A stretch of 64,000 bases of DNA, from positions 226 through 64,225 of the forward strand of contig PWKY01000066.1 of the NCBI GenBank assembly GCA_003560595.1. Reading direction: 5' to 3'. Source of the DNA: Thermoplasmata archaeon (GTDB lineage: Archaea > Thermoplasmatota > Thermoplasmata > Halarchaeoplasmatales > Halarchaeoplasmataceae). Below are positions 1-64,000 of the stretch, in pieces. Below the pieces are notes generated by a model, which made no database searches, was not told the DNA's origin, and saw only the letters and a list, made by a program, of their open reading frames with translations. The position numbers and the translations under genes were made by a program. Numbering within the stretch: position 1 is the first letter of the stretch; the number at the start of each line of letters is the position of its first letter.

Positions 1-959
1 CAATCTTTCCCAATGAGAACGAAAAAGAGATTGATCTCTTAGAAAAATGGGGTTTGAAACCATCTGAGTTATCAAAGGTAAAAGTATTCACTATCGGAGA
101 TGTTCCCGAATCCCTAAAAAAAGATGCAAAAAAATATTCTTCCATCCCCTTCAAATTCAAGTTGAACGATCTTAGTGTACAGGATTGGATATCGCTGGTG
201 AGGACTAACAACAGTTTAGAAAAACAATTCATACAGACCGTAGTCGGTAACTTGAAAGATAAACGAAGGGAGACCGGTATGGACATAGGGTTCGAAGATA
301 TCTACAAAGAGATAGATTTGAGTGAAACCACAGCACATCAAGGAACGGTAAACGCCTTTCGAAGACATGTGAAAAATGTGGAGGAAATGAATATATGTGA
401 TAAAGATGGAACCCGGTTAGACGAACTCATAAAAAGGGATCAAATATCGATCATCAGCTTACAAACCACAGAAACATGGGTTCAAGATGTGGTTATGTCT
501 GTTTTATTTAAGAAGCTACAAAAGGCATTGCCTTTACTGAGAGCGAACAAGCTACCACCATTCCTTGTGTTCATCGACGAGCTTCATAAATTCTTTAAGG
601 GAGATTATAAAGATACTGGAAAATTACTTTCGGAGTTTATAACGGTTTGTAGGGCCGCCGGTTCGGGAATGATTATGGCAAGTCAAAGACCCTCAGACAT
701 ACCTATTGATGTATTATCACAGACCAATATGGTGATAGCTCACACAATAGATAAGAAAAAGGACGCAAAAAGACTAACTGAAATATTATCTACTGAACTA
801 CCTGAAATATTTTATAGTGGTCGTCAGAGAATTTTGAAAAACCTTCCACAGGGTTTTTGTGTAGTGTCCGATAGTGATGTTGGATCATTTCTTTTAGCTG
901 TAAGACCTAGAGTTTCGATGCATGGGGGGGCTACACCAGATATATTGGAAACCTTATAA
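1..959 (+). CDS. HerA-like (DUF87/FtsK-type) P-loop ATPase, C-terminal part; ORF is open to the window edge
   Basis: Reading frame has no stop back to base 3. Walker B-like VFIDELHKF and the HerA-type arginine-finger segment ASQRPSDIPIDVLSQTNMVIAHTIDKKKD are seen in the translation. Confidence 0.6.
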   Translation, partial: IFPNENEKEIDLLEKWGLKPSELSKVKVFTIGDVPESLKKDAKKYSSIPFKFKLNDLSVQDWISLVRTNNSLEKQFIQTVVGNLKDKRRETGMDIGFEDIYKEIDLSETTAHQGTVNAFRRHVKNVEEMNICDKDGTRLDELIKRDQISIISLQTTETWVQDVVMSVLFKKLQKALPLLRANKLPPFLVFIDELHKFFKGDYKDTGKLLSEFITVCRAAGSGMIMASQRPSDIPIDVLSQTNMVIAHTIDKKKDAKRLTEILSTELPEIFYSGRQRILKNLPQGFCVVSDSDVGSFLLAVRPRVSMHGGATPDILETL

Positions 960-980
960 CGAATATGTGGAAGAGTATAC

Positions 981-2297
981 ATGAAATATTCAAAAAAGGA
1001 TATAGTACCCGACGATAGATTATATGTTTATAAGTCCGAGGATGAAGAATTCAAAAAAATACATTTATTAACCGCCTTAAAGCAAATAGACCAGGGGTTA
1101 AAATTAAAATATTTCAGGGTTGAAAATAGAGAGCTATTGCCGGTTGCAGCGATCCATCCCCATACTAGGGTTACTAAAACAGGTAAAACCCAGAAAGTAA
1201 GGGGTCACTGGAGAAGAATTCCAGAAAAAATTGAAGAATTACCCGAGGACATTGATTTGGAAGAAGAAGATGATAAAATGGACGAAATAGAAAATTACAC
1301 AGATATAATTGAAGAATTCAGAAAAAAATACGAAAAAAACATATCAAAAGAAAAAGCGGATCCCCCTGAAAGAGGTGAATACGAATATGAGGATGAACTA
1401 GATGAAGAGGAGATTAAAGAAGAAATCGATGAATATGAATACGAGTCTAGAGAAGAGTCTGAGGAGATAATAGAAAAACCACCGGAGCCTCCAGAGGATT
1501 TTAGATGTACTGCATGGTATGTTGGATTCCATTATAATGATGAATGGGGGATATGGGCACGCCTAGAAGCCATTAAAGATCTGGCGAAAAATGCTCTATC
1601 TTACATCTATAATGATCACGACTTCGAAGGGGCTGAAAATTCTTTTACATCGAAAAAAGCTTTCCGTAAAGTTCTCGGTAAAATGGTTTTCAATGAAATG
1701 ATGGGCAGCATCATCAGACACGAGATGTTCCATCACATGGTAGAGGTAACAGCAACCAACTACGAAATCATATCCGGAAAGAAAGTTTATTTACCTTATA
1801 AACATAGAGTTTACGAACCGACATTCAATACAGAAAATAATGTGGAAGAAGCTATGGCTAGTGCAAATAGTGTCCTTCCTTTCACTTCTAGAGAATTCAT
1901 AATCAATTATTCAAACAATGATAAACACCTTCCAGAACAGTATCGGAGAATACTAACGGTCAAGTTTGTTGAGGATGTTGACAGATATATCAGAAAGAAT
2001 TGGTTAGATAATGCACCCTATTCTTACCGAAAATATGTTAAGTATTACAAAACTTGGAAGGACTTTATGAAAGGGATAAAGGAGCTAAATTCTCAAATAT
2101 TGACTGCAGACGTTAACACTAAAGAAAAAGACTCGATTGAAATGACCTCTGGTCAACTGTTCGGGTCTCCAGAAATAGTATTTGTTCGGGGTGGAATATT
2201 TTCGGATGTAATGTATAGACACATCGACTTTTTCTCTTTGGTGAGGGATCAAAAAAACCTAAAAGACAAATTTCCTATACCTCTACATTTTGTTTAA
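981..2297 (+). CDS. Uncharacterized acidic protein with a central Glu/Asp-rich low-complexity tract and an HExxH motif (IIRHEMFHHMVE), possible SprT/zincin-like metallopeptidase domain
   Basis: 438-aa ORF 22 bp downstream of the herA-like gene. The HEMFH motif resembles the SprT-family HEMIH signature. No other recognisable domain. Confidence 0.45.
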   Translation: MKYSKKDIVPDDRLYVYKSEDEEFKKIHLLTALKQIDQGLKLKYFRVENRELLPVAAIHPHTRVTKTGKTQKVRGHWRRIPEKIEELPEDIDLEEEDDKMDEIENYTDIIEEFRKKYEKNISKEKADPPERGEYEYEDELDEEEIKEEIDEYEYESREESEEIIEKPPEPPEDFRCTAWYVGFHYNDEWGIWARLEAIKDLAKNALSYIYNDHDFEGAENSFTSKKAFRKVLGKMVFNEMMGSIIRHEMFHHMVEVTATNYEIISGKKVYLPYKHRVYEPTFNTENNVEEAMASANSVLPFTSREFIINYSNNDKHLPEQYRRILTVKFVEDVDRYIRKNWLDNAPYSYRKYVKYYKTWKDFMKGIKELNSQILTADVNTKEKDSIEMTSGQLFGSPEIVFVRGGIFSDVMYRHIDFFSLVRDQKNLKDKFPIPLHFV

Positions 2298-2431
2298 GTA
2301 GCTTTTTTACAGTATAGCCTTCGCCTTTCTTTCTTCGTTTTTATTTGACATTTCTGCCTATATATTAAAAAATCATTTTAAAAAAGATTGTCAGATTCCA
2401 ATAAGTTTTTTACATAGTAACAATTAAACCA

Positions 2432-3010
2432 TTGAAAAGGCGTTGTAAAATTAACGAAAAGGTGCTGAAAATATACTATATAGCGAGATATCCATTACCA
2501 AGTGCGCTCTTGATAATTGCTAGTTTCTTCTCCTTCCTTTGGGCTATCACTAGAAGTGATGAGAATAAGAAGGGGGAAAAGGTAATTGAAACGATATTCC
2601 AATTTATCGGTTTTTCCTGGGGGGTGACAACTCTTGTCTGGGGTGTATATACATTGGGTTCGGAATCGCATCCTGGCTGGGTAGCTTGGATATTGATAGT
2701 TGTAGGTCTATCCCTTTTCTTAAAACCGATAAAAAACATACCATGGGCATCTTTGGTTAGCTTATTAGCAGCTAGCTCGTTAACAGCTCTGCTAGCTTAT
2801 AATATGAGCCCAATACCGTTTTTTGGTTTTGATCTGAGATGGCTACTTGCGATAGTCTTCTTTAGTTTACTCTTCACACTTTATATCATACTGAAATTTC
2901 TAGAAGACTTGTTTAAAGTCGTGGGAATCGTACTCAGCTCAGATCCGATATCGTTAATTATCGGATTTGCAGGTATGGCCCTAGGAATCGTTAGCTTGTT
3001 CGTAGTTTAG
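2432..3010 (+). CDS. Hypothetical integral membrane protein (about 5 predicted TM helices)
   Basis: Hydrophobic segments throughout the 192-aa ORF; AT-rich promoter-like region upstream. Confidence 0.45.
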   Translation: MKRRCKINEKVLKIYYIARYPLPSALLIIASFFSFLWAITRSDENKKGEKVIETIFQFIGFSWGVTTLVWGVYTLGSESHPGWVAWILIVVGLSLFLKPIKNIPWASLVSLLAASSLTALLAYNMSPIPFFGFDLRWLLAIVFFSLLFTLYIILKFLEDLFKVVGIVLSSDPISLIIGFAGMALGIVSLFVV

Positions 3011-3043
3011 ATATATACATCACATTGAACGTACCACTGGTAC

Positions 3044-3448
3044 ATGGTATTAATGTTCATATCGCACTCTCAGTTAACACAACAAAAACGCATAAATATC
3101 GCTCCAAGTATGTTTATCTGCATGATATATCGATTAGTCTTCACCGAAAAACCTGATTATAATCAATGGTTGTTCGGTTTGCAACGCGGTGGAGGTAGTA
3201 GAGTCACAGCAGTATTTTATGCTGAAGAAATGGATAAATTAGGTCTGAAAGCACCTAAACATGTGAACCCAAGGGCGAGATTTTACTTCACAGAGAGGGG
3301 TTGGGAAGAGATAGGCAAAAAGCTCGTGGAGAAGGCAAATAAAGAGGGGTTCAAGGTAAAGGTGATCAAGAAAAAGAACCCCAAGAGGAGCGATGTGGCA
3401 TATAGCGATCCGTATCAGGTGGCGTTACTGCCTAAGAGTAAACGTTGA
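3044..3448 (+). CDS. Hypothetical protein with a basic C-terminus
   Basis: ORF only; the true start may be an internal Met (MIYRLVF or MDKLGL). Confidence 0.3.
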   Translation: MVLMFISHSQLTQQKRINIAPSMFICMIYRLVFTEKPDYNQWLFGLQRGGGSRVTAVFYAEEMDKLGLKAPKHVNPRARFYFTERGWEEIGKKLVEKANKEGFKVKVIKKKNPKRSDVAYSDPYQVALLPKSKR

Positions 3449-3525
3449 ATTGCACACATTTATCTCAAAGATTCATCATAACTAACTTGTTCCATGTTTG
3501 AAAAGCTCGATGAAAGCACTATTTC

Positions 3526-4191
3526 CTATTCAAACATATCCATCCAATCACGTCTTTCCCCATCTAATTCTTCAAAAAACAACAGATCCTCATGCTTCTT
3601 TATTCGAAAGATAGAAACCGCGTAATCGTATAATGTGATCTCCATACTGACTTTTCCTATATTTAGGTCATAATCACTCTTTAAATGCATAATTTCTTTT
3701 GCTTCATCTAAAGTTAAACCATAACTCTGCCACTTCATCATTTCCTTCTTTAACTCGATATCAGAATACAACTTATCTTCGATCTCTTCCGGGCTCATTT
3801 GTTCTAGGTCTTTTGAACTAATGATAGAGAGATGATGATCTAAAAGATCCAATTCCGGGTTTATACCCGTTTTTTTACCTAGATAATCAACTCTAGTCCT
3901 CAGCTCTAGCAGATAATCATATCTTGTTCTTAATTCGTATATCTTGTTATTCATCTCGTTGATAAAATCCTCGGAAAGAAAATCCTGGGCTTTTTCATTC
4001 ATTTCGAAAATCTCTTCGTCTTTACAGCCCCCATCGATCATCTCATTAATCTTGTCGCATATCTCAATTAGTCCCTCTTCTTTTTTTCCTAATACCTCGT
4101 TAACTCTCTCAAAGTCTTCAACAAACTTCTCGTGCAATTCTAATGCGTGATATAATGCTTTGATGTATTCCTCATGGTCGATATTCATCAA
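3526..4191 (-). CDS. Hypothetical acidic protein
   Basis: 221-aa ORF with consistent codon usage; no recognised motif. Confidence 0.4.
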   Translation of the reverse strand: MMNIDHEEYIKALYHALELHEKFVEDFERVNEVLGKKEEGLIEICDKINEMIDGGCKDEEIFEMNEKAQDFLSEDFINEMNNKIYELRTRYDYLLELRTRVDYLGKKTGINPELDLLDHHLSIISSKDLEQMSPEEIEDKLYSDIELKKEMMKWQSYGLTLDEAKEIMHLKSDYDLNIGKVSMEITLYDYAVSIFRIKKHEDLLFFEELDGERRDWMDMFE

Positions 4192-4351
4192 TTATACAAG
4201 AACTCGTACCTTGATATAATTTTCGTAACTGTTAATTCTAGTTTGTTTTTCTCCACAAAGATGTTAATACGGTGACCGTCAGAATTAAGAAATCTATAAA
4301 CATGAAAGAAAAGCTTATTTTTCTCATGAAAACTTACACCATCGTGATTTC

Positions 4352-4810
4352 ATGGTCAGTTTATACGGAGGAAAGATATATAGATACCATAATCGGCTCT
4401 ACCATATAGTGGACCGGAAAGAAGAGGAAGGTACGGTGAAGATATCTAAGATAACTAATCCCAAAACTAGTTTCTGGGTAGAAGAGTCGGAAGTGGAGTT
4501 CGTAAGCGATATGTTCGATGTACAGGGTGACAGTGAATTAGAAACGTGTTACGTTGCACTGGGGGTATACGGAAGATATACTCAGGAACTCGATTTCATA
4601 AGAACTTGTGGAAGATTACTGGAAGATTACGCAAATATGAAGAGGTTCGACGTAGGTGATTCTCGTAAAGAATTTATCGAACACCTGGCGGAAATGGACA
4701 TACTGATAGAACAGATGAAGATACTCTTTTCCTATGAAGAAGAGTGGGAACATATACGATCTCATAAATTATCTAACATTCGTTTTAATATCGAGGATAT
4801 GTTGAGATGA
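4352..4810 (+). CDS. Hypothetical protein
   Basis: 152-aa ORF; no recognised motif. Confidence 0.4.
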   Translation: MVSLYGGKIYRYHNRLYHIVDRKEEEGTVKISKITNPKTSFWVEESEVEFVSDMFDVQGDSELETCYVALGVYGRYTQELDFIRTCGRLLEDYANMKRFDVGDSRKEFIEHLAEMDILIEQMKILFSYEEEWEHIRSHKLSNIRFNIEDMLR

Positions 4811-5079
4811 AAACATCGATAGACGTACTCAAATTAGATCGTTAAATTCTTAGTTCTTCATCAGTGAATGGATCTATCAGATAACACGATCATCTATAGG
4901 AACTTATCCACGCCCGGTAACGATCTCGTAGTCTTAGAGTTTTTTAAACTTGACATTCTAGCGGCTGTAGATTCGGTTGGTATTCCTGTAATTGAAGCAG
5001 TTCGTACTTCATCAGGCTTATATCTATTCCTAATTGAGATCAGGTCGCTTTATTGATCAAGATCGACCTCACCCCGTTG

Positions 5080-5736
5080 TCATCCTAATGTACTCAAAAC
5101 TTCTTTGCAATCTTCGTCAGAGGTGATAGGGTCTATCACAGCTTTGATAAAACGCACGATCAGATCATCTAAAGTGCCGAATGCATCGACCATATCTAGC
5201 TCTGGATAGGTTTCCAGCAATCTATCGTTCTTTATGCTGACGACGGTATCTGCTATATCTTCCAGTTCGTTCAAAGCTTTCTCGGCTCTTTTTCCCGATT
5301 TTGCCCCTTCCACCTTGAACGGTAGAACACATATAGCGAAGATAAGAGCACAGTGTTCCCTAGCGATCTCTGCAACCATAGGGGCGGTAGCGGTACCGGT
5401 TGACCCGCCTAATCCGCTTACAAGGAACGTTATATCCGTTTTCTCCATGATCTCATCTATGGTATCCCTCTCTTCTTTATCTGCTCCCACTGATGAAAAG
5501 ATGAAACCACCAGTTGGATCTTTACATATCAAATATTTGTTCTCGATGGGAACAGTTTCTAAATGTGTAGAATCAACATCTATCGCGACCAATCCTACCC
5601 CGTGCATATCTACCTCGGTAGCCTTCCGGACTATGTTGCAACCAGTACCGCCAACACCGATGATATTCTTTCTCAGTTTCAAAGTGTTCAAAACCTCTTG
5701 CAACTCTGTTTCATCTTCCTTTGTTTCCATTCTCAT
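5080..5736 (-). CDS. FtsZ/tubulin-superfamily GTPase-domain-only protein (truncated FtsZ paralog lacking the C-terminal T7-loop domain)
   Basis: GVGGTGCN (glycine-rich T1 loop) and GLGGSTGTATAPMVAEIA (tubulin signature GGGTGSG variant) align with the FtsZ N-terminal domain. The protein ends at about 218 aa, before the NxDxxD T7 region. Confidence 0.65.
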   Translation of the reverse strand: MRMETKEDETELQEVLNTLKLRKNIIGVGGTGCNIVRKATEVDMHGVGLVAIDVDSTHLETVPIENKYLICKDPTGGFIFSSVGADKEERDTIDEIMEKTDITFLVSGLGGSTGTATAPMVAEIAREHCALIFAICVLPFKVEGAKSGKRAEKALNELEDIADTVVSIKNDRLLETYPELDMVDAFGTLDDLIVRFIKAVIDPITSDEDCKEVLSTLG

Positions 5737-5886
5737 TTCACTCCAAGACGTATATATTATTACGATATTTAAACTTACATATTGGCTTATAACTCATGCC
5801 GTTATCTTTATCTGATAAACTCAGGATGAATATGTTCTTTAATGTTTCAAATATGTGAGGGGATGATACATCGATACTACTTGTCG

Positions 5887-6567
5887 TCACTTAAAACACA
5901 CCTCTATTGCTTTTGTTTCCATCATTTCAATTACCTCCCTTAGATCTCCTTCAGAGTATCCCTCCAACCCCTCGGTATCGGGATCGATGTGGGGCGGCCG
6001 GCTTTCATAGTCCTGTAACACATACCTTTTAAACGGAGATATGGACCTCACCAACTCCAGTACATCCTCCGGGAATACCACGCCAGGTACCAGTGTGGTC
6101 CTGAACTCGTATTCGATACCGGACGATCTGATCAGCTCCATGGACTCCCGTATATCATCAGGATCCACATCCCCCATGAGGTGATACCTGTGGAAAGAGG
6201 TCTTCACGTCCATGGCCAGGTAGTCCACCGATCCACGTTCTATGATCTCCCTTAAAACATCGGGCCGGGTCCCGTTGGTGTCCAACTTGACTAGATATCC
6301 CATCTCCCTGATATCCCCGAGAAACTTCAGCAGATCTGGCTGTAGGGTCGGCTCACCACCGGTTACACACACCGCCTCTAGTCTGTCCTTACGTTCTTCA
6401 AGAAATCCCATTACGTGCTCTTCCGATATCAAAGGTACATCACCTCTCACAAGCCTCACGTTATAGCAGTAAGGGCAGCGGAGATTGCATCCCACGGTCC
6501 AGATTACGGCACAGAGGTGATCAGGATAATCAAGCAGCGACAGTTTCTGCAGCCCGCCTATCTTCAT
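5887..6567 (-). CDS. nrdG: Anaerobic ribonucleoside-triphosphate reductase activating protein (radical SAM)
   Basis: CNLRCPYCYN radical-SAM motif; start overlaps the nrdD stop (ATGA coupling); gene order nrdD-nrdG. Confidence 0.85.
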   Translation of the reverse strand: MKIGGLQKLSLLDYPDHLCAVIWTVGCNLRCPYCYNVRLVRGDVPLISEEHVMGFLEERKDRLEAVCVTGGEPTLQPDLLKFLGDIREMGYLVKLDTNGTRPDVLREIIERGSVDYLAMDVKTSFHRYHLMGDVDPDDIRESMELIRSSGIEYEFRTTLVPGVVFPEDVLELVRSISPFKRYVLQDYESRPPHIDPDTEGLEGYSEGDLREVIEMMETKAIEVCFK

Positions 6568-8678
6568 GCTTCCGCACTCACAGAACTTCTAAAGGTCTTG
6601 CGGTGCACGAACTCCTGACCCTTGCCTTCGTTCCACTGGTCCACAGGCCTGAGGTATCCCACCACCCGTGAGTAAACCTCGCACCGTACCTTCTGTCCAT
6701 ACTCCGCACAGCGTGGACAATGTCGATGTTCGCCTGAAATATACCCATGGTTGGTGCATATGCTGAAGGTGGGTGTTAGGGTAAAATACGGTATTGTATA
6801 ATTCTCGGCGATGGTGCGAACGAGCTTTTTGGTTGACTCTACAGACGGAAGCCTCTCGCCCAGGAACGCGTGGAACACCGTTCCACCCGTGTATTTCGAC
6901 TGTAAGGGTTCCTGCATATCTAGGGCTTCGAATAGATCGTCCGTGAACCCCACCGGGAGTTGAGTCGAGTTGGTGTAGTACGGTATGGATCCCTCGCCTG
7001 TGCTGAACCGTATTCCGGGATATCTTTTTACATCCGCCCTTGCCAATCGGTAGCTCGTGCTCTCGGCCGGCGTCGCCTCCAGGTTGTGCAGGTTCCCGGT
7101 TTCCTCCTGGAATTCCAACAGTCGTTCGTTCATGTGGTCCAGCACCCTCTCGGCAAAGGACACACCTTCATCCGTACATATATCAGTACCGAGAAGATTT
7201 AACATCGCCTCGTTCATACCGACTATACCGATAGTACAAAAATGATTTTTCCAGTATTCTCCGAACCTCTCACGAACATCGGAGAGATAGAATCGTGAGT
7301 ACGGATGCAGGTTACTGTGGGTCAGCTCTTCGATGACCTCTCTCTTTATGCTCAAACAGTCCCTGGCCTTCTCCATCAACTCGTCCAGCCGCTCAAAAAA
7401 CTCATCTTCACTTTTGGATAGGTGACCGATCCTGGGTAGATTCAGCGTTACCACACCGACTGAACCGGTCTTCGGGTTCGCACCGAAGAGTCCGCCGCCC
7501 CTTTTTCGCAGTTCCCGACTGTCCAGCCTCAGCCGGCAGCACATGCTACGTGCATCTTCAGGCTTCATATCGCTGTTCACGAAATTTGAAAAATACGGTA
7601 CCCCGTACTTCGCCGTCATCTCCCAGATCGGATCCAACTCGCCATTATCCCAGTCAAAATCTCCCGTTATGTTGTACGTGGGTATGGGGAACGTGAAGGG
7701 TCTATCCGCAGCATCTCCCTCCAGCATCACTTCGGAAAAGGCTCTGTTGATGGTGACCATCTCCTCCGCATGATCACCGTACGTGTCTTCTTTCATCTCC
7801 CCGCCTATCACCACACCCTGATCACTCATGTAATTCGGTGGCTCCAAATCCATGGTTATGTTGGTAAAAGGTGTCTGGAAACCCACTCTGGTTGGCACGT
7901 TCATGTTGAACAGGAACATCTGTATCTCCTGCTTTACCTGCTGGTAGTTCAAGTCGTCCGCCCTAACGAAGGGTGCCAGTAAGGTATCGAAATTGGATAC
8001 CGCCTGGGCACCGGCGGCTTCCCCCTGAAGAGTGTACAGGAAATTAACCACCTGCATCAAAGCAACACTGAAGTGCTTCGCAGGGCCGCTCTCTATCTTT
8101 CCCCTAGCACCCCGGAACCCTTTCACCAATATCTCCTCTAGATCCCACCCTACACAGTAGGGTCCCAGTGTTCCCAGATCGTGTATGTGGATGTCGCCTT
8201 CCATGTGCAGTTTACTTATCTCCGAGGGGTAGAGCTTGTTCAACCAGTAATTAGAAACCACCGTTTCGGTGGTATAAACGTTGAGCCCCTGTAGCGAGTA
8301 GCTCATGTTGCTGTTCTCCTTCACCTTCCAATCCATCATGTCTAGATAGTTATCCACCACCTCGATCTCCTTGAGCAGTCCGCCGACCTCACGTATGTCC
8401 TGGTGCTGTTTTCGGTACAGTATGTAGGCCTTGGCGGTCCTGTACTCTCCGGCCTCCATGAGTACTTTCTCTACAAGGTCCTGCACGCTCTCCACATCGG
8501 GTATCTCGCCCATCGGCGTGTTCGACTTGAGTATCTCCACCACCTTGTCGGTCAGTTCCACAGCCGTATTGAGGTCTTTGTCACCCACAGCCAAGGATGC
8601 TTTCCATATTGCATTCGTTATCCTTACCGGGTTGAAATCCACAACTTTCCCATCCCTTTTTCTTATCTTTCTTATCAT
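6564..8678 (-). CDS. nrdD: Anaerobic ribonucleoside-triphosphate reductase, class III
   Basis: 704-aa ORF. C-terminal zinc site CPRCAEYGQKVRCEVYSRVVGYLRPV with a glycyl-radical-type region; conserved RNR class III blocks. Confidence 0.85.
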   Translation of the reverse strand: MIRKIRKRDGKVVDFNPVRITNAIWKASLAVGDKDLNTAVELTDKVVEILKSNTPMGEIPDVESVQDLVEKVLMEAGEYRTAKAYILYRKQHQDIREVGGLLKEIEVVDNYLDMMDWKVKENSNMSYSLQGLNVYTTETVVSNYWLNKLYPSEISKLHMEGDIHIHDLGTLGPYCVGWDLEEILVKGFRGARGKIESGPAKHFSVALMQVVNFLYTLQGEAAGAQAVSNFDTLLAPFVRADDLNYQQVKQEIQMFLFNMNVPTRVGFQTPFTNITMDLEPPNYMSDQGVVIGGEMKEDTYGDHAEEMVTINRAFSEVMLEGDAADRPFTFPIPTYNITGDFDWDNGELDPIWEMTAKYGVPYFSNFVNSDMKPEDARSMCCRLRLDSRELRKRGGGLFGANPKTGSVGVVTLNLPRIGHLSKSEDEFFERLDELMEKARDCLSIKREVIEELTHSNLHPYSRFYLSDVRERFGEYWKNHFCTIGIVGMNEAMLNLLGTDICTDEGVSFAERVLDHMNERLLEFQEETGNLHNLEATPAESTSYRLARADVKRYPGIRFSTGEGSIPYYTNSTQLPVGFTDDLFEALDMQEPLQSKYTGGTVFHAFLGERLPSVESTKKLVRTIAENYTIPYFTLTPTFSICTNHGYISGEHRHCPRCAEYGQKVRCEVYSRVVGYLRPVDQWNEGKGQEFVHRKTFRSSVSAEA

Positions 8679-9133
8679 TTATTCTTCTCCTTCAATAGTT
8701 TCTCGAGTTCTTTTTCAAAACACGTTATGTCCGCAAAGCTCCTATACACAGAGGCGAAACGTATGTAAGCGACCTGATCCAGTTCCTTCAGACCTTCCAT
8801 GATCTTTTCTCCTATCTCCTCGGCCTCCACTTCTCTGCACCCACTTTTCCTTATATCCGTCTCTATACGATTGACCATCTCTTCTATCTTGTCCACAGAG
8901 ACCGGTCTTTTCTCACAGGCCTTCTCTATCCCCTTACGGACCTTTTTTCGGTCGTATAGCTCCCGGTGACCGTCCTTCTTGACCACGTATAGCTCCACGG
9001 GCTCGATATACTCGTATGTTGTGAACCGTTCGCCGCAGTTCAAGCACTCTCTCCTACGGCGAATGGTATCACGGGACGAATCACGGGAGTCGGTCACCTT
9101 CGTACCTTCGTTGTCACAGTATGGGCATCTCAT
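8675..9133 (-). CDS. nrdR: Transcriptional repressor NrdR (zinc ribbon + ATP-cone)
   Basis: MRCPYCDNEGTKVTDSRDSSRDTIRRRRECLNCGERFTTYE and AYIRFASVYRSF are near-identical to bacterial NrdR blocks. Start taken at MRCPYC (the ORF track begins 4 codons earlier). Confidence 0.85.
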   Translation of the reverse strand: MRCPYCDNEGTKVTDSRDSSRDTIRRRRECLNCGERFTTYEYIEPVELYVVKKDGHRELYDRKKVRKGIEKACEKRPVSVDKIEEMVNRIETDIRKSGCREVEAEEIGEKIMEGLKELDQVAYIRFASVYRSFADITCFEKELEKLLKEKNK

Positions 9134-9604
9134 CCAAACCACCATATATAGTATATTTAATTCTTATAACTACAATATGGTGTATTTATTTAACCTTTTC
9201 GCAGAATCTAACGATATTATCAGAAGGTTTAACATACATGTTACCTATCATCAATGCATGGACCCTGATATGAGACTTGTAAAATACATAGACAAGGCGA
9301 TCAACAGTGGTGGAAAAAAGATACCCGTACCTGCACGTCTACTCAAGGCAGCTAGTCCTGATGGTAGAGATGCAGCTTCAAAACTGTGTAAATTGAACAA
9401 AGTGGAGATGGTGGTCGTATCTGGATGATATAGAGCTATCTTATTTTCAGAAGATATATTTTATTTCTTAACTCACCAGACTTTATACCTAGCTTTTCGT
9501 TAGGATACACCCTTATCTCTATTCAATAACCCTTCATGATTTGAGATCACCGAATTTGAAGTGCGTTATGCTTAAATACTGTTCCGAACTAGAAACCGTG
9601 TATA

Positions 9605-10876
9605 ATGATAAGCAAATACTTAAAAGAAGAAGTGAAACCCGCTACCGGATGCACCGAGCCCGCCGCGGTTGCCCTGGCTGTAGCCAAAGCGGCAAAGGAA
9701 TTGGTTGGAAATGTATATTCTATAAACGTGGAAGTCAGTAAAAGCATCTATAAAAATGGTCTTTTTGTTCTTATACCTGGGACCGAGGGGTTAAAGGGAA
9801 ATAAGATCGCAGCGGCACTAGGGGCTTTAGTCAAGGCAGAAGAACTGGATATCAACCTGTTACATCATACGAAGTCGGAAGATAAAAAAAAGGCTGTTGA
9901 ATTGATAGAAGAGAACAGGGTAAAAGTAACTTGTAATGATAAGATAGGAGTTTATGTGCACGCTTCGGTTCAAGACGATCTAAACAATGTATCTGAGTGT
10001 TATATCATCAACTCACATACAAATGTACAAAAGATCAAGTTGAATTCTAAAATTTTGTTTGGATCTGATGAGGATTTTCAAGAAAATAAAACCTTTTTTG
10101 AAAGGAATGGAATACAAGATATGTCTTTGGAAGATATCATAAAGATATCCACGGATATCAACGAAGAGGATGTAGATTTTATCTTTCACGGCGTTGATCT
10201 GAATATGGATGCCGCTTATTATTGTTTGAAACAAAAGGATGAATTTGTAAAAACTCCTGGGATCATTCTAAATGACGTTTTCGATGAGGATAACATCGCA
10301 GAAAAGATAAGAAAATATTCATCAGCAGCTTCTTTCACCCGGATGTTGGGATCAAACGTTACAGTCATGTCTTCCGGTGGTTCCGGTAATCAAGGTATAG
10401 TAGCGACCATACCTGTTTATCTATACGGTCTTTACAACGGTAACACAAAAGAGGAGATAGCACAGGCCCTGGCACTTAGTCATCTTCTATCGGGGTACGT
10501 TAAACACCTAGTCGGCAAGTTAGCTCCTATCTGCGGTGTTTTTTACTCTGCAGGCTCAGGTGCTGCAGCTGCTATCAGTTATTTGATGAATAAAGATCGG
10601 GATAAGATGTTAGATACCATCGATACCATGATATCCAATACCACTGGAATTATCTGCGACGGGGCGAAGGAAAGCTGTGCCTTCCGTATAGGTTTATCCG
10701 CCCATGAAACTTACATATCTGCCTTGATGGCCGATAGAGGTTTGTATGTAGAGATGGACCAAGGATTCATAGGTCAAAGCTGTAATGAAAGCATCAGAAA
10801 CATACAAAGATTAAATCTAGACGGTATGAAAGATCTGGATAACTTGATACTTTCGATCCTCGAAGGTCGAGGATGA
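9605..10876 (+). CDS. UPF0597/YhaM-family protein (L-cysteine desulfidase CdsB-like, Fe-S)
   Basis: The N-terminal KPATGCTEPAAVALAVA motif is typical of the YhaM/CdsB family. Confidence 0.65.
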   Translation: MISKYLKEEVKPATGCTEPAAVALAVAKAAKELVGNVYSINVEVSKSIYKNGLFVLIPGTEGLKGNKIAAALGALVKAEELDINLLHHTKSEDKKKAVELIEENRVKVTCNDKIGVYVHASVQDDLNNVSECYIINSHTNVQKIKLNSKILFGSDEDFQENKTFFERNGIQDMSLEDIIKISTDINEEDVDFIFHGVDLNMDAAYYCLKQKDEFVKTPGIILNDVFDEDNIAEKIRKYSSAASFTRMLGSNVTVMSSGGSGNQGIVATIPVYLYGLYNGNTKEEIAQALALSHLLSGYVKHLVGKLAPICGVFYSAGSGAAAAISYLMNKDRDKMLDTIDTMISNTTGIICDGAKESCAFRIGLSAHETYISALMADRGLYVEMDQGFIGQSCNESIRNIQRLNLDGMKDLDNLILSILEGRG

Positions 10877-10880
10877 GATC

Positions 10881-13484
10881 CTATTTCATTTTTGATTCTA
10901 TATGATCGATGACCTGGTGTATCTCACACGGTTGCACAACGATCAGATCTCCTTCTTTTGCCATCTCAAATCCGGCTTCTATGGCTTCTATCTCATCGAT
11001 TATCACCGTTACGCGATCTTCCGATAAACCAGCTTCTAAAACACCTTGTTTTACCAACTCCGCAGTTTCTCCGATGTTACGATACCTGGGGTCTGCATCG
11101 TTTATGATCACACGGTCGTATATCTTCCCGATACCCCTTCCAAAGTCGATGATATCTTCCGTCGGGCGGTTCCCAGTTCCCGAACATATAGTTATCTTTT
11201 CATTATCTGTTAGCTCATCCAATATCTTTGATATAGCTTCGACAGCGGGTCTGTTGTGTCCGTAGTCTATCATGACTTTGATCTTACCAACATCCATTAT
11301 GTTCATCCTTCCAGGATTTTGGTTGGTAGATGACTGGAAGGTCAAAAGCCCGCTTTTGATAGATTCGATGTCTATATCAAGGGCAAAGCATGAGGCAACT
11401 GCGGCTAATGAGTTCTGCAAGTTGAAGGCAGCTTTACCCTTAAATGCTATGGGTATATTAGCCACCTCGACCACCTTCCAAACGCTCTCACCTTTCTTTA
11501 TAACTATCCTATCGTCATCGACGGTTACAACTATACCGCCTTCGGAAAGATGTTCTTTTACTTCATTCATATCTGGGTCTAGTGAAAATAGTATGGTGTC
11601 CGCGTGAACGATATCTTTGTATCTGAACACATTGGGGTCCTCAGCATTGAGCACGGCTTTACCTGAAGCTTTAACGGTTTCCACCACGATACCCTTGAGG
11701 CGAGCCATGTCCCTTATGGTATTGATGCGCCCCTCACCCATGTGGTCCTTTGTGACGTTCAGGAACACGCCCACATCGCTCTCGTAATATCCTAACCCCC
11801 TTCTTAATATACCTCCTCGTGCCACCTCTAACACCGCATGATCAACGGTCTTTTCTTTTAGAACAAATTTTGCCCCCTGTGGTCCGCTAAAATCCCCCTC
11901 TTTCAATAGATGATCGCCTCTAAACAAACCGTCAGTACATGCGACGCCTACGTTTTTACCACTCAACATCAAGATATGGGCTATCAATCTGACTGTGGTG
12001 GTTTTTCCGTTGGTCCCTGTCACTGCCACTATCGGCACTCTACTCTTTGCTCCTGGTGGAAAGAGCATATCTAACACATACTTGGCAACGTTCCTCCGCT
12101 TCCCCTCATATGGATCCAAATGCATCCGAAATCCAGGTGCTGCGTTCACCTCTATTACCCCTCCATCACCATGCTTTATCGGTTGTTTCATGTCCTGAAC
12201 GATCAGATCGATACCCATAACATCCAAACCGATTATATCGGCGATCCTTTCAGCTAACACCTTATTATTTGGATGTAACGAATCGGTCACATCGGTAGCG
12301 GTCCCCCCCGAGCTTAGATTTGCGGTTGATTTCAGTAACAACTCTTCTCCTTCGGGAAGAACTGTGTCTAAAGTATGGTTATTCTGTTTGAGGATCCTTT
12401 TTGTCATGTAATCTATTTCGATCTTAGTAAGTGTTTTCTCGTGACCTACCCCTCTTCTTGGGTCGCTGTTCAATACCTCTATCAGTTCTTTTATAGATGA
12501 TCTACCATCACCCCTTATGAATGGAGGATCTCTTCTAGCTGCAGCAACAAGCTCTCCATCTATCACCAGCATCCTGTGATCGGCTCCTTTCAAATATTCT
12601 TCGATGACTACATTGGGATCGATCTTTTTAGCTATCTTAAAAGCGAGTTTTAATTCCTCACTATCCTCCACCCTTGAGGAGATCCCTCGTCCATGGTTAC
12701 CTATATTCGGTTTTACAGCTACTGGATAACCTGATCTCTTTGCCATGCTTAAAGCCTCCTCTATAGTTTTGACCGTCCCCCCTCGGGGAACGGGTATGCC
12801 CGCTTCTTCAAGGATATCTTTCGTATTTTTCTTATCATCGGCGATCTCAACGGCGATGGCGGAAGTGTTCTCGGTCATACTGGCTTGCACCCTCTTTTGA
12901 TAAGAACCATGGCCCAGCTGGACGTAGCTGTGCTGGTTCAGCCTTATATAAGGTATACCCCTGCGGTATGCTTCACTTACTATGGATTTTGTAGTAGGCC
13001 CAAGCATATTCTGGTCCCGAAGGTACTTCAATTTTTTTAATACCTCTTCGATATCCGGTTCCTCCCCCTTCGTCAAGGCTTTAACTACTCTTACTGCTTC
13101 TTTACCTGCTTCGATGCCGGCGTCTTCATCTCTGTACCTGAAAGCTATTTCGTATATCCCATGTTGGTCAGTAGACATAGTTTTTCCGAAACCTACATCC
13201 ATGTTGGCTAGGCACTGCAGTTCTATGGCCACATGTTCAACTATATGTCCTAACCATGTACCCAATTCCACTCGTTCCAAGAAACCTCCTTCGTATCCCC
13301 GGCTACAGCGATGGGCTTTCAATGAGGGTAAGAGTGATTTCAAGCGTTCTACGAAGCCTGGTATCTCATCAGATGGTCTATCTTCGAATTCTTCGATATC
13401 TAAAAGCATGTATACCACCTGATATCGACTAAAGTAATTTGGCCCTCTGAGGGCTCTGATCTCTTGGATCTCTATGATTATCAC
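10881..13484 (-). CDS. cphA: Cyanophycin synthetase (ATP-grasp + Mur-ligase domains)
   Basis: 867 aa. N-terminal IQEIRALRGPNYFS and FLERVELGTWLGHIVEHVAIELQ, an ATP-grasp core, then the Mur-ligase P-loop AVTGTNGKTTTVRLIAHIL. Collinear with bacterial CphA. Confidence 0.85.
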   Translation of the reverse strand: MIIIEIQEIRALRGPNYFSRYQVVYMLLDIEEFEDRPSDEIPGFVERLKSLLPSLKAHRCSRGYEGGFLERVELGTWLGHIVEHVAIELQCLANMDVGFGKTMSTDQHGIYEIAFRYRDEDAGIEAGKEAVRVVKALTKGEEPDIEEVLKKLKYLRDQNMLGPTTKSIVSEAYRRGIPYIRLNQHSYVQLGHGSYQKRVQASMTENTSAIAVEIADDKKNTKDILEEAGIPVPRGGTVKTIEEALSMAKRSGYPVAVKPNIGNHGRGISSRVEDSEELKLAFKIAKKIDPNVVIEEYLKGADHRMLVIDGELVAAARRDPPFIRGDGRSSIKELIEVLNSDPRRGVGHEKTLTKIEIDYMTKRILKQNNHTLDTVLPEGEELLLKSTANLSSGGTATDVTDSLHPNNKVLAERIADIIGLDVMGIDLIVQDMKQPIKHGDGGVIEVNAAPGFRMHLDPYEGKRRNVAKYVLDMLFPPGAKSRVPIVAVTGTNGKTTTVRLIAHILMLSGKNVGVACTDGLFRGDHLLKEGDFSGPQGAKFVLKEKTVDHAVLEVARGGILRRGLGYYESDVGVFLNVTKDHMGEGRINTIRDMARLKGIVVETVKASGKAVLNAEDPNVFRYKDIVHADTILFSLDPDMNEVKEHLSEGGIVVTVDDDRIVIKKGESVWKVVEVANIPIAFKGKAAFNLQNSLAAVASCFALDIDIESIKSGLLTFQSSTNQNPGRMNIMDVGKIKVMIDYGHNRPAVEAISKILDELTDNEKITICSGTGNRPTEDIIDFGRGIGKIYDRVIINDADPRYRNIGETAELVKQGVLEAGLSEDRVTVIIDEIEAIEAGFEMAKEGDLIVVQPCEIHQVIDHIESKMK

Positions 13485-13612
13485 CTCTAGCGTTTAGATA
13501 AAAGGTTTTTACTCTATTTATAACATATATGCATATAGTAGGTATTAAACATTACCGTTATCGTTGTTCATATCCTGAGTTAGGTCAGATCAACAAAAGC
13601 ATCATCCCTGGA

Positions 13613-14482
13613 TCAAAATTGACCTTTCATAAATACCTCGGCCTTTTTCATGACGGACCATGCGAAGAGAAAATAGCCGAAAGATAACACCATCTCCGCA
13701 GCTTCTTGTCCGGCTTTGTTGTCTGTCAATGGGATCTTGTAACTGTGTACTTGAAACATCAATGGGATCAGTATCAGGATCACCAAAACTAGATATCTCC
13801 CCCATCTCGGCGGTAGCTTTTTTACGTAATCCTTTGCGATCGGTAGTTGAAAAAGCACGAAAAGTGCTATAGTAAGTATTACAAAAGCGATCAGTTTTGG
13901 GATCACCCATCTATGGCCCACATAATACGTCAACGGAAGCAGAAAAAAGAAGTGAAGATCCGGAGACATCACCGGAAACTCAAATCTATCTATTAGACGA
14001 TGTATGGGCTCGACAGTTTCGTGCATGAGTGGAAGCACCACACCTAAAAGAAGGCTTCCCCCCCAAAGCAGAACGTGAAAAAGATCGGTATTCAAATTGT
14101 GTATGTTTATTTCGTCCTGTTCATTGATCTCGCCGATAGCTTCAGGGGTCTCTATCCCAAATATACGCTGGCCCCAGCTGATCTCCTCCATAGCAACGAA
14201 GAAAAATAGTATGGCGAAGGCTATCACAAATAATTTGTACCTTTTGCTGAGTGGTACCTTAAAAAACGTCCATAACAACATGACTCCTGCACCTATATAA
14301 AATATAGCTGTTAGATACTCGTAGGTCCAATCCTCAGAAAAGAACAACCTTCTTAACCATGGATATTCCTTGATCCCCCAGCCCACCAGTATGATCTGTA
14401 TTACGGTGAGGGCTGCTACGAATAAAAGACACCTTTTATAAAGATAAGTCCCTTTATAGACACCGAAGGATCGATAACCCAT
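13613..14482 (-). CDS. Hypothetical integral membrane protein
   Basis: 289-aa ORF with multiple hydrophobic helices. Confidence 0.4.
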   Translation of the reverse strand: MGYRSFGVYKGTYLYKRCLLFVAALTVIQIILVGWGIKEYPWLRRLFFSEDWTYEYLTAIFYIGAGVMLLWTFFKVPLSKRYKLFVIAFAILFFFVAMEEISWGQRIFGIETPEAIGEINEQDEINIHNLNTDLFHVLLWGGSLLLGVVLPLMHETVEPIHRLIDRFEFPVMSPDLHFFFLLPLTYYVGHRWVIPKLIAFVILTIALFVLFQLPIAKDYVKKLPPRWGRYLVLVILILIPLMFQVHSYKIPLTDNKAGQEAAEMVLSFGYFLFAWSVMKKAEVFMKGQF

Positions 14483-14553
14483 GTTATCGGATTTGAAAAC
14501 AAATTATAAAAGCTTTCCTTCAACTCATCGATAGATGCATAACGCAAAATGAT

Positions 14554-15792
14554 TCAAGCGAACATAACCTGTTTCTTTATCTTTCGCTCAGGTGAATCGG
14601 TGAGTACTTTATCTATCGCCTTTAAGAAATCTTCTTGGGTTATGACGTCATTTCCCTCTCTTAGCGTGAGCATCCCCGCCTCGGTACATATGGCTTTGAT
14701 ATCTGCTCCAGATGCCCCTTCAGTTTTCTTTGCAATGGTGTTCAGATCAACATCGTCATGTATGGGCATCATCAATGTATGGATACCAAAGATCTTCTTT
14801 CTGGCTTCCTTGTCGGGCAGTGGTACGGATATGATCCTATCAAAACGTCCTGGACGGAGTAGAGCTTTATCCAACAGTTCGGGCCTATTTGTAGCACCCA
14901 TGACTTTTACCTCACCTACAGGCTCAAAGCCGTCAAGTTCAGCCAGAAGCTGCATCATGGTCCTTTGGACTTCCCTATCACCTGATGTGGCCTGTTCCAT
15001 CCTTCTGGTAGCCACGGAGTCGAGTTCGTCTATGAATATTATAGAGGGTGATTTTTCTTTCGCCATCTGGAATAGCTCCCTGACCATCCGTGCCCCTTCT
15101 CCGATATATTTCTGTACCAACTCAGAACCTACCAGCTTGATAAAGGTAGCGTGAGTTCTGTTAGCAGCGGCCTTGGCGATCATGGTTTTACCTGTTCCGG
15201 GAGGTCCTACGAGCAGCACTCCTTTTGGTGGTTCGATACCCATGTGTTGATATCTTTTGGGGTTAAGTAAAGGCTCTTCAACGGTTTCTTTTACCTCTCT
15301 GATCTGATCTTCAAGTCCACCGATATCATCGTAGGTTATTTCCGGTTTTTCCAGTATCTCTGCACCCATAATATTTGGGTCAACAGATGGTGGAAGTACT
15401 TTTACTATGGAAAGAGTTTGTTTATTCAACGCAACTCTGGTTCCTGGACAGATATCTTTGGCTGAAAGATAATCTGCCACCGTAACGATAAAATCTGGGC
15501 CGGTAGAACTCTCTATTATAGCTTCACCGTGGGGTAAAGTTTCCTTTATATTCCCTACTATAAGAGGTGGCTTTTTCAATCTCGCCAATTCCTTCTTGAT
15601 CTCTCGGGTTTCCCTCTTTATCCTGTTCAGTTCCTCTACTATGTAATCCCTTTCCCCACCGTACTGGGTTTCTGCAAGGAGTTCATCGTGTTTACGTTGT
15701 AACTCCTCTATCCGCCGTGTGAGTCCTCTTGAAGAACCCTTCAAATCGTCGTCATCCAAACGATTCACCATATGTGTATTGTTTAAATTCAT
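14554..15792 (-). CDS. pan: Proteasome-activating nucleotidase (AAA+ ATPase)
   Basis: N-terminal coiled coil, Walker A GPPGTGKTM, Walker B IIFIDELD and the AAA second region of homology. Confidence 0.9.
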   Translation of the reverse strand: MNLNNTHMVNRLDDDDLKGSSRGLTRRIEELQRKHDELLAETQYGGERDYIVEELNRIKRETREIKKELARLKKPPLIVGNIKETLPHGEAIIESSTGPDFIVTVADYLSAKDICPGTRVALNKQTLSIVKVLPPSVDPNIMGAEILEKPEITYDDIGGLEDQIREVKETVEEPLLNPKRYQHMGIEPPKGVLLVGPPGTGKTMIAKAAANRTHATFIKLVGSELVQKYIGEGARMVRELFQMAKEKSPSIIFIDELDSVATRRMEQATSGDREVQRTMMQLLAELDGFEPVGEVKVMGATNRPELLDKALLRPGRFDRIISVPLPDKEARKKIFGIHTLMMPIHDDVDLNTIAKKTEGASGADIKAICTEAGMLTLREGNDVITQEDFLKAIDKVLTDSPERKIKKQVMFA

Positions 15793-15835
15793 GATTTCCG
15801 TTTGTTATAAAGATTTTGGTAACTTTCCAGAACTA

Positions 15836-16942
15836 TCATAGTAATTCATTCAATCTGTGGAGTGCGGATCGCTTCTCTTTTGCATCTACGGAACAACTTT
15901 CAAGGTCCCGTTCTAGTGTTTTTATGGTAGAATCATATACCTCCTGGTTTACAGGGAACGGAGTGCCGTCTTTTCCTCCGTGTGCAAAGCTGTACTTTAC
16001 CGGATCTTCCCAGCTAGCTTTGCTCCCATGTATCAAGTCGGCAACTAACGCCAGGGCTCTGATCTTTTTGGGCCCCATGCCCTTGAGTGAGATCAATTCC
16101 TCGTAACTATCAGGTTGGATCTCGTATGCTCTCTTCAATACCTTCCAACCTTGTGGTGTGATATCGTTATCCATCACTGGATGATGTGCGGGCATTTTTA
16201 TATTGTTGTTAGATGAAAAATCACTGAGTGAAGTCTGTAGAGCTTTAGATAGATATGGTTTTAGATGTTCCGGGCCATCCTTGATCAAATCCAATGATAT
16301 ATCCCGTGTTTCAGCGCTGTTATGGGAAGTCATATCCAACACCTCTAATTCTTTCCACTGCCCACATATGCCCTTATGTGGCTCCTCAACGAATTCCACC
16401 ACATCATCGCATATCCAGTGGTAGCGTCTGGCAAAACCGGTTTTATCTTTCATCCCCTGCTGGATTACCCCCCAATCTCCCTTCTCACTTAAAATAAATG
16501 AATGATGGTAAAGATGATAGTCGTCCTGTATGCAGGAATTATCTACCTTTGCCGTTAGTTTTGATATCCTTACCATGTCATCTAACTTCGACGGTTTGAT
16601 GGAGTAATGATCGTTCATGGAAAGGATCTCATCAGGTGTTTTACGACTTGCCGCCCCTTTACCACCCATAAAAGCTATCCCATGTTCCTCCGGATCTAGT
16701 GCTACTTTTAACGCCCCACAGGTTGTGGTAGTCGTTCCGCTGGAGTGCCAATCAAATCCTATGGTACATGCCAGTGCCTGAAACCAATAGGGATCGGTTA
16801 TTCGCTGTAAGAAAACTTCTTGTCCGTAGTCTTCTAACACCGTTTCGCTTATGGCACGGCTGAGTTTCACCATACGTTCGAACAACCATCTAGGAGCCCT
16901 TCCACCGTGGAGGGGTAGGTCCGTTACACCAGTACTTTTCAT
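15836..16942 (-). CDS. DUF763-family protein
   Basis: N-terminal LPLHGGRAPRWLFERM block typical of DUF763. Confidence 0.5.
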   Translation of the reverse strand: MKSTGVTDLPLHGGRAPRWLFERMVKLSRAISETVLEDYGQEVFLQRITDPYWFQALACTIGFDWHSSGTTTTTCGALKVALDPEEHGIAFMGGKGAASRKTPDEILSMNDHYSIKPSKLDDMVRISKLTAKVDNSCIQDDYHLYHHSFILSEKGDWGVIQQGMKDKTGFARRYHWICDDVVEFVEEPHKGICGQWKELEVLDMTSHNSAETRDISLDLIKDGPEHLKPYLSKALQTSLSDFSSNNNIKMPAHHPVMDNDITPQGWKVLKRAYEIQPDSYEELISLKGMGPKKIRALALVADLIHGSKASWEDPVKYSFAHGGKDGTPFPVNQEVYDSTIKTLERDLESCSVDAKEKRSALHRLNELL

Positions 16943-17027
16943 AGAACCCTATCAAAAGGATGCAGGCATCTATTAAAACTTTTGAAGGGGAAACGTTTTT
17001 TTTCCTATCCTCAGTTATATATCAAAG

Positions 17028-17654
17028 ATGGTAAGTACCAAAGAGCTTTTTGATATCTTGTTGGAGGAATTCGGTCCTCAAAATTGGTGGCCCGGGGATA
17101 GTGACTTTGAGATAATGGTAGGTGCCATCCTTACACAGAATGTGAATTGGTCAAATGTTGAAAAAGCACTAGACAATATGAAGAAAGCCGATTCTCTGAA
17201 CTTAGAAGCGGTATGTGAGATGGAAGATGAGCAGTTAGAAGCGTTGGTAAGGCCTACCGGCTTCTACAGGCAGAAAGCTGCAAGGCTGAAGCGATTGTCA
17301 CGTGTCATATTAGAAAAAGGTGGGATCAAATATTTTCTAAAAGAGGATGATCTAAGGGAACTACTTTTAGATGTAAAAGGTATAGGGCCCGAGACCGCAG
17401 ATAGTATAGCACTTTATGCAGCTAGAATACCTACTTTCGTTGTTGACGCTTACACCAAAAGGATAGTCGAAAGATTTTATGGTTATCGAGGTAACTATGA
17501 CGATATCAAAGATTTTTTTCAAAACAGTTTACCTAAGGATGTGGATATATACAACGAATATCACGCACTGCTGGTTAAATTAGGTAAAACCTACTGTAAA
17601 AAAACCGATCCCAGATGCGGTGAATGTCCTATTTCTTATCATTGTTCCTATTAA
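17028..17654 (+). CDS. HhH-GPD superfamily DNA glycosylase (endonuclease III-like, 4Fe-4S loop)
   Basis: LLDVKGIGPETADSIALYA helix-hairpin-helix and C-terminal CKKTDPRCGECPISYHC four-Cys cluster. Confidence 0.7.
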   Translation: MVSTKELFDILLEEFGPQNWWPGDSDFEIMVGAILTQNVNWSNVEKALDNMKKADSLNLEAVCEMEDEQLEALVRPTGFYRQKAARLKRLSRVILEKGGIKYFLKEDDLRELLLDVKGIGPETADSIALYAARIPTFVVDAYTKRIVERFYGYRGNYDDIKDFFQNSLPKDVDIYNEYHALLVKLGKTYCKKTDPRCGECPISYHCSY

Positions 17655-18225
17655 GCAAATTTCTTCTCCATCTGATGAGATCTCTTTTTGCTGAATCATA
17701 GAAAGAAGGAAAGTAAACTAAACTCAAGAAAACTGCTACGATCAGCACCGCTATGTAAAAGACTTCCTGATCAGCACGGTAAGGTTCTATACCTCCTATG
17801 ATAAATCCTAACTCATCAACTATCAATCCTAGACCTGCACCAAAGCTTATGGAACTGATCCTTACGATGGTTTTACTCCAGTAGTTGATGGCAAGCCAGG
17901 CCGAGATGCATATCAGTATTATACCATAGGTTATATGGTGTATGTGGTATCCCCCTATAACCACGTTTCTTCCTACATACACGATACCCTCCGGGGGTGG
18001 TCTTTGGGTGGCACCTAACAGTACCACCCATGATCTAGCTATGATAAAGGATACCAGAAAGGAAATAGATATCAAAAAAGGGACGGACTCACGTTTTTTC
18101 TTAACTTCTGATCTCAATGACCGAGGTATGTAAGTGATCGCCTTCAATAATTTTTTCTTTTCTACCATTTCATTACCCAGTGATATAGTAAATCGTTCTT
18201 TAGAATTAATAAAGATTTCGTTCAC
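17629..18225 (-). CDS. Hypothetical membrane protein
   Basis: Hydrophobic helices in a 198-aa ORF. Confidence 0.4.
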   Translation of the reverse strand: MNEIFINSKERFTISLGNEMVEKKKLLKAITYIPRSLRSEVKKKRESVPFLISISFLVSFIIARSWVVLLGATQRPPPEGIVYVGRNVVIGGYHIHHITYGIILICISAWLAINYWSKTIVRISSISFGAGLGLIVDELGFIIGGIEPYRADQEVFYIAVLIVAVFLSLVYFPSFYDSAKRDLIRWRRNLLNRNNDKK

Positions 18226-19887
18226 TTATCTGTTTATATCTATGAAATATACGTCGGTATATTCCCCTTGATAGATATTGTATCCGTTCCGATACCATCC
18301 CAGCAGTGTTCTATCCATGGGTCTGGGATTAGTTCCTTCTCTGACCGCCGCTCCTTGTATCATGTTGTCGTCCATCATGATATACCTCACTTCTAAGCTT
18401 AGGACCTCTTCTTTCGCCTCTTCGATAGAGTCAGAAAAGTAAGCGGATTCACCGTCGGTCCAGGACAGATCAGTGGAACCGGTGGAGAACACGGCGCCGC
18501 TCAACCGATGATCGGTGAGTATCTTTTGCCGTGTAGAATCTCTGACCCAGAATGAAGCTTCTACCGTGTCGTATTCGACCCATTCCACATATCCTCCAGC
18601 GGTCTCCTGTGAAGGATACATGAGAGGTAGGTTCAGGCCAAGGAGCAGTATTATACATAGGGATATGGCTTTTTTCTTCTCTGAAAAGGGATCGATCAAG
18701 TTATAAAACCAGACCATCCCGATACCAAATAGGATAGCCAAAGGAAGCATGAAAAAAGCCACCTGTCTTATTGTATAGAGAGATGAAGAACCGGTGACTG
18801 CCCCCAGTATGAATGTAAAGCTAACCGCCAAAAGCCATCCCTGGATGGTCACCCCCTCTCTGAATGATCGTAATGGTTTTCCGGAAAATAAAGCAAATAT
18901 ACCAAAGGCCGATAAAGGTGAATAAAACAATATATCATTTCCCAGAGTTATATCCGTACCAGGTATATTCACCAGAACGCTGTATATCAGTATGGCGATA
19001 ACCGTGATGGCGAGTATAAATGAAAAAACCATGAGATCACGTTTTTCGTTTCCACGGAGGTCTATCTTTGGTATCCATTCTTTCCGCCTTCGTGATCTGA
19101 TCATCAAGTGGGCCAAAATCACCGATACATATGGTGCAAGAACGATGGTGTAAGATGGTAACCATAGGGCATCCATCAAACGTTGTTCTCTGAAAACAGG
19201 GGCACCAAAGAACCAATAGAGTATGGTGGCAGTGGTGAACCCCAGGTATAACCAAAGTCTGAATTTATTGTTCCAGGAAGTGTTTCTTTTAAATAATTCA
19301 GAGAAGAAATATCCACCCAGCAGGAACAAGATCAAGAAAAATGATGTAAGATGATGGGTTATGATCAGTGCTCCTGAAAATAATATAAGTAAAGGTAAAA
19401 ATCTCTTCCAGTTTTGTTTACTTACCATGAAGGTCATCCATAGTATGGATATCATCAGAAAGAAACCCAAGGTTTCCGGCTTGGGTTGGGACTGGCTGTA
19501 AACAAAAGGTACTATGAAAGTGAGGAAACTGGCGGATAATAGCGATGCAAGCTTGTGAAGAGTGATGCGGTAAGTTAGAAGGAAGGCAACAAGGGGAACT
19601 AAGGAAGATAGTACCACTGGAGTAAAACTAACAGATCCGTAAATACCAACACCTGTTAGCATATGGAATGAACCACTCAAAGAAAAAAGTCCGGGAAAAA
19701 AGGGATATGCACCTGCCCATCCATCTATACTGTGATGCATACTGCCGGAAGTCACCCACTGGTTGGTATAGTAAACGTATTCTCCGGCATCCATACCCCA
19801 TAGATGATAATTGAAAAGGGGGTATGTCCTGACCAATATAGAAAGTATCACCAGCGTCAACAGGGCGTACCAGTATGACCTTTTCAT
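18226..19887 (-). CDS. Large polytopic membrane protein with a C-terminal soluble domain (possibly a glycosyltransferase-family-39/ArnT-like fold)
   Basis: 553-aa ORF with at least 10 hydrophobic segments followed by a hydrophilic tail of about 120 aa. Confidence 0.4.
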   Translation of the reverse strand: MKRSYWYALLTLVILSILVRTYPLFNYHLWGMDAGEYVYYTNQWVTSGSMHHSIDGWAGAYPFFPGLFSLSGSFHMLTGVGIYGSVSFTPVVLSSLVPLVAFLLTYRITLHKLASLLSASFLTFIVPFVYSQSQPKPETLGFFLMISILWMTFMVSKQNWKRFLPLLILFSGALIITHHLTSFFLILFLLGGYFFSELFKRNTSWNNKFRLWLYLGFTTATILYWFFGAPVFREQRLMDALWLPSYTIVLAPYVSVILAHLMIRSRRRKEWIPKIDLRGNEKRDLMVFSFILAITVIAILIYSVLVNIPGTDITLGNDILFYSPLSAFGIFALFSGKPLRSFREGVTIQGWLLAVSFTFILGAVTGSSSLYTIRQVAFFMLPLAILFGIGMVWFYNLIDPFSEKKKAISLCIILLLGLNLPLMYPSQETAGGYVEWVEYDTVEASFWVRDSTRQKILTDHRLSGAVFSTGSTDLSWTDGESAYFSDSIEEAKEEVLSLEVRYIMMDDNMIQGAAVREGTNPRPMDRTLLGWYRNGYNIYQGEYTDVYFIDINR

Positions 19888-19986
19888 CTTGGGGTTTATA
19901 GATAGAACAGGTATTAATTTTTTTGTAGGGTGCGCAACACTGCCTGACCGAAAATCTTAAGGGGCTAAACAATTGTTAACACACAC

Positions 19987-20766
19987 ATGAAATCTATGTT
20001 TGGAGAATCGAGTGAAAGTGACGTTACAAGAGCTATAGTGCGAGAATTCGGGAAGGTATTGGACGAGTATTCCGAATCCGATGTGATAATAGTGGGTGCG
20101 GGGCCGAGCGGACTGATGGCCGCCCGGGATCTGGCTTCCAAAGGTCATAAAACACTGGTGGTCGAGAGGAACAATTATCTGGGTGGTGGCTTCTGGTTGG
20201 GAGGTTATCTTATGAACACGGTTACAGTGCGCCCCCCTGCTCATAAGATCCTCGACGAGCTCGGTATACCGTACAAGAAGAGTGGCAATCTATACACTGC
20301 GTTGGGTCCTCACGCGTGCTCTAAGTTGATCGCTGCGGCCTGCGACGAGGGGATACAGATACTTAACATGACCGAGTTCGACGATGTGGTATTCAGAGGT
20401 AAGAAAAAGGTAGGCGGGGTGGTGATTAACTGGACACCCGTATCCGCATTACCACGGCAGATAACCTGTGTCGACCCTATATCGTTGGAGTCCAAGATGA
20501 TAATCGATTCCACCGGACACGATGCATGTGTGGTTAAGAAACTAGAGGAAAGGGGTCTGCTGGAAACTTCGGGTTTCGGTGGCATGTGGGTACAAGAGTC
20601 CGAAGATCTTGTGGTGGAGCACACCGGTAAGGTCATGGACGGTCTAGTGGTTACCGGGATGGCGGTTTCCACGACCTATGGTTTACCCCGTATGGGACCC
20701 ACCTTCGGTTCGATGCTCGTGTCCGGGAGGAAAGCCGCCGAGGTGGTAGATGAGCTTCTCAGTTGA
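19987..20766 (+). CDS. thi4: Thiamine thiazole synthase Thi4 (archaeal type)
   Basis: FAD-binding [11 protein letters not shown] motif and the [11 protein letters not shown] block; collinear with Thi4/THI1. Confidence 0.85.
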
Positions 20767-21511
20767 ATTACCATTTGATAGAACGATATTGTACCTCCCA
20801 GCTGATCTTGAACATCTAGACGGCGACGAGATGCTGGAATTCACCGAAGAGTACACCGGTTTACCGGTAGAATTACGGGATGATTTCTTCCATGAATATT
20901 ACCGTGAGGACCTACCTAGAAGATCGGCTCAGACCAGGGTCAGGGATCTTACCGAAAGGAGGTTCATCGAACCCCTTCCGGTGGAGGTCGATCTTGAAGA
21001 GAAGATAATACATGGAAGGAACGTCCGGGGTATTATCTACGACGGGCGGAGGTTAACAAAGATGATACGGGAGTATATAGCTCCGGCGAAGGGCCATCAT
21101 GTGGTCATCACCGATAGAGCGGTGGGTACTATGGAGGAGCACGATGCCCGCTATCATATTCGAACGCTTATCTGTTCGATCCCTTCTCTTATCTCCACTT
21201 CCGGTATCGTAGAAGGTCCGGCGAAACCGAGGGAGTATTACACCGGCTTGAAGTCGGATCTCGGATTCGAGCCCATGAAGTACGGAGACACTCGTATGAC
21301 GGATGCGGTGAAGTCATACATCCTTCAATCTCTCGCATGGAGGATCACCGGGGAGCCCTTTTGTGAGGATAAAGGGTGCCGTCTTTACAATTCTCACTGG
21401 CAGAAAGAAGTGGTCGAGTATCAGCTGAAAGGTGAGCTGTGTGACGAAGACATGAAATTATTTCGAGAGTTCCAAAATTTTATGTATTCAAAGGATGATG
21501 CGAGGATATGA
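20750..21511 (+). CDS. Conserved hypothetical protein between thi4 and the ThiF-like E1
   Basis: 253-aa ORF whose boundaries overlap thi4 and the downstream E1 gene (ATGA coupling); Cys-containing C-terminal region. Confidence 0.4.
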
Positions 21512-22497
21512 CAAGGTATTCTCGCCAAACCGTGCTGCCCGAGATCGGGGACGAAGGCCAGAAACGTTTGAGCGAGAGCCGGGTAGCTATAATAGGACTA
21601 GGCGGGCTGGGTTCGGTGATGGCGGAAGGGTTGGCGAGAGCCGGTGTGGGTTATCTTAGAGTGGTGGACAGGGATGTGCTGGAATTATCCAACCTTCAGC
21701 GCCAGGCACTTTATGGCGAAGGAGATATCGGGAAAGCCAAAGCCGAGTTGGTAAAAGAGAAGATAGGCCGGATCAACTCCGAGGTTAGTGTTGGATCTCA
21801 CGTGGTCGAGGTAGGTTCGAAAAATATTGAAAAACTCATAGATGGTGCAGATATAGTATTAGATGCCACGGACAACATGAAAACCCGTTTCATACTCAAC
21901 GATGCCTGTGTGAAACACGGGATACCTTGGATTTATACTTCTATCTTAGGCACCTACGGTATGACCATGGATGTTGTACCCGGAAAAGGCCCCTGCTTAC
22001 GCTGCTTGCTCGTGAAGATGCCGGAACCCGGGAGTATGGAGACCTGTGCCACCGCCGGTGTGCTTTTTTCTTTACCACGGATCATGGCGAACATAGCCGC
22101 CACCGAGGCAGTGAAATATTTAATCGGGGCGGATACGAGAAATACTTTACTGACGATAGATATTTGGAAGAACGATTACGAACAGATCCAAGTGACTCAA
22201 AGAGAAGACTGTGGATGCTGCGCTAAAAAGGATTTCGAATATCTGCAAAAAGAAGACGATCTCACCACTTCCATGTGCGGTAGAGAAGCGGTACAGGTGA
22301 CACCCGAGGAGAGAGTTGAGGTCGATCTAGACAAGTTCGTTAAAAAGTACGGCGGAAAGATGGTAGGGAGATCATTGGCAAAGTTTGAAATGGATGCTTA
22401 CACACTCACACTCTTCAAAGACGGAAGGCTTATCGTCGAGGGGACTGAAGATCCTAAAAAGGCGATAAGTATTTACTCGGAGTACATAGGTAGATGA
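21508..22497 (+). CDS. ThiF/MoeB/HesA-family E1-like adenylyltransferase with an additional C-terminal domain of about 80 aa
   Basis: YSRQ start, nucleotide-binding IIGLGGLGS motif and two CxxC pairs (CLRCLL, CGCCAKK). Confidence 0.8.
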   Translation: MTRYSRQTVLPEIGDEGQKRLSESRVAIIGLGGLGSVMAEGLARAGVGYLRVVDRDVLELSNLQRQALYGEGDIGKAKAELVKEKIGRINSEVSVGSHVVEVGSKNIEKLIDGADIVLDATDNMKTRFILNDACVKHGIPWIYTSILGTYGMTMDVVPGKGPCLRCLLVKMPEPGSMETCATAGVLFSLPRIMANIAATEAVKYLIGADTRNTLLTIDIWKNDYEQIQVTQREDCGCCAKKDFEYLQKEDDLTTSMCGREAVQVTPEERVEVDLDKFVKKYGGKMVGRSLAKFEMDAYTLTLFKDGRLIVEGTEDPKKAISIYSEYIGR

Positions 22498-22501
22498 TAA
22501 G

Positions 22502-23680
22502 ATGGACGTAGAAGATATCAGAAAGGACTTTCCTTTAGTCGATGAATACATATACTTTGATAACGCCTGTTTGACCCTTAAACCGTATCAGGTGATCGAT
22601 GCGGTGGATGAATATTATCATAAGTTTCCCGTCTGCGCCGGACGCAGTTCTCACAGTTTATCCAACCTACTCACCCGTAAGATAATATCCGCTCGTGACT
22701 CGATACGATCGTTTATAAATGCAGACGATCCGTCTGAGATAGTATTCACCAAAAATACTACAGAGTCCATCAACCTGGTCGCACGTGGTATGGGTTTTGA
22801 AAAAGGAGACGCGGTGCTTTCAACGGATAAAGAACACAACAGCAACCTGGCACCGTGGCTTTTGCTCAAGAAAGATAAGGGTATAGAATACGATCAGGTC
22901 CCTTCACTACCGGACGGCACCTTCGATCTAGAGAAGTTCGAGGAGATGATGGATAACGACGTCAAGATGGTCTCCATGGTACACACATCTAATCTGGATG
23001 GTGTGACCATACCTTCAAAAGAGATAGGTAAGATAGCTCACGATCACGACGCTTACTTTATGCTGGATGCCGCCCAAAGCGTACCCCATAGATCTATAGA
23101 CGTGAAGGAGCTGAACGTTGATTTTTTGGCTTTCTCGATCCACAAGATGCTGGGTCCCACCGGTGTCGGCGTACTCTACGGTCGTAGAGAGTTGATGGAT
23201 GAGTTGGACCCCTTGGTGGTCGGTGGAGGCAGTGTAAAGGACACATCATACGAAGAAGTAACTCTACACTCGTCGCCCAATAAGTTCGAAGGCGGACTAC
23301 AGAATTACGCGGGCCTTTGCGGTGTGAAGGCTGCTGTGGATTATTTGCTCGACATCGGTTTGGATAAGATAGAGAAACACGAGATCGAGCTCAACAAACG
23401 TGCCACCGACGCTTTGAAGGATAGAGTCACCATACTCGGTCCCGAGGATCCCGAGTCGAGATCAGGTATATTTAACTTCAACCTAAATGAACTGGGCTGC
23501 CACGAAACCGCCTTACTACTGGAGGAAAGTAAGATACTCACCAGGGGTGGTATGCAGTGTGTACATTCATGGTACAATAAACGAGGTTTGGAAGGGGGAA
23601 CAAGGATTTCTTTTTACCTTTATAACACTGTAGAAGAAGTGGATATACTGGTCGAGACCATGGAGAGCCTGCTGGGTTAG
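22502..23680 (+). CDS. Cysteine desulfurase (class V aminotransferase, SufS/CsdA-like)
   Basis: PLP-lysine context FSIHKMLGPTGVGVLYG and an N-terminal block typical of NifS/SufS. Confidence 0.8.
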   Translation: MDVEDIRKDFPLVDEYIYFDNACLTLKPYQVIDAVDEYYHKFPVCAGRSSHSLSNLLTRKIISARDSIRSFINADDPSEIVFTKNTTESINLVARGMGFEKGDAVLSTDKEHNSNLAPWLLLKKDKGIEYDQVPSLPDGTFDLEKFEEMMDNDVKMVSMVHTSNLDGVTIPSKEIGKIAHDHDAYFMLDAAQSVPHRSIDVKELNVDFLAFSIHKMLGPTGVGVLYGRRELMDELDPLVVGGGSVKDTSYEEVTLHSSPNKFEGGLQNYAGLCGVKAAVDYLLDIGLDKIEKHEIELNKRATDALKDRVTILGPEDPESRSGIFNFNLNELGCHETALLLEESKILTRGGMQCVHSWYNKRGLEGGTRISFYLYNTVEEVDILVETMESLLG

Positions 23681-23961
23681 TCCTCTTTGTTCTCTTCCAT
23701 CACCGGAGCTAATTCCTCGAATAATCTATCGACGATCTCCTTGTCGGTGGTTTTGAACAGCAGCTTTCCCGAAGGGTAGAATCCTACTTCTACATCTTGA
23801 TCTGGATGTAAAGCAACGATGATGACTTCCGAGGTGAACTTCATCTTGTAACCTTTGTTTTCCAACCGATCCTGCACTCCCTCCATGTTGATCTTCGTCT
23901 TCTTTTCAGGCTCGGCAACGTATGCTCCGGAATCCGAACAGGGTTCTACCACATGATACAT
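23677..23961 (-). CDS. Small hypothetical protein
   Basis: 94-aa ORF coupled to the upstream ThiI-like gene; no motif recognised. Confidence 0.3.
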   Translation of the reverse strand: MYHVVEPCSDSGAYVAEPEKKTKINMEGVQDRLENKGYKMKFTSEVIIVALHPDQDVEVGFYPSGKLLFKTTDKEIVDRLFEELAPVMEENKED

Positions 23962-23964
23962 TTT

Positions 23965-24591
23965 TCAACCACCTTTTTTCTCGAATAACAATCCTTCGAT
24001 GAGATCTTCTACATCTAGATATACTTCCTGCTTTTTAACCTCTTTCACCGTACTGCTTACACGGGGTCCGTCGGGAGTCAGCATGCAGCACACCGCCGGC
24101 TGTGTGGATATATCAAAGGTCCCGATCTTTTTTGCGATCTGGATCACCTCTTCTTTATCCAGTCCTATCAACGGCCGGTGTATCGTGATATCTACTGCGT
24201 CGTCTTCTGAAGCGAGATTAGAAAGCGTCTGTGAAGCCACCTGTCCCAGTGACTCACCGGTAGCTATCGCATCCGCACCTATTTGTTTTGCTAGTCTTTC
24301 AGCTCCCCGGTACATCATCCTGCGGCATAAGATGCACTGGAAGTGGCTGCTTGCGTTCTTAGCGATTGATTTTTCGACCTCTGAAAAGTCACAGGTATAA
24401 AAGTCGATATCGTCATGTATTTTCTGCAGCCTTTCAGCCAAACTGTGAACGGCTGCCACCGTGTTGTCATCGGTGAACGGACGGGTATCCATGTATAGTA
24501 AGCTGACCTCGAAACCCGCCTCCGCTAAAAGGTGTGCCGCTACGGGGGAGTCGATACCTGCCGACAGTAATAAAACTACCTTCTGGACCAT
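23965..24591 (-). CDS. ThiI-like PP-loop ATP pyrophosphatase (tRNA 4-thiouridine synthase catalytic domain only, no THUMP domain)
   Basis: PP-loop LLSAGIDSPVAAHLL; 208 aa. Confidence 0.7.
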   Translation of the reverse strand: MVQKVVLLLSAGIDSPVAAHLLAEAGFEVSLLYMDTRPFTDDNTVAAVHSLAERLQKIHDDIDFYTCDFSEVEKSIAKNASSHFQCILCRRMMYRGAERLAKQIGADAIATGESLGQVASQTLSNLASEDDAVDITIHRPLIGLDKEEVIQIAKKIGTFDISTQPAVCCMLTPDGPRVSSTVKEVKKQEVYLDVEDLIEGLLFEKKGG

Positions 24592-25053
24592 GATATACTA
24601 CAAAATACGGTTGAGTATATTATGATTGGGGTTGCGGTGGTGAATGAGCATATCACCATCGAAGAGGTTTTTGGATAGAATGGATCCGTTTTTCATCTTT
24701 AGGGTAACTTAGGAGGTTGTAGAAGTGAACAGAAAAATATACATAGGATCAAAGATATAGATAAAGGTTGAGAGTATGATGATCAAAAAGGTAGGTACAG
24801 TGTGTTTCGTGGTTTTACTTATAGTCAGTGTATTTGGAGGGGTGTTTGGATATGTTGTTGAGGGTGAGTTGGAAGAGGAAAGTAGAGGCGGAGTGGATCA
24901 GTAGCTGTGATTTATCGGGACAGACAGTTTGTATTCGAAAACACTGTGATTTTTTAGATCCTTTGACAAGGGATAAGCCTTTTAGTGGGGAAACCTTTAA
25001 TTATAACGTACAGATAACCCAACATTATAGATTACCCTGGAGCGTAGTACATT

Positions 25054-25509
25054 ATGGTAACAGTATACGACGTGCCTCCTGAAAGGCTCATAGACGAGAT
25101 AAGCAAAAAGCTGAAAGAGACGAAAGAGATCGTTGAACCAGAGTGGGCTCCCTTCGTTAAGACAGGGATGCATAAGGAAAAAGCCCCACTACAGGCTCAT
25201 TGGTGGCACACACGTGTGTCCGCTATATATCGGTCCGTGTATCTAGAGGGCCCTATCGGCATATCTCGATTGAGGTCTAAATACGGTGGATCGAAGGATA
25301 GAGGATCCAAACCTTACAAAGCGGTCAAGGGTTCTGGTTCAATAGTAAGAACCGCACTCAAGCAGCTTGAGGATGCAGGTCTGGTCAAAAAGGATGGTCA
25401 CAAAGGTAGAATAGTCACACCCAAAGGTCAATCTTTACTCGACAATACCGCTTTCGAGGTGATGAAAGATATGGCCAAAGATGATCCAGAATTGTCGAAA
25501 TATCTTTAA
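25054..25509 (+). CDS. rps19e: 30S ribosomal protein S19e
   Basis: Conserved S19e blocks (WAPFVKTG, RSKYGGSKDRG); position at the head of the conserved S19e-L39e-L31e-aIF6 cluster. Confidence 0.9.
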   Translation: MVTVYDVPPERLIDEISKKLKETKEIVEPEWAPFVKTGMHKEKAPLQAHWWHTRVSAIYRSVYLEGPIGISRLRSKYGGSKDRGSKPYKAVKGSGSIVRTALKQLEDAGLVKKDGHKGRIVTPKGQSLLDNTAFEVMKDMAKDDPELSKYL

Positions 25510-25527
25510 GTTAGGTAGTACGATAAG

Positions 25528-25857
25528 ATGGACGAAGAAAGCGAGATGATCAAGCGTAAAAAGCTTGAGCAGCTTAAAAAACAACTCGAAGCGTCTGAAG
25601 CCCAAGAAGAAAGCAACGAACAGTTCGAGCAGGAAAAAGATGCCTTGCTACGATCGTTATTGACTCCTGAAGCAAGGGAAAGATTAGGTCGTGTTAAGGT
25701 GGCTCGTCCCGAGGTTGCTGAGGGTATCGAGCAGCAGATCATCATGCTTGCTCAAAGAGGTATGGTAAAGGGCAAGATAGACGACGAAACACTTAAGAAG
25801 TTGTTAAAGAAAATAACGGATAACCAAAAAGTAAATTTCACTATCAGAAGGCGATAA
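25528..25857 (+). CDS. PDCD5-family DNA-binding protein (COG2118)
   Basis: Sequence blocks typical of PDCD5/TFAR19 homologs; conserved position between S19e and L39e in archaea. Confidence 0.75.
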
Positions 25858-25859
25858 TC

Positions 25860-26015
25860 ATGGCAAGGAATAAACCCGGTCCCAAAAAGCGAAGATTACT
25901 CAAGAAAGGGAATCAAAACAAGCGTGTTCCAGCTTGGGTTATGCAGCGTACAAACAGAAGATTCACCTCCCATCCCAAGAGGAGAAATTGGAGGAGAAAC
26001 AACCTCGATGAATGA
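25860..26015 (+). CDS. rpl39e: 50S ribosomal protein L39e (51 aa, absent from the ORF track because it is under 60 aa)
   Basis: Translation [51 protein letters not shown] read directly from the sequence. Confidence 0.9.
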
Positions 26016-26036
26016 GGTTGAAACATAGGTGATCAA

Positions 26037-26303
26037 ATGGCTGAACCTGAAGAAAGAGTGATGAATATACCTCTAAGAAAGGTAAAAAGGGACCCAGTTA
26101 GCAAGAGAGCATCTGTTGCTATGGGCATAATACGAAAACACGTTTCTAATCACATGAACGTACCTGAAGAGGACGTTTGGATAGACTCATCCACCAACGA
26201 AGAAGTTTGGAAGAGGGGTATCTCTAAGCCGCCTTCGAAGATCCGGGTCAGGGTAATTAAGTTCGAAGATGGAATTGTAGAAGTATCTATGCCCGGTGAG
26301 TAA
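26037..26303 (+). CDS. rpl31e: 50S ribosomal protein L31e
   Basis: NIPLRKVKR..VEV block and operon context. Confidence 0.85.
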   Translation: MAEPEERVMNIPLRKVKRDPVSKRASVAMGIIRKHVSNHMNVPEEDVWIDSSTNEEVWKRGISKPPSKIRVRVIKFEDGIVEVSMPGE

Positions 26304-26309
26304 TCAAAT

Positions 26310-26960
26310 ATGCTAAAAAAATACTCTATCGAATCGCAACCTTATATAGGTATATTTTCCGCCACCTCCGAAGAGCTAACGGTAGTTATGCCCGTTGAAA
26401 CTTCGGTGTTCTCGGAGGCTATGGAAACCCCTGTAGTCAACACTACCATCGGAGGTACACGTTTGGTTGGAGCATTGTGTGTGATGAACTCCCACGGTAT
26501 GCTCGTAGCGGATATCACCGATGAGAGAGAACTTGAACCTATATTGGAATATACCGGGGTTACACTACTTTCTGAGAAGCACAATGCGTTAGGAAACAAT
26601 ATTCTAGCTAATGATAATGGTGCACTTATCAATCCAAACCTCAGTGAAAAAAGCGAAGAAGCCATCGCTGAAACTTTAGATGTAGATGTGAAAAGAGGTA
26701 CGATCGCAGGCTTAAAGATGGTGGGTTCTCTTGGTGTAGCTACAAACAAAGGAGTCCTCTGCCACCCACACGTGGACCAACAAGAGATGGAATTGATGGA
26801 AGATCTTTTTAAAGTATCAGTTACAAAGACTACAGCCAATCACGGTTCTGGTTGGATCGGTACAAGCATCATCGCAAATACCAAAGGCGCAGTAGTTGGC
26901 GATGCAACGACACCCATAGAGATGGGTAGAATAGAGGATGGTTTGGGATATCTAGAGTGA
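26310..26960 (+). CDS. eif6: Translation initiation factor 6 (aIF6)
   Basis: IGIFSATSEEL and GTSIIANTKGAVVG blocks of the pentein fold. Confidence 0.9.
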   Translation: MLKKYSIESQPYIGIFSATSEELTVVMPVETSVFSEAMETPVVNTTIGGTRLVGALCVMNSHGMLVADITDERELEPILEYTGVTLLSEKHNALGNNILANDNGALINPNLSEKSEEAIAETLDVDVKRGTIAGLKMVGSLGVATNKGVLCHPHVDQQEMELMEDLFKVSVTKTTANHGSGWIGTSIIANTKGAVVGDATTPIEMGRIEDGLGYLE

Positions 26961-27656
26961 AAATACCCATATCTCGGTTTCTTCAGGTATATCACAATCT
27001 AAGAATTCAAGTTCAACGCCTACTTTGTGTATCTTATCTTTATCATAATAAGCTAAAAATGGCTCAACACTTCTGATATTGAGAGAAAGACCTCCTACTT
27101 TATAGTGCATGGGGATGGCAATTTTTGGTTTCACCATATCGATAACTTTTGCTGCCTTCTCCGGACCTATAGTGAAGGTACCGCCTACCGGTATAAATAG
27201 AAAATCCACATCTTTTATCTCCTCCAACACTTCTTTGGAAGGGATATGGCCCAGATCTCCTAGATGACAAAATTCGATCTGATCGGTAGTGAATTTATAT
27301 ATTATATTCTCCCCTCGCTTTATGCCTTCATCTTCGTCATGGTAAGTAGTCAGACCCTCTACTTTCACATCTCCTAATGTAAAGGCTCCTGGTTCATCTA
27401 CTATCTCTGAAGATCGTTTTTTCACTATCCTAGTTGCGTTGTGATCGAAGTGGTCATGACTCACCAGGATGATATCCCCCTCTACGTGCGGTGTTTTTAT
27501 CCCGATGCTTTTTCCATCGTGTGGATCTGTAACTATAACCTGCTCGTTTTCGATCTCAAAACACGCATGTCCATGCCATCTTATCCTCATAAATATCTCC
27601 TCGTTAGTAGCATCCCACATATATTTTAGTCTTGTCCTTTTGAAATAGATGAGCAC
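26952..27656 (-). CDS. Metallo-beta-lactamase-fold hydrolase (UPF0173-like)
   Basis: HxHxDH motif VSHDHFDHN. Confidence 0.7.
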   Translation of the reverse strand: MLIYFKRTRLKYMWDATNEEIFMRIRWHGHACFEIENEQVIVTDPHDGKSIGIKTPHVEGDIILVSHDHFDHNATRIVKKRSSEIVDEPGAFTLGDVKVEGLTTYHDEDEGIKRGENIIYKFTTDQIEFCHLGDLGHIPSKEVLEEIKDVDFLFIPVGGTFTIGPEKAAKVIDMVKPKIAIPMHYKVGGLSLNIRSVEPFLAYYDKDKIHKVGVELEFLDCDIPEETEIWVFSL

Positions 27657-27691
27657 AAAGGATTTAAAAACCTGGGTTAGTTGATAGTTTT

Positions 27692-29599
27692 ATGAAGGAA
27701 GAGATGGAGTCCTTGGAAATAACCGCCGTTTGTAGAGAGTTTCAGTCGTTGATAGGTGGCTACATTCAAAAGGTTTACAAACCGGGTAAAGACACCCTCT
27801 CTTTTAGAATACATGTTCCTGGGATCGGTAAAAAAACTCTTCTTTTCAAGGTGGGTTCCGCCCTTTACCTCACCGAAAAGGAAATAGATAATCCCATGGA
27901 ACCCGGAAGTTTCATCATGTTGATCCGAAAACAACTGGGCAACGCAAGGATCGAAGCTGTTCGACAGCATGGATTCGATAGGGTCATGGTTATCGAATTG
28001 GGCGGAAGGCATACCTTTCAGCTGATATTCGAAGTGTTTGGCAAAGGTAATCTCATACTGGTCGTCGAGGATAAAATACTTCTACCATATCGTTCGGAAT
28101 CCTGGAGACACAGAGATCTGAAAAAGGGTGAACTATACAAATTCCCTCCGTCACGCTTAAATCCATTTGAATTAGATCCAGATGAGATAGAAGAGGAGAT
28201 AAAGAACTCTAAATCGGACCTTGTACGCACCCTTGCCGTGGTCTTAAATCTGGGTGGTAAATACGCGGAAGAGATATGCGCGCGGATGGATGTGGACAAA
28301 AATACCAAGGAATTGGAGCCTCTGATAGATAAAATAGTCAAAGCAGTAGAAGAGATGAAAGCATCGCTTTTCGAGAATGAATTGGAACCATGTGTTATCA
28401 TGGATGAAGACGAAAGATCGGACGCCGTACCGTTTCCCTTAAAAATCTACTCAGAAAAACAGATGGAGAAAAAAGAAACTTACAACGAAGCTTTAGACGA
28501 AGTAATCGAACCGGTGTCTGAAGAGACCGAGGAGAGCAAAGCGAAGTCCAAGATAGAAAGGAGGCTGGATAGGCAGAAAGCTGCCATAGAACCTTTAAAG
28601 ACCAGTATAGTTGAAGATAGGATCAAGGCGGAATTGATATATCAAAACTACAATCTTGTGGACGAACTGCTTAAAACCATATTGGAGGCCAGGGAAGAAG
28701 GGGTGCGGGAAGAGGTTTTTCAGGCGTTATCCAGCAGTGACCGGATAAAACAGATAAACGATGCGGATGAGTATGTGATAGTTAACCTCAAAGGAGATCA
28801 TGATGGTGAGCATCACGATCTGAACGTTCGATTAGACTTCCGTAAAGATGTTAACGCCAATGCTCAGATGTACTATCAAAAAAGCAAAAAAAGTAAAAAG
28901 AAACTAGAAGGGACCAAAAAAGCTATCGAAGAAACCAAGAAGCAGATACAAAAGGGTATGGAGAAAGTAAAGAAAACCAAAAAGAAACCAACACACAAGT
29001 TTTGGTTCGATCGTTTCAAATGGTTTTTATCTTCTGAAAAAAATCTCGTAGTGGCTGGAAAGGATGCTCAAAGCAACGAAGAAGTTGTAAAAAAATATCT
29101 AGAAAAGAACGGTAAATACGCCCATGCCGAGGCTGGCGGAGCCCCCAGCGTAGTCATCAGAAAGGGTGAGGGTGATATAGGGGAAGACACACTCAAAGAG
29201 GCCTGTCAGTTCGCACTCATACATTCAAAAGAATGGAAACGGGGTATAGCCGGAGGAACTGCATACTGGGTTTCTCCTTCTCAGGTAAGTAAAACAGCAG
29301 AGGCCGGTGAGTCACTACCCACCGGTGCATTCGTTATACGCGGTAAGAGAAACTATGTTTCTAACATACCCATGGAAGCGGTTCTTATAGAGATAAAGTA
29401 CGAGGGAAATAAAAAAGTGATGTGTGCTCCATCATGGGCGGTCGAGGATAGCGTATCAAATAAACAAGTGGTATTTACCCCTGGAAAACTATCTGTTGGG
29501 GAATTTGCCAAGGATATGTCAGATCACTTCAAGGTACCTCAAGTTGAGATACAGAAGATATTACCTCCAGGTGATGTTAAGATAATAAAGAAAAAATAA
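27692..29599 (+). CDS. Rqc2/NEMF/FbpA-family protein (NFACT-N plus NFACT-R/DUF814), ribosome quality control homolog
   Basis: N-terminal NFACT-N block, central coiled coil and C-terminal FDRFKWFLSSEKNLVVAGKDAQSNEEV (DUF814). Confidence 0.75.
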   Translation: MKEEMESLEITAVCREFQSLIGGYIQKVYKPGKDTLSFRIHVPGIGKKTLLFKVGSALYLTEKEIDNPMEPGSFIMLIRKQLGNARIEAVRQHGFDRVMVIELGGRHTFQLIFEVFGKGNLILVVEDKILLPYRSESWRHRDLKKGELYKFPPSRLNPFELDPDEIEEEIKNSKSDLVRTLAVVLNLGGKYAEEICARMDVDKNTKELEPLIDKIVKAVEEMKASLFENELEPCVIMDEDERSDAVPFPLKIYSEKQMEKKETYNEALDEVIEPVSEETEESKAKSKIERRLDRQKAAIEPLKTSIVEDRIKAELIYQNYNLVDELLKTILEAREEGVREEVFQALSSSDRIKQINDADEYVIVNLKGDHDGEHHDLNVRLDFRKDVNANAQMYYQKSKKSKKKLEGTKKAIEETKKQIQKGMEKVKKTKKKPTHKFWFDRFKWFLSSEKNLVVAGKDAQSNEEVVKKYLEKNGKYAHAEAGGAPSVVIRKGEGDIGEDTLKEACQFALIHSKEWKRGIAGGTAYWVSPSQVSKTAEAGESLPTGAFVIRGKRNYVSNIPMEAVLIEIKYEGNKKVMCAPSWAVEDSVSNKQVVFTPGKLSVGEFAKDMSDHFKVPQVEIQKILPPGDVKIIKKK

Positions 29600-29607
29600 A
29601 GGGGTTT

Positions 29608-31050
29608 TTACTCGTTTGTTTCTAGGAATGCCATATAGCCTCTATAGGTGTGATGTAGATCTATCTTAGAGACGATCTCAAATGGTGAGTGCATACCTAG
29701 AACTGCAGGGCCTGCATCGATGGTTTCTATATTCAACCTAGATAGGTCCTTTGCCACCGTACCTCCTCCACCTTCATCGACTTTCCCCAACTCACATGCC
29801 TGCCAACGAACGTTCTTTTTATTGAATGTCCTCCGGATGAATGAAACGTACTCGGCATGTGCATCGTTAGCACTGTATTTTCCACCAGCTCCTGTGAATT
29901 TTGTAACAACTATACCCTGACTCATCTTAGGAGCGTTCATCATCTCGTGAACTCCTTTGAAGGACGGATTGACTCCCGCACTAACATCGCCGGATATGGC
30001 TTTGGAGTTGTTCAACGTTCTTTGGAGATCGTCGTAGCTGTACCCCTCAAGTATTCTATTCAACAGTTCTGACAAAAAGGAGTTCAAGAACATCGAACCG
30101 GCTCCGGTGTTACCAAGACTACCGATCTCCTCCTTATCGAACATCATCACTACTGAGGTTTTCTTGGGGGTATCCGGCAAGTCTATGCATGCCATCATAG
30201 ATGTATAGGCACATACTCTATCATCATGGCCGTAAGCTCCTATCATACTCCTATCCAATCCAACATCTCTAGCCGGGCCGGACGGCACTATCTCGATCTC
30301 GGCGCTTATGAAGTCTTCTTCTTTTATCCCGTATTCATCGTTGAGGAGTTTCAAAATATTCATCTTTAGTTTACTATCTATGTCATCATCATCGATAGGT
30401 CTGCCGCCAACGATTATATTCAGTTCTTCACCCTTTATCACTTCTGCCATCTTTCTTTTTCCCTGGGCCTTTTTAGAGAGATGTGGTAAAAGGTCTGTGA
30501 TCACTACAACGGGATCATCTTCATCTTCTCCAATCCTTATATCTACCTTTGAACCATCCTCTTTTACTACTTTACCGAAGATGGATAATGGGGTGTTAAC
30601 CCATTGATATTTCTTTATACCTCCGTAATAATGTGTTTTGAATATGGCTAAAAGAGAATCGTTATCCTCGTACAGTGGTCTCGCCTTAAGGTCGATCCTT
30701 GGTGAATCGATATGGCTGGCCAATATGTTACATCCCTTTCTTATATCATCTTCACCGATAACTGCGATCGCCAGTGATTTATCTCTGTTGTTCAAGAATA
30801 CTTTATCTCCCTTGGCTAGCTTTTCAAAATCGTGGATCGATCTAAATCCGTTATCAGTAAGTATCTCTTCTGCTACGTCTACTGCCTCTCTTTCTGTTTT
30901 TGCCCTAGTTATGTAATCTTTGTATCCCTGGGCAAAATCCATTATATTTTTCAGATCCTTTTCATCCGTTTCCTTCCAAGCGGACTCGAGTTTTAAAGTG
31001 AGTTCGTCTTCCAGTTTACTCTCTTCTTTTGATGGCATGTATATCAGCAA
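29608..31050 (-). CDS. M18-family aminopeptidase (aspartyl/DAP aminopeptidase-like)
   Basis: HIDSP motif and overall collinearity with M18 peptidases. Confidence 0.7.
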   Translation of the reverse strand: MLIYMPSKEESKLEDELTLKLESAWKETDEKDLKNIMDFAQGYKDYITRAKTEREAVDVAEEILTDNGFRSIHDFEKLAKGDKVFLNNRDKSLAIAVIGEDDIRKGCNILASHIDSPRIDLKARPLYEDNDSLLAIFKTHYYGGIKKYQWVNTPLSIFGKVVKEDGSKVDIRIGEDEDDPVVVITDLLPHLSKKAQGKRKMAEVIKGEELNIIVGGRPIDDDDIDSKLKMNILKLLNDEYGIKEEDFISAEIEIVPSGPARDVGLDRSMIGAYGHDDRVCAYTSMMACIDLPDTPKKTSVVMMFDKEEIGSLGNTGAGSMFLNSFLSELLNRILEGYSYDDLQRTLNNSKAISGDVSAGVNPSFKGVHEMMNAPKMSQGIVVTKFTGAGGKYSANDAHAEYVSFIRRTFNKKNVRWQACELGKVDEGGGGTVAKDLSRLNIETIDAGPAVLGMHSPFEIVSKIDLHHTYRGYMAFLETNE

Positions 31051-31238
31051 AAGCTAGCAAGTTTGTGTACCTATATTATATTTTCGTCTTCATGCAAGGG
31101 TTACCGTCGTTTGATACATATGAAAGAGTTTTAATGTATGAAATTATCGCCATAAATATGTGCGAAAGACTTATAAAGGGAATGTATATTGAATAACTTG
31201 ATTTACCAAATCACAAATTACTGGACAGTGCTTCAACC

Positions 31239-33561
<2,323 letters not shown>

Positions 33562-33564
33562 ATC

Positions 33565-34485
33565 TCAAAGAAATCCTCCTATGATCAATGGAAGAAGCAC
33601 GGTAGCATCTCCTTCAACAGTGACTCTGTTGGCCATATCCCGTATCTTACCCCAGGATATAGCCTCTCTCAATCTAGCTCCTGAAAGTGAACCGTCGTAC
33701 TCCACCGCAGTGGTTATGTAAACGGCGTGATCCAACCCACCTCTAAACTGGTTCCACCAGATGGTATGGTGTTTGGATATACCTCCTCCTATCATCAACG
33801 CACCGCTTTCTTGAGCTGGAAATACTATATCGGCCAGATCCTCTTGATCTTTCATAAGGTCTATGTGAAAATCTTTGTTCCGCTGCCAGTACATCCAAAG
33901 CTGTGTTCCGAATGCCCCGTCGGTTATCCCGGGTACGAATATCGGCACCTGGTTCTTGGCGGCCCAATATAGGATCGAATCCTTGTCTTTCAAGCGTTTT
34001 CCGAACTCCCATATGATCTCTTTAGTACTCAGTTTAGCCCCCCTTTCTTCAACGATCTCTTCTAGGATCGGTTGCATGTTATCTTCGATAACCTGACCGT
34101 AGGATGAGTTAGGTATGAATATGTTACCCAGTCGGTTAACACCTTCTTTGTAAAGGGTGGAATCATCGGCATTAAAGCTGCCGTGATAGTAATCCTCCCA
34201 TACCCGTGCTAGATCATGGTCCAATGTTCCGCAGGTAGTGATCATCACATCGAACAGCCCATTTTTTACCGCTTCTTTTATTATACCTCTGGTCCCAGTA
34301 GATATTATACATGCAGGGAACGACAAAAAGTTCGTGCATTCTTCGTGGAACATATTTTCCAGGATATCCCGTGCCAAGCTTACTTTTTTTGCTGTGAATC
34401 CACCGGCTGAACCGTATTGATCTATCAGCTCGGAAAGACTGGTTTCACCATCTATTTTTAGATCCTCAACCTTTTTTCTTTTCAT
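33565..34485 (-). CDS. dys: Deoxyhypusine synthase
   Basis: Collinear with DHS (GGFTAKKVS, TTCGTLDHD blocks). Confidence 0.85.
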   Translation of the reverse strand: MKRKKVEDLKIDGETSLSELIDQYGSAGGFTAKKVSLARDILENMFHEECTNFLSFPACIISTGTRGIIKEAVKNGLFDVMITTCGTLDHDLARVWEDYYHGSFNADDSTLYKEGVNRLGNIFIPNSSYGQVIEDNMQPILEEIVEERGAKLSTKEIIWEFGKRLKDKDSILYWAAKNQVPIFVPGITDGAFGTQLWMYWQRNKDFHIDLMKDQEDLADIVFPAQESGALMIGGGISKHHTIWWNQFRGGLDHAVYITTAVEYDGSLSGARLREAISWGKIRDMANRVTVEGDATVLLPLIIGGFL

Positions 34486-34523
34486 CTTTAGACTTGAAAA
34501 CTTTGTTTGATAAAAGTTTGATG

Positions 34524-34565
34524 GTGTGTCTAATGTCAGACGATTTTTTTATAATGTCAGACATT
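34524..34565. promoter_or_regulatory. Direct repeat TAATGTCAGAC x2 (21-bp register) containing the TGTC-A-GACA palindrome, about 115 bp upstream of ftsZ
   Basis: Read directly at 34531-34541 and 34552-34562. Confidence 0.35.
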
Positions 34566-34677
34566 TGGCACATTTTATTTCGATTACGTAGGACGAGATA
34601 TGGATATTCGTCATCTTACGAGCTTAAAAAAGAACAACTCTTAAATACCTCCAATTAGATAGCGGGACAATAAATGG

Positions 34678-35814
34678 ATGGGATCCAATATGGAGTCTAT
34701 AATTAACAAAGCTTTGGATAAGCACAAAAAAGAAGAAGAAACCGGTGTGGAAAAAAAACGTATAGAAGAGTTAGAAGGTGCGCCGGAAGATGAAGAGCTT
34801 CGCAAGCTTTTGGAAACGATCGAAGTCAAGATCAGGATATTTGGTTGTGGAGGCGGCGGCTCAAATACCATCGACCGTCTGACACAAACCGGTATAACGG
34901 GTGCTGAATTGATCGCTTGTAATACTGATGCTAACCATCTCCTGCAGACTCATGCACAAAAAAAGGTTCTACTTGGAAAGAATAAAACAAGAGGACTGGG
35001 TGCAGGCGCTCGACCTGAGATAGGAGAGGAATCTGCAAGGGAGGCACAAGAACAACTTAAGAGATACGTTGACAATTCAGACATAGTGTTCATCACCGCC
35101 GGGATGGGCGGTGGTACTGGTACGGGTGCAGCTCCTGTGATCGCCCAGATGGCAGACGATGAAGGTGCCCTCACCATGGGTATCGTTACCATGCCTTTCC
35201 AAGCAGAAGGAAGAGAAAGGATGAGAAATGCTCAAAAAGGTCTAATGAAGATGGAGAGACATTGTGACACTACCGTCATAATACCCAACGATAAATTGCT
35301 AGACCTTGTTCCTAATTTACCCTTGGATGCTGCCTTTAAGGTGGCGGACGAGATATTGATGGAATCTATAAAGGGAATAACAGAGATAATCACAAAGCCC
35401 GGACTCGTCAACCTTGATTACAACGACGTTCGAACCATAATGGACGAAGGAGGACTAGCCATGATCGGGATCGGCGATTCCGACGATCCGAATACTCGAG
35501 TTGAAGATGCAGTATCTCAGGCATTAGGTTCACCATTACTGGGTGATATCGATGTCAGCGAATCAAAGGGCGCTTTGATACGTGTTACCGGCGGACCTGA
35601 CATGACCGTCACCGAGGCACAAAAAGCCGCGGACCTTGTCAACGAACGCATCTCCAAGGACGCAAGGATAATCTGGGGCTGTAACGTAGAAGAAGACCTA
35701 AAGAATACCATAAAGATACTACTGGTCATAACCAACGTGCACTCGGATACCGAAGAATTCGCCAAGATGTCCATGGGCGGTTCCTTGGACGGCGGCATCG
35801 ACATGGTTAATTGA
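34678..35814 (+). CDS. ftsZ: Cell division GTPase FtsZ (full length)
   Basis: GCGGGGSN, AGMGGGTGTGAAPVIA and the C-terminal T7-loop domain are all present. Confidence 0.9.
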   Translation: MGSNMESIINKALDKHKKEEETGVEKKRIEELEGAPEDEELRKLLETIEVKIRIFGCGGGGSNTIDRLTQTGITGAELIACNTDANHLLQTHAQKKVLLGKNKTRGLGAGARPEIGEESAREAQEQLKRYVDNSDIVFITAGMGGGTGTGAAPVIAQMADDEGALTMGIVTMPFQAEGRERMRNAQKGLMKMERHCDTTVIIPNDKLLDLVPNLPLDAAFKVADEILMESIKGITEIITKPGLVNLDYNDVRTIMDEGGLAMIGIGDSDDPNTRVEDAVSQALGSPLLGDIDVSESKGALIRVTGGPDMTVTEAQKAADLVNERISKDARIIWGCNVEEDLKNTIKILLVITNVHSDTEEFAKMSMGGSLDGGIDMVN

Positions 35815-35855
35815 TACCCAAAAATCCTTAACCCCTTCTCTTTTTCTTTATCTGC

Positions 35856-36455
35856 ATGATAGCTAAAGGTGCAGGCAAGCCGCTGCTTTACATGATAATC
35901 CCATCGTTCATGTCATACGTTCTTTTCATCTTTATAGGATGTACTATCCTCTTTTTGTTGGGTACCCTTTTTTTAACATTACCGTTATTCACACTCTTTT
36001 TCTTCAGGGATCCTGAGAGGAACATAGGTGATGGTATCATATCACCTGCCGACGGTAGAGTGATAAACGTTACAGAAAGCTCTTTTGATGTATTCATGAG
36101 TGCTACCAACGTTCACGTTAACCGGAGTCCGGACTCCGGAAGGGTAGCAAAGATGGTTCATCGGTCAGGAACTCATCGACCGGCCTATTCAGATGATATA
36201 AGTGGTAACGAGAGGTTGACGACAACCCTGGAGACAGATGAGGGGTCTGTACGCATAACTCAGATAGCGGGTATCTTTGCAAGAAGGATCGTACCCTATG
36301 TTTCAGAGGGGGATGAGATAAAAAAGGGTGATAAGATCGGTATGATAAGGTTCGGTTCCCGGGTGAGGGTTGAACTCCCACCGACTGCAAAGATCACTAT
36401 TTCAAATGGTGTGATAGTAAGGGCCGGTGAAACAAAGGTGGGTGAATGGTCTTGA
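35856..36455 (+). CDS. psd: Phosphatidylserine (archaetidylserine) decarboxylase proenzyme
   Basis: PSD family blocks including the FGSR self-cleavage region. Confidence 0.8.
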   Translation: MIAKGAGKPLLYMIIPSFMSYVLFIFIGCTILFLLGTLFLTLPLFTLFFFRDPERNIGDGIISPADGRVINVTESSFDVFMSATNVHVNRSPDSGRVAKMVHRSGTHRPAYSDDISGNERLTTTLETDEGSVRITQIAGIFARRIVPYVSEGDEIKKGDKIGMIRFGSRVRVELPPTAKITISNGVIVRAGETKVGEWS

Positions 36456-37189
36456 CCGATAGCAGGAAATTGACCTTAGCGGATGCAGTTACACTGTTCA
36501 ATGGATTACTGGGTTTTCTAGCCATCACCTATATAGTTGATGGTAGATTCTTCGAGGCCTCGATACTCATATTATCATCCGTCGTGGTCGATGGTTTAGA
36601 TGGTATTATAGCCAGAGGTATGGGAACAACACACGAGGTTGGCGCATATCTTGACCTTTTTTCAGATTCGGTATCATTCTGCTTTGCACCGGCGTTGCTG
36701 ATATACTCCTTGTATTACGACAAAGAATTAGGACGTGCATGGATGTCACCGGTTAACGCCGCAGCCACAGTCATTCCTATGGTCATAGTGTTCTTCGGGG
36801 TGCTTCGCCTTTCCAGGTTTGCAGATAAAGAGAGTACCTCTGATTTTTACAACGGATTACCGGTACCAGTATTGGCTATGGTGATAGTGCTGCTCACAAA
36901 TCTACTAGGTGTCAACGGTAAGATCAATATTTCAATAGTTTTAAGCATCACTGTAGCCATCTCCCTGCTTTTATATTCAAGTATCAAGTATCCTAAATTA
37001 CGCCGCAGGGGATGGACCATAACTGGAGCCATGGTTTTATCGGCAGCCTTTTTAGGTATGATCTTAACGAAAAGTAGTTATGCCTTGGGCAGCATACTCC
37101 TTTTTGCTGCACTATCATCGTGCATATTGTATATAATAATAGGACCAATGGTGGTTGGATATGAAGAAAAATCCGGAAGAGATAGCTGA
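36446..37189 (+). CDS. CDP-alcohol phosphatidyltransferase (archaetidylserine synthase-like)
   Basis: DG..AR..G motif (VVDGLDGIIARGMG), polytopic; adjacent to psd. Confidence 0.8.
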   Translation: MVLTDSRKLTLADAVTLFNGLLGFLAITYIVDGRFFEASILILSSVVVDGLDGIIARGMGTTHEVGAYLDLFSDSVSFCFAPALLIYSLYYDKELGRAWMSPVNAAATVIPMVIVFFGVLRLSRFADKESTSDFYNGLPVPVLAMVIVLLTNLLGVNGKINISIVLSITVAISLLLYSSIKYPKLRRRGWTITGAMVLSAAFLGMILTKSSYALGSILLFAALSSCILYIIIGPMVVGYEEKSGRDS

Positions 37190-37547
37190 AGATTACTTTG
37201 GCTGTAATGACAGAGAAAGAGCGGCCTTTGAGCTCGGTATTAAACTGGGAGCTTTATTTCATCAATTCGTAGGGGCTCCGGTGAGCAGTGAAAATATCGA
37301 AGTACTCGAACGGGCCATCGAAAAGACTACGGAAAGACAGGCCTTTGTAAAAAATGCCGAGGTCCATATAATCCCCAAGGGATTGGAAAGGCGTACTGAA
37401 TCGGTTTTTCATGATTATACCACATTATCCGGGGATATGTTGGATGCCACGGTAGAAGTTGATTTTAAAGGCATAAATGCAAAAGGCAGACTGAAGTATG
37501 TAGAGGAGTTGGATTACCCTCTTATGTATATCGAATATATCAAATAA
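37155..37547 (+). CDS. DUF381/MptD-like protein (possible archaeal dihydroneopterin aldolase family)
   Basis: ERAAFELGIKLGALFHQFVG block recalled from the MptD family; the call rests on memory of that family. Confidence 0.45.
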   Translation: MDMKKNPEEIAEDYFGCNDRERAAFELGIKLGALFHQFVGAPVSSENIEVLERAIEKTTERQAFVKNAEVHIIPKGLERRTESVFHDYTTLSGDMLDATVEVDFKGINAKGRLKYVEELDYPLMYIEYIK

Positions 37548-37608
37548 AGAGCTTTCAAATCACACAAATAATTATTTTAATCAGTAGAGCTATTAGGGGA
37601 TAGATATT

Positions 37609-38157
37609 ATGGCAAGAAGTTTAAAGATAGGGATCAGTGGTACCTTAGGTTTGGGTAAAACTGAAACCCTCATACGGATCATCGACATGCTTAAAGAAGA
37701 AGGGATATCGGTGGGAGGTATGTTGACCGATCCTATCTTCGAAGATAACAGACAGGTTGGTTTTCAGGTGATGGACTGGCGAAACAAGGAAAAGGGGGTA
37801 TTCGCCCATCTATACATAGACACGTCTTTAGAGGTAAATGGGTACAATGTTGATCTTGATACTTTAGAAGAAGTAGGAGTTAAAGCTATCGAACAGGCTT
37901 GTATTGAAGAAGATGTTGTTTTAGTGGATGAAGCCGGAAAGATGATGGTAAAAAGTGATAAGTTCAACCTAGCAGTTAAAAACGCTCTTAACATGGACAA
38001 ACCTGTTATACTCACTTTTAATAAAAAATCAAGGAATCCACTCCTTCAAGATGTAAGACGCAGGGACGACATCAGGATACTTGAACTGACAGAAGTAAAC
38101 AAAGAGCTTTTGCCCTACAAAGTTGTCGAACTGCTCAAAGGTGAAGTAGAGAGATGA
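37609..38157 (+). CDS. Nucleoside-triphosphatase THEP1 family
   Basis: P-loop GTLGLGKT, VLVDEAGKM Walker B-like; size 182 aa. Confidence 0.65.
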   Translation: MARSLKIGISGTLGLGKTETLIRIIDMLKEEGISVGGMLTDPIFEDNRQVGFQVMDWRNKEKGVFAHLYIDTSLEVNGYNVDLDTLEEVGVKAIEQACIEEDVVLVDEAGKMMVKSDKFNLAVKNALNMDKPVILTFNKKSRNPLLQDVRRRDDIRILELTEVNKELLPYKVVELLKGEVER

Positions 38158-39221
38158 AGGACGTGGAATACGTCACCATCAAAGAAGGGAGAACAACTTT
38201 GTTAGTGCCCCCTCACCAAGAGGGAAAGGGACCAAAAGGTATAGGTGATGAGGTATTTTTTAATCCGGCCATGGAGTTGAACAGGGATATATCCATCGCT
38301 TTTCTCCGGGCTTGGGGGGTAGATGGGAAAAAGGTATTGGACGGTATGTCTGCAACCGGTGTCCGTGGTGTAAGGATAGCAAATGAGACCGATGCCCAGG
38401 AAGTGGTGATGCTTGATCTTTACCAAGAGGCGGTTGATATGATAAATAAAAATATCGAGCACTCAGGTGTTCGAGCAGATGTTAGGAAGGAGTCCATAGA
38501 AGGCCACATGCTTAACAATAGGTACAAGTACGATTATGTGGATATCGACCCCTTCGGTACCCCTGTTCCTTATTTTCCATCGGCCGCCAGGTTCGTATCT
38601 CGTGGAGGGATAGTTGCTGTAACTGCCACAGATACCGCTGTTCTCTGCGGTACGTACAAACAAAAATGTTTACGGCGTTATTCTGCCATCCCTAAAAATA
38701 ACTGGTGCTGTCATGAGATCGGTTTACGGATACTCATAGGATATTGTGCTAGGGAAGCTGCAAGATACGGTAGAGGTGCTGTGCCCATCCTTTCATACTA
38801 CGATGGTCATCACTTTAGAACCTATCTGAAGATTAACGAAAGTGCTGCGGAAGCCGACGCCTCTTTAGATGAACTTCGAACTTACAAGTTTTCAAACTAT
38901 AGTTGGAAAGAGGGTGCTGGAACAGGTCCTTTATGGGGCGGCTCACTTTTCCATGAAGATATTTTAAATGATCTAAAGCCTGCAGGATCTTTGGACGATG
39001 ATCTGATAGATACATGGGTTTCCGAGAGCACCTTACCCCCCTTCTTTTACGATACAAATGTTTTGGGCAGTATCGTGGGCAAGTCCCCACCAAGGCTAAA
39101 AAAGATGATATCTGCCATGAAAAGATCAAGTCATCGAACAACCAGAACCCACTTCTCACCCACCGCCTTCAAAACCGACGCAGATCCAGAAACTGTTCTA
39201 GAGATATTCAAAGATCTTTGA
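38154..39221 (+). CDS. trm1: tRNA (guanine26-N2)-dimethyltransferase
   Basis: SATGVRGVRIANE SAM-binding block and overall Trm1 collinearity. Confidence 0.85.
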   Translation: MKDVEYVTIKEGRTTLLVPPHQEGKGPKGIGDEVFFNPAMELNRDISIAFLRAWGVDGKKVLDGMSATGVRGVRIANETDAQEVVMLDLYQEAVDMINKNIEHSGVRADVRKESIEGHMLNNRYKYDYVDIDPFGTPVPYFPSAARFVSRGGIVAVTATDTAVLCGTYKQKCLRRYSAIPKNNWCCHEIGLRILIGYCAREAARYGRGAVPILSYYDGHHFRTYLKINESAAEADASLDELRTYKFSNYSWKEGAGTGPLWGGSLFHEDILNDLKPAGSLDDDLIDTWVSESTLPPFFYDTNVLGSIVGKSPPRLKKMISAMKRSSHRTTRTHFSPTAFKTDADPETVLEIFKDL

Positions 39222-40938
39222 TCACTCTGTGTGTATACTCGATGATGGGACATTTTTTTAAGCATCTTCCACAGCTAGTGCATCTTTCCTGGTATATATT
39301 GATACCTTGCTTTAAGTACAAGGCATCCTCGGGACATGCGGATACGCACACACCGCATTCACTACAGTGTTGGATCCTCATCTGTATGTTCAAGATATCT
39401 TCTTTACTTCTTTTTTCGCCTAAAACTTTCATCATTGGATGTTCCATTAGTTCATCATTTAAAGCCGGCTCATGTTCTGTTCTAGCTTCTCCGCCTGCGT
39501 TTATCATATCCATGATCTCCTTGGGTACGTTCAACCATCTCCACAGCCCTAGGTCGATCCATGCCTGTGAAAGCCCCCTCTTCTTTTTGTGATCTTTTAA
39601 AAATTCTTCGAATCGACTGTATCCATCGAACTCCTCTTTTAAAAATTCGAGCTCTGCTAGATCCGACGCAGGACAGACCCAGCACCCTATGCGTTCGAAG
39701 CCCTTTTCATACCATGGATTGTAACTTGCCTTCTTCATGAATAGATATAACCATACATGCAGAGCAGTCCAATCTTGGATAGGAGATGCACCGATCTGCC
39801 CCGGCACCCATGGATTAGTCCATGTATCTCCATGTTCCATCCTATTTTGGGACTCGTATCGTCTTTGGCCTATGAAGGATAATACACCTTTCGGGAAGTG
39901 CTTTTTTATCAACAGCCCGGTAGGCCCAAGTTTGCATGTTTTACAGCACCAGCGATAGTCCCTTGCTGAAGGGCCGAAATGCAGGATATTATTCCAGTAA
40001 CCATCTTTAGAATCCGCTTTCAAAAGATTCAAGTCGTGTTTATTTACTACCTCTTCTATATTATCCAAGGTTTCCGGAAGTTCGATCCCCGTATCAACGA
40101 ATAATAGATCGGGCTTCAGATCGGCATCCATAACCAGGTGCAGTACAGCAAGTGAATCTTTACCTCCGCTGTAAGATACTGCGTAAGGAAGGTCGTATTC
40201 CTCGATCTTTGATAGGATGAACCTCTTTCCCTCCTCGACCTTCTTCTTCATCATATCCTCATTGGCTTTTATCACATCATCCCAAGTCCGTGTTCCAGAT
40301 GCAATCTCATCCTTTGATACTTTCCACCTTACTTTGACCCCCTTCCCCCTATCTGCGTTGAGAAGGGTGTCACCGTTTTTATAGGATGGTCCGGTTCCGA
40401 TTATCTTTTTATCCGGCCCCAATATCAACACTTCATCACCGATAGCTATTTTTTCATCTGCTTCTAAGATGCCGACTGCCAGGGCACTAGCACCGTTCGA
40501 TATGGGTTTTACCGCCCCTTTGTCCATGACCACGTAACCCTTTTTTGGCGTAGGCAATGTTTCCCACGGACGGATCAAAAAAACGAAGGGTTCTTTGTTA
40601 TCTATCTTTCTATCAACACAGTATCTGAGTATACCTCTGACCTTACCATCAACGATAACTTCGTCCATACGGTCTACGTCTGGAGAATTGTTCAGCAGCA
40701 CTACTTTATCATCCGGTATCACGTATTTTGAATATCCTTCACCCCACTGTCTATCTATGGTTTTTCTGATGAGTTGGATATCGCTATCGAATGCTGGTCT
40801 GACATCTCCTGGAGGGGTGATCTTTACAGGCTGACCCATATCACCACAGGTGCTGCATCTCCCTTTTTCCACCAATGGTAGATCACATCGGCTGCACCAA
40901 TGTAAGTTAACTCTACCTAGATATACTGCTGGCATCAC
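39208..40938 (-). CDS. PAPS-reductase-family PP-loop ATPase with N-terminal zinc ribbon/PUA-like region and C-terminal 2x[4Fe-4S] ferredoxin domain
   Basis: YAVSYSGGKDS PP-loop; CSRCDLPLVEKGRCSTCG zinc ribbon; CSECGVCVSACPEDA..CTSCGRCLKKCP ferredoxin motifs. Confidence 0.6.
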   Translation of the reverse strand: MMPAVYLGRVNLHWCSRCDLPLVEKGRCSTCGDMGQPVKITPPGDVRPAFDSDIQLIRKTIDRQWGEGYSKYVIPDDKVVLLNNSPDVDRMDEVIVDGKVRGILRYCVDRKIDNKEPFVFLIRPWETLPTPKKGYVVMDKGAVKPISNGASALAVGILEADEKIAIGDEVLILGPDKKIIGTGPSYKNGDTLLNADRGKGVKVRWKVSKDEIASGTRTWDDVIKANEDMMKKKVEEGKRFILSKIEEYDLPYAVSYSGGKDSLAVLHLVMDADLKPDLLFVDTGIELPETLDNIEEVVNKHDLNLLKADSKDGYWNNILHFGPSARDYRWCCKTCKLGPTGLLIKKHFPKGVLSFIGQRRYESQNRMEHGDTWTNPWVPGQIGASPIQDWTALHVWLYLFMKKASYNPWYEKGFERIGCWVCPASDLAELEFLKEEFDGYSRFEEFLKDHKKKRGLSQAWIDLGLWRWLNVPKEIMDMINAGGEARTEHEPALNDELMEHPMMKVLGEKRSKEDILNIQMRIQHCSECGVCVSACPEDALYLKQGINIYQERCTSCGRCLKKCPIIEYTHRVIKDL

Positions 40939-40993
40939 CTCTCAATCCTGTTGCATCGGATATAATCTTTGTGGAAACGAATATATGAGATTT

Positions 40994-42490
40994 TTACCGT
41001 CTGAACTTGAATATGGATGCTATCCTCTTTCTCTTATATAGTCCCGGGTTGAACAATACAACCGCTGTGAATATCTCTAGCCTGCCGATCCACATGAGTA
41101 TCGAGAGAAGTAAACGACCTGCTAAAGGTACTCCCCTGGCGTTGAATTCGGGGCCGAGTCCTGCTAGAGCGGGTCCAACGTTACTCATGGCCGAAACCGT
41201 GCCGGAGATACTTGTCATCATATCTAGACCTAGACCCACCAGTATCAGAGCACCTATCGCAAATATTAGTAGATAAGCCATGAAGAACATCGTTATACTG
41301 GTTAGAATTTTTTCATCGATCACCCTATCACCCAATCGTACCACTACCACTCTCCGTGGATTTATGAACTGTTTGAAACTCCTTAAGACGTTTTTAAAAA
41401 CCAGCATTATTCTAATTACCTTCATACCCCCGCCTGTCGAACCAGCAGATGCGCCGATGAACATCAGCAGAAATATTATCATCTTAGCCAATTTAGGCCA
41501 TCTATCGTAATTGGTGGTAGCGTATCCCGTACTGGTGCTTAGAGATACTACCTGAAATACTGCGTGACGTATCGATTCTGAAGCCACAATTCCCGTGTCT
41601 ATCAGAGCGATGCTGATCACCGCCGAGGCACCGATCAAGATACTTAGGAAAACCTGCAGCTCTCTATTTGAAATAGCCTTTTTAATATCCCCTTTAAATG
41701 CTTGATAGTGAAGTGAGAAGTTTATACCGCCCATAAGCATAAATCCGATGATGATCCATTGAACAGGCGAACCGAAGTAACCCACACTATCGGTGTAGGG
41801 TGAGAAACCGCCGGTGGACATAGTGGTGAAAGAGTGGTAAACTGAGTCGTAAAGGGATAACCCGGCGGCTAAAAGCATGATCGTTTGGCACAGTGTAAAT
41901 AGTGCATATATGTACCACAATATCTTTGCGGTTTCCATGATCTTGGGTTTAAGCCGGGTGATGGACGGGCCAGGAGCCTCGGATTCAAGTAAAGTAAGTC
42001 CGCCCCGTGTAAGCTTGCTCAAAATCGCCACGGATAGAACGATCACTCCCATACCACCCAACCACTGTAAAAGACCCCTCCAAAACATCACACTCTTGGG
42101 ATGCTGCTCTAGAGGATAAGGGAGTACTGTAGCTCCAGTGGTTGTCATACCCGACATGGCCTCGAAGAATCCGTCTATCGGGCTGGAAAGCATGCCGGAA
42201 AGTAAAAAGGGCATAGAAGATATAAGGGCCAGTACCAGCCATAAACTGCCGACTATCACCACTGCTTCATCATGGTGGAAGTCTTCAGCCTTTCCGAAGG
42301 TTTGCAGCGGATATCCCACGGTTATCGTGAAATTGGCCATGAATAAAAATATCAACGCATTGAGAGGTAGGAAACCAAAGACAAACGGTGCTTCATAGTA
42401 GTATAGTGCCGGGATCACCGGAACATAAAAGGCGAAACCGAATAAGGTCAGTATCGACCCTATGTTACCAAAAACCACCCTCCACCGCAT
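40994..42490 (-). CDS. trkH: Trk-type K+ uptake membrane subunit
   Basis: Polytopic 498 aa with repeated pore-loop GG motifs; adjacent trkA. Confidence 0.8.
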   Translation of the reverse strand: MRWRVVFGNIGSILTLFGFAFYVPVIPALYYYEAPFVFGFLPLNALIFLFMANFTITVGYPLQTFGKAEDFHHDEAVVIVGSLWLVLALISSMPFLLSGMLSSPIDGFFEAMSGMTTTGATVLPYPLEQHPKSVMFWRGLLQWLGGMGVIVLSVAILSKLTRGGLTLLESEAPGPSITRLKPKIMETAKILWYIYALFTLCQTIMLLAAGLSLYDSVYHSFTTMSTGGFSPYTDSVGYFGSPVQWIIIGFMLMGGINFSLHYQAFKGDIKKAISNRELQVFLSILIGASAVISIALIDTGIVASESIRHAVFQVVSLSTSTGYATTNYDRWPKLAKMIIFLLMFIGASAGSTGGGMKVIRIMLVFKNVLRSFKQFINPRRVVVVRLGDRVIDEKILTSITMFFMAYLLIFAIGALILVGLGLDMMTSISGTVSAMSNVGPALAGLGPEFNARGVPLAGRLLLSILMWIGRLEIFTAVVLFNPGLYKRKRIASIFKFRR

Positions 42491-43819
42491 CTAAAATAAG
42501 CCCTCCACGTTGTTTATGTCATCCTTGGTAACGAATACCATCATCTCGTCGCCCTCCTTTATACTCGTTTTTCCCTTCGGTATTATAGTTCTATCGTTAC
42601 GGATGATAGCTCCGATTATGCAGCTATCGGATAGTGACAGATCTTCAAGTTTTTTTCCCACTACTGGTGAATCCTCTGAAACGTGTGTCTCGAGTATGTA
42701 TAGATCACCGCCGTGGAAAGAGATGGCTTTTAGAGGATTTAATTCCCGGGCCAGCCTGAGCATTGCACGTGATGTTACCAACTGCGGCGAAGCGGCCATG
42801 TCTATACCTACTGTTTCGATGAGGGATTTAAGTCCTAGTTCTCTAACTACCGCGATGGTCTTATCCACACCATATATCTTTGCCAAAAGAGAGACCAGTA
42901 CGTTAAATTCTTCGGATGAAGTTGTAGATGCGAAAGCATCAACCCTCAGTATCCCCTCTTCTATCAATAAGGATTTTTCTCTAGCATCCCCCTCAATGAT
43001 CTCAACCGTTTTCAACATCTCCGCAGCACGCCTTGCACGGGTTCGAGAGGAGTCTATCAGCTTGATCTTTATACCTCTTTTCTCCAAAACCCTAGCTACG
43101 TTGATACCTATATCCGTAGCACCAATGATCATGATTGTGTGTACATCGCTACGGCGAGTACCTATGAGTTTAAGCATCTGTTTCTCGGCCTTTTTTCCCT
43201 CGCTCATCACTATTAGCGTGTCTCTTTCTTTGATGACCGTATCCCCATGAGGTACCAGAACCTCATTCCCTCGGATGATCGCCCCTAGATTAACCCTACT
43301 TGGCAGTTTGATCTGTTTTAATGGTTTACCTTCAATTTTAGACTTGTGTAATACTTTGAACTCCACGACGTTGATCTTTCCCCCCATGAATAGGTTCGTA
43401 TCTATAGCCGATGGTATCTCGATTATATTTGATATCTTCTTGGCGATCAATAATTCGGGTGATACGACATAATCAACACCGATCTTAGAGAACCTTCGGG
43501 ATATGGGTTTAGAGATGTACTCTAGACCGTTTATACGTGCTATGGTCTTACAGCCTGCAGCTTTGGCGATAGCACAGGAGACCAGGTTCGCTTCATTATT
43601 GTCGGTAACTGCAAAAAAATAGTTTCCCTGATCGATGTCTAGAGAGTTTAGTAGTTCTGGTCGAGCGCCGTTTCCTTTGACCACTTTGACGTCCAGCCCC
43701 CTCGCTCGTTTACAGGCACTCTCCCTCTTATCTACTATTATAACGTCATGCCCCTTACGCCTTATCGACTCGGCTAATTCGTATCCCACTTCTCCGGCAC
43801 CGATGATTATGACTTTCAT
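42491..43819 (-). CDS. trkA: Trk system NAD-binding subunit (two RCK domains)
   Basis: IIGAGEVG and IIGATDIG Rossmann motifs. Confidence 0.85.
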   Translation of the reverse strand: MKVIIIGAGEVGYELAESIRRKGHDVIIVDKRESACKRARGLDVKVVKGNGARPELLNSLDIDQGNYFFAVTDNNEANLVSCAIAKAAGCKTIARINGLEYISKPISRRFSKIGVDYVVSPELLIAKKISNIIEIPSAIDTNLFMGGKINVVEFKVLHKSKIEGKPLKQIKLPSRVNLGAIIRGNEVLVPHGDTVIKERDTLIVMSEGKKAEKQMLKLIGTRRSDVHTIMIIGATDIGINVARVLEKRGIKIKLIDSSRTRARRAAEMLKTVEIIEGDAREKSLLIEEGILRVDAFASTTSSEEFNVLVSLLAKIYGVDKTIAVVRELGLKSLIETVGIDMAASPQLVTSRAMLRLARELNPLKAISFHGGDLYILETHVSEDSPVVGKKLEDLSLSDSCIIGAIIRNDRTIIPKGKTSIKEGDEMMVFVTKDDINNVEGLF

Positions 43820-43856
43820 GCGCTCTCACTATTACAGGGCGGCCATATAGAAAACA

Positions 43857-44153
43857 CTATAAAAAATTATCCGTTAGACCCCTTTTCAATAAGCTCTGAT
43901 GAGTCATCATCTTCACGTTTTCTCCCCCTTCGACACCTAGCCTTTTCATGTCACCTTCTCTCAGTTTTATATATCCGTTCTCGATCAGAGGATCTGAAAA
44001 AATATTCACCAGGATGTCCCTTCTCTCAGAGCGTATCACAGCGAGATCTCGATCATCTAAACCTAGTTCTCTCATGATCTTTGTATTAACCCTAGCCGTT
44101 CCTTGTATTTTTACTAGACTAGGTTCAACTATCAGGTCTACACTCTTAGGCAT
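43857..44153 (-). CDS. Stand-alone Cdc48/VAT N-terminal-like double-psi beta-barrel domain protein
   Basis: G.ARV..KIMRELGL..D.AVI....R..LV (psi-loop pattern matching VAT-N), 98 aa. Confidence 0.5.
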   Translation of the reverse strand: MPKSVDLIVEPSLVKIQGTARVNTKIMRELGLDDRDLAVIRSERRDILVNIFSDPLIENGYIKLREGDMKRLGVEGGENVKMMTHQSLLKRGLTDNFL

Positions 44154-44181
44154 GTAAGTATATTATAGCACGTCCTCATTA

Positions 44182-44868
44182 TCAAATTTTTCCCTCTTTA
44201 ATCATCTTTATCCTTCGAGAAGCATCGATACATTCTCGATGATCAAGGGTGTTATCGAATTCTGGGTTTTCTAATAGATAAACTAATTCATTTATCAGTT
44301 TAGATATCCCATGAGAAAAACTCCAGCTAGACAGGTATTCACAATGTATATCTCCTCCACGCTCCGGCGGCGCGATGTTTGGATGGTATATCTGTGACTG
44401 CCATTTTACTCTGGGAGCCACATAAGGATAGGCCCTTGCTAATGACAAAGATAATTTATGTTTAAAGGAGTTGGCGATCATATCTCCGATCAAAACAGGA
44501 CCGGGTATGTTTTTTAATGTAACCTCTACATCGAATCTATTTTCGGAAGAGTCACAGGAAACGCTGTATCCATCGTTTTTTAAAGACTTGACCTCGTTTA
44601 AAATCCTCTGTTCCCAAATCTCTTCTGGAAGTCTGTTTGGATCGTCAGATGGTCTGAGTATCAGTACTTCTCCATGGTCAAAAGATACATTTGACCAGGT
44701 CATATGAGTCGAGATCATTTCACCATCAAGTTCAAATACGTGTGGTTCATGCAATTCCCAGTAAGAACTTACGTCTGAAAGTGTTTTAGAAACTTTATCT
44801 TGGGGCGAAACGGATACACTAACCCTGTCCCCTGTGCCCTCTTTTAAGATCGATAATACCTTACTCAT
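44182..44868 (-). CDS. Ubiquitin-conjugating enzyme E2-like protein (UBC fold with HPN motif and catalytic Cys) with an N-terminal extension of about 80 aa
   Basis: QIYHPNIAPPERGGDIHCEYLSSWSFSHGISKLINELVYLLENPEFDNTL aligns block by block with eukaryotic UBC (KIYHPNI..GSICLDIL..WSP..ISKVLLSI.SLL.DPNPDDPL). The upstream helix-1 and beta-meander regions are also collinear. Confidence 0.75.
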   Translation of the reverse strand: MSKVLSILKEGTGDRVSVSVSPQDKVSKTLSDVSSYWELHEPHVFELDGEMISTHMTWSNVSFDHGEVLILRPSDDPNRLPEEIWEQRILNEVKSLKNDGYSVSCDSSENRFDVEVTLKNIPGPVLIGDMIANSFKHKLSLSLARAYPYVAPRVKWQSQIYHPNIAPPERGGDIHCEYLSSWSFSHGISKLINELVYLLENPEFDNTLDHRECIDASRRIKMIKEGKI

Positions 44869-45004
44869 TAAAAGCGGTGAAAGGGCCGATAGATAAAAGT
44901 TTTACTAACAAAAACTCCCGTAAACTATAAATCTTCTATACATTATGAGCTAGAGCCCACTCGAAGAGTTTATTTGGGTTAACATAGATGACCATTTGCA
45001 AACG

Positions 45005-45020
45005 CCTATTTATTGTGGGG
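45005..45020 (+). promoter_or_regulatory. Candidate archaeal TATA box (TTTATTTATT) about 25 bp upstream of the giant repeat-protein gene
   Basis: AT-rich box upstream of the TTG start at 45030. Confidence 0.3.
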
Positions 45021-45029
45021 ATGTAGAAA

Positions 45030-48000
45030 TTGTCAGGTAAATACCTCAAAGCGAGGCAACTCGCAAAAGAGATGGAAAAGCTCGCAAAAAAGACTGCCGA
45101 GGATAAGAAGGAAGCCTTAGATAATCTAGAGAAGGCCGAAGAACTACTAGATGATTCAAAGGAGCTGGGGGCAGATGTTGAGGGGGCTGAAGAACTCATA
45201 GATGAAGCCCGGGAACACTTCGAAGAAAAGGAATTAGAAAAGACGATCGAAAAGGTAGAAAAAGGGTTGGAAATAATTCGTGAAGCCAATAGTAAGAGGG
45301 TCACCGATCTGATGAAAGGTACCGAAGAACTTCATGAAATGATCGCAGAGGAAGATAGATACAAAGAGTCTCTAGAACTCCTTGATCAGGCTAAGGAGGC
45401 GATGGAGGATGATGATTTTAAAGGTGCCATGGAAAAGGCAAAAGAATCTTTGGACCTAGCTCTGCTCGAGATACAAGAAAAACTGACTGATGAATTCGCC
45501 ACCTTGGATTCAATGGTCATCTCTCTTGAAGATAAAGGGGAAGATCCAGAAGAGATCGAAACCAAGGTGCAGGAAGCTAGAGATGCCATGGAACAAGATG
45601 ATTTCCAGACCGCCGTATCACTGGTTAATGAATGCAAAGAATTACTGCATAAGGACTTGAAGGCATTGGTCGAGGAAGAGATAAATAAAGTGAAGAAGCA
45701 GGAGGAGATGATAAGAGAGGGTGGAGGAACAACTGTAGATATCGAAGAGATGATAAGCAAAGCTAGAAACCGTATCAAGGATGGTCACTTTGAAAGTGCC
45801 GTAGAATTCGTCGATGACGCAAAAAATGAATTGAACGAGGCCATGGAAGCTGTAGTTGAAAAGGTGGAAGGCGATATCGAAGGATCACTCAATGAAGCTA
45901 AAGAGATCGAATGTGACATAAGCAAGATAGACGAGATGAGAGAAAGGCTCGTCGACTTAAAATATGAAGGTAAATACAGCGAAGCTTATGAACATATCCA
46001 GAAAATAATTGACAAGCTCGAGGAATTAAAATTCCAAAGAGTGTTAAAGACCATCGCGGAGTCCAGAGACCATTTTATCAAGGGCAAAGAGATAGGGATA
46101 GACATATCTGAACCCATGGGTCTTTTGAATAAGGCGAGGACCTCTCTAAAGGAAGGGGATCATAAAGGAGCATTGGATTGGGCAAATGCCGGGAGACAGA
46201 AGGTAAGGGAGCTTGTGGAGGAACACGAACGCATCGAGATGCGTATAGCCGAAGCCAAGAGAGTAAAGCAGGACCTTGTTGATATAGGCATAGAGCTAAC
46301 CGAAGCAACCAGTATAATATCAGCATCTGAGGAGGCCCTAGGAAAAAAGGATTACGGCGCAGCCGAAGAAAAGCTGGAAGAATTCGACGGATATATCGAT
46401 AAAAATGCCTATGAAGAGATAATGAAACTGGTAGAAGATCTAGAGGTCAAATTAAATATCGCAGAAGATATGGATCTAGATGTTGCTGAGTACACTGAAA
46501 GTTTGGAAGTGGCCATCGCAAATACTAAATCAGCCGAGTATGCAAAGGCTGGTAAGATAACCTTAGATACTTTAGAAGAACTGAATGATCTGATAGAAGA
46601 AGCACTGGATAAACGTATAAAAAACATGAGAGAACTCGTACAAAAGACACAGCAAGAGATGACTGAGGAAGAGGACCTGGAAGAGTTGGAGAAAGTAGAG
46701 GGATTAGTAGAGGAAGTAGAGAGTGCGTTCGATGAAAGCGATTATCGCAAAGCTCACGATTGTTTAAAGAACGTATCTTCCGAGATCAAAAGATGGAGGG
46801 TTGGAGAGGCGGAAGAAAGATATACACGTGTCAAGGAACTGGTCGGTTTGGTCAAAGAACTCGAGATTGAAAATATAGATGAGGATGCGTATGAAGAAAG
46901 GCTTGAGAAAGTCACTGAGGCATTCGACGATGACGATTATACCAACGTTGTAAAGCTCTCCGATGAGATGCTTGATAGTCTTAATAAAGAGTTCGAAAGC
47001 ACTGCTGAGGAAGTATTCTCCCGGGCCAAGATGGAGGCCGTTAAAGCAAAGAAGGCCGGGGTCGATATCGAAGATCTAAGAAGCAGACTGATCGACTGTA
47101 AGAAACTCATACGAAATCAGGACTTTACCTTAGCGATAAGGAATTCCTTGAAGGTCGAAGAGGACGCTAAAAGGATGACGAAAAAAAGAAAATCCAGTTA
47201 CGATCTTATATCCTCTTTATCTACAACTTTAACCAAGCTCAGAAAGAAGGGAGAGATCGAAGATATAACTCCTGCTAAGGAATTATTACTTAAAGCAAAG
47301 ACCAGTTTCCAGGATAAAGATTATACTCAAGCTGAAAATTTGGCACTACAGGCTAAAGAAAAGATAGGCGAACTCACAGCAAAGAGCGAATTCGAATCGA
47401 AACTCAGGAAGCTTCGGGAAAACCTAGAGGAAGCCAATGCTCTTGGTATCGACACTACAGATATAGAACTTGATCTAGATGAAGTAACCTCAATTATGAA
47501 AGAAGGAGATATCGAAGAAGCTGTGGAGGGTATAAGAGAGGCTCAGGAGAATATAAAGGAAAAGATGAGTGATTTTGTAAAACCTGAGATCGAACGCACC
47601 CGTGACATAATCAACTCTGCTAACAACATCGGTGTTGACGTATCTACTCCTGAAGCCATACTTGAAGAGGTCGAGAGTTTATGGGAAGCTGGTGACTTCT
47701 CAAAAGCTTTGACCGAGATAGAAGAATGTAAACGAGAGATCGAGGGCATCAAGAACAAAAGCAAACGTGCAGCAAGTGGTGTAAAACGTGTAAAAGATAG
47801 GATATCAAAGGCCAAGGATCTTAATGCGGATGTTAAAGAACCGGAAAAATACATGAATCAAGCTATAAAAGCACTGAAGGAAGACAGGTATGAAGATTCA
47901 ATCAAATTCACAAAAAAGGCAGAGGAGAGTGTTGAAGAGGCTGAGATGGTTAGGGTTTACAGCATACTGGAAACCTTCAATAAGAAAATAGCAGAAGTAA

Positions 48001-49394
48001 GAAAGGAAGGAGTGAACACCGCCTTCGCAGATAACCTGATGAAGCGTGCTGAAAAAGCCATGGATGCAGGTAAATACCACGAAGCGATCAACTTGGCTAT
48101 GCAGAGTGAAGGGGAGGTAGAGAGGATAGAACTGCAGAAGGATATCGCAAAAAGGAGTATCTCTACAACTCAAAAGAAGATCGAGGATGCCAAGGAAGAA
48201 GGCATAAAGGTAGGCGACGCAAAAAAACTATTAGACCAGGCAAAACAAGCATACAAAGGTGGCTTTTACGTAAAGGCATTCGATAACGCAGTTAAAAGCG
48301 GAGACGACGTCAACCATGTACTCAAAGCACATCAGGAGGTATCAGAAAGATTAGAGTCACTGCCCAAACTGATAGATGCCATGGATGGGCTTGAAGTAGG
48401 GGAAAAAGAATTACAAAAACGATTTGAAGACATCAAACGTTCTATGAGTAGAGGAAGGTACACCAAGGCTTTAGAAACCATCAAAGAAAACGAGAAAAGT
48501 TTGGAAGAAGTCAAAGAGCGTTTACATGATAAAATAGATGAAATCGAAAAAACTGTAAATAATTATCAGGATCAGGGAAAAGAAGTGGGGTCCGCATCTG
48601 AGTTACTTCAAAACGCAAAAGGGAACGTAGATATGGGTGAGTTGATCGAAGCGTGTAACCAGATACAAAGTGCTAAAAAGGAGTTCGGAGGAGATGCTGT
48701 AGAAGGGTATCAAAAATATATCGGCGAGGCTAAAGAATTGATACAGATGGCTAAGAAGTTCGGAGCATCCATCACAGATGCTCAAGGGCTGATCAAGGAG
48801 GCCACTTCTTTGGAAGGGGAAGATATATCTGGTGCTAGAGATAAGGCCCACGAAGCACTAGAGTGCATAGAAAAGTCTTTAGAACCCTACAGTCCCAATA
48901 TATCCTTATCTTCAAAAGCCAAGCTTCAGAAGGGAGATTGGAATACTATCAAAGTCGAATTTAAAAATACTGGTAGAGGGGTCGCGAAAAGTCCCGAGCT
49001 ATCCGTGTCAGGCGGCGAATTGAAAAAAGTTGATCTACCAGCCATGCTCAAGGCCGATGAGGAATTGGAATTAGAAATTAAGTTGAAACCCATCGATGAA
49101 GTAGTTACTCTTACCGCTTTGGGAACTCGAATATTCGACCAAAAAGAACTGACCGATGAAGAAGAGATCGAAGTTGTTGAAAAGTTGTACGGATTTGTAG
49201 AGGCGGAGGGAGGAGAGCACTGCAATATATGCGGTGGTACGATAAAAGAAGGGTTAGAGATAATCCGATGTAGTTGTGGAGAAACCATTCATAAACCGTG
49301 TGGGGAAAGGGAAGGTAAATGCCCGAACTGCGGGGTAGAATTGAAGGAAAAGAAAAAGAAGAAGGCATCTAAACGGGTGGCTTTGAAGATATGA
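45030..49394 (+). CDS. Giant (1454 aa) acidic helical-repeat protein: about 18 tandem TPR/MIT-like helical-hairpin units separated by coiled coil, with a C-terminal C4HC3 RING/PHD-like zinc finger and a poly-Lys tail
   Basis: Recurrent [LI]G[IVA]D[IV]s..e.ll..A.......GD[FY]..A......A unit about every 35-40 residues. C-terminus HCNICGGTIKEGLEIIRCSCGETIHKPCGEREGKCPNCG. TTG start in the track; first in-frame ATG at 45072. Confidence 0.6.
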   Translation: MSGKYLKARQLAKEMEKLAKKTAEDKKEALDNLEKAEELLDDSKELGADVEGAEELIDEAREHFEEKELEKTIEKVEKGLEIIREANSKRVTDLMKGTEELHEMIAEEDRYKESLELLDQAKEAMEDDDFKGAMEKAKESLDLALLEIQEKLTDEFATLDSMVISLEDKGEDPEEIETKVQEARDAMEQDDFQTAVSLVNECKELLHKDLKALVEEEINKVKKQEEMIREGGGTTVDIEEMISKARNRIKDGHFESAVEFVDDAKNELNEAMEAVVEKVEGDIEGSLNEAKEIECDISKIDEMRERLVDLKYEGKYSEAYEHIQKIIDKLEELKFQRVLKTIAESRDHFIKGKEIGIDISEPMGLLNKARTSLKEGDHKGALDWANAGRQKVRELVEEHERIEMRIAEAKRVKQDLVDIGIELTEATSIISASEEALGKKDYGAAEEKLEEFDGYIDKNAYEEIMKLVEDLEVKLNIAEDMDLDVAEYTESLEVAIANTKSAEYAKAGKITLDTLEELNDLIEEALDKRIKNMRELVQKTQQEMTEEEDLEELEKVEGLVEEVESAFDESDYRKAHDCLKNVSSEIKRWRVGEAEERYTRVKELVGLVKELEIENIDEDAYEERLEKVTEAFDDDDYTNVVKLSDEMLDSLNKEFESTAEEVFSRAKMEAVKAKKAGVDIEDLRSRLIDCKKLIRNQDFTLAIRNSLKVEEDAKRMTKKRKSSYDLISSLSTTLTKLRKKGEIEDITPAKELLLKAKTSFQDKDYTQAENLALQAKEKIGELTAKSEFESKLRKLRENLEEANALGIDTTDIELDLDEVTSIMKEGDIEEAVEGIREAQENIKEKMSDFVKPEIERTRDIINSANNIGVDVSTPEAILEEVESLWEAGDFSKALTEIEECKREIEGIKNKSKRAASGVKRVKDRISKAKDLNADVKEPEKYMNQAIKALKEDRYEDSIKFTKKAEESVEEAEMVRVYSILETFNKKIAEVRKEGVNTAFADNLMKRAEKAMDAGKYHEAINLAMQSEGEVERIELQKDIAKRSISTTQKKIEDAKEEGIKVGDAKKLLDQAKQAYKGGFYVKAFDNAVKSGDDVNHVLKAHQEVSERLESLPKLIDAMDGLEVGEKELQKRFEDIKRSMSRGRYTKALETIKENEKSLEEVKERLHDKIDEIEKTVNNYQDQGKEVGSASELLQNAKGNVDMGELIEACNQIQSAKKEFGGDAVEGYQKYIGEAKELIQMAKKFGASITDAQGLIKEATSLEGEDISGARDKAHEALECIEKSLEPYSPNISLSSKAKLQKGDWNTIKVEFKNTGRGVAKSPELSVSGGELKKVDLPAMLKADEELELEIKLKPIDEVVTLTALGTRIFDQKELTDEEEIEVVEKLYGFVEAEGGEHCNICGGTIKEGLEIIRCSCGETIHKPCGEREGKCPNCGVELKEKKKKKASKRVALKI

Positions 49395-49909
49395 AGATAC
49401 TTATCCACGCCTGCTGTGCTCCTTGCTTGACTTATACCTATAAATGTTTTAAAGAATCAGATTTGACGGTATATTGGTTCAACCCCAACATACATCCTTT
49501 TAAAGAGTATCAAGAGCGTTTTGATTCCATGATCGATTTTATTGAATCAAAAGATATAAGATTTATCCATGGCGGTGATTATGCTCTTGAAGAATTTATG
49601 GATGGTGCTTTAAAGGCGGATGATAGGTGCAGATTTTGTTATAGATGGAGACTTGAAGAGACCGCTAGATACGGGGCGGATAATGATTTTGAGGCTTTTA
49701 CCACGACGCTGACTATATCTCCCTACCAGGACCATGATCTTATCCAAGAGATCGGTGATGAACTAGGTAAAAAATATGGTATAGAATTCAAATACAGAGA
49801 TATGAGAGAAGGCTTTCGTGAAAGTCATAGGTTGGCTAGAAGTTTTGGATTGTATATGCAGAAGTACTGTGGTTGTATATTCAGTGAAGAAGAAAGGTAT
49901 CGAAGCTAA
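49391..49909 (+). CDS. queH: Epoxyqueuosine reductase QueH-like (DUF208)
   Basis: MKILIHACCAPCLTY start and the CGC...C cluster typical of QueH; 4-bp ATGA overlap with the upstream giant gene. Confidence 0.7.
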   Translation: MKILIHACCAPCLTYTYKCFKESDLTVYWFNPNIHPFKEYQERFDSMIDFIESKDIRFIHGGDYALEEFMDGALKADDRCRFCYRWRLEETARYGADNDFEAFTTTLTISPYQDHDLIQEIGDELGKKYGIEFKYRDMREGFRESHRLARSFGLYMQKYCGCIFSEEERYRS

Positions 49910-50700
49910 GAATCCTTTCTAAAGTATCTCCCTTGACCTCCAAGCTCGTCGATCTTTTTAACAGCTTCTTTGGCCTGACTTTCAAAAACTTCTTCCGCCA
50001 CTTTGTAATCCGTAGATCTGACTTCTACTCTATATTTGGGTGCAGCGGTGTAACTCACCTCTACCTTTGACCCCTCTTCATCGTGGAATATAGAGAGAGC
50101 ATCTTTTATATCGTCAACACCGTTTTTATTTTTTGAACTAATTTCAAGGAAACCGGTGATACTGATGTAGGGTGGTGATATATTATCCCTAGCTACCTGA
50201 CCAAATACATCGATCCAGTCTCCTTCAAAACCGGCTTCTTCCAATGCATTTTCATTTAAAGTACATTTTTCAAAGGCTTCGTATAAGCTCCCGATCTCAT
50301 CGATGAGATCGTAGCCGAATTTTTCATAGCACTCGTCGATAGACCATCCAAGCTCTTCAGCGACTATAGACAAAAGTTTTTCAGCTTTTTGATGGTTCTT
50401 CCATGCCTGCAATTTTTCCCGCTTCTGATGTTCGTTGACTTGTTTGAGAGATAGATCGATATGTCCCTGTTCTTTATCTACCTTGAGGACCTTACAAACC
50501 CGTTTTTGACCTTCGCGTATGTAATCTCTGATCCTCTTTACCCATCCTGCAGATATCTCGGAGATATGTATGAATCCTACCTTGCCTTCATATTCTTCCA
50601 GTTCTACAAATGAGCCAAAGTTCTTTACAGTCTGAACTTTACCTAAGACCAGTTCGCCCTCGCTGGGCCAGTCGTAATCCATCTCTTCTTCAGGCATCAT
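49906..50700 (-). CDS. eif2a: Translation initiation factor 2 alpha subunit (aIF2-alpha)
   Basis: S1 domain block GELVLGKV...GFIHISEI and the conserved helical and C-terminal domains. Confidence 0.85.
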   Translation of the reverse strand: MMPEEEMDYDWPSEGELVLGKVQTVKNFGSFVELEEYEGKVGFIHISEISAGWVKRIRDYIREGQKRVCKVLKVDKEQGHIDLSLKQVNEHQKREKLQAWKNHQKAEKLLSIVAEELGWSIDECYEKFGYDLIDEIGSLYEAFEKCTLNENALEEAGFEGDWIDVFGQVARDNISPPYISITGFLEISSKNKNGVDDIKDALSIFHDEEGSKVEVSYTAAPKYRVEVRSTDYKVAEEVFESQAKEAVKKIDELGGQGRYFRKDS

Positions 50701-50876
50701 TCGACCTCTTCTACAACCTCACCTTTGAAGGATGAATAACCTCCGGTTGGTTCGGCAAGTCTTGCACCACAAACGTTACAGTCAACCGCAGAGGCTATAC
50801 GGAAGAAGGTGATCTGTTCGTTACCACAGTCTCCACACTTGACCTTAACGAATGACGATTTTATTTTTTCTGCCAT
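50697..50876 (-). CDS. rps27e: 30S ribosomal protein S27e (59 aa, absent from the ORF track)
   Basis: Translation MAEKIKSSFVKVKCGDCGNEQITFFRIASAVDCNVCGARLAEPTGGYSSFKGEVVEEVE read from the minus strand. C4 zinc finger. Stop overlaps the aIF2-alpha start. Confidence 0.85.
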   Translation of the reverse strand: MAEKIKSSFVKVKCGDCGNEQITFFRIASAVDCNVCGARLAEPTGGYSSFKGEVVEEVE

Positions 50877-50882
50877 TTGAAT

Positions 50883-51161
50883 CTACTCCGTGAATTCCAA
50901 TTTTCGTGAACGTATACACTTTTTCTGCCAAGTCTTTCCACACTCTGAGCAAGTGTACTTCAGATACACCCTTTTGACAGGTTTACCGGCACCTGAGGGC
51001 TTGGACCAGGGAAAACCACCGTAACCGGATGTTACTCGCCTGAACCGTCTCTGCCCCTTCCGTAGCTCACTTCCCGGTCGATTCTTACCTCGGGAAAGAT
51101 CCATGTTTGTATGCGTATCACAACTTGGACAGTAGTCCTTGATTTTTCTAGGTCTTTTCAT
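50883..51161 (-). CDS. rpl44e: 50S ribosomal protein L44e
   Basis: YCPSC...GQRRFRRVTSGYGGFPWSKPSGAGKPVKRVYLKYTCSECG matches the L44e zinc-finger protein. Start taken at MKRPRK. Confidence 0.85.
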   Translation of the reverse strand: MKRPRKIKDYCPSCDTHTNMDLSRGKNRPGSELRKGQRRFRRVTSGYGGFPWSKPSGAGKPVKRVYLKYTCSECGKTWQKKCIRSRKLEFTE

Positions 51162-51199
51162 ATCGATTCCCCTCACTATAAGCATGGGCTATTAAAACA

Positions 51200-52402
51200 T
51201 TACTCTTTGTTCCAACCTGCCTCCACTTTTTTTAGCTGATCTAGAACCCGGTCTCGAAGGTTGGAAGCTTCCACCCCTTTCTTGGTCCGGACTCCGTTTT
51301 TTAAGTAATGTTCTAACATCGGATTCATATCTGTACCGCACCCGCACACCGGATCTTTTTCCTGTTCCCAATGTACATTTTTAAATGTCAAGCACTCCGG
51401 GCATCGATAGACCATCTTTTTGCCACTGAATTTCCCCCTCTTAGCCACCGGTACCCCTTCCTTTTCAACGATATCCATGGCGAAATTTATGGTCCGGGCA
51501 TTTGAAACACTAGTTCCCACACCGAACGAACTCACACCTGCCTCCTTCAAGGCGGGTATCGAGTATTCGTTTATCCCTCCTGAGGCTATTATCTTTGCAT
51601 CTATACCTCTAACATCCATCTCCCATCTTACTTCCTGTACTATCTTAATCAGGTCACCTCTCCTTGAAGACGGAGTGTCCAACCGAACGCCGTAGAGATT
51701 TTCCCCCATGGCTTTAGAGGCCATAAAGGTTTCCAAAGTCTCATCATGATACGTGTCAACCAAGGCTATACGGGGGACGTCTTCGGATAAAACCTCGTCG
51801 AAGGCCCTGAAAGCATCTTCCGGGGAACCGAACATGATAGTGAGTGCATGTGGCATGGTCCCAGTCGGTTCGACGCCTACGGCTTCTGCACCGGCTATAC
51901 AAGATATGTTATCGCAGCCACCGATGTATGCGGATCTATCGATGGATGGCGCTATCGCAGGATGCATCCTCCTTATACCGAAGGACATGACGGTAGCATC
52001 ACCGGCCGCTTTCTTTACACGAGCCGCCTTGGTGGCTACACCTGAGGGATGGCACATGAACCCAAGTAATGGTGTTTCATAAATGCAGAATTCCTTGTAA
52101 GGGCCCTGGATCATCATCACAGGGGTGAGTACACCTTTATCATCTCTAGGTCGAAAGATGGTACCTTCGGGTAGAGAGTAAAGATCTACTGGTTTTCCTT
52201 CGAGAAGTGTGATAACATCTTCCAGCCCTACAAAAACCCCCCATCCTCCATCTTCTGGAAGTGAAGTGGTGGTGAACTCCGCTACGACATATTCTCCTCC
52301 GACCCCCTTTTCTTCAAATATTTTCAAGGTGTTTTCAAAGTAAACGTCGGTGGTTTTACCGTTTTTTATATCTTCTTCCGAAGCGATGTTAAATTTGTTC
52401 AT
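51200..52402 (-). CDS. Nicotinate phosphoribosyltransferase, archaeal type with C-terminal zinc ribbon
   Basis: Type II PRTase blocks and C-terminal CPECLTF..CGCG. Confidence 0.75.
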   Translation of the reverse strand: MNKFNIASEEDIKNGKTTDVYFENTLKIFEEKGVGGEYVVAEFTTTSLPEDGGWGVFVGLEDVITLLEGKPVDLYSLPEGTIFRPRDDKGVLTPVMMIQGPYKEFCIYETPLLGFMCHPSGVATKAARVKKAAGDATVMSFGIRRMHPAIAPSIDRSAYIGGCDNISCIAGAEAVGVEPTGTMPHALTIMFGSPEDAFRAFDEVLSEDVPRIALVDTYHDETLETFMASKAMGENLYGVRLDTPSSRRGDLIKIVQEVRWEMDVRGIDAKIIASGGINEYSIPALKEAGVSSFGVGTSVSNARTINFAMDIVEKEGVPVAKRGKFSGKKMVYRCPECLTFKNVHWEQEKDPVCGCGTDMNPMLEHYLKNGVRTKKGVEASNLRDRVLDQLKKVEAGWNKE

Positions 52403-52455
52403 TTTATCATCTTTTTTTTACCGAAGGATTAAAGAGGGTAAACTATATTTATAGT

Positions 52456-52911
52456 TTGATGAAGCAGTGTCCCTCATGTTCCCGGATGGTCGAAGAGTTT
52501 TCTGATCGATGTCCAACCTGTGGTATGGTCATGATGCCTTCTAAAGAACCAAGCAAGTATCCTGAGGTAGCCGGTGTTTTGATGGTGGTGGCAGCTTTGA
52601 TCGCTATCTTATTTGCCATCTCTGCGATCATGGGTTTAGGTGAGGTGGTCGAACAGGTTCAGCCCGAGCTGCCCGAAGAATTGGATACGGATTTTTTTGA
52701 AACGATACTCAACGCCTGCTTTGTTCTTATCTCCGTATTTGGTGTAGTCCTTTTAGTTGGAGGTTTTCTAGCCTATAATCGAAAGAGCTGGCTAATGGTC
52801 ATGGTATGCGCGATAATAGGAATATTTTCCATAGGTTTTTTCTTGATCTCATCTGTTTTATCTATAGTAGCTCTGATATTAATCGTTATGAGTAAGGATG
52901 AATTTCAATGA
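52456..52911 (+). CDS. Membrane protein with N-terminal CPxC-x12-CPxCG zinc ribbon (first of three consecutive zinc-ribbon paralogs)
   Basis: CPSCSRMVEEFSDRCPTCG followed by three hydrophobic helices. Confidence 0.55.
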   Translation: MMKQCPSCSRMVEEFSDRCPTCGMVMMPSKEPSKYPEVAGVLMVVAALIAILFAISAIMGLGEVVEQVQPELPEELDTDFFETILNACFVLISVFGVVLLVGGFLAYNRKSWLMVMVCAIIGIFSIGFFLISSVLSIVALILIVMSKDEFQ

Positions 52912-52972
52912 AGAGCAAAAGTTATAAAACCCTCATTCTTTATCCCAAACGCAGAAGAAAAGGTGAGTTATT

Positions 52973-53830
52973 TTGGTAGAACAAGGTGAAATAAAATGTC
53001 CAGTATGCGACTCTTTGTTAGATAAAGACAGCAGGAATTGTCCTTCATGTGGGTTGACTCGCAGCCTTATCGACATGGAAAAAAATATGGATGAGGACCC
53101 AGTTCTAGATCTTATGGGAGATATAATCGATGATATAACCGATGATAGATTAAAGGAGAGTGAAGATGAGATCTTTAATATTGTGAAGAAATTGAACAAC
53201 TCTAAAGAATTAAATGGTGATGAGACCGTAGAAGTGACTGGTGATGAGACCGTAGAAGTGACTGGTGATGAGACCGTAGAATTGACCGGTGATGAGACCG
53301 TAGAAGTGACTGGTGATGAGACCGTAGAATTGACCGGTGATGAGACCGTAGAAGAAGTGGTGATCTTTGAGTGCCCAATTTGTTCTGCAGAGGTGGAGGA
53401 AACCGATTCTGAATGTCCAGGGTGTGGGGCTATATTTGAAGACGATGAAGAAGACATCGAGGAGTTATTGGATGAAGAGTTATCTAACGCAAGGAACGGT
53501 CTGGTAGAGATCAGGGATCTACCGATTTCTCCGGATGCTTTGAAGGACTTGGTAAAGCAGTCGGTGACGATGAAAAAGGAAGGGGACCTAGAAAGAGCCT
53601 TAGAGAAGGCTGTTGAAGCGAACGACTTACGCCATAAGTTAGAAGAATTCGTTAACATACTTTCAGATTCCAAAAAGATGCTGAAAAAGATGAAAGAGAA
53701 TGGAATGGATTATATGGGTCACATGAAAGATTTAAAGGACTCAAAAAATATGGTAGAACTCGGAGACGTACATGGTGGACTGGAATCTTCACGGCAAACA
53801 TATACCGAAATATTAAAAAAAATTGGTTGA
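52973..53830 (+). CDS. Zinc-ribbon / acidic-repeat / coiled-coil protein (paralog of the next gene)
   Basis: CPVCDSLLDKDSRNCPSCG, then 6x GDETVEVT repeats, a second ribbon CPICSAEVEETDSECPGCG, then one helical repeat unit and a coiled coil. TTG start. Confidence 0.6.
   Translation: MVEQGEIKCPVCDSLLDKDSRNCPSCGLTRSLIDMEKNMDEDPVLDLMGDIIDDITDDRLKESEDEIFNIVKKLNNSKELNGDETVEVTGDETVEVTGDETVELTGDETVEVTGDETVELTGDETVEEVVIFECPICSAEVEETDSECPGCGAIFEDDEEDIEELLDEELSNARNGLVEIRDLPISPDALKDLVKQSVTMKKEGDLERALEKAVEANDLRHKLEEFVNILSDSKKMLKKMKENGMDYMGHMKDLKDSKNMVELGDVHGGLESSRQTYTEILKKIG
53215..53360 (+). repeat. 24-bp tandem repeat x6 (GGTGATGAGACCGTAGAAGTGACT), coding for GDETVE[VL]T
   Basis: Read directly; the variants differ only by gtg/ttg. 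Confidence 0.9.
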
Positions 53831-54130
53831 TGGGGAGAATATTATTCCACCGCATTTATAGCATCAGCTATCACGATAGGATCTCTCTATATCACTCCTT
53901 TACTATGGGGTTCAAGCCAGATATCCATTTTGTTTCTGGCTTTGGCTGTTGTATTGTTCATACTCGTATTGATATCTCCATTGATATTGATCTTATCATA
54001 CCTATCTTCATTGGCGACACACCGTTTCTTGAAGGATACGTCACCGTCAACACAGCTGACAGACCTTTAAAATTGGTAATAGAACCAAAATCTAAATACA
54101 GGGCTTTTACTTAATCTATGCCGTACAGAG

Positions 54131-56734
54131 GTGCAGAAACTGAGCGAAAACAAGGGTATCATCTGCCCAGTATGCAAAACCGAGATACCGGATGAGTTGG
54201 AGGAGTGCCCTAGCTGTGGCCTTGATAAGATACTCATCGAGCTTGAAGAGGGAGAGGATAACGATGAATACGTCGAGAACTTAGAGAAACTATTAGCCGA
54301 CGAACTAGACGACGATCTTTTGGATCTGGAGGATGATCTAGATGAGTTAGACTTGGACGATCTAGATGATGAATCACTGGACGATATATTGGGATTAGAA
54401 GAGTCAGACGATATATCGGAATTAGAAGAGTCAGACGATATATCGGAATTAGAAGAGTCAGACGATATATCGGGATTAGAGGAGTCAGACGATATATCGG
54501 AATTAGAAGAGTCAGACGATATATCGGGATTAGAAGAGTCAGACGATATATCGGAATTAGAAGAGTCAGACGATATATCGGAATTAGAAGAGTCAGACGA
54601 TATATCGGAATTAGAAGAGTCAGACGATATATCGGAATTAGAGGAGTCAGCTGATATATCGGAATTAGAAGAGTCAGTTGATATATCGGAATTAGAAGAG
54701 TCAGCTGATATATCGGGATTAGAAGAGTCAGACGATATATCGGAATTAGAGGAGGAGGTAGAGCAAGACGATCTTCTGTTGGGATTAGAGGATGAGGTGG
54801 AAGATATATCCGAAGAAGAGCTTCTGAAGGAGCTAGAGGAAGAACTTGAGGTATCGGATGAAGTGGTGTACGAATGTCCAACATGCGGTCACCATTTAAA
54901 GGAAGAGGACAAAAAGTGTTCTTCCTGCGGAACGGTTTTTGAAGACTCAGAAGAAGAACTTGAAGATGAGCTCAGTCTGTTAGAACAAACCCTTGAGGAT
55001 CTAGCTGAAGATGAGTTGGAACCGACCTCGGAAGATGAGCAGGAAGTTATAGAGATAATGGAGGAGATCCAACGATTCATAAAAGATCTGGAAGAAGAAC
55101 CGATAAAATTAGATGTGGTACGCCAGCTTTATGAACAAGTTGAAGGGGAAAAAGCGAAGGGCAACATCGAATCAGCCTCACGTCTCGGATTGGAAGCCTT
55201 AAAAGTATGCGAGAACATGGAGCGCTTTTTGGATAGGAGCCGAACACTGAAAAAAGAGCTTACCTTTTTCAAAAAAGTAGGTCTGAACTACGATCATTAT
55301 GTAAGTGAACTGAACTCCGCTAGAAGGTCTGTCGAATCAGGTCTTACCAAGAAGGGATTGGAACGGGTAGATAAGTTGATCGAGAAAGCGGAGTCAAAGA
55401 AAAACAACTATGAGAAATTACACGATACCAAGCAAAACATCAACGATGTGGTATCTAACCTAAATCAGATATTGAGCTCCGCTAAATCTTTGAAGATGCC
55501 TTTGGAATCAGAAAGGGAGTTGATTTCAAATGCTCTAGTGGCCTCCAAAGACGGTGATGTACAAAAGGCCTTAGATTGGCTATTAAAAGCTAGAGAACGC
55601 TCTATAGATAAGATAGAGGATACCATATCTCAGAATATACGGGATTTTGAAGAGAAGGTCCACGAGTTGAGAGCAGATAATAGAGATAAATTAGAAGATA
55701 TGTTGATGAAAGTTAGAGATGCTAAGGTCGAAGGGAACTATATCCGAGCGGGTAAACTTATAGGCCGAGTGAATAAGTTGGTTGAAGGGACATTAAAGGA
55801 AGATAACGGGGAACTAGACGCTTTAAAAGACTTGATCGATGCTGCGGTATCCATCGGCGTAGATACAACCGCGTGCATTGAACACTATCAAAAGGCGATC
55901 GATTCCATGGACCCTAGAAGAAGAAAGATACACATCAACAACGCCAAGAGACATCTCACGAAACGGTTACCACCTAAATTACAGTCAGCCATGAAAGAAT
56001 CCTTGATAAAGCTAGAGAAGGCGCGAGAAAATGAAAAAAACATCTCCAAGCCGGTGACCTATTTAAAACAGGCCAACCTGAACGTCAAGAAAAAAAATTA
56101 CCTTAAAGCCTTGGAGTACATCAAGGTATTCAACGATAAAATACGGCCGATGCTGGAAGAAGAGGAAGAAAAAGAAGAGGTAAAGGAAGCCGGCGTATTA
56201 CGCATACAAAAGAAATTGAAGAAAGAACCAAAACCCACTAAAACCATCGATCTAAAAAAGACCAAAACCATCCCGAGGGATCTGATGAAAGGTTCAACAT
56301 ACCTTTTTACCGAAACAGACCCAGTTGAAGCCTTTAAGATGGCCAAAAAAAAGGTCGATGAAGGTATAAGAGGTATCTGCGTTACCAGACAGTACCCTGA
56401 TAAGGTGAAATCAAGATATAATATGAGGGATGTCAGAATAATATGGTTATCGAATATAGACCAAGCCGATGCGATCAAACCTAAGGCATTGGATGATCTG
56501 AGCTTGGAGATGGAGGATTTCCTAAAAGATGAAGGTGGATTGATACTGCTTGATGGGTTGGAATATTTGATATCAAATAACGACTTCAAAATTGTATTCC
56601 ATGTTATACAATCTATCAAAGACCAAGTTGCCATCTCCGATTCCATACTTATACTTACATTAACGCCGGATACACTGGAAAAACACCAGATAAGCCTTTT
56701 GGAAAAAGAAGTCGATGAAACCTATCATCTTTAA
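54131..56734 (+). CDS. Zinc-ribbon / LEESDDISE-repeat / coiled-coil protein with a C-terminal DUF835-like domain (867 aa)
   Basis: ICPVCKTEIPDELEECPSCG, 13x 9-aa acidic repeats, a second ribbon ECPTCGHHLKEEDKKCSSCG, helical repeats of the giant-protein type, and a C-terminal GSTYLFTE..GICVTRQYP..IIWLSN..LLDGLEYLISNNDF..ILILTLTPDTL block. GTG start. Confidence 0.6.
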   Translation: MQKLSENKGIICPVCKTEIPDELEECPSCGLDKILIELEEGEDNDEYVENLEKLLADELDDDLLDLEDDLDELDLDDLDDESLDDILGLEESDDISELEESDDISELEESDDISGLEESDDISELEESDDISGLEESDDISELEESDDISELEESDDISELEESDDISELEESADISELEESVDISELEESADISGLEESDDISELEEEVEQDDLLLGLEDEVEDISEEELLKELEEELEVSDEVVYECPTCGHHLKEEDKKCSSCGTVFEDSEEELEDELSLLEQTLEDLAEDELEPTSEDEQEVIEIMEEIQRFIKDLEEEPIKLDVVRQLYEQVEGEKAKGNIESASRLGLEALKVCENMERFLDRSRTLKKELTFFKKVGLNYDHYVSELNSARRSVESGLTKKGLERVDKLIEKAESKKNNYEKLHDTKQNINDVVSNLNQILSSAKSLKMPLESERELISNALVASKDGDVQKALDWLLKARERSIDKIEDTISQNIRDFEEKVHELRADNRDKLEDMLMKVRDAKVEGNYIRAGKLIGRVNKLVEGTLKEDNGELDALKDLIDAAVSIGVDTTACIEHYQKAIDSMDPRRRKIHINNAKRHLTKRLPPKLQSAMKESLIKLEKARENEKNISKPVTYLKQANLNVKKKNYLKALEYIKVFNDKIRPMLEEEEEKEEVKEAGVLRIQKKLKKEPKPTKTIDLKKTKTIPRDLMKGSTYLFTETDPVEAFKMAKKKVDEGIRGICVTRQYPDKVKSRYNMRDVRIIWLSNIDQADAIKPKALDDLSLEMEDFLKDEGGLILLDGLEYLISNNDFKIVFHVIQSIKDQVAISDSILILTLTPDTLEKHQISLLEKEVDETYHL
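54392..54750 (+). repeat. 27-bp tandem repeat x13 (ATTAGAAGAGTCAGACGATATATCGGA with minor variants), coding for LEESDDIS[EG]
   Basis: Read directly; the variants are gac to gct/gtt and gaa to gga. Confidence 0.9.
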
Positions 56735-56890
56735 GTCAAAAACTATAAATATAAAAACGATATCCACGGCTTACACAGGTGACTTGGATGTCAGAAAAAA
56801 GAAAAAAAATGTTAGAAAAAATCGACGAGATCATCGCGGAGATAGAAAGGGCTTGATTTAGTACCGTGATCTTCTCGTAAAATCCATTTT

Positions 56891-58552
56891 TCAATAACTA
56901 CCTCTTCTAACTATAATGCTCAGAAGCCAAATACCCATCAACACTGAGACCAAAAATATGTAGGGACCGAACATCACCTGCTCACCCGACATGACCACAA
57001 GTGCAGAGCCGATGATTATCGCCGCTGTAATGATGGTATAACTCAACCTGTTAGAGATAGTTTCCAACCGCATCTCCAATTCTTTTAAACCCTTGTGTTC
57101 TATGGACACTGCAAAGTCACGCTCCTCGAACCTTTCAAGCACGTCGTTGATCTTAGTTGGTAAATTTGAGATCAATCTTTTGTAGTCCTTAGCGCTGCTG
57201 TAAATGGATTTGAGCTGGGCTTTAGGGCCGTACCTCATCTTGATTATATCGACGATAACAGGTTCAGCGGACTGGAAGAAATCGAATTTTGGGTCCAGTG
57301 CGTTACAGATACCCTCGATCTCTATCAACGCCCTTTCCATGAGTAGGAAATTAGCTGGTAGAGATATATTGTGCTTATTAACGATCATCATTATCTCTTC
57401 ATTTGCACCTTCCTTGAACATGACGTCTTCTTTGCGTTTGTAGAGTTCCAATATATCTTCGATATCCCACTCCAGCTCTTGTGGATCATAATCTCCGTGC
57501 TGTACGCTTATATCTATGAGTACATCCTTAACTCTGATGGTATCCCCCTTGGCCATCGCTATGAATAAATCTATCAGTTTATTACGGCGTTCATGGTTCA
57601 ACCTACCCACCGCTCCGAAGTCTAGGAACACTATCTTACCTTCCTCACAGAAGAACACGTTCCCCGGTGACGGGTCGGCGTGGAAGATACCGTGTATAAA
57701 GAACTGGCGAAGCATCGCCTGTGCCAATTCACTAGCCAGCTTTTGTTTGAACTCGACTGGATAGTCACCGTCCATGGCCTGTCTGATGCTTTTTCCCTTC
57801 ACATTCTCAAGCACCAGTACTTTTTGAGTAACGTACTTCCAATACACCTTAGGTATTATGATATCAGGATCATCCTCAAAGGCTTCGTAAAATCTTTGAG
57901 CGTTCCTTGCTTCTATGGTATAGTTCAATTCCTTCTCTAACATCTTTTTGAATTCGTAAACCGTGTCTTGGGGGTGATACATCTCACTTTCAGGTACCCA
58001 TTTCTCGATAAGCTCAGCCACCTTTTTTATCAAAGCCATGTCCGCTCGAACACGCTCCCTTATGTTCGGACGCTGTACCTTTACAACGACTTCTTCACCG
58101 GTTTTCAAGGTCGCTTCGTGTACCTGGCCTATGGATGCCGAACCGAGTGGTGTGTTGTAAAACTCGTCGAACAATTCTGATATCGGTGCCCCGAGTTCTT
58201 CTTCTATTATCTCCCTTGCATCTTCAGCAGGGTAAGGGCTCACGTGTTCGTAGAGCTTTCTTAACTCGTTGGCGAACTCCAATGGTACAAGGTCTGGACG
58301 GAGTGCCAAAAATTGTCCCAATTTGATGAACGTAGGTCCTAGATCTTCCAGTAACTTACGCATCTGGGGTGCGTCGACAGTCTCCATCTGCTCTTCTAAC
58401 TGATCTTCCATCCTAGACCTGGAAACAAAGCTGATCAGTCCCAATTCTTTTATGAAATCAACTAGACCATGCTTAAGCAATACCTCGACAATCTCCCTTA
58501 TACGATCTATCTTACTCGTTTTCTTCATCTTCAAAAAGAATATTGTCAACAT
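56891..58552 (-). CDS. ubiB: UbiB/ABC1-family atypical protein kinase with C-terminal TM helices
   Basis: ABC1 kinase-like blocks (ASIGQVH, the HADPSPGN catalytic loop, DFG). Confidence 0.8.
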   Translation of the reverse strand: MLTIFFLKMKKTSKIDRIREIVEVLLKHGLVDFIKELGLISFVSRSRMEDQLEEQMETVDAPQMRKLLEDLGPTFIKLGQFLALRPDLVPLEFANELRKLYEHVSPYPAEDAREIIEEELGAPISELFDEFYNTPLGSASIGQVHEATLKTGEEVVVKVQRPNIRERVRADMALIKKVAELIEKWVPESEMYHPQDTVYEFKKMLEKELNYTIEARNAQRFYEAFEDDPDIIIPKVYWKYVTQKVLVLENVKGKSIRQAMDGDYPVEFKQKLASELAQAMLRQFFIHGIFHADPSPGNVFFCEEGKIVFLDFGAVGRLNHERRNKLIDLFIAMAKGDTIRVKDVLIDISVQHGDYDPQELEWDIEDILELYKRKEDVMFKEGANEEIMMIVNKHNISLPANFLLMERALIEIEGICNALDPKFDFFQSAEPVIVDIIKMRYGPKAQLKSIYSSAKDYKRLISNLPTKINDVLERFEERDFAVSIEHKGLKELEMRLETISNRLSYTIITAAIIIGSALVVMSGEQVMFGPYIFLVSVLMGIWLLSIIVRRGSY

Positions 58553-58733
58553 CTATTTTATAATTTTTCCGTCCTCCAACGGAGTTGATAAAAAACTATA
58601 TATATAACACCCCCATCGCCCCTAATCAAGGGGGTTACAGGAAATCACTGTTTTAACCCTCCTCAACCAAAAACGTCCTGTAACCCTCATCTCCTCTAAA
58701 TTCTTAAATATACCTTCACTTATCTGTCTGAGA

Positions 58734-60104
58734 GTGAATACGATGTTGGAACCGGAGCCATTCAGGATAAAGGTGGTCGAACCTCTAAGCCGCTTGTCCA
58801 AAGAGGAAAGGAAAGAGAAGATAAGATCCGCAGGATATAACGTTTTTAAACTCGATGCTGAAGATGTTTTTATCGATATGTTGACGGATTCAGGTATGTC
58901 CGCCATGAGCGACAGACAGTGGGGTAAGATGTTCACCACCGAACAGTCTTACGCCGGAAGCAGTTCATACCGTTTGTTGGAAAAAGCGGTGTCAGACATA
59001 TTCGGTTTTGATAGATTCGTCACCGTACATCAAGGACGGGCGGCGGAAAACATCCTCTTTTCTACGACAGTTAAAGAGGGGGATTTCGTTCCCAACAACA
59101 TGCATTTTGATACCACTTACGCCAACGTAAAGCACAAGGGAGGCACCCCTGTCAACTTGGTAGTGGATGAGGCCTACGACTCGGGAAGTCCCGGTGATTT
59201 CAAAGGGAACATGGATATATCCAAATTGAAGGAGTTCCTAGAAGAAAAAGACAACGTACCGGTGATCATGCTCACCATAACGAACAACACCGCAGGTGGA
59301 CAGCCGGTATCAATGAAAAACATACGGGAAGTAAGTCGGCTAGCCCGGGAACACGATATTCCTCTGTTCCTGGATGCATGCAGGTTCGCAGAGAACGCCT
59401 TTTTCATCAAAACCAAGGAAAAGGGCTACGCCGATAAATCTATCAAAGAGATAGTGAAGGAGATGTTCTCTTATGCAGATGGTTTCACCTTCAGTGCAAA
59501 AAAGGATGGGTTGACCAATATAGGTGGAATACTCGGGGTCAGAAACGAAGAGCTCCACAAAAAGTGTATAGAGTTAGGTATCATCATAGAAGGATTCCCC
59601 ACCTACGGCGGTATGGCGTGTCGTGAACTGGCAGCCATGGCCCAGGGTATAAGAGAATCGACTGATATCCAGTACCTCGATTACAGGCACCAACAGATCA
59701 AATATCTTGGGGATCTGCTGCATGAAGCCGGTATCCCCATAGCAAGACCGGTGGGAGGCCATGCTGTATTTATCGATGCCGATAAGTTCCTACCAGATGT
59801 ACCACAAGTAGAGTTCCCAGCTCAATCCTTGACCGCCGAGCTTTACATGGAGGGAGGTATAAGGGGAGTGGAACTCGGGACCAGTGCCTTCGGTGAGATG
59901 GACGAAGAGGGGAACGTTATACCTGCACCTTTGGAGTTCCTGAGGTTGGCCATACCCAGACGGGTTTACACCATCAATCATCTAAATTTTGTTGCCCAGT
60001 GTGTCGCATCGCTTTACGAGAAACGAGAGAATATAAAGGGATTGAAACGCACCTATGCTCCAAAACTTCTCGGACACTTCATGGCCGAGTTCGAACCACT
60101 CTAG
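58734..60104 (+). CDS. tnaA: Tryptophanase / tyrosine phenol-lyase family beta-eliminating lyase (PLP)
   Basis: FRIKVVEP start and the PLP-lysine context FSAKKDGL; collinear with TnaA/TPL. Confidence 0.8.
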   Translation: MNTMLEPEPFRIKVVEPLSRLSKEERKEKIRSAGYNVFKLDAEDVFIDMLTDSGMSAMSDRQWGKMFTTEQSYAGSSSYRLLEKAVSDIFGFDRFVTVHQGRAAENILFSTTVKEGDFVPNNMHFDTTYANVKHKGGTPVNLVVDEAYDSGSPGDFKGNMDISKLKEFLEEKDNVPVIMLTITNNTAGGQPVSMKNIREVSRLAREHDIPLFLDACRFAENAFFIKTKEKGYADKSIKEIVKEMFSYADGFTFSAKKDGLTNIGGILGVRNEELHKKCIELGIIIEGFPTYGGMACRELAAMAQGIRESTDIQYLDYRHQQIKYLGDLLHEAGIPIARPVGGHAVFIDADKFLPDVPQVEFPAQSLTAELYMEGGIRGVELGTSAFGEMDEEGNVIPAPLEFLRLAIPRRVYTINHLNFVAQCVASLYEKRENIKGLKRTYAPKLLGHFMAEFEPL

Positions 60105-60147
60105 ATAAAGGCCGATAATCTTTTATGCAATCTCTAGAGATAAGCGG

Positions 60148-61245
60148 GTGAAGATGACCATAGAAGAAGAGATAGAGGCCATCGAAGAGGAGATCCGAGA
60201 AACTCCTTATAATAAGGCTACTCAACAACACATAGGTAGATTGAAGGCTAAACTTGCCAAGTTAAAGGAGAAACAGATAAAACAGGGCAAGGGTACCAAC
60301 AGCTCAGGAGGCTATGCGATCAAAAAGGAGGGCGATGCCACCATCGGATTGATCGGTTATCCCAGTGTTGGTAAAAGTACGCTCCTCAACGCGTTAACCA
60401 ACGCTAAGAGCGAAGTAGGTAATTATCACTTCACCACCCTGGATGTTATACCGGGTGTTATGGAACACAACGAGGCTATCTTTCAAATATTGGACCTACC
60501 AGGTTTAGTAAGTGGTGCCGCTGCTGGAAAGGGGAGAGGCAAGGAAGTACTTTCAGTTGCCAGAGTGATGGACCTTTTAGTTTTGATCGGCGACGTTCAC
60601 CGTCCTGATATAATGAGCATGGCTCAGGAACTTGAACAGATGGGTATCAGGTTGAACAAAGAACCTCCGGAGATAGTCATAAAAAAACATGATCGAGGTG
60701 GCATCGAAGTCGCTAGTACGGTAGAACTCAACAGGATCGATCCAGAAACGGTTAAGTCCATAATGCGTGAGTACGGTTTCATAAACGGAACTATCGTGAT
60801 ACGTACCGACATAGATGTCGAGGAGTTGATAGACCATCTTTCGGGAAACCGGGTTTACATTCCGGCCATCGCGGTCATAAACAAAACGGATGCAGCTAAA
60901 GATGAGCAGTTAGATATCATAAAAGATGATCTCGAAGGTTGGGACCCCATTTTCATATCTGCTGAAGAATGCAGGGGATTGGATGGTCTAAAAGAACGTA
61001 TGTTCGAAGCACTTGATCTCATCCGTGTTTATCTTAAGCCTCAGGGAGAAAAGGGTGACGATGAACCGTTGATAATAAACCGAGGTTCTACAGTTGAAGA
61101 TGTCTGTAGAAAGCTCCACACCGACTTCGTTAAGAACTTTCGATACGCTCGTATCTGGGGTCCGACCGCTAAATTCCCAAAACAAAGGGTCGGCCCTGAC
61201 CACGTTCTAGAGGAAGGGGACACTTTACGTATAATCACGGGATAG
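60148..61245 (+). CDS. Obg-family DRG-like GTPase with C-terminal TGS domain
   Basis: G1 GYPSVGKST, G3 DLPG and the TGS block at the C-terminus. Confidence 0.8.
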   Translation: MKMTIEEEIEAIEEEIRETPYNKATQQHIGRLKAKLAKLKEKQIKQGKGTNSSGGYAIKKEGDATIGLIGYPSVGKSTLLNALTNAKSEVGNYHFTTLDVIPGVMEHNEAIFQILDLPGLVSGAAAGKGRGKEVLSVARVMDLLVLIGDVHRPDIMSMAQELEQMGIRLNKEPPEIVIKKHDRGGIEVASTVELNRIDPETVKSIMREYGFINGTIVIRTDIDVEELIDHLSGNRVYIPAIAVINKTDAAKDEQLDIIKDDLEGWDPIFISAEECRGLDGLKERMFEALDLIRVYLKPQGEKGDDEPLIINRGSTVEDVCRKLHTDFVKNFRYARIWGPTAKFPKQRVGPDHVLEEGDTLRIITG

Positions 61246-61279
61246 TTTTATATCACATGTTGATTAGTAGTGTATCAAG

Positions 61280-61813
61280 ATGAAAGAGATAATCTCTAGA
61301 GCCATGAGTTCAGGCATGGATTTTACACGGGGGAGTACCATCAAGGCATTCCTAGCACGCATCGATATAGACCAGGATGCCTACGATCGGGTTTACATCA
61401 CTCTCAAAAACATGGCTTTTAAGCAGGATTTTACCAACACCCACTTCGACCAAAGGATAGTCCTTTTACCTCACTGCCTCAGGAACGTAGAAAGATGTGA
61501 AGCGGAATTTACCGAATTAGGTTACATCTGCGCCCATTGTGGTGCTTGTGATATAGGAGATATAAAGAAGCAGGCCGATGAACTCGGTTACAAAGGAGTA
61601 TTCGTAGTTCCCGGTGGCAGCATGGCTAGAAAGGTGATGGAAGATATAAGGCCCTCGGCAGTTGTCGGGGTCGCTTGTTTTTTGGAACTGGCAGAGAGTA
61701 TGGAGCAGGCAGTGGTGTACCATATCATACCACAGGGTGTTCCTCTTTTAAAGGATGGCTGCATAGATACGGTGGTGGATAAAGAAGAGTTAAAGAAGAT
61801 AATGAAGGGATGA
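61280..61813 (+). CDS. Conserved Cys-rich protein (DUF116-like)
   Basis: LPHCLRN..C....CAHCGACD motif recalled from the DUF116 family; call rests on memory. Confidence 0.4.
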   Translation: MKEIISRAMSSGMDFTRGSTIKAFLARIDIDQDAYDRVYITLKNMAFKQDFTNTHFDQRIVLLPHCLRNVERCEAEFTELGYICAHCGACDIGDIKKQADELGYKGVFVVPGGSMARKVMEDIRPSAVVGVACFLELAESMEQAVVYHIIPQGVPLLKDGCIDTVVDKEELKKIMKG

Positions 61814-61853
61814 TGACCTTAAGTTTATAACCACCTTATCTTTAACTATATAT

Positions 61854-62750
61854 GTGAAACGTGTCAAGGCATTTTTAGAAGTAAGTCGTTGGAGGATACA
61901 GCTGGTGTCTCTGGCAACCATATTACTCGGGCCGCTTTATGGAGCCGGATCTCTAAAGGATATCTTCACATCTGATATTGTAATATTTGCCCTTCTGTTC
62001 TTGTCTACTATAACCTTCGCATGCAACGTAAATTGTTATCACGACAGGGGTGTAGATTCTTTGGAAAAAAAACACCTTTCTGATTCAGTCGATACCTTGG
62101 GTTTTGGTGTTCTCAAAAAGATCATGATTATGGAGATACTCTTTATCTTCGTATTATCTGTTTATTTTATCTATCGAACTCATCTGATAGTAGCTCTACT
62201 CGGATCCCTAGGACTCCTGTTTGGTTATACCTATTCCTCCCCTCCCTTACGTCTTAAAAGTAGAGGACTCATAGGAGTTATCCCTGTAAATTTAGGTGTA
62301 TATGTACTACCCATATTAGCCGGCTATCTTATCATCGATCAAAATGTTACCTTGGATTTTTTACTTTTTATCCTCGGCTATGCACTTCTCAACCTAGGTA
62401 TCAACTTGGTCAATGTAGCAGAGGATCATGATGTGGATAAACGCTGTGACATATTTACCATCGCACATAAGTTGGGCATAAGGAAAACAATCGGGACAGC
62501 ATCTCTAACCACCATCCTCGGCAGCTTAATTATTTTGAGCATGCTGTTCATCCAAATAAATAACATATATTCCGTAATCTTTTTCTTCCTACTTTTAACC
62601 ACGATGGCTTTTACATCTCTGGATATCTCTACGACCCTTTTAAAACAAGATATCGAAACAGCAGTAAAGAAAAAGGGAAAACGACTTCCTTTATACTTTA
62701 TCTCAACACGATATCCCATGATACTTATCTTATTATTTTCCCTGATATAG
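61854..62750 (+). CDS. UbiA-family prenyltransferase (possible (di)geranylgeranylglyceryl-phosphate synthase type)
   Basis: Polytopic; Asp-rich YHDRGVDS and EDHDVDKR motifs; GTG start. Confidence 0.6.
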   Translation: MKRVKAFLEVSRWRIQLVSLATILLGPLYGAGSLKDIFTSDIVIFALLFLSTITFACNVNCYHDRGVDSLEKKHLSDSVDTLGFGVLKKIMIMEILFIFVLSVYFIYRTHLIVALLGSLGLLFGYTYSSPPLRLKSRGLIGVIPVNLGVYVLPILAGYLIIDQNVTLDFLLFILGYALLNLGINLVNVAEDHDVDKRCDIFTIAHKLGIRKTIGTASLTTILGSLIILSMLFIQINNIYSVIFFFLLLTTMAFTSLDISTTLLKQDIETAVKKKGKRLPLYFISTRYPMILILLFSLI

Positions 62751-62805
62751 CGAACCAAAAAAATTATTATGGTCCACCGGGCATAACATATATCGGTGAA
62801 CACAT

Positions 62806-63372
62806 ATGAAGGTTAGATGGCTGGGAAACGCTTGTGTTGAGATAGTGGCCGAGGAAAGAGTGATCATCGATCCCCACCCTACCGTCGATTTGAAGGGTCG
62901 GGCGGACAAGATCTTCATAACCCACGAACACGACGACCACTTTGATAAAGATACCTTCGATAGGATATCAAAGGATGCCGAGACCTACGCACCGAAACAC
63001 ACTCTAAACAAATTTGACATCCAAGGAAAAGCCGTCAAGCCGGGTGACGAATTTTCCGATATAAAAGTTTTAGACTGCGATTGCTGGAAGTCAAAGGAAA
63101 GTGTAGGTTTTTACTACAAAGGTATTCTTCATCCCGGTGATTCTGCGGAATTCTACGTCGATGAACAGGTCTTACTTGCCTTCAGCCCGTGCTTTGAAAG
63201 TAACTACTATGATTATCTTGAGAGCGTATCAAAGACCGAACCGGGCTTGGTCGTCCCCTTCCACTATGATCACATAGAGAAAAAAGATGAAGCTGAAGGA
63301 CTGGTCGATCTACTAAAAAAAGAAGGCTTCTCATGTAAATTACTATCACCAGGCGATGAACTAATCCTGTGA
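62806..63372 (+). CDS. Metallo-beta-lactamase-fold hydrolase
   Basis: ITHEHDDHFD motif. Confidence 0.65.
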   Translation: MKVRWLGNACVEIVAEERVIIDPHPTVDLKGRADKIFITHEHDDHFDKDTFDRISKDAETYAPKHTLNKFDIQGKAVKPGDEFSDIKVLDCDCWKSKESVGFYYKGILHPGDSAEFYVDEQVLLAFSPCFESNYYDYLESVSKTEPGLVVPFHYDHIEKKDEAEGLVDLLKKEGFSCKLLSPGDELIL

Positions 63373-64000
63373 TCACCGTATCAGATTTCGATAATACGCC
63401 GGTAACTTTGATTCTGTTTTATTCAGAGCCAAGCAGCCGCATATAGGTTCGGAGAAATCACTATTCATCCTTCCCCAGATATCGTCGATATCTTCACGGT
63501 ATATGTTACCCCTGATTTCATGAAGCATATCACAAGGATAAACGTCCCCTTCCGCCGTTATATGCATGCGGTTGTACCCTGCGGTGCAGCCCATGAACTG
63601 TTCGCTGTCCATGAAAGGCCCTGAGATGATCCTAGGATATCCACGCTCTTTTTTAGATCTTTTTTGGATGTTCATCAGATACTCTCTCTCATCCGGATCC
63701 AACATATTTTCATCAGAGGTCAACATAGGTTCAAAGATGGCCACGTCTGTGACCCCTTGTTTCCTAACGAACTTTAGATACTTATCAACATATGGTATCA
63801 TCTCGGAAGTGACGACGATCCAGCTGCCGGTGAGCATCCCTGCTTTTTTCACGTTTTGGATGGATTTCAAGCTGCGTTTGTAAGCACCCTTACATCCCAT
63901 CAACTTGTCGTTGTTTTTCTCATCATGGTGCTCCAAAGCGACCAACACCCCCTGACACCCTGCTTTTTTGAGTGATCTCGCTCTTTTTATATCTATAGGT
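63373..64000 (-). CDS. Radical-SAM protein with SPASM/twitch C-terminal domain; C-terminal part only, ORF is open to the window edge
   Basis: Cys-rich tail (CTAGYNRMHITAEGDVYPCD, CGCLALN). Reading frame continues without a stop past base 64000. Confidence 0.55.
   Translation of the reverse strand, partial: PIDIKRARSLKKAGCQGVLVALEHHDEKNNDKLMGCKGAYKRSLKSIQNVKKAGMLTGSWIVVTSEMIPYVDKYLKFVRKQGVTDVAIFEPMLTSDENMLDPDEREYLMNIQKRSKKERGYPRIISGPFMDSEQFMGCTAGYNRMHITAEGDVYPCDMLHEIRGNIYREDIDDIWGRMNSDFSEPICGCLALNKTESKLPAYYRNLIR

Follow-up and report, generated by a model that had tools for sequence, protein, structure and literature searches.

Conflict systems built around HerA-family ATPases are among the closest described counterparts of the locus reported here, which lies at the 5′ edge of a 64,000-nucleotide stretch of DNA from a Thermoplasmata archaeon (the window). 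Akin to the HerA-effector defence pairs (SIR2-HerA, DUF4297-HerA and TdpAB), the locus, which lies in an accessory island, has a gene for a divergent HerA-family ATPase followed directly by that of an effector other than NurA; in contrast to these pairs, it encodes a predicted metallopeptidase instead of an NADase or nuclease and an extra Cdc48-type AAA domain. The HerA-NurA-Mre11-Rad50 repair operon contains an ATPase of the same superfamily that shares the Walker B and arginine-finger region with ours, but our ATPase scores below the equivalog cut-offs for repair HerA, and the locus differs from it in its neighbours, its AAA fusion and its location in a compositional island. In the HerA/FtsK 'capture systems', which include DndFGH, HerA/FtsK is accompanied by AAA+ domains of the Orc/Cdc6 or inactive D5 type, by wHTH modules and by nucleases (PMC10853773, PMC12839542). 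They resemble the locus in coupling a HerA/FtsK module with a second AAA+ ATPase in conflict loci, and one relative of our predicted zincin is encoded directly after DndH; the locus departs from them in that its AAA would be a protein unfoldase of the classical clade and its effector a predicted zincin. The paper that sets the capture systems out does not mention a metallopeptidase; the word 'peptidase' occurs in it once, for a GATase domain that is found with D5 helicases in conjugative elements and is no component of a capture system.

FtsH (AAA plus M41 zincin) and the Cdc48/PAN-proteasome likewise join a protease to an AAA unfoldase of the classical type whose pore loop is aromatic, whereas here the predicted protease is a polypeptide of its own from a zincin family unrelated to theirs, a membrane anchor is lacking and there is an extra HerA ring. 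IetAS, an anti-plasmid and anti-phage system of the AAA ATPase IetA and the S8 protease IetS, is also a two-gene combination of AAA ATPase and protease, but of another protease class and without HerA. The ImmA/IrrE proteases (COG2856; PMC2701414) of toxin-antitoxin-like and prophage modules likewise carry an HExxH domain in a mobile, toxin-linked setting and offer the analogy of a protease that switches its partner on or off; our protein has no sequence similarity to them (no Peptidase_M78 match), a larger domain (∼210 aa) and a Glu-Glu third motif, and in its family the fusion to HicA takes the place of the pairing with Xre.

HerA and AAA modules of the ATPase

The window opens inside the ATPase gene, the C-terminal part of which occupies nt 1–959 of the forward strand (frame open from nt 3, stop codon at 957–959, 318 codons). 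Within the Pfam HerA_C match (29.8 bits, gathering score 22, E 3.2e-7) lies the Walker B strand FLVFIDELH (nt 561–587, +), with VFIDELHKF at nt 567–593, followed by ASQRPSDIPIDVLSQTNMVIAHTIDKKKD at nt 678–764 and, by sequence motif, the FtsK/HerA-type ASQRPSD block (nt 678–698, +), which we assign as the arginine finger by analogy with known FtsK/HerA motifs. This block is the same in the HerA orthologue of a second locus, L001, save for R to A ('SQAPSD'). DUF87 scored 22.6 bits on the window fragment, just under its cut-off of 23.2, and 43.6 bits on the longer homologue P0004, and the complete module has the Walker A GRTGSGKS and the Walker B FIDELH. Judged by these motifs, the gene product is a member of the HerA/FtsK superfamily of P-loop ATPases, as the first-pass annotation (made from the window alone) had called it.

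The upstream part of the gene came from a metagenome contig, L003, found via P0004, which it encodes. L003 is 100% identical to the window across 1577 nt and adds 1803 nt upstream; it alone extended the locus (by 1.8 kb), and neither exact look-ups of the 438-aa partner protein nor scans of genome_contigs and metagenome_contigs with that protein and an exact 40-mer returned anything. The window begins at approximately residue 601 of P0004, and the ATPase is at least 919 aa long, composed of a Cdc48-like AAA domain with lid, a coiled-coil linker, a beta-rich domain and the HerA/FtsK-type P-loop module. The beta-rich region stands N-terminal to the ATPase core; Pfam gave no HAS-barrel match at E up to 0.1 on P0004, on the further orthologue P0005 or on the HerA protein of L001, an apparent difference from the HerA-effector pairs.

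AAA and HerA modules form one open reading frame in L003 and the window and two neighbouring genes in L001: residues 16–190 of P0004 align with the L001 AAA protein and residues 288–919 with the L001 HerA protein (51% identity). The AAA domain of L001 matched PF00004 at 127.5 bits, P0004 contains the AAA C-terminus and AAA_lid_3, and the AAA part aligned with the VCP-like ATPase 5vc7 at E 1.6e-82. With the Walker A/B motifs (GPPGCGKT, FIDEID), a KYVG aromatic pore loop, the ATN sensor-1 and SGRF / Arg fingers, it is, on its sequence, a classical-clade (Cdc48/PAN/FtsH-like) AAA, although its scores against the FtsH, PAN, CDC48 and CdvC models all fell far below the family cut-offs. Cdc48/VCP proper was rejected as an identity (TIGR01243 180 bits against a cut-off of 803), with a single AAA domain visible and the N-terminus truncated in both loci. 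The first-pass annotation had proposed a two-gene module, which does not accommodate this Cdc48-type domain, fused to HerA here and encoded by the adjacent gene in L001.

PADLOC HerA models matched the ATPase at E 1e-13 to 1e-7 with partial coverage, the NCBIfam HerA_antiphage models were below threshold or absent, and the PDB relatives include the HerA of the DUF4297 system (8xau) and TdpA (8wet). An assignment to a known HerA anti-phage system was rejected, since these HerA matches are partial and the partner has no match among the PADLOC models. The AAA protein of L001 matched PADLOC IetA (E 4e-37) no better than generic AAA similarity would, and scored 117 bits on NCBIfam IteA_antiphage, the equivalog cut-off of which is 510.

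The partner protein and its zincin-like family

The ATPase stop codon is separated by a spacer of 21 nt (nt 960–980) from the open reading frame of the partner (nt 981–2297, +), which encodes 438 aa; the close adjacency noted in the first-pass annotation is thus real, its length of 22 bp being one too many. Composition and comparison with an orthologue delimit a basic N-terminal domain (residues 1–82, nt 981–1226, +; pI 9.9, predicted beta-rich) that occurs solely in the subfamily of the partner and contains the block most conserved along the whole protein, IHPHTRVTKTGKTQKVRGHWRR (nt 1155–1217); a PDB search with the N-terminal 87 residues returned chance-level haptoglobin matches only. By composition, an acidic linker follows (residues 83–176, nt 1227–1508, +) with the conserved islands MDE.E.Y.DIIE.FRK.Y and PPERGE. 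It is Glu/Asp-rich (46% D/E) as had been remarked, though it measures 94 residues rather than about 60.

A family alignment and a predicted structure place a zincin-like (gluzincin-type) domain at residues 177–389 (nt 1509–2147, +), with a beta-hairpin (AWY..H....WGI), a long active-site helix, a Glu helix and a helical bundle carrying APYSYRKY, the counterpart of PPGYR. The active-site helix includes IIRHEMFHHMVE (residues 244–255, nt 1710–1745) with HEMFH (nt 1719–1733, +), in which H247, E248 and H251 are, from motif conservation, the predicted zinc ligands and catalytic base, and the invariant Glu-Glu that starts the next long helix (E289–E290, nt 1845–1850, +) is the candidate third ligand. 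In the model of the domain, HExxH lies within a predicted helix (56–96) and EE at the start of another (119–132); an AlphaFold model of the full-length partner, built on a two-sequence alignment, reached a pLDDT of only 35, too low to be used. Fold matches of the domain were to M49, M32, M3, M1 and MATCAP-type gluzincins, all at low Z, and no significant match came from Foldseek searches of PDB and BFVD. Gluzincin peptidases typically catalyse with an invariant HExxH, a Glu and a conserved Tyr, and on these motifs a zinc hydrolase is the simplest interpretation of the partner. Its C-terminal tail (residues 390–438, nt 2148–2294, +), conserved between both orthologues, takes the position that HicA has in many bacterial relatives; the tail as a HicA domain was tried and rejected (no Pfam HicA match; hhalign probability against the family HicA region 0.1%).

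The domain belongs to a family of at least 336 clusters (at 50% identity) that has no model in Pfam, NCBIfam, PADLOC or PHROGs. The orthologue P0002 (52% identity) and 148 of 149 remote homologues retain HExxH, and both motif His are invariant across 142 aligned sequences, which argues that the motif of the partner is not a chance HExxH; conservation of this motif was one of the points on which the first-pass annotation had let its proposal stand or fall. In the family model, H78, H82, E120 and E121 are invariant, while E79, E86 and several Tyr are nearly so; the first His precedes EE by 42 residues in 113 of 145 members (signature HExxH-X37-EE), and an acidic leader ahead of the zincin domain is common to the whole family. 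Approximately 40% of the bacterial relatives carry a fused C-terminal HicA RNase, and for such HicA-zincin fusions the literature yielded no description. One bacterial member is encoded directly 3′ of DndH (PADLOC E 5e-78) and another directly behind a type III restriction-modification Mod-Res pair; further genes among those examined sit in prophages and in an integrase island, and some near Cas4-like and YjiV/DEAD genes. A spaced-motif scan of IMG/VR gave a single extra match, by chance, within a portal gene. The source name (JGI) of one family protein, P0065, covers just its HicA part.

Distribution and genomic setting of the locus

Among ∼15 billion proteins, the partner has orthologues at two independent loci only, the window locus and L001, which encodes P0002, so that co-occurrence statistics are minimal. 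In both, the partner follows an orthologous HerA gene, after 21 nt in the window and 13 nt in L001, where separate genes for AAA, HerA and partner stand in a row, and spacers this short indicate a single operon. The co-occurrence of ATPase and partner genes, to which the first-pass annotation had pointed as a check, is hence seen in the single other locus that bears an orthologue. The genes downstream are wholly different between the two loci, which confines the conserved core to the three parts; a shared downstream membrane-protein gene was considered and rejected, the membrane proteins of the two loci not being homologous. P0005, a third close HerA orthologue, has a different N-terminus and no same-strand partner downstream. 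For the more distant HerA-like relatives (24–28% identity), the neighbourhood is a conserved housekeeping one that lacks the partner, and the nearest larger HerA-like clade is chromosomal, syntenic with glmS, PGM/PMM and S-layer genes.

The locus sits in a low-GC island (nt 1–5000; GC 0.35–0.39 versus 0.44) that reaches at least 1.8 kb beyond the 5′ edge of the window. The ATPase and partner genes have a GC of 0.36–0.38 and a GC3 of 0.33–0.36, compared with a GC of ∼0.44 in the remainder of the window and a GC3 comparison value also of ∼0.44, which agrees with the AT-rich setting described from the sequence at the outset. Apart from the module, the island holds only open reading frames that lack a family assignment; the four island reading frames matched no model in Pfam, NCBIfam, PADLOC or PHROGs. 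The 5 kb that follow the module show no gene of recognised defence, integrase or viral type, and tRNA and Rfam scans across the window were empty.

Possible roles of the module

Our preferred reading, which we advance tentatively, is that the locus was acquired horizontally and acts as a conflict module, for defence or mobile-element addiction, with three conserved parts. The gene order in both loci, the fusion or fission of AAA and HerA, the identity of the AAA domain, the conservation of the zincin motif, the island and the contexts of the wider family support it, as does the general finding that HerA-like and CDC48-family ATPases belong to the families enriched in archaeal 'dark-matter islands' (PMC4158269); for the conflict module first proposed the support is one of context, and its make-up is of three parts instead of two genes. 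The first would be an AAA unfoldase of the classical clade that resembles Cdc48 D2. The second, joined to it by a coiled coil in this genome, would be a divergent hexameric translocase of HerA/FtsK type, and the third an effector or regulator in which a basic N-terminal domain and a long acidic leader precede a gluzincin-like metallopeptidase domain. In such a module, the HerA ring may engage nucleic acid or serve as a scaffold, like in other HerA-effector systems, and the partner could dock on it by its subfamily-specific basic N-domain. The AAA ring, the KYVG aromatic pore loop of which is of the polypeptide-threading type, might then strip the acidic leader and so turn the zincin on or, alternatively, pass unfolded substrates to the zincin in the manner of FtsH; cleavage of a host or invader target would arrest growth or block the invader. 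Counted against a conflict module are the restriction to two independent loci, the partnerless P0005, the housekeeping neighbourhood of the distant relatives and the lack of a downstream defence, integrase or viral gene. A bolder form, which we consider quite unlikely, makes of the locus a new class of archaeal immune machine, in which HerA-type translocase and Cdc48-type unfoldase within one polypeptide would respond to invading DNA, once detected, by using ATP to activate the zincin, a protease of a new gluzincin-like family, or to supply it with substrates; zincin-HicA would then be a single-chain effector or switch that is common in the defence islands and prophages of bacteria but has gone unrecognised.

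Archaeal 'dark-matter islands' are enriched in HerA-like and CDC48-family ATPases, annotated there as virus- or plasmid-associated (PMC4158269), and the locus might instead be a piece of an integrated archaeal virus or plasmid, with AAA-HerA as a packaging, segregation or transfer motor and the zincin as an accessory maturation or lysis factor. The low-GC setting and the orphan reading frames nearby would suit such an element, as would the match (E 7e-17) of the ATPase C-terminus to the 'terminase large subunit' PHROG 2666 and its weak matches to CedD and VirB4 models. Capsid, portal, integrase, replication, conjugation and tRNA genes are nevertheless absent from the visible island and flank, the conservation of the three-part core alone between loci with different downstream genes speaks against it, and neither the ATPase (phage, plasmid and IMG/VR collections, generic AAA matches aside) nor the partner (phage and plasmid collections) has relatives there; we regard this origin as unlikely. 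That an AAA with an unfoldase-type pore loop shares an operon with a predicted metallopeptidase could also denote a lineage-specific housekeeping ATP-dependent protease, akin to a split FtsH, with HerA as a structural or regulatory addition and no role in conflict. The chromosomal synteny of the nearest larger HerA-like clade fits this explanation, which we judge very unlikely in light of the extremely sparse distribution, the foreign base composition and the links of the zincin family to HicA toxins, restriction systems and prophages.

The HExxH domain itself may be other than a trans-acting protease, namely a sensor or switch (self-cleaving, or inhibitor-cleaving like ImmA/IrrE) or a non-peptide hydrolase that gates HicA in bacteria and the ATPase here. 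Fusion to HicA, with no separate HicB beside the fusions examined, implies a regulatory partnership in cis, the family-wide acidic leader could be a pro-segment, and characterised peptidases provide no close structural match; the invariant HExxH, Glu and conserved Tyr, on the other hand, are those of peptidases. We think this unlikely as an account of the domain, and it is compatible with a conflict module rather than exclusive of it. By far the least probable reading, and one largely refuted already, is that HerA serves DNA repair here, alongside a SprT/Spartan-like protease for the removal of DNA-protein crosslinks. The family does include a repair helicase, and the basic N-terminal domain of the partner could bind DNA. 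The HerA part, however, scored 29 bits on NCBIfam helicase_HerA (cut-off 970) and 19.5 bits (cut-off 800) on the other of the two repair-HerA equivalogs, NF040819 and NF040937, and in the visible sequence of L003 and L001 no nurA, mre11 or rad50 lies beside the ATPase: upstream of the HerA module is the AAA domain in the same reading frame (L003) or the AAA gene (L001), and downstream in both is the zincin gene. The first-pass annotation was hence right to separate the ATPase from canonical repair HerA, whereas the SprT-likeness that it saw in the partner was not borne out. SprT, WLM, DUF4157 and M78 Pfam profiles did not match the partner (E up to 1), nor SprT or WLM profiles 38 members of its family (E up to 0.01), and the candidate third ligand is an invariant Glu-Glu on a later helix, not His; an identity as SprT, Spartan or Wss1 was rejected on these grounds. 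The sparse distribution and the island-borne locus also argue against repair, the alternative that had been named beside conflict and that found no support.

To our knowledge, HerA-based conflict systems have so far come with NADase or nuclease effectors only. Our literature search found no published pairing of HerA with a metalloprotease, in keeping with the initial remark that none had been characterised, and no description of a natural fusion between a DNA-pump ATPase and a protein unfoldase. If the locus is a conflict module as proposed, it would represent such a fusion and would add the protease as a new class of effector to HerA-based conflict systems, while the partner would define a new metallopeptidase-like family without a close solved structure. 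This family may account for a class of 'HicA-like' genes that have a large N-terminal part without a separate name, and it is open to experiment in bacteria.

The AAA, HerA and zincin genes

The window opens inside a frame of 318 residues (nt 3-956, + strand, stop at 957-959) that carries the motifs VFIDELHKF (nt 567-593, +) and ASQRPSDIPIDVLSQTNMVIAHTIDKKKD (nt 678-764, +) and scores 29.8 bits against HerA_C (Pfam cut-off 22), with DUF87 just under its cut-off; the HerA/FtsK-type ATPase recognised by the first-pass annotation is thus confirmed. Searching with the complete HerA orthologue of locus L001, we reached P0004, a longer copy of this ATPase on a metagenome contig (L003; JGI metagenome 3300000563, record SL_3KL_010_SED) that is 100% identical to the window across 1577 overlapping bases. 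The contig reaches 1803 nt further upstream, yet completes the protein only in part: P0004, of at least 919 aa, still lacks its N-terminus, and its first residues already lie inside a classical AAA domain. After the C-terminal part of PF00004 and AAA_lid_3 come some 270 residues of linker rich in Lys and Glu, then a beta-rich region and finally the HerA module (Walker A GRTGSGKS; DUF87 43.6 bits). In assembly GCA_030673205.1 (L001/L002), two genes encode an AAA protein of at least 368 aa and a HerA-like protein of 645 aa, matching P0004 residues 16-190 and 288-919 (the latter at 51% identity), respectively. Judging from these alignments, the AAA and HerA parts are a fusion/fission pair between L003/the window and L001, and that they are fused in one locus and split in the other speaks for a functional tie.

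For the AAA domain the nearest match is D2 of VCP/Cdc48 (5vc7, E 1.6e-82); the domain bears GPPGCGKT, FIDEID, a KYVG pore loop, a sensor-1 ATN and SGRF arginine fingers, and it scores far below the cut-offs of the CDC48, PAN, FtsH, CdvC and IteA models. Among solved structures, the HerA part comes closest to YjgR, TdpA and the HerA that belongs to the DUF4297 system. The repair-HerA equivalog gives this part 29 bits against a cut-off of 970, and no nurA, mre11 or rad50 is found at the module loci, in keeping with the initial view that this is not the canonical repair HerA.

The partner gene (981-2297, +, 438 codons) follows after a spacer of 21 nt, rather than the 22 first counted, and encodes the expected HExxH motif within IIRHEMFHHMVE (residues 244-255, same strand). 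Among 5.8 billion proteins, a word-indexed search found, besides the partner (P0001), a single orthologue: P0002 (447 aa, 52% identity), which follows the L001 HerA gene after 13 nt. Co-occurrence of ATPase and partner, with their order kept, therefore extends to the only other locus, though to no more than two loci in all. As the genes downstream are unrelated between the two, the conserved unit is AAA + HerA + zincin, and the two-gene module originally proposed gives way to one of three parts, seen in the L001 gene order and in the P0004 fusion.

Some relatives of the ATPase lack the partner. P0005 (L004, 91-2772), the closest HerA outside the two module loci (46% identity), has an unrelated N-terminal region of ~500 aa, without a Pfam match, in place of the AAA and coiled-coil part; no gene, and so no partner, lies downstream on the same strand. 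The next relatives share 24-28% identity and measure ~1000 aa, some being named Helarchaeota by NCBI. Proteins of this size at L005 10001-12955, L015 6001-9261 and L017 2870-6040, in three different assemblies, have a conserved neighbourhood in common, made up of glmS, PGM/PMM, an S-layer gene and a hexapeptide transferase; the zincin partner is absent from all three contexts read (P0008, P0009 and P0013). PADLOC models of CasR/CARF3 match the C-terminus of P0009 weakly (E 1e-5). Since P0005 and the 24-28% relatives of these three contexts occur without a zincin partner, the ATPase clade is not obligatorily one of conflict genes.

The partner and its HExxH family

The partner comprises a basic N-domain (residues 1-82, pI 9.9), which holds its most conserved block, IHPHTRVTKTGKTQKVRGHWRR; an acidic linker (83-176) with the conserved islands MDE.E.Y.DIIE.FRK.Y and PPERGE; a zincin-like HExxH domain (177-389); and a conserved tail (390-438). 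The acidic tract had been noted before but put at about 60 residues, shorter than the actual stretch, which is 46% Asp+Glu. No model of Pfam, NCBIfam, PADLOC or PHROG matches any part of the protein, and the tail, considered as a HicA domain, was rejected for want of similarity.

With the C-terminal domain as query, HMMER was run exhaustively over 1.84 billion cluster representatives and matched 336 proteins at E up to 1e-3, P0001 alone falling below E 1e-30. The HExxH motif, on whose conservation among homologues the earlier reading had staked itself, is kept in 148 of the 149 top matches. Invariant in a 142-sequence alignment are H78, H82, E120 and E121 (partner H247, H251, E289 and E290), while conservation reaches at least 90% for E79, E86, several Tyr and the AWY..H....WGI hairpin at the N-terminus. 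In 113 of the 145 sequences, 42 residues separate the first His from the Glu-Glu pair. AlphaFold, run with the family alignment (pLDDT 84, pTM 0.85), confidently models a short beta-hairpin, a 41-residue helix bearing HExxH and a further long helix opened by Glu-Glu. Neither Foldseek against PDB and BFVD nor a profile search of PDB sequences found a relative for the domain. From the motifs, the helix arrangement and fold similarities that are consistent but weak, short of a strong match, we read the domain as a putative divergent gluzincin-type metallohydrolase. The suggested SprT/Spartan resemblance finds no support: no profile matches, the third motif is Glu and not His, and no fold match points there. 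The domain belongs to a sizeable family that is modelled in neither Pfam nor NCBIfam.

Of 38 members put through Pfam, 14 carry a HicA toxin domain at the C-terminus, and by motif 59 of 149 do; the window protein has none. An acidic leader of ~100 residues precedes the domain family-wide (median 22% D/E versus 10% elsewhere in the protein), and the window subfamily has enlarged this leader and gained the basic N-domain. Among bacterial relatives, a zincin-HicA gene (L013 5001-6263) lies 130 nt after a DndH homologue (3-4871, at least 1834 aa, PADLOC E 5e-78) that ends in a HerA/FtsK module; this is a second case, independent of the archaeal one, of the zincin family next to a HerA/FtsK-type module. 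Another fusion (L020 4676-5917) immediately follows a type III Mod-Res pair, and three lie on IMG/VR prophage contigs (L018 2524-3744, L019 8008-9228, L021 779-1999 on the - strand), flanked by terminase gpA/portal genes and a ParB-methylase; the fusions of L018-L021 measure about 407-414 aa. A conserved 73-aa ORF stands upstream of each of the three prophage genes. One further member sits in an integrase-MerR-VWA island (L014), and two others have a Cas4-like/DUF2779 gene (L008) or a YjiV_N-DEAD helicase (L022) close by. The contexts examined are settings of defence and addiction genes, and because only one of the bacterial contexts has a HerA/FtsK-type neighbour, the linkage is specific to the archaeal subfamily and not general.

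A low-GC island in an archaeal chromosome

The AT-rich setting reported for the gene pair is borne out by a GC of 0.36-0.38 against about 0.44 in the rest of the window, and by a GC3 of 0.33-0.36 against about 0.43-0.45 in housekeeping genes. The low-GC block spans the module, four orphan ORFs to about nt 5000 and 1.8 kb upstream in L003; in its visible extent neither a tRNA nor an integrase was seen, nor any viral hallmark or known defence gene. One island ORF (4352-4810, +, 152 aa) has a weak match (E 2e-6) to the MazG-like nucleoside triphosphate pyrophosphohydrolase model PHROG 2245 and none in Pfam, NCBIfam or PADLOC. At the island edge, a 218-aa protein (5080-5736, -) consists of an FtsZ/tubulin GTPase domain without the C-terminal domain (Pfam Tubulin E 6.5e-27; TIGR00065 158 bits, cut-off 295, model positions 4-209 of 353).

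The remaining window is ordinary archaeal chromosome (PAN proteasome ATPase, NFACT, DUF763, DUF835, nrdDG, ABC1 kinase). Within it, nrdG and nrdD (5887-8678, -), encoding the anaerobic ribonucleotide reductase activase and reductase, are GC-rich outliers (GC 0.51, GC3 0.59-0.64, versus about 0.44 in neighbouring genes), a composition that suggests separate acquisition or strong codon bias. An 867-aa ORF (10881-13484, -) has the cyanophycin synthetase architecture (cyanophycin-synthase N-domain, ATP-grasp, Mur-ligase), and a 1454-aa ORF (45030-49394, +) matches nothing in Pfam at E up to 1e-5.

Mechanism, alternatives and known systems

We tentatively propose that a HerA-type and a Cdc48-type ring, tethered via the coiled coil, would be docked by the partner through its subfamily-specific N-domain; the unfoldase may then strip the acidic leader and so render the zincin active, or feed it unfolded substrates, and the resulting proteolysis would arrest the cell or disable an invader. 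We infer the interactions, trigger, activity and phenotype from what was observed, namely domain identities, motif integrity, fusion/fission, conserved order and contexts, and give the mechanism as a whole somewhat less than an even chance.

The island is compositionally distinct, if devoid of visible viral hallmarks; that the module serves an integrated virus or plasmid, as motor and accessory protein, strikes us as unlikely, though it is the strongest competitor. Scarcely less probable is that the HExxH domain is a switch and not a trans-acting protease, a reading that overlaps the proposed mechanism. A lineage-specific housekeeping ATP-dependent protease would suit the Cdc48-like AAA domain and sits less easily with the low GC3; we consider it improbable. 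A role in repair, with an SprT-like partner, is very improbable in light of the equivalog score and the third motif.

Akin in logic to HerA-effector defence pairs and to the ‘HerA/FtsK capture systems’, in which HerA/FtsK is coupled with nucleases and another AAA+ ATPase (PMC10853773, PMC12839542), and resembling the AAA-plus-protease machines FtsH and IetAS, the AAA-HerA-zincin module belongs to none of them. The second AAA+ of capture systems is Orc/Cdc6 or D5, whereas that of the module is of the classical unfoldase clade; against all these systems the effector family is new and every equivalog cut-off is missed. The low-GC setting fits the enrichment of HerA-like and CDC48-family ATPases in archaeal dark-matter islands (Makarova et al., 2014, PMC4158269). 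Our literature search found no paper on a HerA-metallopeptidase pairing, in agreement with the first-pass annotation, or on a zincin-HicA fusion. Taken together, the module is a real, conserved and very rare three-part operon, found at two loci, that varies the ATPase-plus-effector theme; it has an uncommon architecture, and the zincin family offers a concrete lead open to experiment.

Follow-up and report, generated by a model that had tools for sequence, protein, structure and literature searches.

The analysed window, the whole 64 kb stretch of DNA, encodes a full-length FtsZ and a short paralog, here termed sFtsZ (Table 1). Pfam recognised the Tubulin/FtsZ GTPase domain (PF00091) in residues 25-177 of sFtsZ with an E-value of 6.5e-27 and gave no match to FtsZ_C (PF12327). 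The NCBIfam equivalog model for ftsZ, TIGR00065, aligned over model positions 4-209 of 353 and yielded 157.8 bits. This is under the cut-off of 295.2 bits, as sFtsZ covers only half of the model. In a BLASTP comparison, sFtsZ and the full-length FtsZ of the window share 32% identity over residues 3-205. The alignment ends at ...DPIT, the point where the full-length protein goes on with KPGLVNLDYNDV, the T7 loop. sFtsZ has neither a T7 loop (N-x-D-x-x-D) nor the C-terminal GTPase-activating domain (FtsZ_C). Its C-terminal end, ...KEVLSTLG, has no GID motif; the full-length FtsZ ends in ...GGIDMVN. A second in-frame ATG at 5730 is an alternative start and corresponds to a 216-aa form in public protein sets (P0001). 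The likeness of sFtsZ to FtsZ is far beyond chance. The initial annotation had described an FtsZ paralog with a GTPase domain only. The domain matches and the end of the alignment ahead of T7 agree with this, the two motifs quoted then (GVGGTGCN and GLGGSTGTATAP) are present in sFtsZ, and the full-length ftsZ reported elsewhere in the window is there, with both the Tubulin and the FtsZ_C domain.

Table 1. Genes and sequence elements at the sFtsZ locus and the full-length ftsZ of the window.
Feature	Position	Strand	Description
221-aa acidic helical protein	3526..4191	(-)	Conserved neighbour, beyond the MazG-like gene
MazG-like NTP pyrophosphohydrolase	4352..4810	(+)	152 aa; convergent with sFtsZ; PHROG 2245 (phage NTP-pyrophosphohydrolase family), E 2.2e-6
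sFtsZ	5080..5736	(-)	218 aa; FtsZ N-terminal nucleotide-binding domain alone, T1 to H7, and a short C-terminal helix
Shine-Dalgarno-like GGAGTGA of sFtsZ	5738-5744	(-)	
TATA-box-like TTTAAATA	5766..5773	(-)	About 25 bp upstream of the Shine-Dalgarno-like element and start codon; candidate sFtsZ promoter
nrdG, anaerobic RNR activase (radical SAM)	5887..6567	(-)	Pfam Radical_SAM, Fer4_12; directly upstream of sFtsZ
nrdD, anaerobic ribonucleoside-triphosphate reductase	6564..8678	(-)	Orthologues in L002, L003 and L086 with ATP-cone and NRDD Pfam domains
nrdR, transcriptional repressor of nrd genes	8675..9133	(-)	Start MRCPYC at 9133; TIGR00244
nrd operon promoter	9139..9193	(-)	TATA-like TTAAATA (9187-9193), then two NrdR-box-like palindromes
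NrdR-box-like palindromes	ATACACCATATTGTAG 9170-9185; ATACTATATATGGTGG 9139-9154	(-)	Starts 31 bp apart
ftsZ, full-length	34678..35814	(+)	378 aa; Pfam Tubulin and FtsZ_C; T7 is NLDYND; C-terminal GID motif

The most informative feature of sFtsZ is its position directly after nrdR, nrdD and nrdG, which is absent from the initial annotation. NrdR matched TIGR00244 with 191.5 bits (cut-off 124.65), and NrdD shares 88-94% identical amino acids with NrdD of the loci L002, L003 and L086. The minus-strand order nrdR, nrdD, nrdG, sFtsZ is the same in L086 (sFtsZ orthologue with 84% identity), L002 (60%) and L003/4/5 (47%; three independent assemblies). The short contig of L088 (56%) covers part of nrdD, then nrdG and sFtsZ. 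Altogether, sFtsZ directly follows nrdG in five of the six lineages with a readable upstream gene: the window, L086, L002, L088 and L003. The exception is L089, in which a homologue of the 221-aa gene, not nrdG, lies directly upstream.

The gap between nrdG and sFtsZ varies: 9 bp in L003, 31 bp in L088 and about 150 bp in the window, L086 and L002. The two short gaps mean that sFtsZ must be co-transcribed with nrdG in L003 and L088. The TATA-box-like block TTTAAATA is conserved in the window, L001, L090, L086, L089 and L002 and absent in L003 and L088. Judged by this block, the window and four other lineages have a separate candidate promoter for sFtsZ. No convincing NrdR box was found in this promoter region. 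Both NrdR-box-like blocks of the nrd operon promoter are conserved in all four loci covering the region, that is, the window, L086, L002 and the distant L003. Across the 64 kb window, box 2 alone matches ACACWATATATWGTGT with three mismatches or fewer; for this comparison, ACACWATATATWGTGT is what we take to be the NrdR-box consensus of Rodionov & Gelfand 2005. As to a place of sFtsZ in an NrdR regulon, the tandem boxes lie upstream of nrdR, sFtsZ shares the transcription unit only with a gap of 9-31 bp (L003, L088), and in the window it has a TATA box of its own and no clear NrdR box.

A search of 5.8 billion proteins detected six further sFtsZ proteins, with identities of 85, 84, 67, 60, 56 and 47%. 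The seven family members have 207-219 aa and all end about 10-15 residues past H7. A profile of the seven sequences was searched against 1.84 billion representatives at 50% identity. It found two family clusters with 405 and 330 bits; beyond both, the matches fall to 227 bits or less and are ordinary or fused FtsZs. The contigs bearing sFtsZ originate from metagenomes of soda lakes and hypersaline sites or belong to MAGs with the label Thermoplasmata. sFtsZ is confined to Thermoplasmata of hypersaline and soda-lake habitats. A literature search found no paper on the family, nor one that connects an FtsZ gene with nrd.

Among full-length FtsZs, sFtsZ comes nearest to the Thermoplasmata proteins P0008 (43% identity) and P0009 (42%). 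Their genes are in the context ftsZ-secE-like-spt5/nusG-rpl11, and the proteins are 51% identical to the window's FtsZ. The full-length ftsZ of the window adjoins genes for phosphatidylserine decarboxylase and synthase. Close relatives of its product are labelled Candidatus Natronoplasma, Candidatus Saliniplasma or Thermoplasmata. These two contexts and types indicate that the lineage has two types of full-length FtsZ in addition to sFtsZ. MAG GCA_003553355.1 has both sFtsZ (L003) and a window-type FtsZ (L097). The phylogenetic analysis placed sFtsZ in a monophyletic group (NJ tree, 100% bootstrap) on a long branch with an unreliable attachment point, in a tree that included no labelled FtsZ2 reference. 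Among PDB sequences, sFtsZ is far nearer to FtsZ, with E-values of 1e-31 to Odinarchaeota FtsZ1 (9v7v) and 9e-29 to M. jannaschii FtsZ1, than to the CetZ chains with 4e-6 to 1e-4. By this comparison, sFtsZ sides with FtsZ and not with CetZ. The N-terminal domain of archaeal FtsZ (TIGR00065; best solved relative 9v7v) is clearly homologous to sFtsZ, and T1, the T4 core, T5, T6 and H7 are common to both. In contrast to archaeal FtsZ, sFtsZ lacks T7, the C-terminal GTPase-activating domain, the linker and the GID peptide. It has lost T3, is changed in T2 and H5 and evolves faster.

The seven sFtsZ sequences were compared column by column with 96 full-length FtsZs. Several motifs are kept in all seven: T1 (G-x-G-G-x-G-x-N), T4 (G-G-x-T-G), T6 (N-D) and the Ala and Asp of H7. 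The H7 Phe is present in six. T5 (P-F-x-x-E-G) has single substitutions only, with each position kept in six or seven sequences. Other parts have changed. The T2 Asn is an Asp in the whole family, and the next Thr is replaced by Val, Ala or Gln. The T2 Gln, equivalent to Q48 of SaFtsZ, is lost. The T3 loop (GLGAG..P..G) is shortened and lost in all seven sequences and is variable even within the family. In the signature GGGTG[ST]G, the third Gly is a Ser, Lys or Glu in six sequences and canonical in one; the window's sFtsZ reads GGSTGTA. The H5 Arg, equivalent to R143 of SaFtsZ, is kept in two members and lost in five. The family has invariant residues of its own: D53, IExK 64-67, C136-V137, R195 and P203.

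An AlphaFold2 model, calculated with an alignment of 77 sequences, has the Rossmann-like N-terminal domain with a mean pLDDT of 83.7. Only the N-terminus and the T3 region have low confidence. H7 comprises residues 182-201; a further short helix is modelled at 208-216 with moderate confidence. With Foldseek, the model matched FtsZ N-terminal domains with a TMq of about 0.75, covering about half of each target. From the motifs, the contacts of sFtsZ to guanine, ribose and the alpha- and beta-phosphates are probably preserved. The residues for sensing the gamma-phosphate and for helping hydrolysis from the nucleotide side appear not to be preserved. Since T3, T2 Asn and Gln and the H5 Arg are not conserved, an FtsZ-like GTP binding is not assured. 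Nucleotide binding and the canonical interface may be impaired.

This pattern would also suit a protein that works away from FtsZ filaments, as a guanine-nucleotide sensor or regulatory subunit in nucleotide metabolism together with NrdD/NrdG or the MazG-like enzyme. Nucleotide-pool enzymes are encoded on both sides of sFtsZ. The motifs for base, ribose and phosphate are kept, and the residues lost (T3, Gln, Arg) belong to the filament interface and catalysis. The family-specific invariant residues are no FtsZ interface residues. However, sFtsZ is missing from nearly all other nrdDG operons, with only two clusters in 1.84 billion representatives, and is apart from nrdG in L089. It also counts against such a role that we know of no precedent for a tubulin-fold protein as a partner of RNR or MazG. 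A sensor function is possible but doubtful.

The MazG-like gene is conserved in L002, L086 and L003. A conserved membrane-associated partner, for which the initial annotation had proposed to inspect the synteny, did not emerge: the genes beside sFtsZ are nrdG, the MazG-like gene and the gene of the 221-aa acidic protein, with no vWA or membrane partner. In L003, L088 and L089, sFtsZ is directly followed by a gene for an acidic protein of 60-63 aa. With 77-80% identity, this protein is more conserved than sFtsZ. It has only two clusters in 5.8 billion proteins, both encoded right after sFtsZ; in L003, the gene occupies 8676-8864. The window, L086, L090 and L002 do not have this gene. The 270-bp spacer between sFtsZ and the MazG-like gene (4811-5079) is conserved. 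A small ORF in it was rejected, as there is no codon-position bias and an insertion in L090 breaks the frame. A structured RNA was also rejected, with a fold z-score of -0.8 and no Rfam match.

The history of the locus was traced by comparing the window with L003. The nrd operon has 90% nucleotide identity (dS about 0.4), and the value for the MazG-like gene is 91% (dS 0.15). In between, the sFtsZ proteins are 47% identical and blastn cannot align the genes. Housekeeping genes of both MAGs (ftsZ, deoxyhypusine synthase, pyrI and psd) are about 72% identical with saturated dS. This background rules out that sFtsZ is a hypervariable cassette of 47% identity between flanks of 90%. It shows instead that a recent exchange among these lineages involved the nrd operon and the MazG-like gene, and that sFtsZ was not replaced. 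The nrd genes are also GC-rich, with a GC3 of 0.59-0.64 in comparison to 0.43-0.47 for sFtsZ and ftsZ. From these values, sFtsZ appears to have been inherited vertically and to evolve fast. That nrdG and sFtsZ stayed adjacent through the exchange and the loss of all wider synteny speaks for a functional link. The lateral-transfer history of the nrd genes differs from that of sFtsZ, so part of the linkage may be historical.

The exchange also bears on a toxin-like or selfish module, in which sFtsZ would poison division and the downstream protein of 60-63 aa would restrain it, as in a toxin-antitoxin or addiction cassette. The small protein follows sFtsZ in three lineages (L003, L088 and L089), is the better conserved of the two and has no clusters elsewhere, and between the window and L003 sFtsZ is a divergent core between highly similar flanks. 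But the dS of sFtsZ fits vertical descent at the divergence of the genomes, and it is the flanks that were exchanged. The putative restraining gene is missing in the window, L086, L090 and L002. There are no PADLOC or PHROG matches and no viral relatives. Such a module is very unlikely. The same searches excluded a viral or defence origin of sFtsZ: PHROG and PADLOC had no match for it, a scan of IMG/VR gave one weak partial match only, and the fold matches in BFVD are ordinary phage tubulins with 12-19% identity.

A short paralog may also be a broken gene. The initial annotation had named a 3'-truncated ftsZ pseudogene, with frameshifted remnants of the C-terminal domain downstream, as the finding that would speak against it. 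Three FtsZ C-terminal domains were compared by tblastn with the downstream region, the whole window and all sFtsZ loci. No remnants were detected in any downstream frame; weak matches were located inside the sFtsZ ORF only. The 270 bp from the stop codon to the convergent gene at 4352-4810 have stops in all three frames. Pairwise comparisons gave a dN/dS of 0.22-0.41 for sFtsZ, at dS values reaching about 2. For these genome pairs, nrdD has 0.04-0.07 and nrdG 0.1-0.23, revealing a weaker purifying selection on sFtsZ, whose rate of evolution is about 4-6 times that of nrdD or FtsZ. sFtsZ is under purifying selection. Together with an end-point kept in seven orthologues and the missing remnants, this rules out a pseudogene.

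A decaying duplicate, that is, a truncated FtsZ copy under relaxed constraint and without function, would account for the higher dN/dS (0.25 versus 0.04-0.07 for nrdD), the degenerated canonical glycines and T3 loop and the very narrow taxonomic range. It is highly improbable. The ORF is intact and has the same end-point in seven lineages separated by dS above 1.7, dN/dS is well below 1, the Shine-Dalgarno and TATA elements are conserved, 48 columns of the family are invariant and no part of the C-terminal domain is left behind. sFtsZ is a genuine and functional, lineage-specific archaeal FtsZ paralog, cut down to the N-terminal nucleotide-binding domain.

The families FtsZl1 and FtsZl2 (Makarova & Koonin 2010) are, like sFtsZ, divergent paralogs of the FtsZ superfamily beside a canonical FtsZ. 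The initial annotation had seen a resemblance to FtsZl1 and to families implicated in membrane remodelling. This did not hold. In FtsZl1, a coiled coil and a C-terminal alpha-helical domain follow the FtsZ-like N-domain, family-specific inserts lie between T1 and T4, and T6-H7 is not identifiable; its operons encode vWA-domain, GTPase, protein-kinase or OmpA proteins (PMC2875224). In contrast, sFtsZ has 218 aa in total and stops 15 residues past H7 without an extension, T6 N-D and H7 A-F...D align unambiguously, and no vWA or membrane partner is encoded beside it. FtsZl2 is proteobacterial, retains T7 and has a C-terminal alpha/beta region of about 300 aa (PMC2875224). sFtsZ has neither T7 nor this extension, and its host is an archaeon. 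Membership in FtsZl1 or FtsZl2 was rejected on architecture, motifs and operon context; that sFtsZ belongs there, or is half of a split FtsZ paired with a separate C-terminal domain, can practically be dismissed, as the absence of the C-terminal domain is a superficial likeness only and neither the window nor any sFtsZ locus has a stand-alone FtsZ_C ORF.

The domain content of sFtsZ can be read against the polarity of FtsZ filaments. High-resolution structures of SaFtsZ filaments define four longitudinal contact regions (PMC8936486). On the lower subunit these are the H6-H7 loop, T5, T3 and H1/H2, which all belong to the N-terminal domain; on the upper subunit they are H10, S9, H8 and T7, which all belong to the C-terminal domain (PMC8936486). 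The growing end of the filament is argued to be the bottom end, which exposes T7 and to which subunits add by their GTP-bound top surface (PMC8936486). FtsZ mutants in the bottom interface are toxic cappers (PMC8936486). sFtsZ retains all longitudinal elements of the top, nucleotide-side surface: H1, H2, T5, the H6-H7 loop and a remodelled T3. The bottom, T7-side surface is absent with T7, H8, S9 and H10. In archaeal FtsZ1 and FtsZ2, the C-terminal GID motif is the binding site of SepF (PMC8178401).

The initial annotation had suggested that the protein could cap or poison FtsZ filaments. A cap or sequestering modulator of full-length FtsZ, possibly tied to the supply of dNTPs, is still the most plausible proposal for sFtsZ. 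The nucleotide face of sFtsZ would dock on the T7 face of the full-length FtsZ, its presumed target, either on free subunits or on the growing bottom end of a filament. Docked sFtsZ would act as a cap or a sequestering agent and damp Z-ring assembly. A protein without the bottom face would neither activate GTP hydrolysis in a neighbour nor allow extension at its bottom side, and without the GID peptide it would not be tethered to the membrane through SepF. The capping model is in agreement with the domain content and the end-point in seven orthologues, with a gene that is no pseudogene and has a dN/dS of 0.22-0.41, and with the kept nucleotide motifs. The AlphaFold2 model, confident except for T3, is also consistent with it and resembles the N-terminal domain of FtsZ. 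Against it stand the changes in T3, T2 Asn, Gln48, Arg143 and the T4 GGG, and the fast evolution of sFtsZ. With the losses of the T3 Gly, T2 Gln and H5 Arg, an sFtsZ cap would probably turn over slowly, at an interface poor at hydrolysis. The same losses could equally mean that the interface was abandoned, which keeps the probability of the capping model at about 0.35.

More speculative is the tie to dNTPs, in which the dose of sFtsZ would follow their supply and put a brake on division when deoxynucleotides run short. The position at the end of an NrdR-controlled operon and the MazG-like neighbour suggest such a tie, and the adjacency of nrdG and sFtsZ and the conserved NrdR boxes are in line with it. 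The TATA box of its own, without a recognisable NrdR box, in the window and four lineages argues against it, as does L089, where sFtsZ is not by nrdG. The most elaborate form is a checkpoint: scarce dNTPs would let NrdR de-repress nrdRDG-sFtsZ, and the half-FtsZ would block the growth of the Z ring until precursors recover. This is decidedly unlikely. If true, it would be an archaeal functional analogue of SOS-SulA, made from FtsZ itself. To our knowledge, almost nothing is known of how archaea time or inhibit FtsZ-based division or couple division to DNA replication. sFtsZ is a candidate for an endogenous division inhibitor, and its location behind an NrdR-regulated RNR operon provides a concrete hypothesis that ties division to the supply of dNTPs.

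Residues 1-195 of E. coli FtsZ reportedly fold alone and poison Z rings on over-expression (Osawa & Erickson 2005). This fragment and sFtsZ have the same domain content, and sFtsZ is predicted to behave like it and like the bottom-interface "capper" mutants (Osawa & Erickson 2005; Redick et al. 2005; discussed in PMC8936486). With an intact top face and no bottom face, sFtsZ would be expected to cap the growing end in a dominant-negative manner. The E. coli constructs are laboratory-made with a wild-type pocket, whereas sFtsZ is natural and conserved and has a remodelled pocket. The proposed role also has parallels among division inhibitors. ARC3 of plant chloroplasts is FtsZ-derived, does not polymerise and directly inhibits Z-ring assembly. 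Unlike sFtsZ, it combines an FtsZ-like domain with a middle domain and MORN, is eukaryotic and is regulated by MORN, PARC6 and ARC6; beyond the FtsZ fold, there is no relationship at the sequence level. SulA, MciZ and MipZ bind a longitudinal face of FtsZ and cap or sequester it, as sFtsZ may do, but have unrelated folds. The induction of SulA by a DNA-damage regulon is a parallel to the putative link of sFtsZ to NrdR. The SulA-LexA logic is established; an sFtsZ-NrdR logic is suggested by gene position only. For filament kinetic polarity, sFtsZ would offer a ready-made test of bottom-end capping in an archaeal system.

The profile search also detected other short, apparently complete FtsZ ORFs with an N-terminal domain only, in unrelated contexts: P0257, P0259 and P0230/P0200. 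P0257 is a complete ORF of 240 aa in L100 with 44% identity to one Thermoplasmata FtsZ, and a membrane-anchored protein precedes it. Such independent ORFs suggest that the loss of the C-terminal domain of FtsZ may be recurrent. They have possibly been overlooked because they resemble fragments.

The anaerobic ribonucleotide reductase operon upstream of the stand-alone FtsZ N-terminal domain (sFtsZ), nrdR-nrdD-nrdG, and the MazG-like gene share 90–91% nucleotide identity with their counterparts on contig L003, with dS of 0.15–0.5 (window 5887–9193 paired with L003 4622–7876, and window 4264–4949 with L003 9200–9887). Housekeeping genes of the same two metagenome-assembled genomes are only about 72% identical and their dS is saturated. 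The nrd genes are also GC-rich, with a GC3 of about 0.6 versus about 0.45. Because the identity of the nrd and MazG-like genes lies far above that of the housekeeping genes and nrd GC3 is high, the sequences point to the nrd operon having been exchanged laterally between soda-lake Thermoplasmata in recent times. A cyanophycin-synthetase-like gene is located near the operon, here in an archaeal genome.

The MazG-like gene is a neighbour of sFtsZ kept across loci. Its product has no Pfam match; the E..E...E..D motif typical of MazG-like enzymes is present. The two genes are convergent and separated by a 270 bp spacer (4811–5079). Block by block, the spacer is 79–100% identical to those of two other loci, L086 and L090, the latter with a 43-nt insertion. 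The spacer is non-coding. No codon-position bias was found in its substitutions and no match in Rfam; the RNA fold z-score was −0.8.

Features of the window and of compared loci.
Feature	Position	Strand	Matches
HerA/FtsK-like P-loop ATPase ORF	54–959	+	Weak HerA_C and DUF87 (Pfam); PADLOC HerA models
438-aa protein, following ORF	981–2297	+	None
221-aa highly acidic helical protein	3526–4191	-	No family assignment
MazG-like NTP pyrophosphohydrolase, 152 aa	4352–4810	+	PHROG 2245, E 2.2e-6
Cyanophycin-synthetase-like gene	10881–13484	-	Cyanophycin_syn, ATP-grasp, Mur ligase domains
Phosphatidylserine decarboxylase, then CDP-alcohol phosphatidyltransferase, 3′ of full-length ftsZ	35856–37189	+	
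Acidic protein, 60–63 aa, directly 3′ of sFtsZ	L003 8676–8864; L088 2021–2212; L089 1611–1793		
P0257, apparently complete FtsZ ORF, N-terminal domain only	L100 1037–1759		

The 221-aa acidic protein is also a neighbour in L002 and L086; in L089 its gene lies directly upstream of sFtsZ, the usual place of nrdG. A smaller acidic protein of 60–63 aa (MDEYEKYS...EKGLRTFEEFKKD) is kept in three lineages, and the window lacks its gene. It is 77–80% identical between loci, whereas the sFtsZs of these loci are far more divergent. A search of 5.8 billion proteins yielded two clusters only. The HerA/FtsK-like ORF, with its weak Pfam matches and its hits to PADLOC HerA models, aligns only with the C-terminal parts of those models. 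This ORF and the 438-aa protein gene are located within an AT-rich stretch (GC 0.35–0.39) reaching to about position 5000.

Further apparently complete FtsZ ORFs with an N-terminal domain only are P0259, P0230 and P0200. Their contexts and organisms, and those of P0257, are unrelated, which suggests that the FtsZ C-terminal domain may have been lost recurrently and independently. The P0257 locus has a GC content of 56% and encodes a membrane-anchored protein upstream.

The synteny of full-length ftsZ with the two phospholipid genes is kept in at least five related assemblies (L094–L099). The gene of the second FtsZ type of the lineage precedes secE-like, spt5 and rpl11 genes.

Follow-up and report, generated by a model that had tools for sequence, protein, structure and literature searches.

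Cyanophycin has been described as a bacterial biopolymer, in a survey that covered bacteria only (Sharon et al. 2023, PMC10206079). An apparent cyanophycin synthetase gene on an archaeal contig raises the questions of what enzyme it encodes, how long it has been in Archaea, and how its product would be mobilised. We addressed them in a continuous stretch of 64,000 nucleotides from a Thermoplasmata archaeon, which as a whole is called the window here. In our reading, the product of the gene is very probably a canonical cyanophycin synthetase 1 (CphA1), active and from an old archaeal branch, whose gene here stands alone and which would serve Asp/Arg storage in anaerobic Thermoplasmata. The features on which this reading draws are collected in table 1.

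Table 1. Coordinates in the window of cphA1, its domains and motifs, and the upstream element
Feature	Position	Strand	Description and basis
cphA1 gene	10881..13484	minus	867 codons plus TAG stop, GTG start; ORF listing, TIGR02068, 7lg5 alignment
N domain (about aa 1-159), polymer-anchoring	13008..13484	minus	PF18921 at aa 26-138, 151.5 bits
Cx19HxxEH (C60...H80-x-x-E83-H84), cryptic zinc endo-cyanophycinase primer site	13233..13307	minus	regular expression and translation: CSRGYEGGFLERVELGTWLGHIVEH
G domain (about aa 160-482), ATP-grasp, Asp addition to the backbone C-terminus	12039..13007	minus	ATP-grasp Pfam match at aa 215-319
M domain (about aa 483-867), Mur-ligase-like, Arg addition to the Asp side chain	10884..12038	minus	Mur_ligase_M, Mur_ligase_C
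M-domain P-loop TGTNGKT	12000..12020	minus	translation; counterpart of TeCphA1 P-loop residues 495-501 (PMC9427784)
TATA-box-like element TTATAAATA	13515..13523	minus	some 35 nt 5' of the GTG start codon; read directly in the sequence

A full-length CphA1 in an archaeal genome

The earlier sequence-only reading had described the 867-aa ORF as collinear with bacterial CphA, and our searches bear this out. The protein scored 1144 bits against the NCBIfam model TIGR02068 (cya_phycin_syn; cut-off 850), with model positions 1-860 of 862 covered, and 1103.5 bits against NF010623 (cut-off 877). The best solved structure was the CphA1 of Synechocystis UTEX2470 (SuCphA1; 7lg5), with 793 bits, 44.6% identity and a collinear alignment of query residues 8-863; the protein is also collinear with 7wac, the CphA1 of Trichodesmium erythraeum (TeCphA1), over its full length. 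Pfam recognised the Cyanophycin_syn N domain, the ATP-grasp region, Mur_ligase_M (PF08245, aa 488-698) and Mur_ligase_C (PF02875, aa 725-851). Homologues begin with MEIQEIR, a position at which the window has an ATA codon, and the GTG three codons upstream of it is the only nearby in-frame start. The presence of a full-length CphA1 in an archaeal genome is confirmed. A second ORF of 867 aa, at 54131-56734, was considered as a cphA paralogue and rejected, as BLASTP found no similarity; it encodes an acidic zinc-ribbon/DUF835 protein.

The host is a Thermoplasmata archaeon near Ca. Halarchaeoplasmatales. Archaeal markers on the contig are PAN, S19e, L31e, L44e, eIF6, aIF2-alpha, deoxyhypusine synthase, Trm1, NFACT and Thi4. 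Most relatives are metagenome-assembled genomes (MAGs) and cphA1 lies at a synteny breakpoint, both of which might point to an assembly or binning error that fused a piece of bacterial cphA to archaeal DNA. We give such an artefact practically no weight, since archaeal markers occur on both sides of the gene in one continuous 64-kb sequence with no step in composition at cphA, and since at least eight independent assemblies labelled Thermoplasmata or Halarchaeoplasmatales have cphA of the same clade beside genes unrelated to those in the other assemblies.

Functional residues and predicted activity

Substituted ATP-grasp or Mur-ligase catalytic residues, which the sequence-only reading had named as the mark of a non-functional or repurposed homologue, were not found: all 25 residues whose role is defined by mutation or structure match those of SuCphA1/TeCphA1. 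Of the 26 sites compared, one alone differs, with K in place of R100, a position where the R100A mutation is neutral (PMC9262961, PMC9427784).

N-domain boundaries were carried over from TeCphA1 (PMC9427784) by way of the CphA1 alignment and checked. Within this domain, H58, C60, R71, H80, E83, H84 and E88 all match SuCphA1. The window enzyme has the full Cx19HxxEH motif, whose primer-making role was defined in PMC9262961, together with H58, R71 and E88 (equivalent to H57, R70 and E87), the combination that marks the primer-independent subclass. In the G domain, the catalytic and substrate-binding residues, with roles established in PMC9427784, are identical to Su/TeCphA1 at all ten sites: E213, K218, K258, H264, R304, R318, N389, S391, G451 and R453 (E215, K220, K261, H267, R309, R323, N394, S396, G456 and R458 in Su/TeCphA1 numbering). 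The same holds for the six ATP/Mg and catalytic residues of the M domain, where K494, T495, T517, E553, D580 and H581 correspond to K499, T500, T522, E558, D585 and H586. Conservation extends over the 19-member archaeal clade to which the protein belongs (see below), with a one-sequence exception at each of three sites. The G-domain residues are kept in all 19 members except for E213Q in one sequence, and the six M-domain residues are invariant.

Two types of cyanophycin synthetase come into question for such a protein. CphA2, cyanophycin synthetase 2, polymerises dipeptides; its M domain is degenerate, and its N domain has no HxxEH. To our knowledge, it is restricted to cyanobacteria. The window protein has kept the P-loop and DH pair of the M domain as well as the N-domain motif. 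It is therefore CphA1, and CphA2 was ruled out.

The gene is intact. Judged from its residues, the protein is apparently an active cyanophycin synthetase 1 of canonical type, and it would be expected to form tetramers. By homology with the solved enzymes, the G domain would phosphorylate the C-terminal backbone carboxylate of the growing chain and add L-Asp, and the M domain would use a further ATP-dependent step to attach L-Arg to the Asp beta-carboxylate. The N domain would hold the polymer, and its intact zinc site would cut chains into primers, so that the enzyme should be primer-independent. In the anaerobic host, close to Ca. Halarchaeoplasmatales, the polymer would be an Asp/Arg reserve of nitrogen, carbon and possibly energy.

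An archaeal branch of CphA1

Named archaeal homologues among the best 120 matches to the window protein were all MAG proteins of Thermoplasmatota, Thermoplasmata or Methanobacteriota, and were already annotated as cyanophycin synthetase. CphA1 is not rare in archaea. A neighbour-joining tree was built from the 120 closest matches and a single cyanobacterial outgroup; many of its leaves are unlabelled. In it, the window protein fell into a clade of 19 members (bootstrap 100/100). The other 18 are 65.9-79.1% identical to it, and those with names are all archaeal; no CphA more than 79% identical to it occurs in the protein collection searched. The closest bacterial homologues reach 53.7-55.8% identity. 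A GTDB genome scan with a single-protein query returned two loci.

These data bear on whether the gene is a recent horizontal import from Bacteria that gave the host a new storage capacity. That published work regards cyanophycin as a polymer of bacteria (PMC10206079) would favour such an import. Against it stand the distance to the best bacterial CphA, the cohesion of the archaeal clade and the ordinary composition of the gene, with a GC content of 0.450 (window mean 0.435+/-0.037) and a GC3 of 0.455 (window mean 0.456+/-0.064). We consider recent import very improbable and largely refuted.

The proposals of the sequence-only reading are modified accordingly in part. Its statement that cyanophycin metabolism is essentially bacterial agrees with the published view, but archaeal homologues, and archaeal cyanophycinases among the matches listed in a profile search, are already in the databases. 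Its suggestion of horizontal acquisition can be kept only if the event was old or if the gene moved within Archaea. The CphA phylogeny that it had recommended argues against a fresh bacterial import, and leaves room for an old transfer. The direction of transfer between Archaea and Bacteria is provisional, as is the ancestral operon discussed below, because of the method, the sampling, the single outgroup and the unlabelled leaves of the tree.

Gene neighbourhoods in the window and its relatives

The flanks had earlier been described as a YhaM-like gene and membrane proteins. In the gene at 9605-10876, Pfam recognised an SDH_alpha domain (152 bits), as would fit a protein of YhaM/UPF0597 type, although none of the NCBIfam models gave it a name. 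A membrane protein is indeed present at 13613-14482, as a hydrophobic protein of 289 aa that has no family match. Directly upstream of this membrane gene, the neighbour of cphA1, is the PAN gene, whose product is 87-91% identical to Thermoplasmata MAG proteins in a common five-gene block. An AT-rich spacer of 128 nt and a convergent downstream gene suggest that cphA1 is a monocistronic unit, and the TATA-box-like element in table 1 may be its own promoter. A sigma-70 promoter/terminator scan of the window, which has no meaning in an archaeon, gave fewer matches than shuffled controls. Neither the Rfam scan nor the tRNA scan of the 64 kb gave a match. The window lacks a small membrane protein with a poly-Arg tail that lies directly upstream of cphA in four relatives (L012, L013, L015 and L016).

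The window cphA1 sits at a synteny breakpoint relative to its two closest relatives (L017 and L018), whose contigs have a YaaH-family gene and no cphA at the syntenic site. In other relatives, cphA1 lies among toxin-antitoxin, restriction and Abi genes, typical of variable regions. Both observations would also favour recent import from Bacteria. However, the five-gene block is broken on both sides, which points to general rearrangement and not to an event specific to cphA.

The same contexts suggest that cphA1 may have moved laterally among halophilic Thermoplasmata as part of a flexible genome, instead of by strict vertical descent, a scenario compatible with the proposed enzyme function. The gene neighbourhood of cphA1 differs in all eight lineages of the clade, and the closest relatives by PAN (91% and 87%) have no cphA at the syntenic site, while the protein collection holds no nearer CphA than stated above. 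The window CphA is 78% identical to a Ca. Natronoplasma sequence, against 70% for PAN, even though PAN is the best-conserved protein of the block. In addition, Ca. Saliniplasma halalkaliphilum has a remnant of the 289-aa membrane gene of the window, 2.3 kb upstream of its own cphA. On the other hand, MAGs are incomplete, the Natronoplasma CphA and PAN perhaps come from different genomes, rates vary between proteins, rearrangement alone is able to scramble contexts, and the window cphA has no mobile-element gene immediately beside it. Lateral movement is, on balance, a plausible but tentative explanation, somewhat short of an even chance.

More distant homologues show a different arrangement. 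In the four loci examined (L008, L009, L010 and L011), a Peptidase_S51 gene ends at most 10 nt from cphA1 on its upstream side; this cphB matches TIGR02069 (242.6 bits). In three of them (L009, L010 and L011), an M20 hydrolase gene of PRK13983 type follows directly downstream. L008 adjoins an archaeal S12-S7-aEF2-aEF1a-S10 cluster and L010 carries SRP54 and prefoldin, so these two of the four are clearly archaeal. The old archaeal branch may have started from a cphB-cphA1(-M20 hydrolase) operon. The direction of change would then be operon loss in the sub-clade of the window, where cphA1 became stand-alone, probably monocistronic, and moved between variable genome regions.

Degradation genes and the fate of the polymer

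That no cphB or S51 peptidase occurs in the window, as the sequence-only reading had stated, was corroborated over the whole 64 kb. A Pfam scan that covered 62 out of 63 candidate ORFs, among them one of 289 aa at 52973-53830, found no Peptidase_S51, no peptidases of IadA/IaaA or M14 CphZ type and no M20, and archaeal CphB and M20 queries had no tblastn match in the 64 kb at E<=1. The canonical cphB-cphA cluster, with Peptidase_S51/TIGR02069 within 5 kb of cphA1, is consequently absent. For the beta-Asp-Arg dipeptidases IadA, IaaA and CphZ, the scanned window ORFs include no IadA-type amidohydrolase, Asparaginase_2 or M14 protein. No S51 or M20 gene was found in the flanks of cphA1 in any of the eight clade lineages, window included. 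The missing cphB linkage is a property of the whole clade, not of the window alone.

The M18 aminopeptidase previously noted at 29608-31050 is real (PF02127, 305.6 bits; NF002600, 667 bits). The M18 family cleaves alpha-linked N-terminal Asp or Glu. As a cyanophycin peptidase it was rejected for its distance of 16 kb, its lack of linkage to cphA in every relative, and the alpha-aminopeptidase chemistry of its family. In the profile search with archaeal CphB, none of the best 120 of 8,000 matches was named Saliniplasma or Natronoplasma, which says nothing on presence or absence in the halophilic clade.

A repurposed enzyme would explain the unlinked cyanophycinase. Such a homologue might make another polymer, for instance one with Lys, ornithine or citrulline, or its product might have a role other than storage, such as that of a charged polymer in the cytoplasm of a high-salt cell. 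Linkage to cphB/M20 is lost only in the clade of the window (kept in 0/8 lineages, against 4/4 distant homologues), some CphA1 enzymes incorporate other residues (PMC10206079), and relatives are predicted to be 'salt-in' halophiles (PMC11332174). Nevertheless, the Asp-binding, catalytic and primer-site residues are all kept, throughout the clade, and the TIGR02068 score is well over the equivalog cut-off. Moreover, the window proteins are only moderately acidic (median pI 5.4; CphA pI 5.7), and a cphA1 gene on its own is a frequent state among the bacteria that are known, or taken, to store cyanophycin (PMC10206079). A repurposed product is therefore improbable.

With a canonical CphA1 standing alone, mobilisation would fall to a cyanophycinase encoded elsewhere or to an unrecognised enzyme. 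It is also conceivable, if unlikely, that cphA1 has left the operon yet stays under strict purifying selection, and that cyanophycin is mobilised by a non-S51 enzyme or the polymer is not a reversible store. On this view, the M20 hydrolase encoded directly after cphA1 in the related operons might be a missing beta-Asp-Arg dipeptidase.

Comparison with known systems

Our literature search found no paper discussing archaeal cyanophycin synthesis. What is new is that this CphA1 belongs to a large archaeal branch, annotated in public databases yet unstudied, and that its gene lacks the degradation genes which usually adjoin it. Thermoplasmatota carry a deep CphA1 branch, catalytically intact by its residues, in which some members have cphB-cphA1-M20 operons and others stand alone. 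This would extend nitrogen and arginine storage to anaerobic archaea of saline lakes, offer a source of salt-adapted CphA1 variants for biopolymer production, and sharpen the question of what degrades cyanophycin and its dipeptides where cphA1 is present and a recognisable cyanophycinase is absent. As the enzyme itself is conventional, the gain lies in distribution and ecology and not in mechanism.

The cyanobacterial CphA1 enzymes (SuCphA1, 7LG5/7LGJ/7TXU; TeCphA1, 7WAC) have the same N-G-M order as the window protein, are collinear with it over 856 residues and share the 25 defined residues and the Cx19HxxEH motif from which primer independence is predicted. The window protein differs in its identity of about 45%, its archaeal host, the lack of an adjacent cphB, the change of R100 to K and that of the polymer-contact residue E90 to C. 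Loci L008-L011, from other Thermoplasmatota-type MAGs, belong to the same CphA1 branch (54-58% identity) with the same motif set, but have the flanking cyanophycinase and, in three of four, the M20 gene, neither of which occurs in the window clade.

The solitary state of cphA1 is as such nothing out of the ordinary: a recognisable cyanophycinase occurs in only 658 of 1,614 cphA1-containing bacterial genomes (PMC10206079). The window resembles these bacteria (e.g., beta-Proteobacteria; about 59% of the cphA1-containing complete genomes), although its lone state would be derived inside an archaeal lineage with relatives that have retained the operon. Archaeal cyanophycin degradation has barely been explored, according to the one paper on it that our search found. 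The cyanophycinase of Culexarchaeia (PMC9723716) is, like our case, a genomic prediction of archaeal cyanophycin cycling. It deals with degradation (cphB) in archaea of the TACK group, whereas the window concerns synthesis (cphA1) in Thermoplasmata.

Identity and Catalytic Integrity of CphA1

The 867-aa open reading frame that the sequence-only reading described as a full-length cyanophycin synthetase, collinear with bacterial CphA, was recovered with identical coordinates. Its product scored 1144 bits against the NCBIfam equivalog TIGR02068 (cut-off 850 bits), covering model positions 1-860 of 862, and Pfam places the cyanophycin-synthase N domain first, then the ATP-grasp region and both Mur-ligase domains. 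The top solved-structure matches were cyanobacterial CphA1s (7lg5, 793 bits; 7wac, 770 bits), collinear with query residues 8-863 and 44.6% identical, and this, with the TIGR02068 coverage, upholds the full-length assignment. Homologues begin with MEIQEIR, where the window has ATA, and since GTG three codons upstream is the sole nearby in-frame start, this start seems reasonable.

Functional residues of CphA1 established by mutagenesis or structure (PMC9262961, PMC9427784) were mapped through a HMMER alignment. The window protein matches all 25 residues of the tabulated set; of 26 sites examined in all, only R100 differs, being replaced by K, and the R100A mutant was neutral in the original work (PMC9262961, PMC9427784). 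The substitutions of ATP-grasp or Mur-ligase catalytic residues that had been considered a sign of a nonfunctional or repurposed homologue are thus not found. Catalytic residues are also kept across all 19 sequences of the clade that holds the window protein, except for three sites with one single-sequence exception each. Judging from its sequence, the protein is apparently a canonical, active CphA1 in a Thermoplasmata archaeon. In SuCphA1, from Synechocystis, the motif Cx19HxxEH is a slow zinc endo-cyanophycinase that makes primers (PMC9262961). Because this motif is complete in the window CphA1, the enzyme is predicted to be primer-independent.

Features of the window and of related loci (residues in SuCphA1/TeCphA1 numbering)
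Feature	Location	Strand	Remarks
cphA1 ORF	10881-13484	minus	867 codons, GTG start, TAG stop
Cx19HxxEH motif, complete	13233-13307	minus	CSRGYEGGFLERVELGTWLGHIVEH
N domain residues	H57, C59, S60, F67, R70, H79, E82, H83, E87		all identical
G domain residues	E215, K220, K261, H267, R309, R323, N394, S396, G456, R458		all identical
M domain residues	K499, T500, T522, E558, D585, H586		all identical
289-aa multi-pass membrane protein	13613-14482		upstream of cphA1; no family assignment
PAN	14554-15792		archaeal marker, one gene from cphA1
M18 aspartyl-aminopeptidase	29608-31050
PRK13983-type M20 metallo-hydrolase	L009 12638-13891; L010 12645-13895; L011 12633-13856		NF010589
86-91 aa poly-Arg/Lys-tailed protein	L012 5680-5955; L013 909-1184; L015 1907-2167; L016 1215-1475		two sub-lineages
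Truncated 86-aa ORF	L002 1622-1891		Ca. Saliniplasma halalkaliphilum
Low-GC region	1-4810		GC 0.35-0.39
Tubulin/FtsZ-family genes	5080-5736; 34678-35814		one 218-aa GTPase-domain-only, one full FtsZ
nrdG-nrdD-nrdR	5887-9145		radical-SAM activase, anaerobic ribonucleotide reductase, NrdR repressor
DUF6775 "probable metallopeptidase"	20750-21511		beside ThiF/E1-like gene
ThiF/E1-like gene	21508-22497
UQ_con (ubiquitin E2-like) protein	44182-44868		adjoins 1454-aa protein
1454-aa acidic protein	45030-49394		no family match
Acidic zinc-ribbon protein	52973-53830		pI 4.2-4.3, 27% Asp+Glu
Acidic zinc-ribbon protein	54131-56734		867 aa; pI 4.2-4.3, 27% Asp+Glu; C-terminal DUF835

Host and Phylogenetic Position

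The contig is archaeal, as had been assumed: besides PAN, it carries S19e, L31e, L44e, eIF6, aIF2-alpha, deoxyhypusine synthase, Trm1, NFACT and Thi4. The top matches of PAN were Thermoplasmata MAG proteins (91% and 87% identity), and their contigs, L017 and L018, share with window positions 14554-19887 a block of five genes (553-aa hypothetical, 179-aa protein, HhH-GPD, DUF763 and PAN) at 69-91% amino-acid identity. Among the best 120, the nearest CphA homologues carry the labels Ca. Saliniplasma, Ca. Natronoplasma or Thermoplasmata archaeon; both genera belong to Ca. Halarchaeoplasmatales (Thermoplasmatota) and are known from soda-saline lake sediment MAGs. The acidity of window proteins is only moderate (median pI 5.4).

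In a neighbour-joining tree of the window CphA1, its full-length matches and SuCphA1 as outgroup, the window protein falls in a 19-member clade (bootstrap 100/100) with members 65.9-79.1% identical to it. Matches outside this clade, among the best 120, are 53.6-57.8% identical and SuCphA1 44%. Named bacterial CphA1s (Bacteroidales, Acidobacteriota, Aminicenantes) form one clade (100/100), with 53.7-55.8% identity. The sequence-only reading had proposed a horizontal acquisition. A recent import from bacteria is very improbable and largely refuted. Composition shows no sign of one: GC and GC3 of cphA1 (0.450 and 0.455) match the window means (0.435+/-0.037 and 0.456+/-0.064). The identities to named bacterial relatives, well below those within the clade, also argue against it. 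What stands of the proposal is a likely old transfer between domains, in one direction or the other, on a tree of the closest matches with many unlabelled leaves.

Gene Neighbourhood

A 128-nt AT-rich spacer precedes cphA1, with the TATA-box-like element TTATAAATA some 35 nt before the GTG, and an SDH_alpha/YhaM-like gene lies convergently 4 nt beyond the stop; from this arrangement we infer that cphA1 is probably monocistronic.

That no cyanophycinase gene lies near cphA1 was borne out, and extends beyond the window: S51 and M20 genes were absent from the flanks (up to 10 kb) in all eight lineages of the clade examined (window, L002, L003, L005, L007, L012, L014 and L015), and tblastn with archaeal-type sequences revealed no remnants of CphB or M20 in the window or clade loci. 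The neighbours of cphA1 differ in every lineage, and are often toxin-antitoxin, Abi, Mrr or PIN genes. The synteny shared with L017 and L018 breaks off exactly at the PAN 3' end, where both carry a Gpr1/Fun34/YaaH gene, and cphA is absent from both contigs. In Ca. Saliniplasma halalkaliphilum, the C-terminal third of the 289-aa membrane protein survives as a truncated ORF (residues 200-274, 67% identical). The position of this remnant, 2.3 kb upstream of cphA, hints that the membrane gene and cphA were linked at an earlier time. Taken together, the differing neighbours, kept residues, synteny break and membrane-gene remnant indicate a stand-alone cphA1 that would be kept functional while relocating. 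It may also have been exchanged between lineages within the order, as suggested by the 78% identity of CphA to a Natronoplasma sequence versus 70% for PAN, possibly from different MAGs.

The M18 gene, which the sequence-only reading named as the nearest peptidase, is real. The M18 family acts on alpha-linked N-terminal acidic residues, and since the gene is 16 kb off and never linked to cphA in relatives, we rejected it as a cyanophycin peptidase.

Two sub-lineages of the stand-alone clade encode, 50-60 nt ahead of cphA1, a conserved hydrophobic protein that ends in a poly-Arg/Lys tail and has no Pfam match (65% identity across lineages); the window lacks it.

Other Features of the Window

The nrdG-nrdD-nrdR cluster (GC 0.48-0.51, GC3 0.59-0.64) is clearly above the window means. 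NrdR is mainly bacterial, and the cluster may be a laterally acquired block adjoining the convergent neighbour of cphA. The low-GC region, which encodes part of a HerA-like ATPase and five ORFs lacking any Pfam match, resembles a variable or defence-type island. The UQ_con, ThiF/E1-like and DUF6775 genes may be parts of a ubiquitin-like modifier system. Both zinc-ribbon proteins are very acidic, and the larger is unrelated to CphA, their equal length being coincidental; a DUF835 protein also occurs near cphA in L012. Two tubulin/FtsZ-family genes are present.

Comparison with Known Cyanophycin Systems

In the four distant homologues examined (L008-L011), a Peptidase_S51 gene always ends at most 10 nt upstream of cphA1, and in three (L009, L010, L011) an M20 hydrolase gene, 52-59% identical among copies, follows directly downstream. 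The L008 locus adjoins an archaeal S12-S7-aEF2-aEF1a-S10 cluster, and L010 neighbours include SRP54 and prefoldin. The L010 S51 protein scored 242.6 bits against the cyanophycinase model TIGR02069 (cut-off 126.6), and its M20 protein 489 bits against NF010589 (M20 family metallo-hydrolase; cut-off 333). The beta-Asp-Arg dipeptidase is still missing in some phyla (Sharon et al., PMC10206079), and the PRK13983-type M20 hydrolase is a candidate for it; among the matches listed in a literature search for cyanophycin and M20, none linking the two was apparent.

Cyanophycin metabolism had been taken as essentially bacterial, which holds for the literature: gene surveys cover bacterial RefSeq genomes only and the polymer is termed bacterial (PMC10206079, PMC9974463), full-text searches turned up nothing on cyanophycin synthesis in archaea, and an archaeal cyanophycinase was predicted in Culexarchaeia, the topic being described as barely discussed and without experiments (PMC9723716). 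In databases, however, archaeal CphA1 is not unusual. Named archaeal homologues among the best 120 derive from MAGs of Thermoplasmatota, Thermoplasmata or Methanobacteriota and are already annotated as cyanophycin synthetase, and an archaeal-type CphB profile retrieved many annotated cyanophycinases from the same phyla (among the best 120 of 8,000 matches).

To this picture our analysis adds an unstudied archaeal CphA1 branch, with related operons in which cphB and an M20 hydrolase gene accompany cphA1, and a clade-wide uncoupling of cphA1 from both genes in the lineage holding the window. Among bacteria, a recognisable cyanophycinase occurs in only 658 of 1,614 cphA1-containing genomes, its lack thus being common (PMC10206079).

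Follow-up and report, generated by a model that had tools for sequence, protein, structure and literature searches.

What kind of protein is encoded by the giant gene of this locus, whose 1454-residue product was initially annotated as an array of TPR/MIT-like two-helix repeats? The analysis presented here suggests a scaffold of the ubiquitin-ligase type that had not been described before, and not a TPR protein. The coordinates of its features, within the 64-kb stretch of DNA that was analysed (the window), are collected in Table 1. The open reading frame, its length and its TTG start were all upheld by the ORF list and the translation. The TTG start is kept in all 18 loci in which the N-terminal motif was found, each time with a GGAGATG or GGGGATG box 7-9 nt upstream, and an in-frame stop lies directly 5' of the start in the window and in L003, L005, L007, L024 and L025. 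At the other end, the stop codon does overlap the queH start, as had been noted (ATGA; TGA at 49392-49394, ATG at 49391), and queH is the next gene downstream in most loci. The protein has a net charge of -110, and no transmembrane segment was found in it (hydropathy KD19 maximum 0.8).

Table 1. Features of the giant-gene locus in window coordinates.
Feature	Position (nt)	Strand	Details and basis
Ubl-E2 fusion gene, 228 aa	44182..44868	-	divergent neighbour upstream of giant gene
UBC (E2) core, aa 80-228	44185..44631	-	H162-P163-N164; Cys176 (nt 44341-44343)
Ubiquitin-like (beta-grasp) domain of fusion, aa 1-75	44644..44868	-	DSSP order beta-beta-alpha-beta-beta
Shine-Dalgarno-like box GGGGATG and TTG start codon of giant gene	45013..45032	+	comparison of 18 loci
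Giant gene (rod, beta-sandwich, RING)	45030..49394	+	1454 aa; ORF list and translation
N-terminal cap helix, aa 1-46	45030..45167	+	basic, conserved; MxGKYLKARQLAKEMEEKAKKTAE (58-sequence consensus)
20 tandem helical units R1-R20	45168..48899	+	aa 47-1290
R1-R10, start residues (aa)			47, 108, 170, 232, 294, 356, 420, 483, 546, 615
R11-R20, start residues (aa)			677, 741, 806, 868, 931, 994, 1058, 1120, 1183, 1245
Hot spot R5-R6, aa 294-419	45909..46286	+	11 columns at >=80% per unit
Hot spot R16-R17, aa 994-1119	48009..48386	+	12 (R16) and 5 (R17) columns at >=80%
Ig-like beta-sandwich (CARDB-type), aa 1291-1391	48900..49202	+	AF2 strands, Foldseek, Pfam
C4HC3 RING finger, aa 1392-1439	49203..49346	+	ligands C1398, C1401, C1414, C1416, H1421, C1424, C1431, C1434
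Basic linker and conserved C-terminal peptide	49347..49391	+	...KKASKRVALKI-COOH; homologue comparison
queH	49391..49909	+	PF02677 E 3.6e-56; ATGA overlap with giant-gene stop
867-aa protein: zinc ribbons, acidic repeat, DUF835 (E 5e-31)	54131..56734	+	at least one weakly related helical unit, aa 462-514

That a tandem repeat runs along the protein was borne out, since both autocorrelation and leave-one-out HMMs detect significant internal periodicity, but the period, the copy number and the invariance of the core had to be revised. BLOSUM autocorrelation over aa 31-1285 peaks at lags 62 (z 7.3), 126 (z 4.7) and 64-65 (z 3.3-4.1), which gives a period of 62-64 residues in place of the 35-40 first proposed; at lags 31-40, z is only -1.5 to +0.5. 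We count 20 units and one N-terminal half-unit, not about 18 copies. All 20 units outscore 100 of their own shuffles on z in the leave-one-out HMMs (z 2.1-13.9), and for 16 of the 20 none of the 100 shuffles reaches the score of the unit. The core A..A....GD[FY]..A, described as invariant, is a consensus only: the 20-unit alignment (A7) has no invariant column, with A in 12, D in 11, Y or F in 15 and A in 17 of the 20 units at the core positions. Three of the four segments offered as examples were located, at aa 356, 420 and 868, but the fourth begins NADV (aa 932), not GADV. The charged coiled-coil linkers thought to join the units are really part of the units themselves, being the latter half of the long helix in each. 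The N-terminal cap, with a net charge of +4 across aa 1-30 and the highest mean majority fraction of all segments (0.63), aligns to the second half of the unit HMM.

The unit had also been ascribed to the products of two nearby genes, at 52973 and 54131, as a local paralogous family; this link proved weak. BLASTP against the giant protein gives E 0.058 for the 52973 product and E 0.001 for the 54131 product, and the 20-unit HMM, searched against all ORFs of the window, finds neither at E<=10. In hhalign, one unit of the 54131 product scores 28.9 (E 8e-5), where shuffles reach at most 15.7; for the 52973 product the match is marginal, with a score of 19.0 and a best shuffle of 16.4.

In an AF2 model of aa 795-1454 (pLDDT 87.4), helices of 15 and roughly 40 residues alternate, followed by strands and then by a zinc module; within each unit, a turn of 3 residues connects the 15-residue helix to the one of roughly 40. 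Rod segments of ~55-90 residues can be superposed on three-helix bundles to within 1.5-2.9 Å, and over longer spans the structure comparison retrieves the Ebh and EzrA rods. We propose that the latter half of a long helix would pack with two elements of the next unit, its short helix and the front half of its long one. Three-helix bundles would then follow one another along the rod, linked by continuous helices as they are in spectrin, Ebh and EzrA. If straight, such a chain would be ~60 nm long (20 units of ~3 nm, a rough estimate); the pTM of 0.46 is too low to fix the overall shape of the rod (straight, curved or superhelical), and we count it against our best reading. The proposed serial bundles, the long helix common to adjacent bundles and the rod or ruler character are shared with spectrin, EzrA, Ebh and Embp. 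However, the unit of 62-64 residues compares with 106 in spectrin and 126 in Ebh, the membrane anchor of EzrA and the export signal of Ebh are absent, and the protein ends in a beta-sandwich and a RING; sequence homology with spectrin, EzrA or Ebh is undetectable. A similar A/L...Y..A signature occurs in DUF4398 (PF14346; PDB 4fm3), YfdX (PF10938) and the SoxAX-binding protein SAXB (NF052674). These families are single-domain, mostly periplasmic proteins forming one small helical bundle, in contrast to the 20-unit array described here. Their HMMs match the window protein weakly (YfdX E 3e-4, SAXB E 3e-9; all under curated cut-offs), and DUF4398 is matched in 3 of 33 extended-family members.

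The family comprises 78 homologues, the majority of ~1440-1500 aa, found only in uncultured Thermoplasmatota among the records with a name. Over 58 sequences, with identity as low as 21%, every unit keeps the same or almost the same length, from which we deduce a fixed rod geometry. Two pairs of units stand out in conservation: R5-R6, with the consensus FxKVLxTIAESRExFIKAKEIGxDIxEPMxLLNKARxSLK, and R16-R17, which contains the peptides INLAMQSEGELERIELQQ and GFYVKAFD; the latter two were chosen as genome-scan patterns for their strong conservation.

While the helical array had been recognized, the C-terminal beta-sandwich and RING had been overlooked. Foldseek matches the sandwich to the CARDB domain of PF1109 (3idu, 2kl6) and to an NBR1 domain (4ole), and among 24 modules taken from homologues Pfam detects CARDB in 8 (best E 1.2e-7). 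Seven cysteines of the RING are invariant among 58 homologues; of the 24 modules, 23 match Prok-RING_1 (best E 1.7e-10) and 17 match zf-RING_2. The window's own RING scores 21-25 bits (module alone 25.3), under the Pfam gathering cut-off of 29.1, and gives weak PDB matches to the RINGs of Arkadia and RNF165. It has a hydrophobic residue within C-x-[IVLYF]-C, and C-P-x-C in most sequences, which we take to be the E2-contacting positions of RING-E2 complexes. The last Cys is followed by Gly, whereas a 'linchpin' Arg occupies this position in many active RINGs. Beyond a linker of widely varying length, the terminal motif [KR][KR][VL]x[LM]x[IL] is retained; the tail carries a net charge of +7 in its last 20 residues, and its pLDDT below 50 indicates that it is disordered. 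The resulting architecture (basic N-terminal helix, 20 units, beta-sandwich, RING, basic linker and C-terminal peptide) is well supported.

The initial annotation described the giant gene but missed its divergent neighbour, which encodes an E2 with a ubiquitin-like domain fused to its N-terminus. This protein scores 45.5 bits with UQ_con (cut-off 27), matches UbcH10 among PDB sequences (E 7e-7) and, as an AF2 model of pLDDT 90, retrieves Ubc13/UbcH5 in Foldseek (E 6e-7); Cys176 aligns with the catalytic Cys of UbcH10. The fused Ubl has no C-terminal GG and is thus not conjugable as it stands. Judged by sequence profiles, it is homologous to the free Ubl of another locus, L026, a stand-alone protein of 93 aa ending in ...PDPEGG (hhalign probability 93%, E 3e-7). 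The Ubl-E2 gene is divergent to the giant gene in all 12 other loci in which the giant protein is at least 40% identical and upstream DNA is present, with E2 identities of about 31-57%. It is missing beside the giant gene in the clade of <=36% identity (L001, L016, L018, L019, L021, L022 and L025), so the pairing is not universal in the family. The catalytic Cys is retained only in the window, L003, L004 and P0080, and is replaced by M, I or F in 9 of 12 neighbouring orthologues from other genomes; YPY..P, HPN and W.F are invariant even in orthologues that have lost it, which fits selection for the fold and for RING binding. Other Thermoplasmata have stand-alone Ubl(GG)-E2(Cys)-JAB operons, which shows that the E2 lineage derives from a real conjugation system.

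Among the closest known systems is that of the archaeon Caldiarchaeum subterraneum, with its cascade of E1, E2 and a small RING protein (PMC3082918, PMC5654768). The C4HC3 cross-brace pattern is common to our RING and to that system and PF14446 (Prokaryotic RING finger family 1), and a review gives it as the prokaryotic RING ligand pattern (PMC11354881). In both systems the RING is genetically linked with an E2 and a ubiquitin-like domain, and the Ubl(GG)-E2-JAB operons of related lineages are a further likeness. Here, however, the RING makes up the final 4% of a rod of 1454 aa instead of being a small protein, the Ubl is joined to the E2 N-terminus and lacks GG, the neighbourhood has no E1 or JAB gene, most E2 orthologues lack the catalytic Cys, and the host belongs to Thermoplasmatota, not to Aigarchaeota or Asgard.

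From these observations, we hypothesize, with about even confidence, that the giant protein is a fixed-length, spectrin-like cytoplasmic scaffold or ruler of the RING-E3 type with an E2-docking RING. The RING would dock the E2 domain via the usual RING-E2 surfaces, and R5-R6, R16-R17, the beta-sandwich and both conserved termini would hold partners or substrates at fixed spacing, so that the whole could act as a RING-E3-type ruler or scaffold. A cytoplasmic location is deduced from the zinc finger, the E2 partner and the lack of a hydrophobic segment. We stress that several points count against a ligase scaffold: the lack of an E2 neighbour in the more distant clade, the loss of Cys in 9 of 12 E2s, the Ubl without GG, the Gly at the linchpin site, the sub-cut-off RING score, and the absence of a JAB, free Ubl or dedicated E1 gene from the 64-kb window, whose sole ThiF gene lies in a thiamine/sulfur cluster 23 kb off.

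The strongest alternative, which we regard as possible but rather doubtful, is a structural scaffold of the cytoskeleton, membrane skeleton or cell-division machinery, like EzrA or spectrin, with no ubiquitin-like signalling; RING, beta-sandwich and basic termini would serve only to attach the rod, for instance to the membrane or to filaments such as FtsZ. It accommodates the strictly fixed unit lengths, as expected of a ruler or strut, the basic termini of a highly acidic protein, the clade without an E2 neighbour, the many Cys-less E2s and the wide spread of the family in Thermoplasmatota, and one homologue (P0009) has a precomputed EzrA match (PF06160). However, it leaves unexplained why all seven RING cysteines never vary in a family whose remaining sequence has diverged to 21% identity, and why the divergent Ubl-E2 pairing lasts; moreover, there is no membrane anchor as in EzrA, and Pfam and PDB searches found no spectrin or EzrA homology for the window protein.

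By analogy, the protein might be a Listerin-like ligase of ribosome-associated quality control, its fixed-length arm spanning a ribosome-size particle and setting the RING at a defined site, in partnership with the NFACT/Rqc2 homologue. Eukaryotic Listerin (Ltn1), like other large helical-arm E3s, starts with a conserved N-terminus, continues as a long arm of helical repeats whose length is defined, and ends in a RING. An NFACT gene lies in the window (27692-29599), and synteny with queH, eIF2-alpha, S27e and L44e is conserved. We nevertheless find this improbable: the likeness is one of layout, with a different repeat type (three-helix bundles against HEAT/ARM), no sequence similarity and no Listerin domain matched when Pfam and PDB were searched; the NFACT gene, at a distance of 15 kb, shares no operon with the giant gene, and the downstream translation genes are on the opposite strand.

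The TPR/MIT reading, by which helical hairpins would bind ESCRT-III or Vps4-like partners through MIT-MIM contacts, was right in seeing a helical unit that recurs almost throughout, with a small-residue/aromatic packing signature (L..A......GDY..A) recalling TPR and MIT helices, and wrong in taking it for a 34-40-residue two-helix hairpin. The TPR-type model ANAPC3 is weakly matched in 5 of 33 extended-family members and a few homologues, and one JGI homologue record is named 'TPR repeat protein'. The MIT domain is itself a three-helix bundle of similar size; this half of the guess was close in shape only. With a period of 62-64 residues (34 in TPR) and no Pfam TPR or MIT match to the window protein at E<=1, the TPR reading is largely refuted; nothing links the protein to ESCRT-III or Vps4. 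The scanned window ORFs include two FtsZ/tubulin-family genes and no ESCRT-III or Vps4 gene, and the conserved neighbour is in fact an E2. We consider this reading very unlikely. Least credible is an exported, adhesin-type surface rod like Staphylococcus Ebh/Embp: although CARDB-type domains are usually extracellular, it is disfavoured by the charged helix at the conserved N-terminus, the lack of a signal peptide or hydrophobic segment, and two cytoplasmic features, the Cys-rich zinc finger and the E2 partner.

Returning to the RING-E3-type scaffold, we infer a ubiquitin-ligase activity of the giant protein. Because the E2 of the window has its catalytic Cys, transfer of a ubiquitin-like modifier would be possible in this archaeon; in most sister genomes, whose E2 is Cys-less, the two proteins more probably form a UEV-like module that binds without catalysis.

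The reading frame at 45030-49394 on the forward strand is the sole long one at these coordinates, and its translation from a TTG codon runs to 1454 residues, as the initial annotation had proposed and as the ORF list and the translation bear out. We find TTG as the start codon in 18 of the 18 loci in which the conserved N-terminal motif was detected, with a GGAGATG or GGGGATG box 7-9 nt upstream. Because the same codon recurs in all 18 loci with the box upstream, the TTG start, judged by comparison of the loci, is no artefact. An in-frame stop lies just 5' of the TTG in the window and in the related loci L003, L005, L007, L024 and L025. In several loci (window, 45013-45032; the same position in L003, L005 and L007) the ATG of the box runs straight into TAA or TAG, which may be a 'start-stop' mini-ORF serving translational control, or merely a Shine-Dalgarno sequence. 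At the other end of the gene, the TGA stop shares the sequence ATGA with the ATG of queH, an overlap that was also proposed initially and that stands. Co-oriented with the giant gene, queH lies downstream of it in most loci; its presence is curious because archaea use archaeosine rather than queuosine.

The product had been described as about 18 TPR- or MIT-like units of 35-40 residues with an invariant core. An internal repeat is indeed found by autocorrelation, HMM and shuffle tests, but with a different period and copy number. Autocorrelation of residues 31-1285 (BLOSUM62, against 200 shuffles) has its highest maximum at lag 62 (z 7.3), followed by lags 126 (z 4.7), 64-65 (z 3.3-4.1) and 188 (z 2.9), and no peak at lags 31-40 (z -1.5 to +0.5); the period of the giant protein is therefore about 62-64 residues, and one of 34-40 residues is ruled out. 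By iterated HMM search the protein divides into 20 units (R1-R20), ahead of which lies a half-unit at the N-terminus. When each unit was scored with a leave-one-out HMM, all 20 outscored their own shuffles (z 2.1-13.9), and for 16 of the 20 none of 100 shuffles scored as high as the real sequence. The core of the unit, G.D.....LL..A......GD[YF]..A, is a consensus over the 20 units with no invariant column, the best conserved positions being A (17 of 20) and Y/F (15 of 20).

Residues 795-1454 were modelled with AlphaFold2 from an alignment of 58 homologues, giving a mean pLDDT of 87.4 and a low pTM of 0.46. Each unit in the model has a short helix (about 15 residues) that turns over 3 residues into a long one (about 40 residues), followed by a loop of 5 residues bearing G-x-D. 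A three-helix bundle would form where the second half of a long helix packs against the next unit, on its short helix and the front half of its long one; the connectivity would be spectrin-like with a much shorter unit, the packing and overall rod shape being what we infer from the model. With collinear bundles the rod would, as a rough estimate, be about 60 nm long. Like rods of the spectrin, EzrA and Ebh type, the giant protein would thus consist of tandem three-helix bundles joined by continuous helices, whereas the unit of those rods is 106 or 126 residues long. Structure matches of the rod are AF1782 (2oo2) and designed three-helix proteins, and longer stretches match rods of serial bundles such as Embp (6gv5). 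Pfam models of spectrin, EzrA and FIVAR/GA find no match in the giant protein, and its sequence relatives in the PDB are chance-level matches only (CurD, a designed protein, XRCC4-myosin) together with weak RING matches. TPR or MIT membership has neither HMM nor structural backing: no TPR or MIT Pfam model matches the giant protein at E<=1, there is no TPR or MIT structure among the 60 matches listed, and the 34-residue helix-turn-helix of TPR does not fit helices as unequal as those of the model. The only TPR-type match is ANAPC3, in a few relatives.

The initial annotation missed both a C-terminal β-sandwich and RING and the divergent Ubl-E2 gene described below. Following R20, residues ~1291-1391 form a β-sandwich that Foldseek matches to the CARDB domain of Pyrococcus PF1109 (3idu, 2kl6) and to the NBR1 domain. 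Pfam detects CARDB (PF07705) in 8 of 24 homologue modules, i.e. their β-sandwich and RING segments (best E 1.2e-7), and has no CARDB match in the window sequence itself; the segment is thus an Ig-like β-sandwich of CARDB type by Foldseek, and by Pfam in homologues. Next comes a C4HC3 pattern of zinc ligands, C1398-x2-C1401-x12-C1414-x-C1416-x4-H1421-x2-C1424-x6-C1431-x2-C1434, whose eight ligands fit the predicted cross-brace of a RING finger (Prok-RING_1, PF14446). A review gives C4HC3 as the prokaryotic RING pattern (PMC11354881). The seven cysteines are invariant in 58 sequences, and one clade has E, D or Q in place of the histidine. Prok-RING_1 matches 23 of the 24 modules at E<=0.01 (best 1.7e-10) and the eukaryote-type zf-RING_2 matches 17; the window RING itself scores 21.1-25.3 bits against Prok-RING_1, below the cut-off of 29.1, and many homologues carry a precomputed PF14446 label. 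In the RING, the C-x-I-C carries a hydrophobic residue, and C-P-x-C is present as well. A lysine-rich linker then leads to KRVALKI-COOH; this tail is disordered in the AlphaFold2 model, and its ending, [KR][KR][VL]x[LM]x[IL], is kept even behind linkers longer by tens of residues. The protein has a net charge of -110, and both of its termini are basic.

Directly upstream of the giant gene, on the opposite strand, lies a gene for a fusion of a ubiquitin-like domain (Ubl) with an E2 core. The core (residues ~80-228) scores 45.5 bits against UQ_con, for a cut-off of 27, and phmmer against the PDB finds UbcH10 (E 7e-7), with YHPNI aligned and Cys176 on the catalytic Cys. The model (pLDDT 90) is matched by Foldseek to Ubc13/UbcH5 (target-normalised TM 0.62-0.69, E 6e-7). 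The window protein therefore has the UBC fold (PF00179) with both HPN (H162-P163-N164) and the catalytic Cys. Residues 1-75 show in the AlphaFold2 model the ββαββ order of a β-grasp domain; GG is absent from the Ubl/E2 junction, which leaves no processable C-terminal GG. We observed the Ubl-E2 gene, divergently oriented, in all 12 loci that have both upstream DNA and a giant protein at least 40% identical, and the E2s of paired loci are as little as ~31% identical. No E2 adjoins the giant gene in the clade at <=36% identity, where the upstream genes are unrelated: their N-terminal sequences are unlike E2, Ubl or JAB, and tblastn with the E2 is also blank. Only the window, L003, L004 and the database protein P0080 retain the catalytic Cys; M, I or F replaces this Cys in 9 of the 12 E2 orthologues that adjoin the giant gene in other genomes, which are therefore UEV-like. 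YPY..P, HPN and W.F are invariant throughout the neighbouring E2s, including those without the Cys.

Tblastn and Pfam scans of the 64-kb window found no JAB, and no dedicated E1 lies near. The window has a single E1-like gene, of ThiF type; it belongs to a cluster with Thi4, DUF6775 (probable metallopeptidase), cysteine desulfurase and ThiI, and its surroundings suggest a setting of sulfur transfer or thiamine, not partnership with the E2. By profile search, E2s of ~170 residues in other Thermoplasmata retain the Cys (GG[WY]VC). In the operons of L026 and L027 such an E2 is accompanied by a Ubl of 93-94 residues, ending ...ELIPDPEGG with a variable extension, and by a JAB protease whose HSHPGYGCFLSETD motif (JAMM) is intact; no E1 stands beside these operons or that of L028. 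Hhalign aligns the small Ubl with the N-terminal domain of the fusion protein (probability 93%, E 3e-7). Given this match, the window gene seems to have joined the Ubl and the E2 of a genuine conjugation cassette. A 1503-aa protein near the L026 operon, giant-like in length, is unrelated and secreted-protease-like.

Features in the window and at related loci (positions in nucleotides, unless given as residues)
Feature	Position	Strand	Description
Tubulin/FtsZ GTPase domain alone	5080-5736	-	218-aa ORF; E 6.5e-27
Cyanophycin synthetase-like protein	10881-13484	-	867 aa; Cyanophycin_syn N-terminal domain E 1e-44; Mur ligase and ATP-grasp domains
Thi4/ThiI cluster	19987-24591		
ThiF-type gene	21508-22497		within the Thi4/ThiI cluster
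NFACT/Rqc2 homologue	27692-29599	+	NFACT_N E 2.7e-67
FtsZ	34678-35814	+	full-length, with C-terminal domain
CDC48_N-like protein	43857-44153	-	98 aa; double-psi barrel; 38 nt upstream of TrkA-TrkH, same strand
Ubl-E2	44182-44868	-	228 residues
Units R1-R10 of the giant protein, starts	residues 47, 108, 170, 232, 294, 356, 420, 483, 546, 615		
Units R11-R20 of the giant protein, starts	residues 677, 741, 806, 868, 931, 994, 1058, 1120, 1183, 1245		
queH	49391-49909	+	PF02677 E 3.6e-56; epoxyqueuosine reductase family
52973 product	52973-53830	+	285 aa; paired zinc ribbons; perfect tandem acidic repeats
54131 product	54131-56734	+	paired zinc ribbons; perfect tandem acidic repeats; C-terminal DUF835 E 5e-31
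Two membrane-protein genes, L005	2818-3976		~195 aa each
Two membrane-protein genes, L015	3576-4747		~195 aa each
Stand-alone Ubl-E2-JAB operon, L026	9715-11096		
Stand-alone Ubl-E2-JAB operon, L027	9720-11129		
Stand-alone Ubl-E2-JAB operon, L028	10001-10848		

A database search returned 78 proteins, of which the named ones are all from uncultured Thermoplasmata/Thermoplasmatota, and all relatives are metagenome-derived. Homologues are mostly 1440-1500 residues long at identities down to ~21%. A genome scan with an alignment of the 16 closer sequences as query gave 23 loci, mostly in soda-lake and hypersaline MAGs (Ca. Halarchaeoplasma, Ca. Haladaptatiplasma, Ca. Saliniplasma); one of them, L018 (JBKHKA010000002.1), has the typical family synteny and is labelled 'Candidatus Aenigmatarchaeota' where all other loci are Thermoplasmatota, a label that may be a binning or labelling error. 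The alignment of 58 sequences occupies just 1655 columns, and the lengths of single units hold throughout it, at 61-61 (R1), 62-62 (R5), 63-63 (R7) and 63-63 (R15) residues; R18 is duplicated in one sequence. Conservation is focused on the N-terminal helix, R5-R6, R16-R17 and the RING, a pattern to be expected of a scaffold that has a fixed geometry and binds at specific sites.

The unit itself is spread more widely. Searched against 1.84 billion cluster representatives, the 20-unit profile matches 879 proteins at E <=1e-3, 281 at E <=1e-10 and 97 at E <=1e-30, among them proteins of 2000-7686 residues with up to 53 units; those with names are from Thermoplasmata. Four of these much larger proteins (P0111, P0124, P0127 and P0185; 3106, 3129, 3904 and 7686 aa) have 32-53 matched units of 62 residues. 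Pfam matches in 33 extended-family proteins are sparse (ANAPC3 in 5, DUF1771 in 4, DUF4398 in 3, PQQ β-propellers in 3) and most members lack any Pfam annotation; the unit is therefore without a curated model and, given the number and size of the matching proteins, it defines a sizeable unannotated repeat family, whatever its function.

The initial annotation had also placed the 52973 and 54131 products in a local paralogous family with the giant protein. One unit of the 54131 product reaches hhalign E 8e-5, scoring 28.9 where shuffles attain at most 15.7; otherwise the signal is marginal (hhalign score 19.0 against 16.4 for a unit of the 52973 product; BLASTP against the giant protein gives the 52973 product E 0.058 and the 54131 product E 0.001), and the 20-unit HMM has no match in either at E<=10. 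Paralogy is thus not established, and both products may carry a helical module of this type. Their tandem repeats are GDETVE[VL]T, six times, in one, and SELEESDDI, about 17 times, in the DUF835-ended protein; kin of the 285-aa protein are found near the giant gene in L003, L007, L011, L015, L023 and L024. The CDC48_N-like gene stands beside the giant gene in 15 loci, some of them E2-less, and is absent from several; from its spacing and strand it probably belongs to the TrkA gene cluster, and we dropped its product as a candidate partner of the C-terminal peptide. In several genomes two membrane-protein genes intervene between it and the Ubl-E2 gene. Elsewhere in the window, the short GTPase-only ORF occurs alongside a full-length FtsZ, and a cyanophycin synthetase-like protein is encoded in this archaeal genome.

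The architecture of the giant protein (rod, β-sandwich, RING) is near certain. From the conserved divergent E2 neighbour, the hydrophobic residue in C-x-I-C and the C-P-x-C, we hypothesize that the RING would dock the E2 core. The rod would keep partners at fixed distances. That the protein is a ruler or scaffold of the RING-E3 type is a reading in which we place about as much belief as doubt. Transfer of a modifier is conceivable in the window genome, which has Cys176, and ligase catalysis in that organism is rather doubtful; in most sister genomes the E2 has turned UEV-like and the RING/E2 pair is probably a binding module.

The main rival is a purely structural skeleton akin to EzrA or spectrin, to which the RING would be merely an attachment module; the E2-less clade and the Cys losses speak for it, whereas the invariant RING and the lasting pairing with E2 would go unexplained, and we regard it as unlikely. 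The window's NFACT gene suggested a Listerin-like ribosome ligase, since Listerin, the eukaryotic partner of Rqc2, is likewise giant and combines helical repeats with a RING; proposed purely by analogy, this function has little support and is very improbable. A TPR/MIT array for ESCRT partners likewise finds little support, no ESCRT-III or Vps4 gene being present among the window ORFs scanned, and is highly improbable. An exported adhesin has little support and a negligible probability; the giant protein contains no hydrophobic segment.

Returning to the RING-E3-type ruler, the giant protein varies two known kinds, the RING E3-type protein and the spectrin-like rod. RING-E2 pairs and spectrin-like rods are well known separately. 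Our literature searches found no description of the two joined in one length-conserved archaeal protein of 1454 residues, nor anything on the giant family, on its repeat or on the fusion of Ubl and E2. Discussion of eukaryote-like ubiquitin machinery usually centres on Asgard and TACK archaea, far from Thermoplasmatota. RING and DUB domains were noted earlier in one marine group II euryarchaeote (PMC4327156), and the Caldiarchaeum cascade has been characterised in other work (PMC3082918, PMC5654768). As a tentative and, taken whole, improbable proposal, Thermoplasmatota may possess a dedicated machine of E2 and RING, based on a spectrin-like ruler whose 20 three-helix bundles give it a fixed length; the ruler would hold the E2 on the RING, or the UEV-like protein descended from that E2, at a fixed distance from partners on the N-terminus, R5-R6 and R16-R17. 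This would be a ligase or adaptor of cytoskeletal scale, e.g. for large-particle quality control or cell-cortex patterning, in which a catalytic Ubl/E2/JAB cassette would have become a fused, mostly non-catalytic binding module within one clade. If the RING docks the adjoining E2, eukaryote-like E2/E3 logic would reach uncultured halophilic Thermoplasmatota, the family would present a testable 'molecular ruler' E3, and the natural series in which the catalytic Cys is lost and the partner kept would be a model for the origin of UEV-type pseudo-enzymes.
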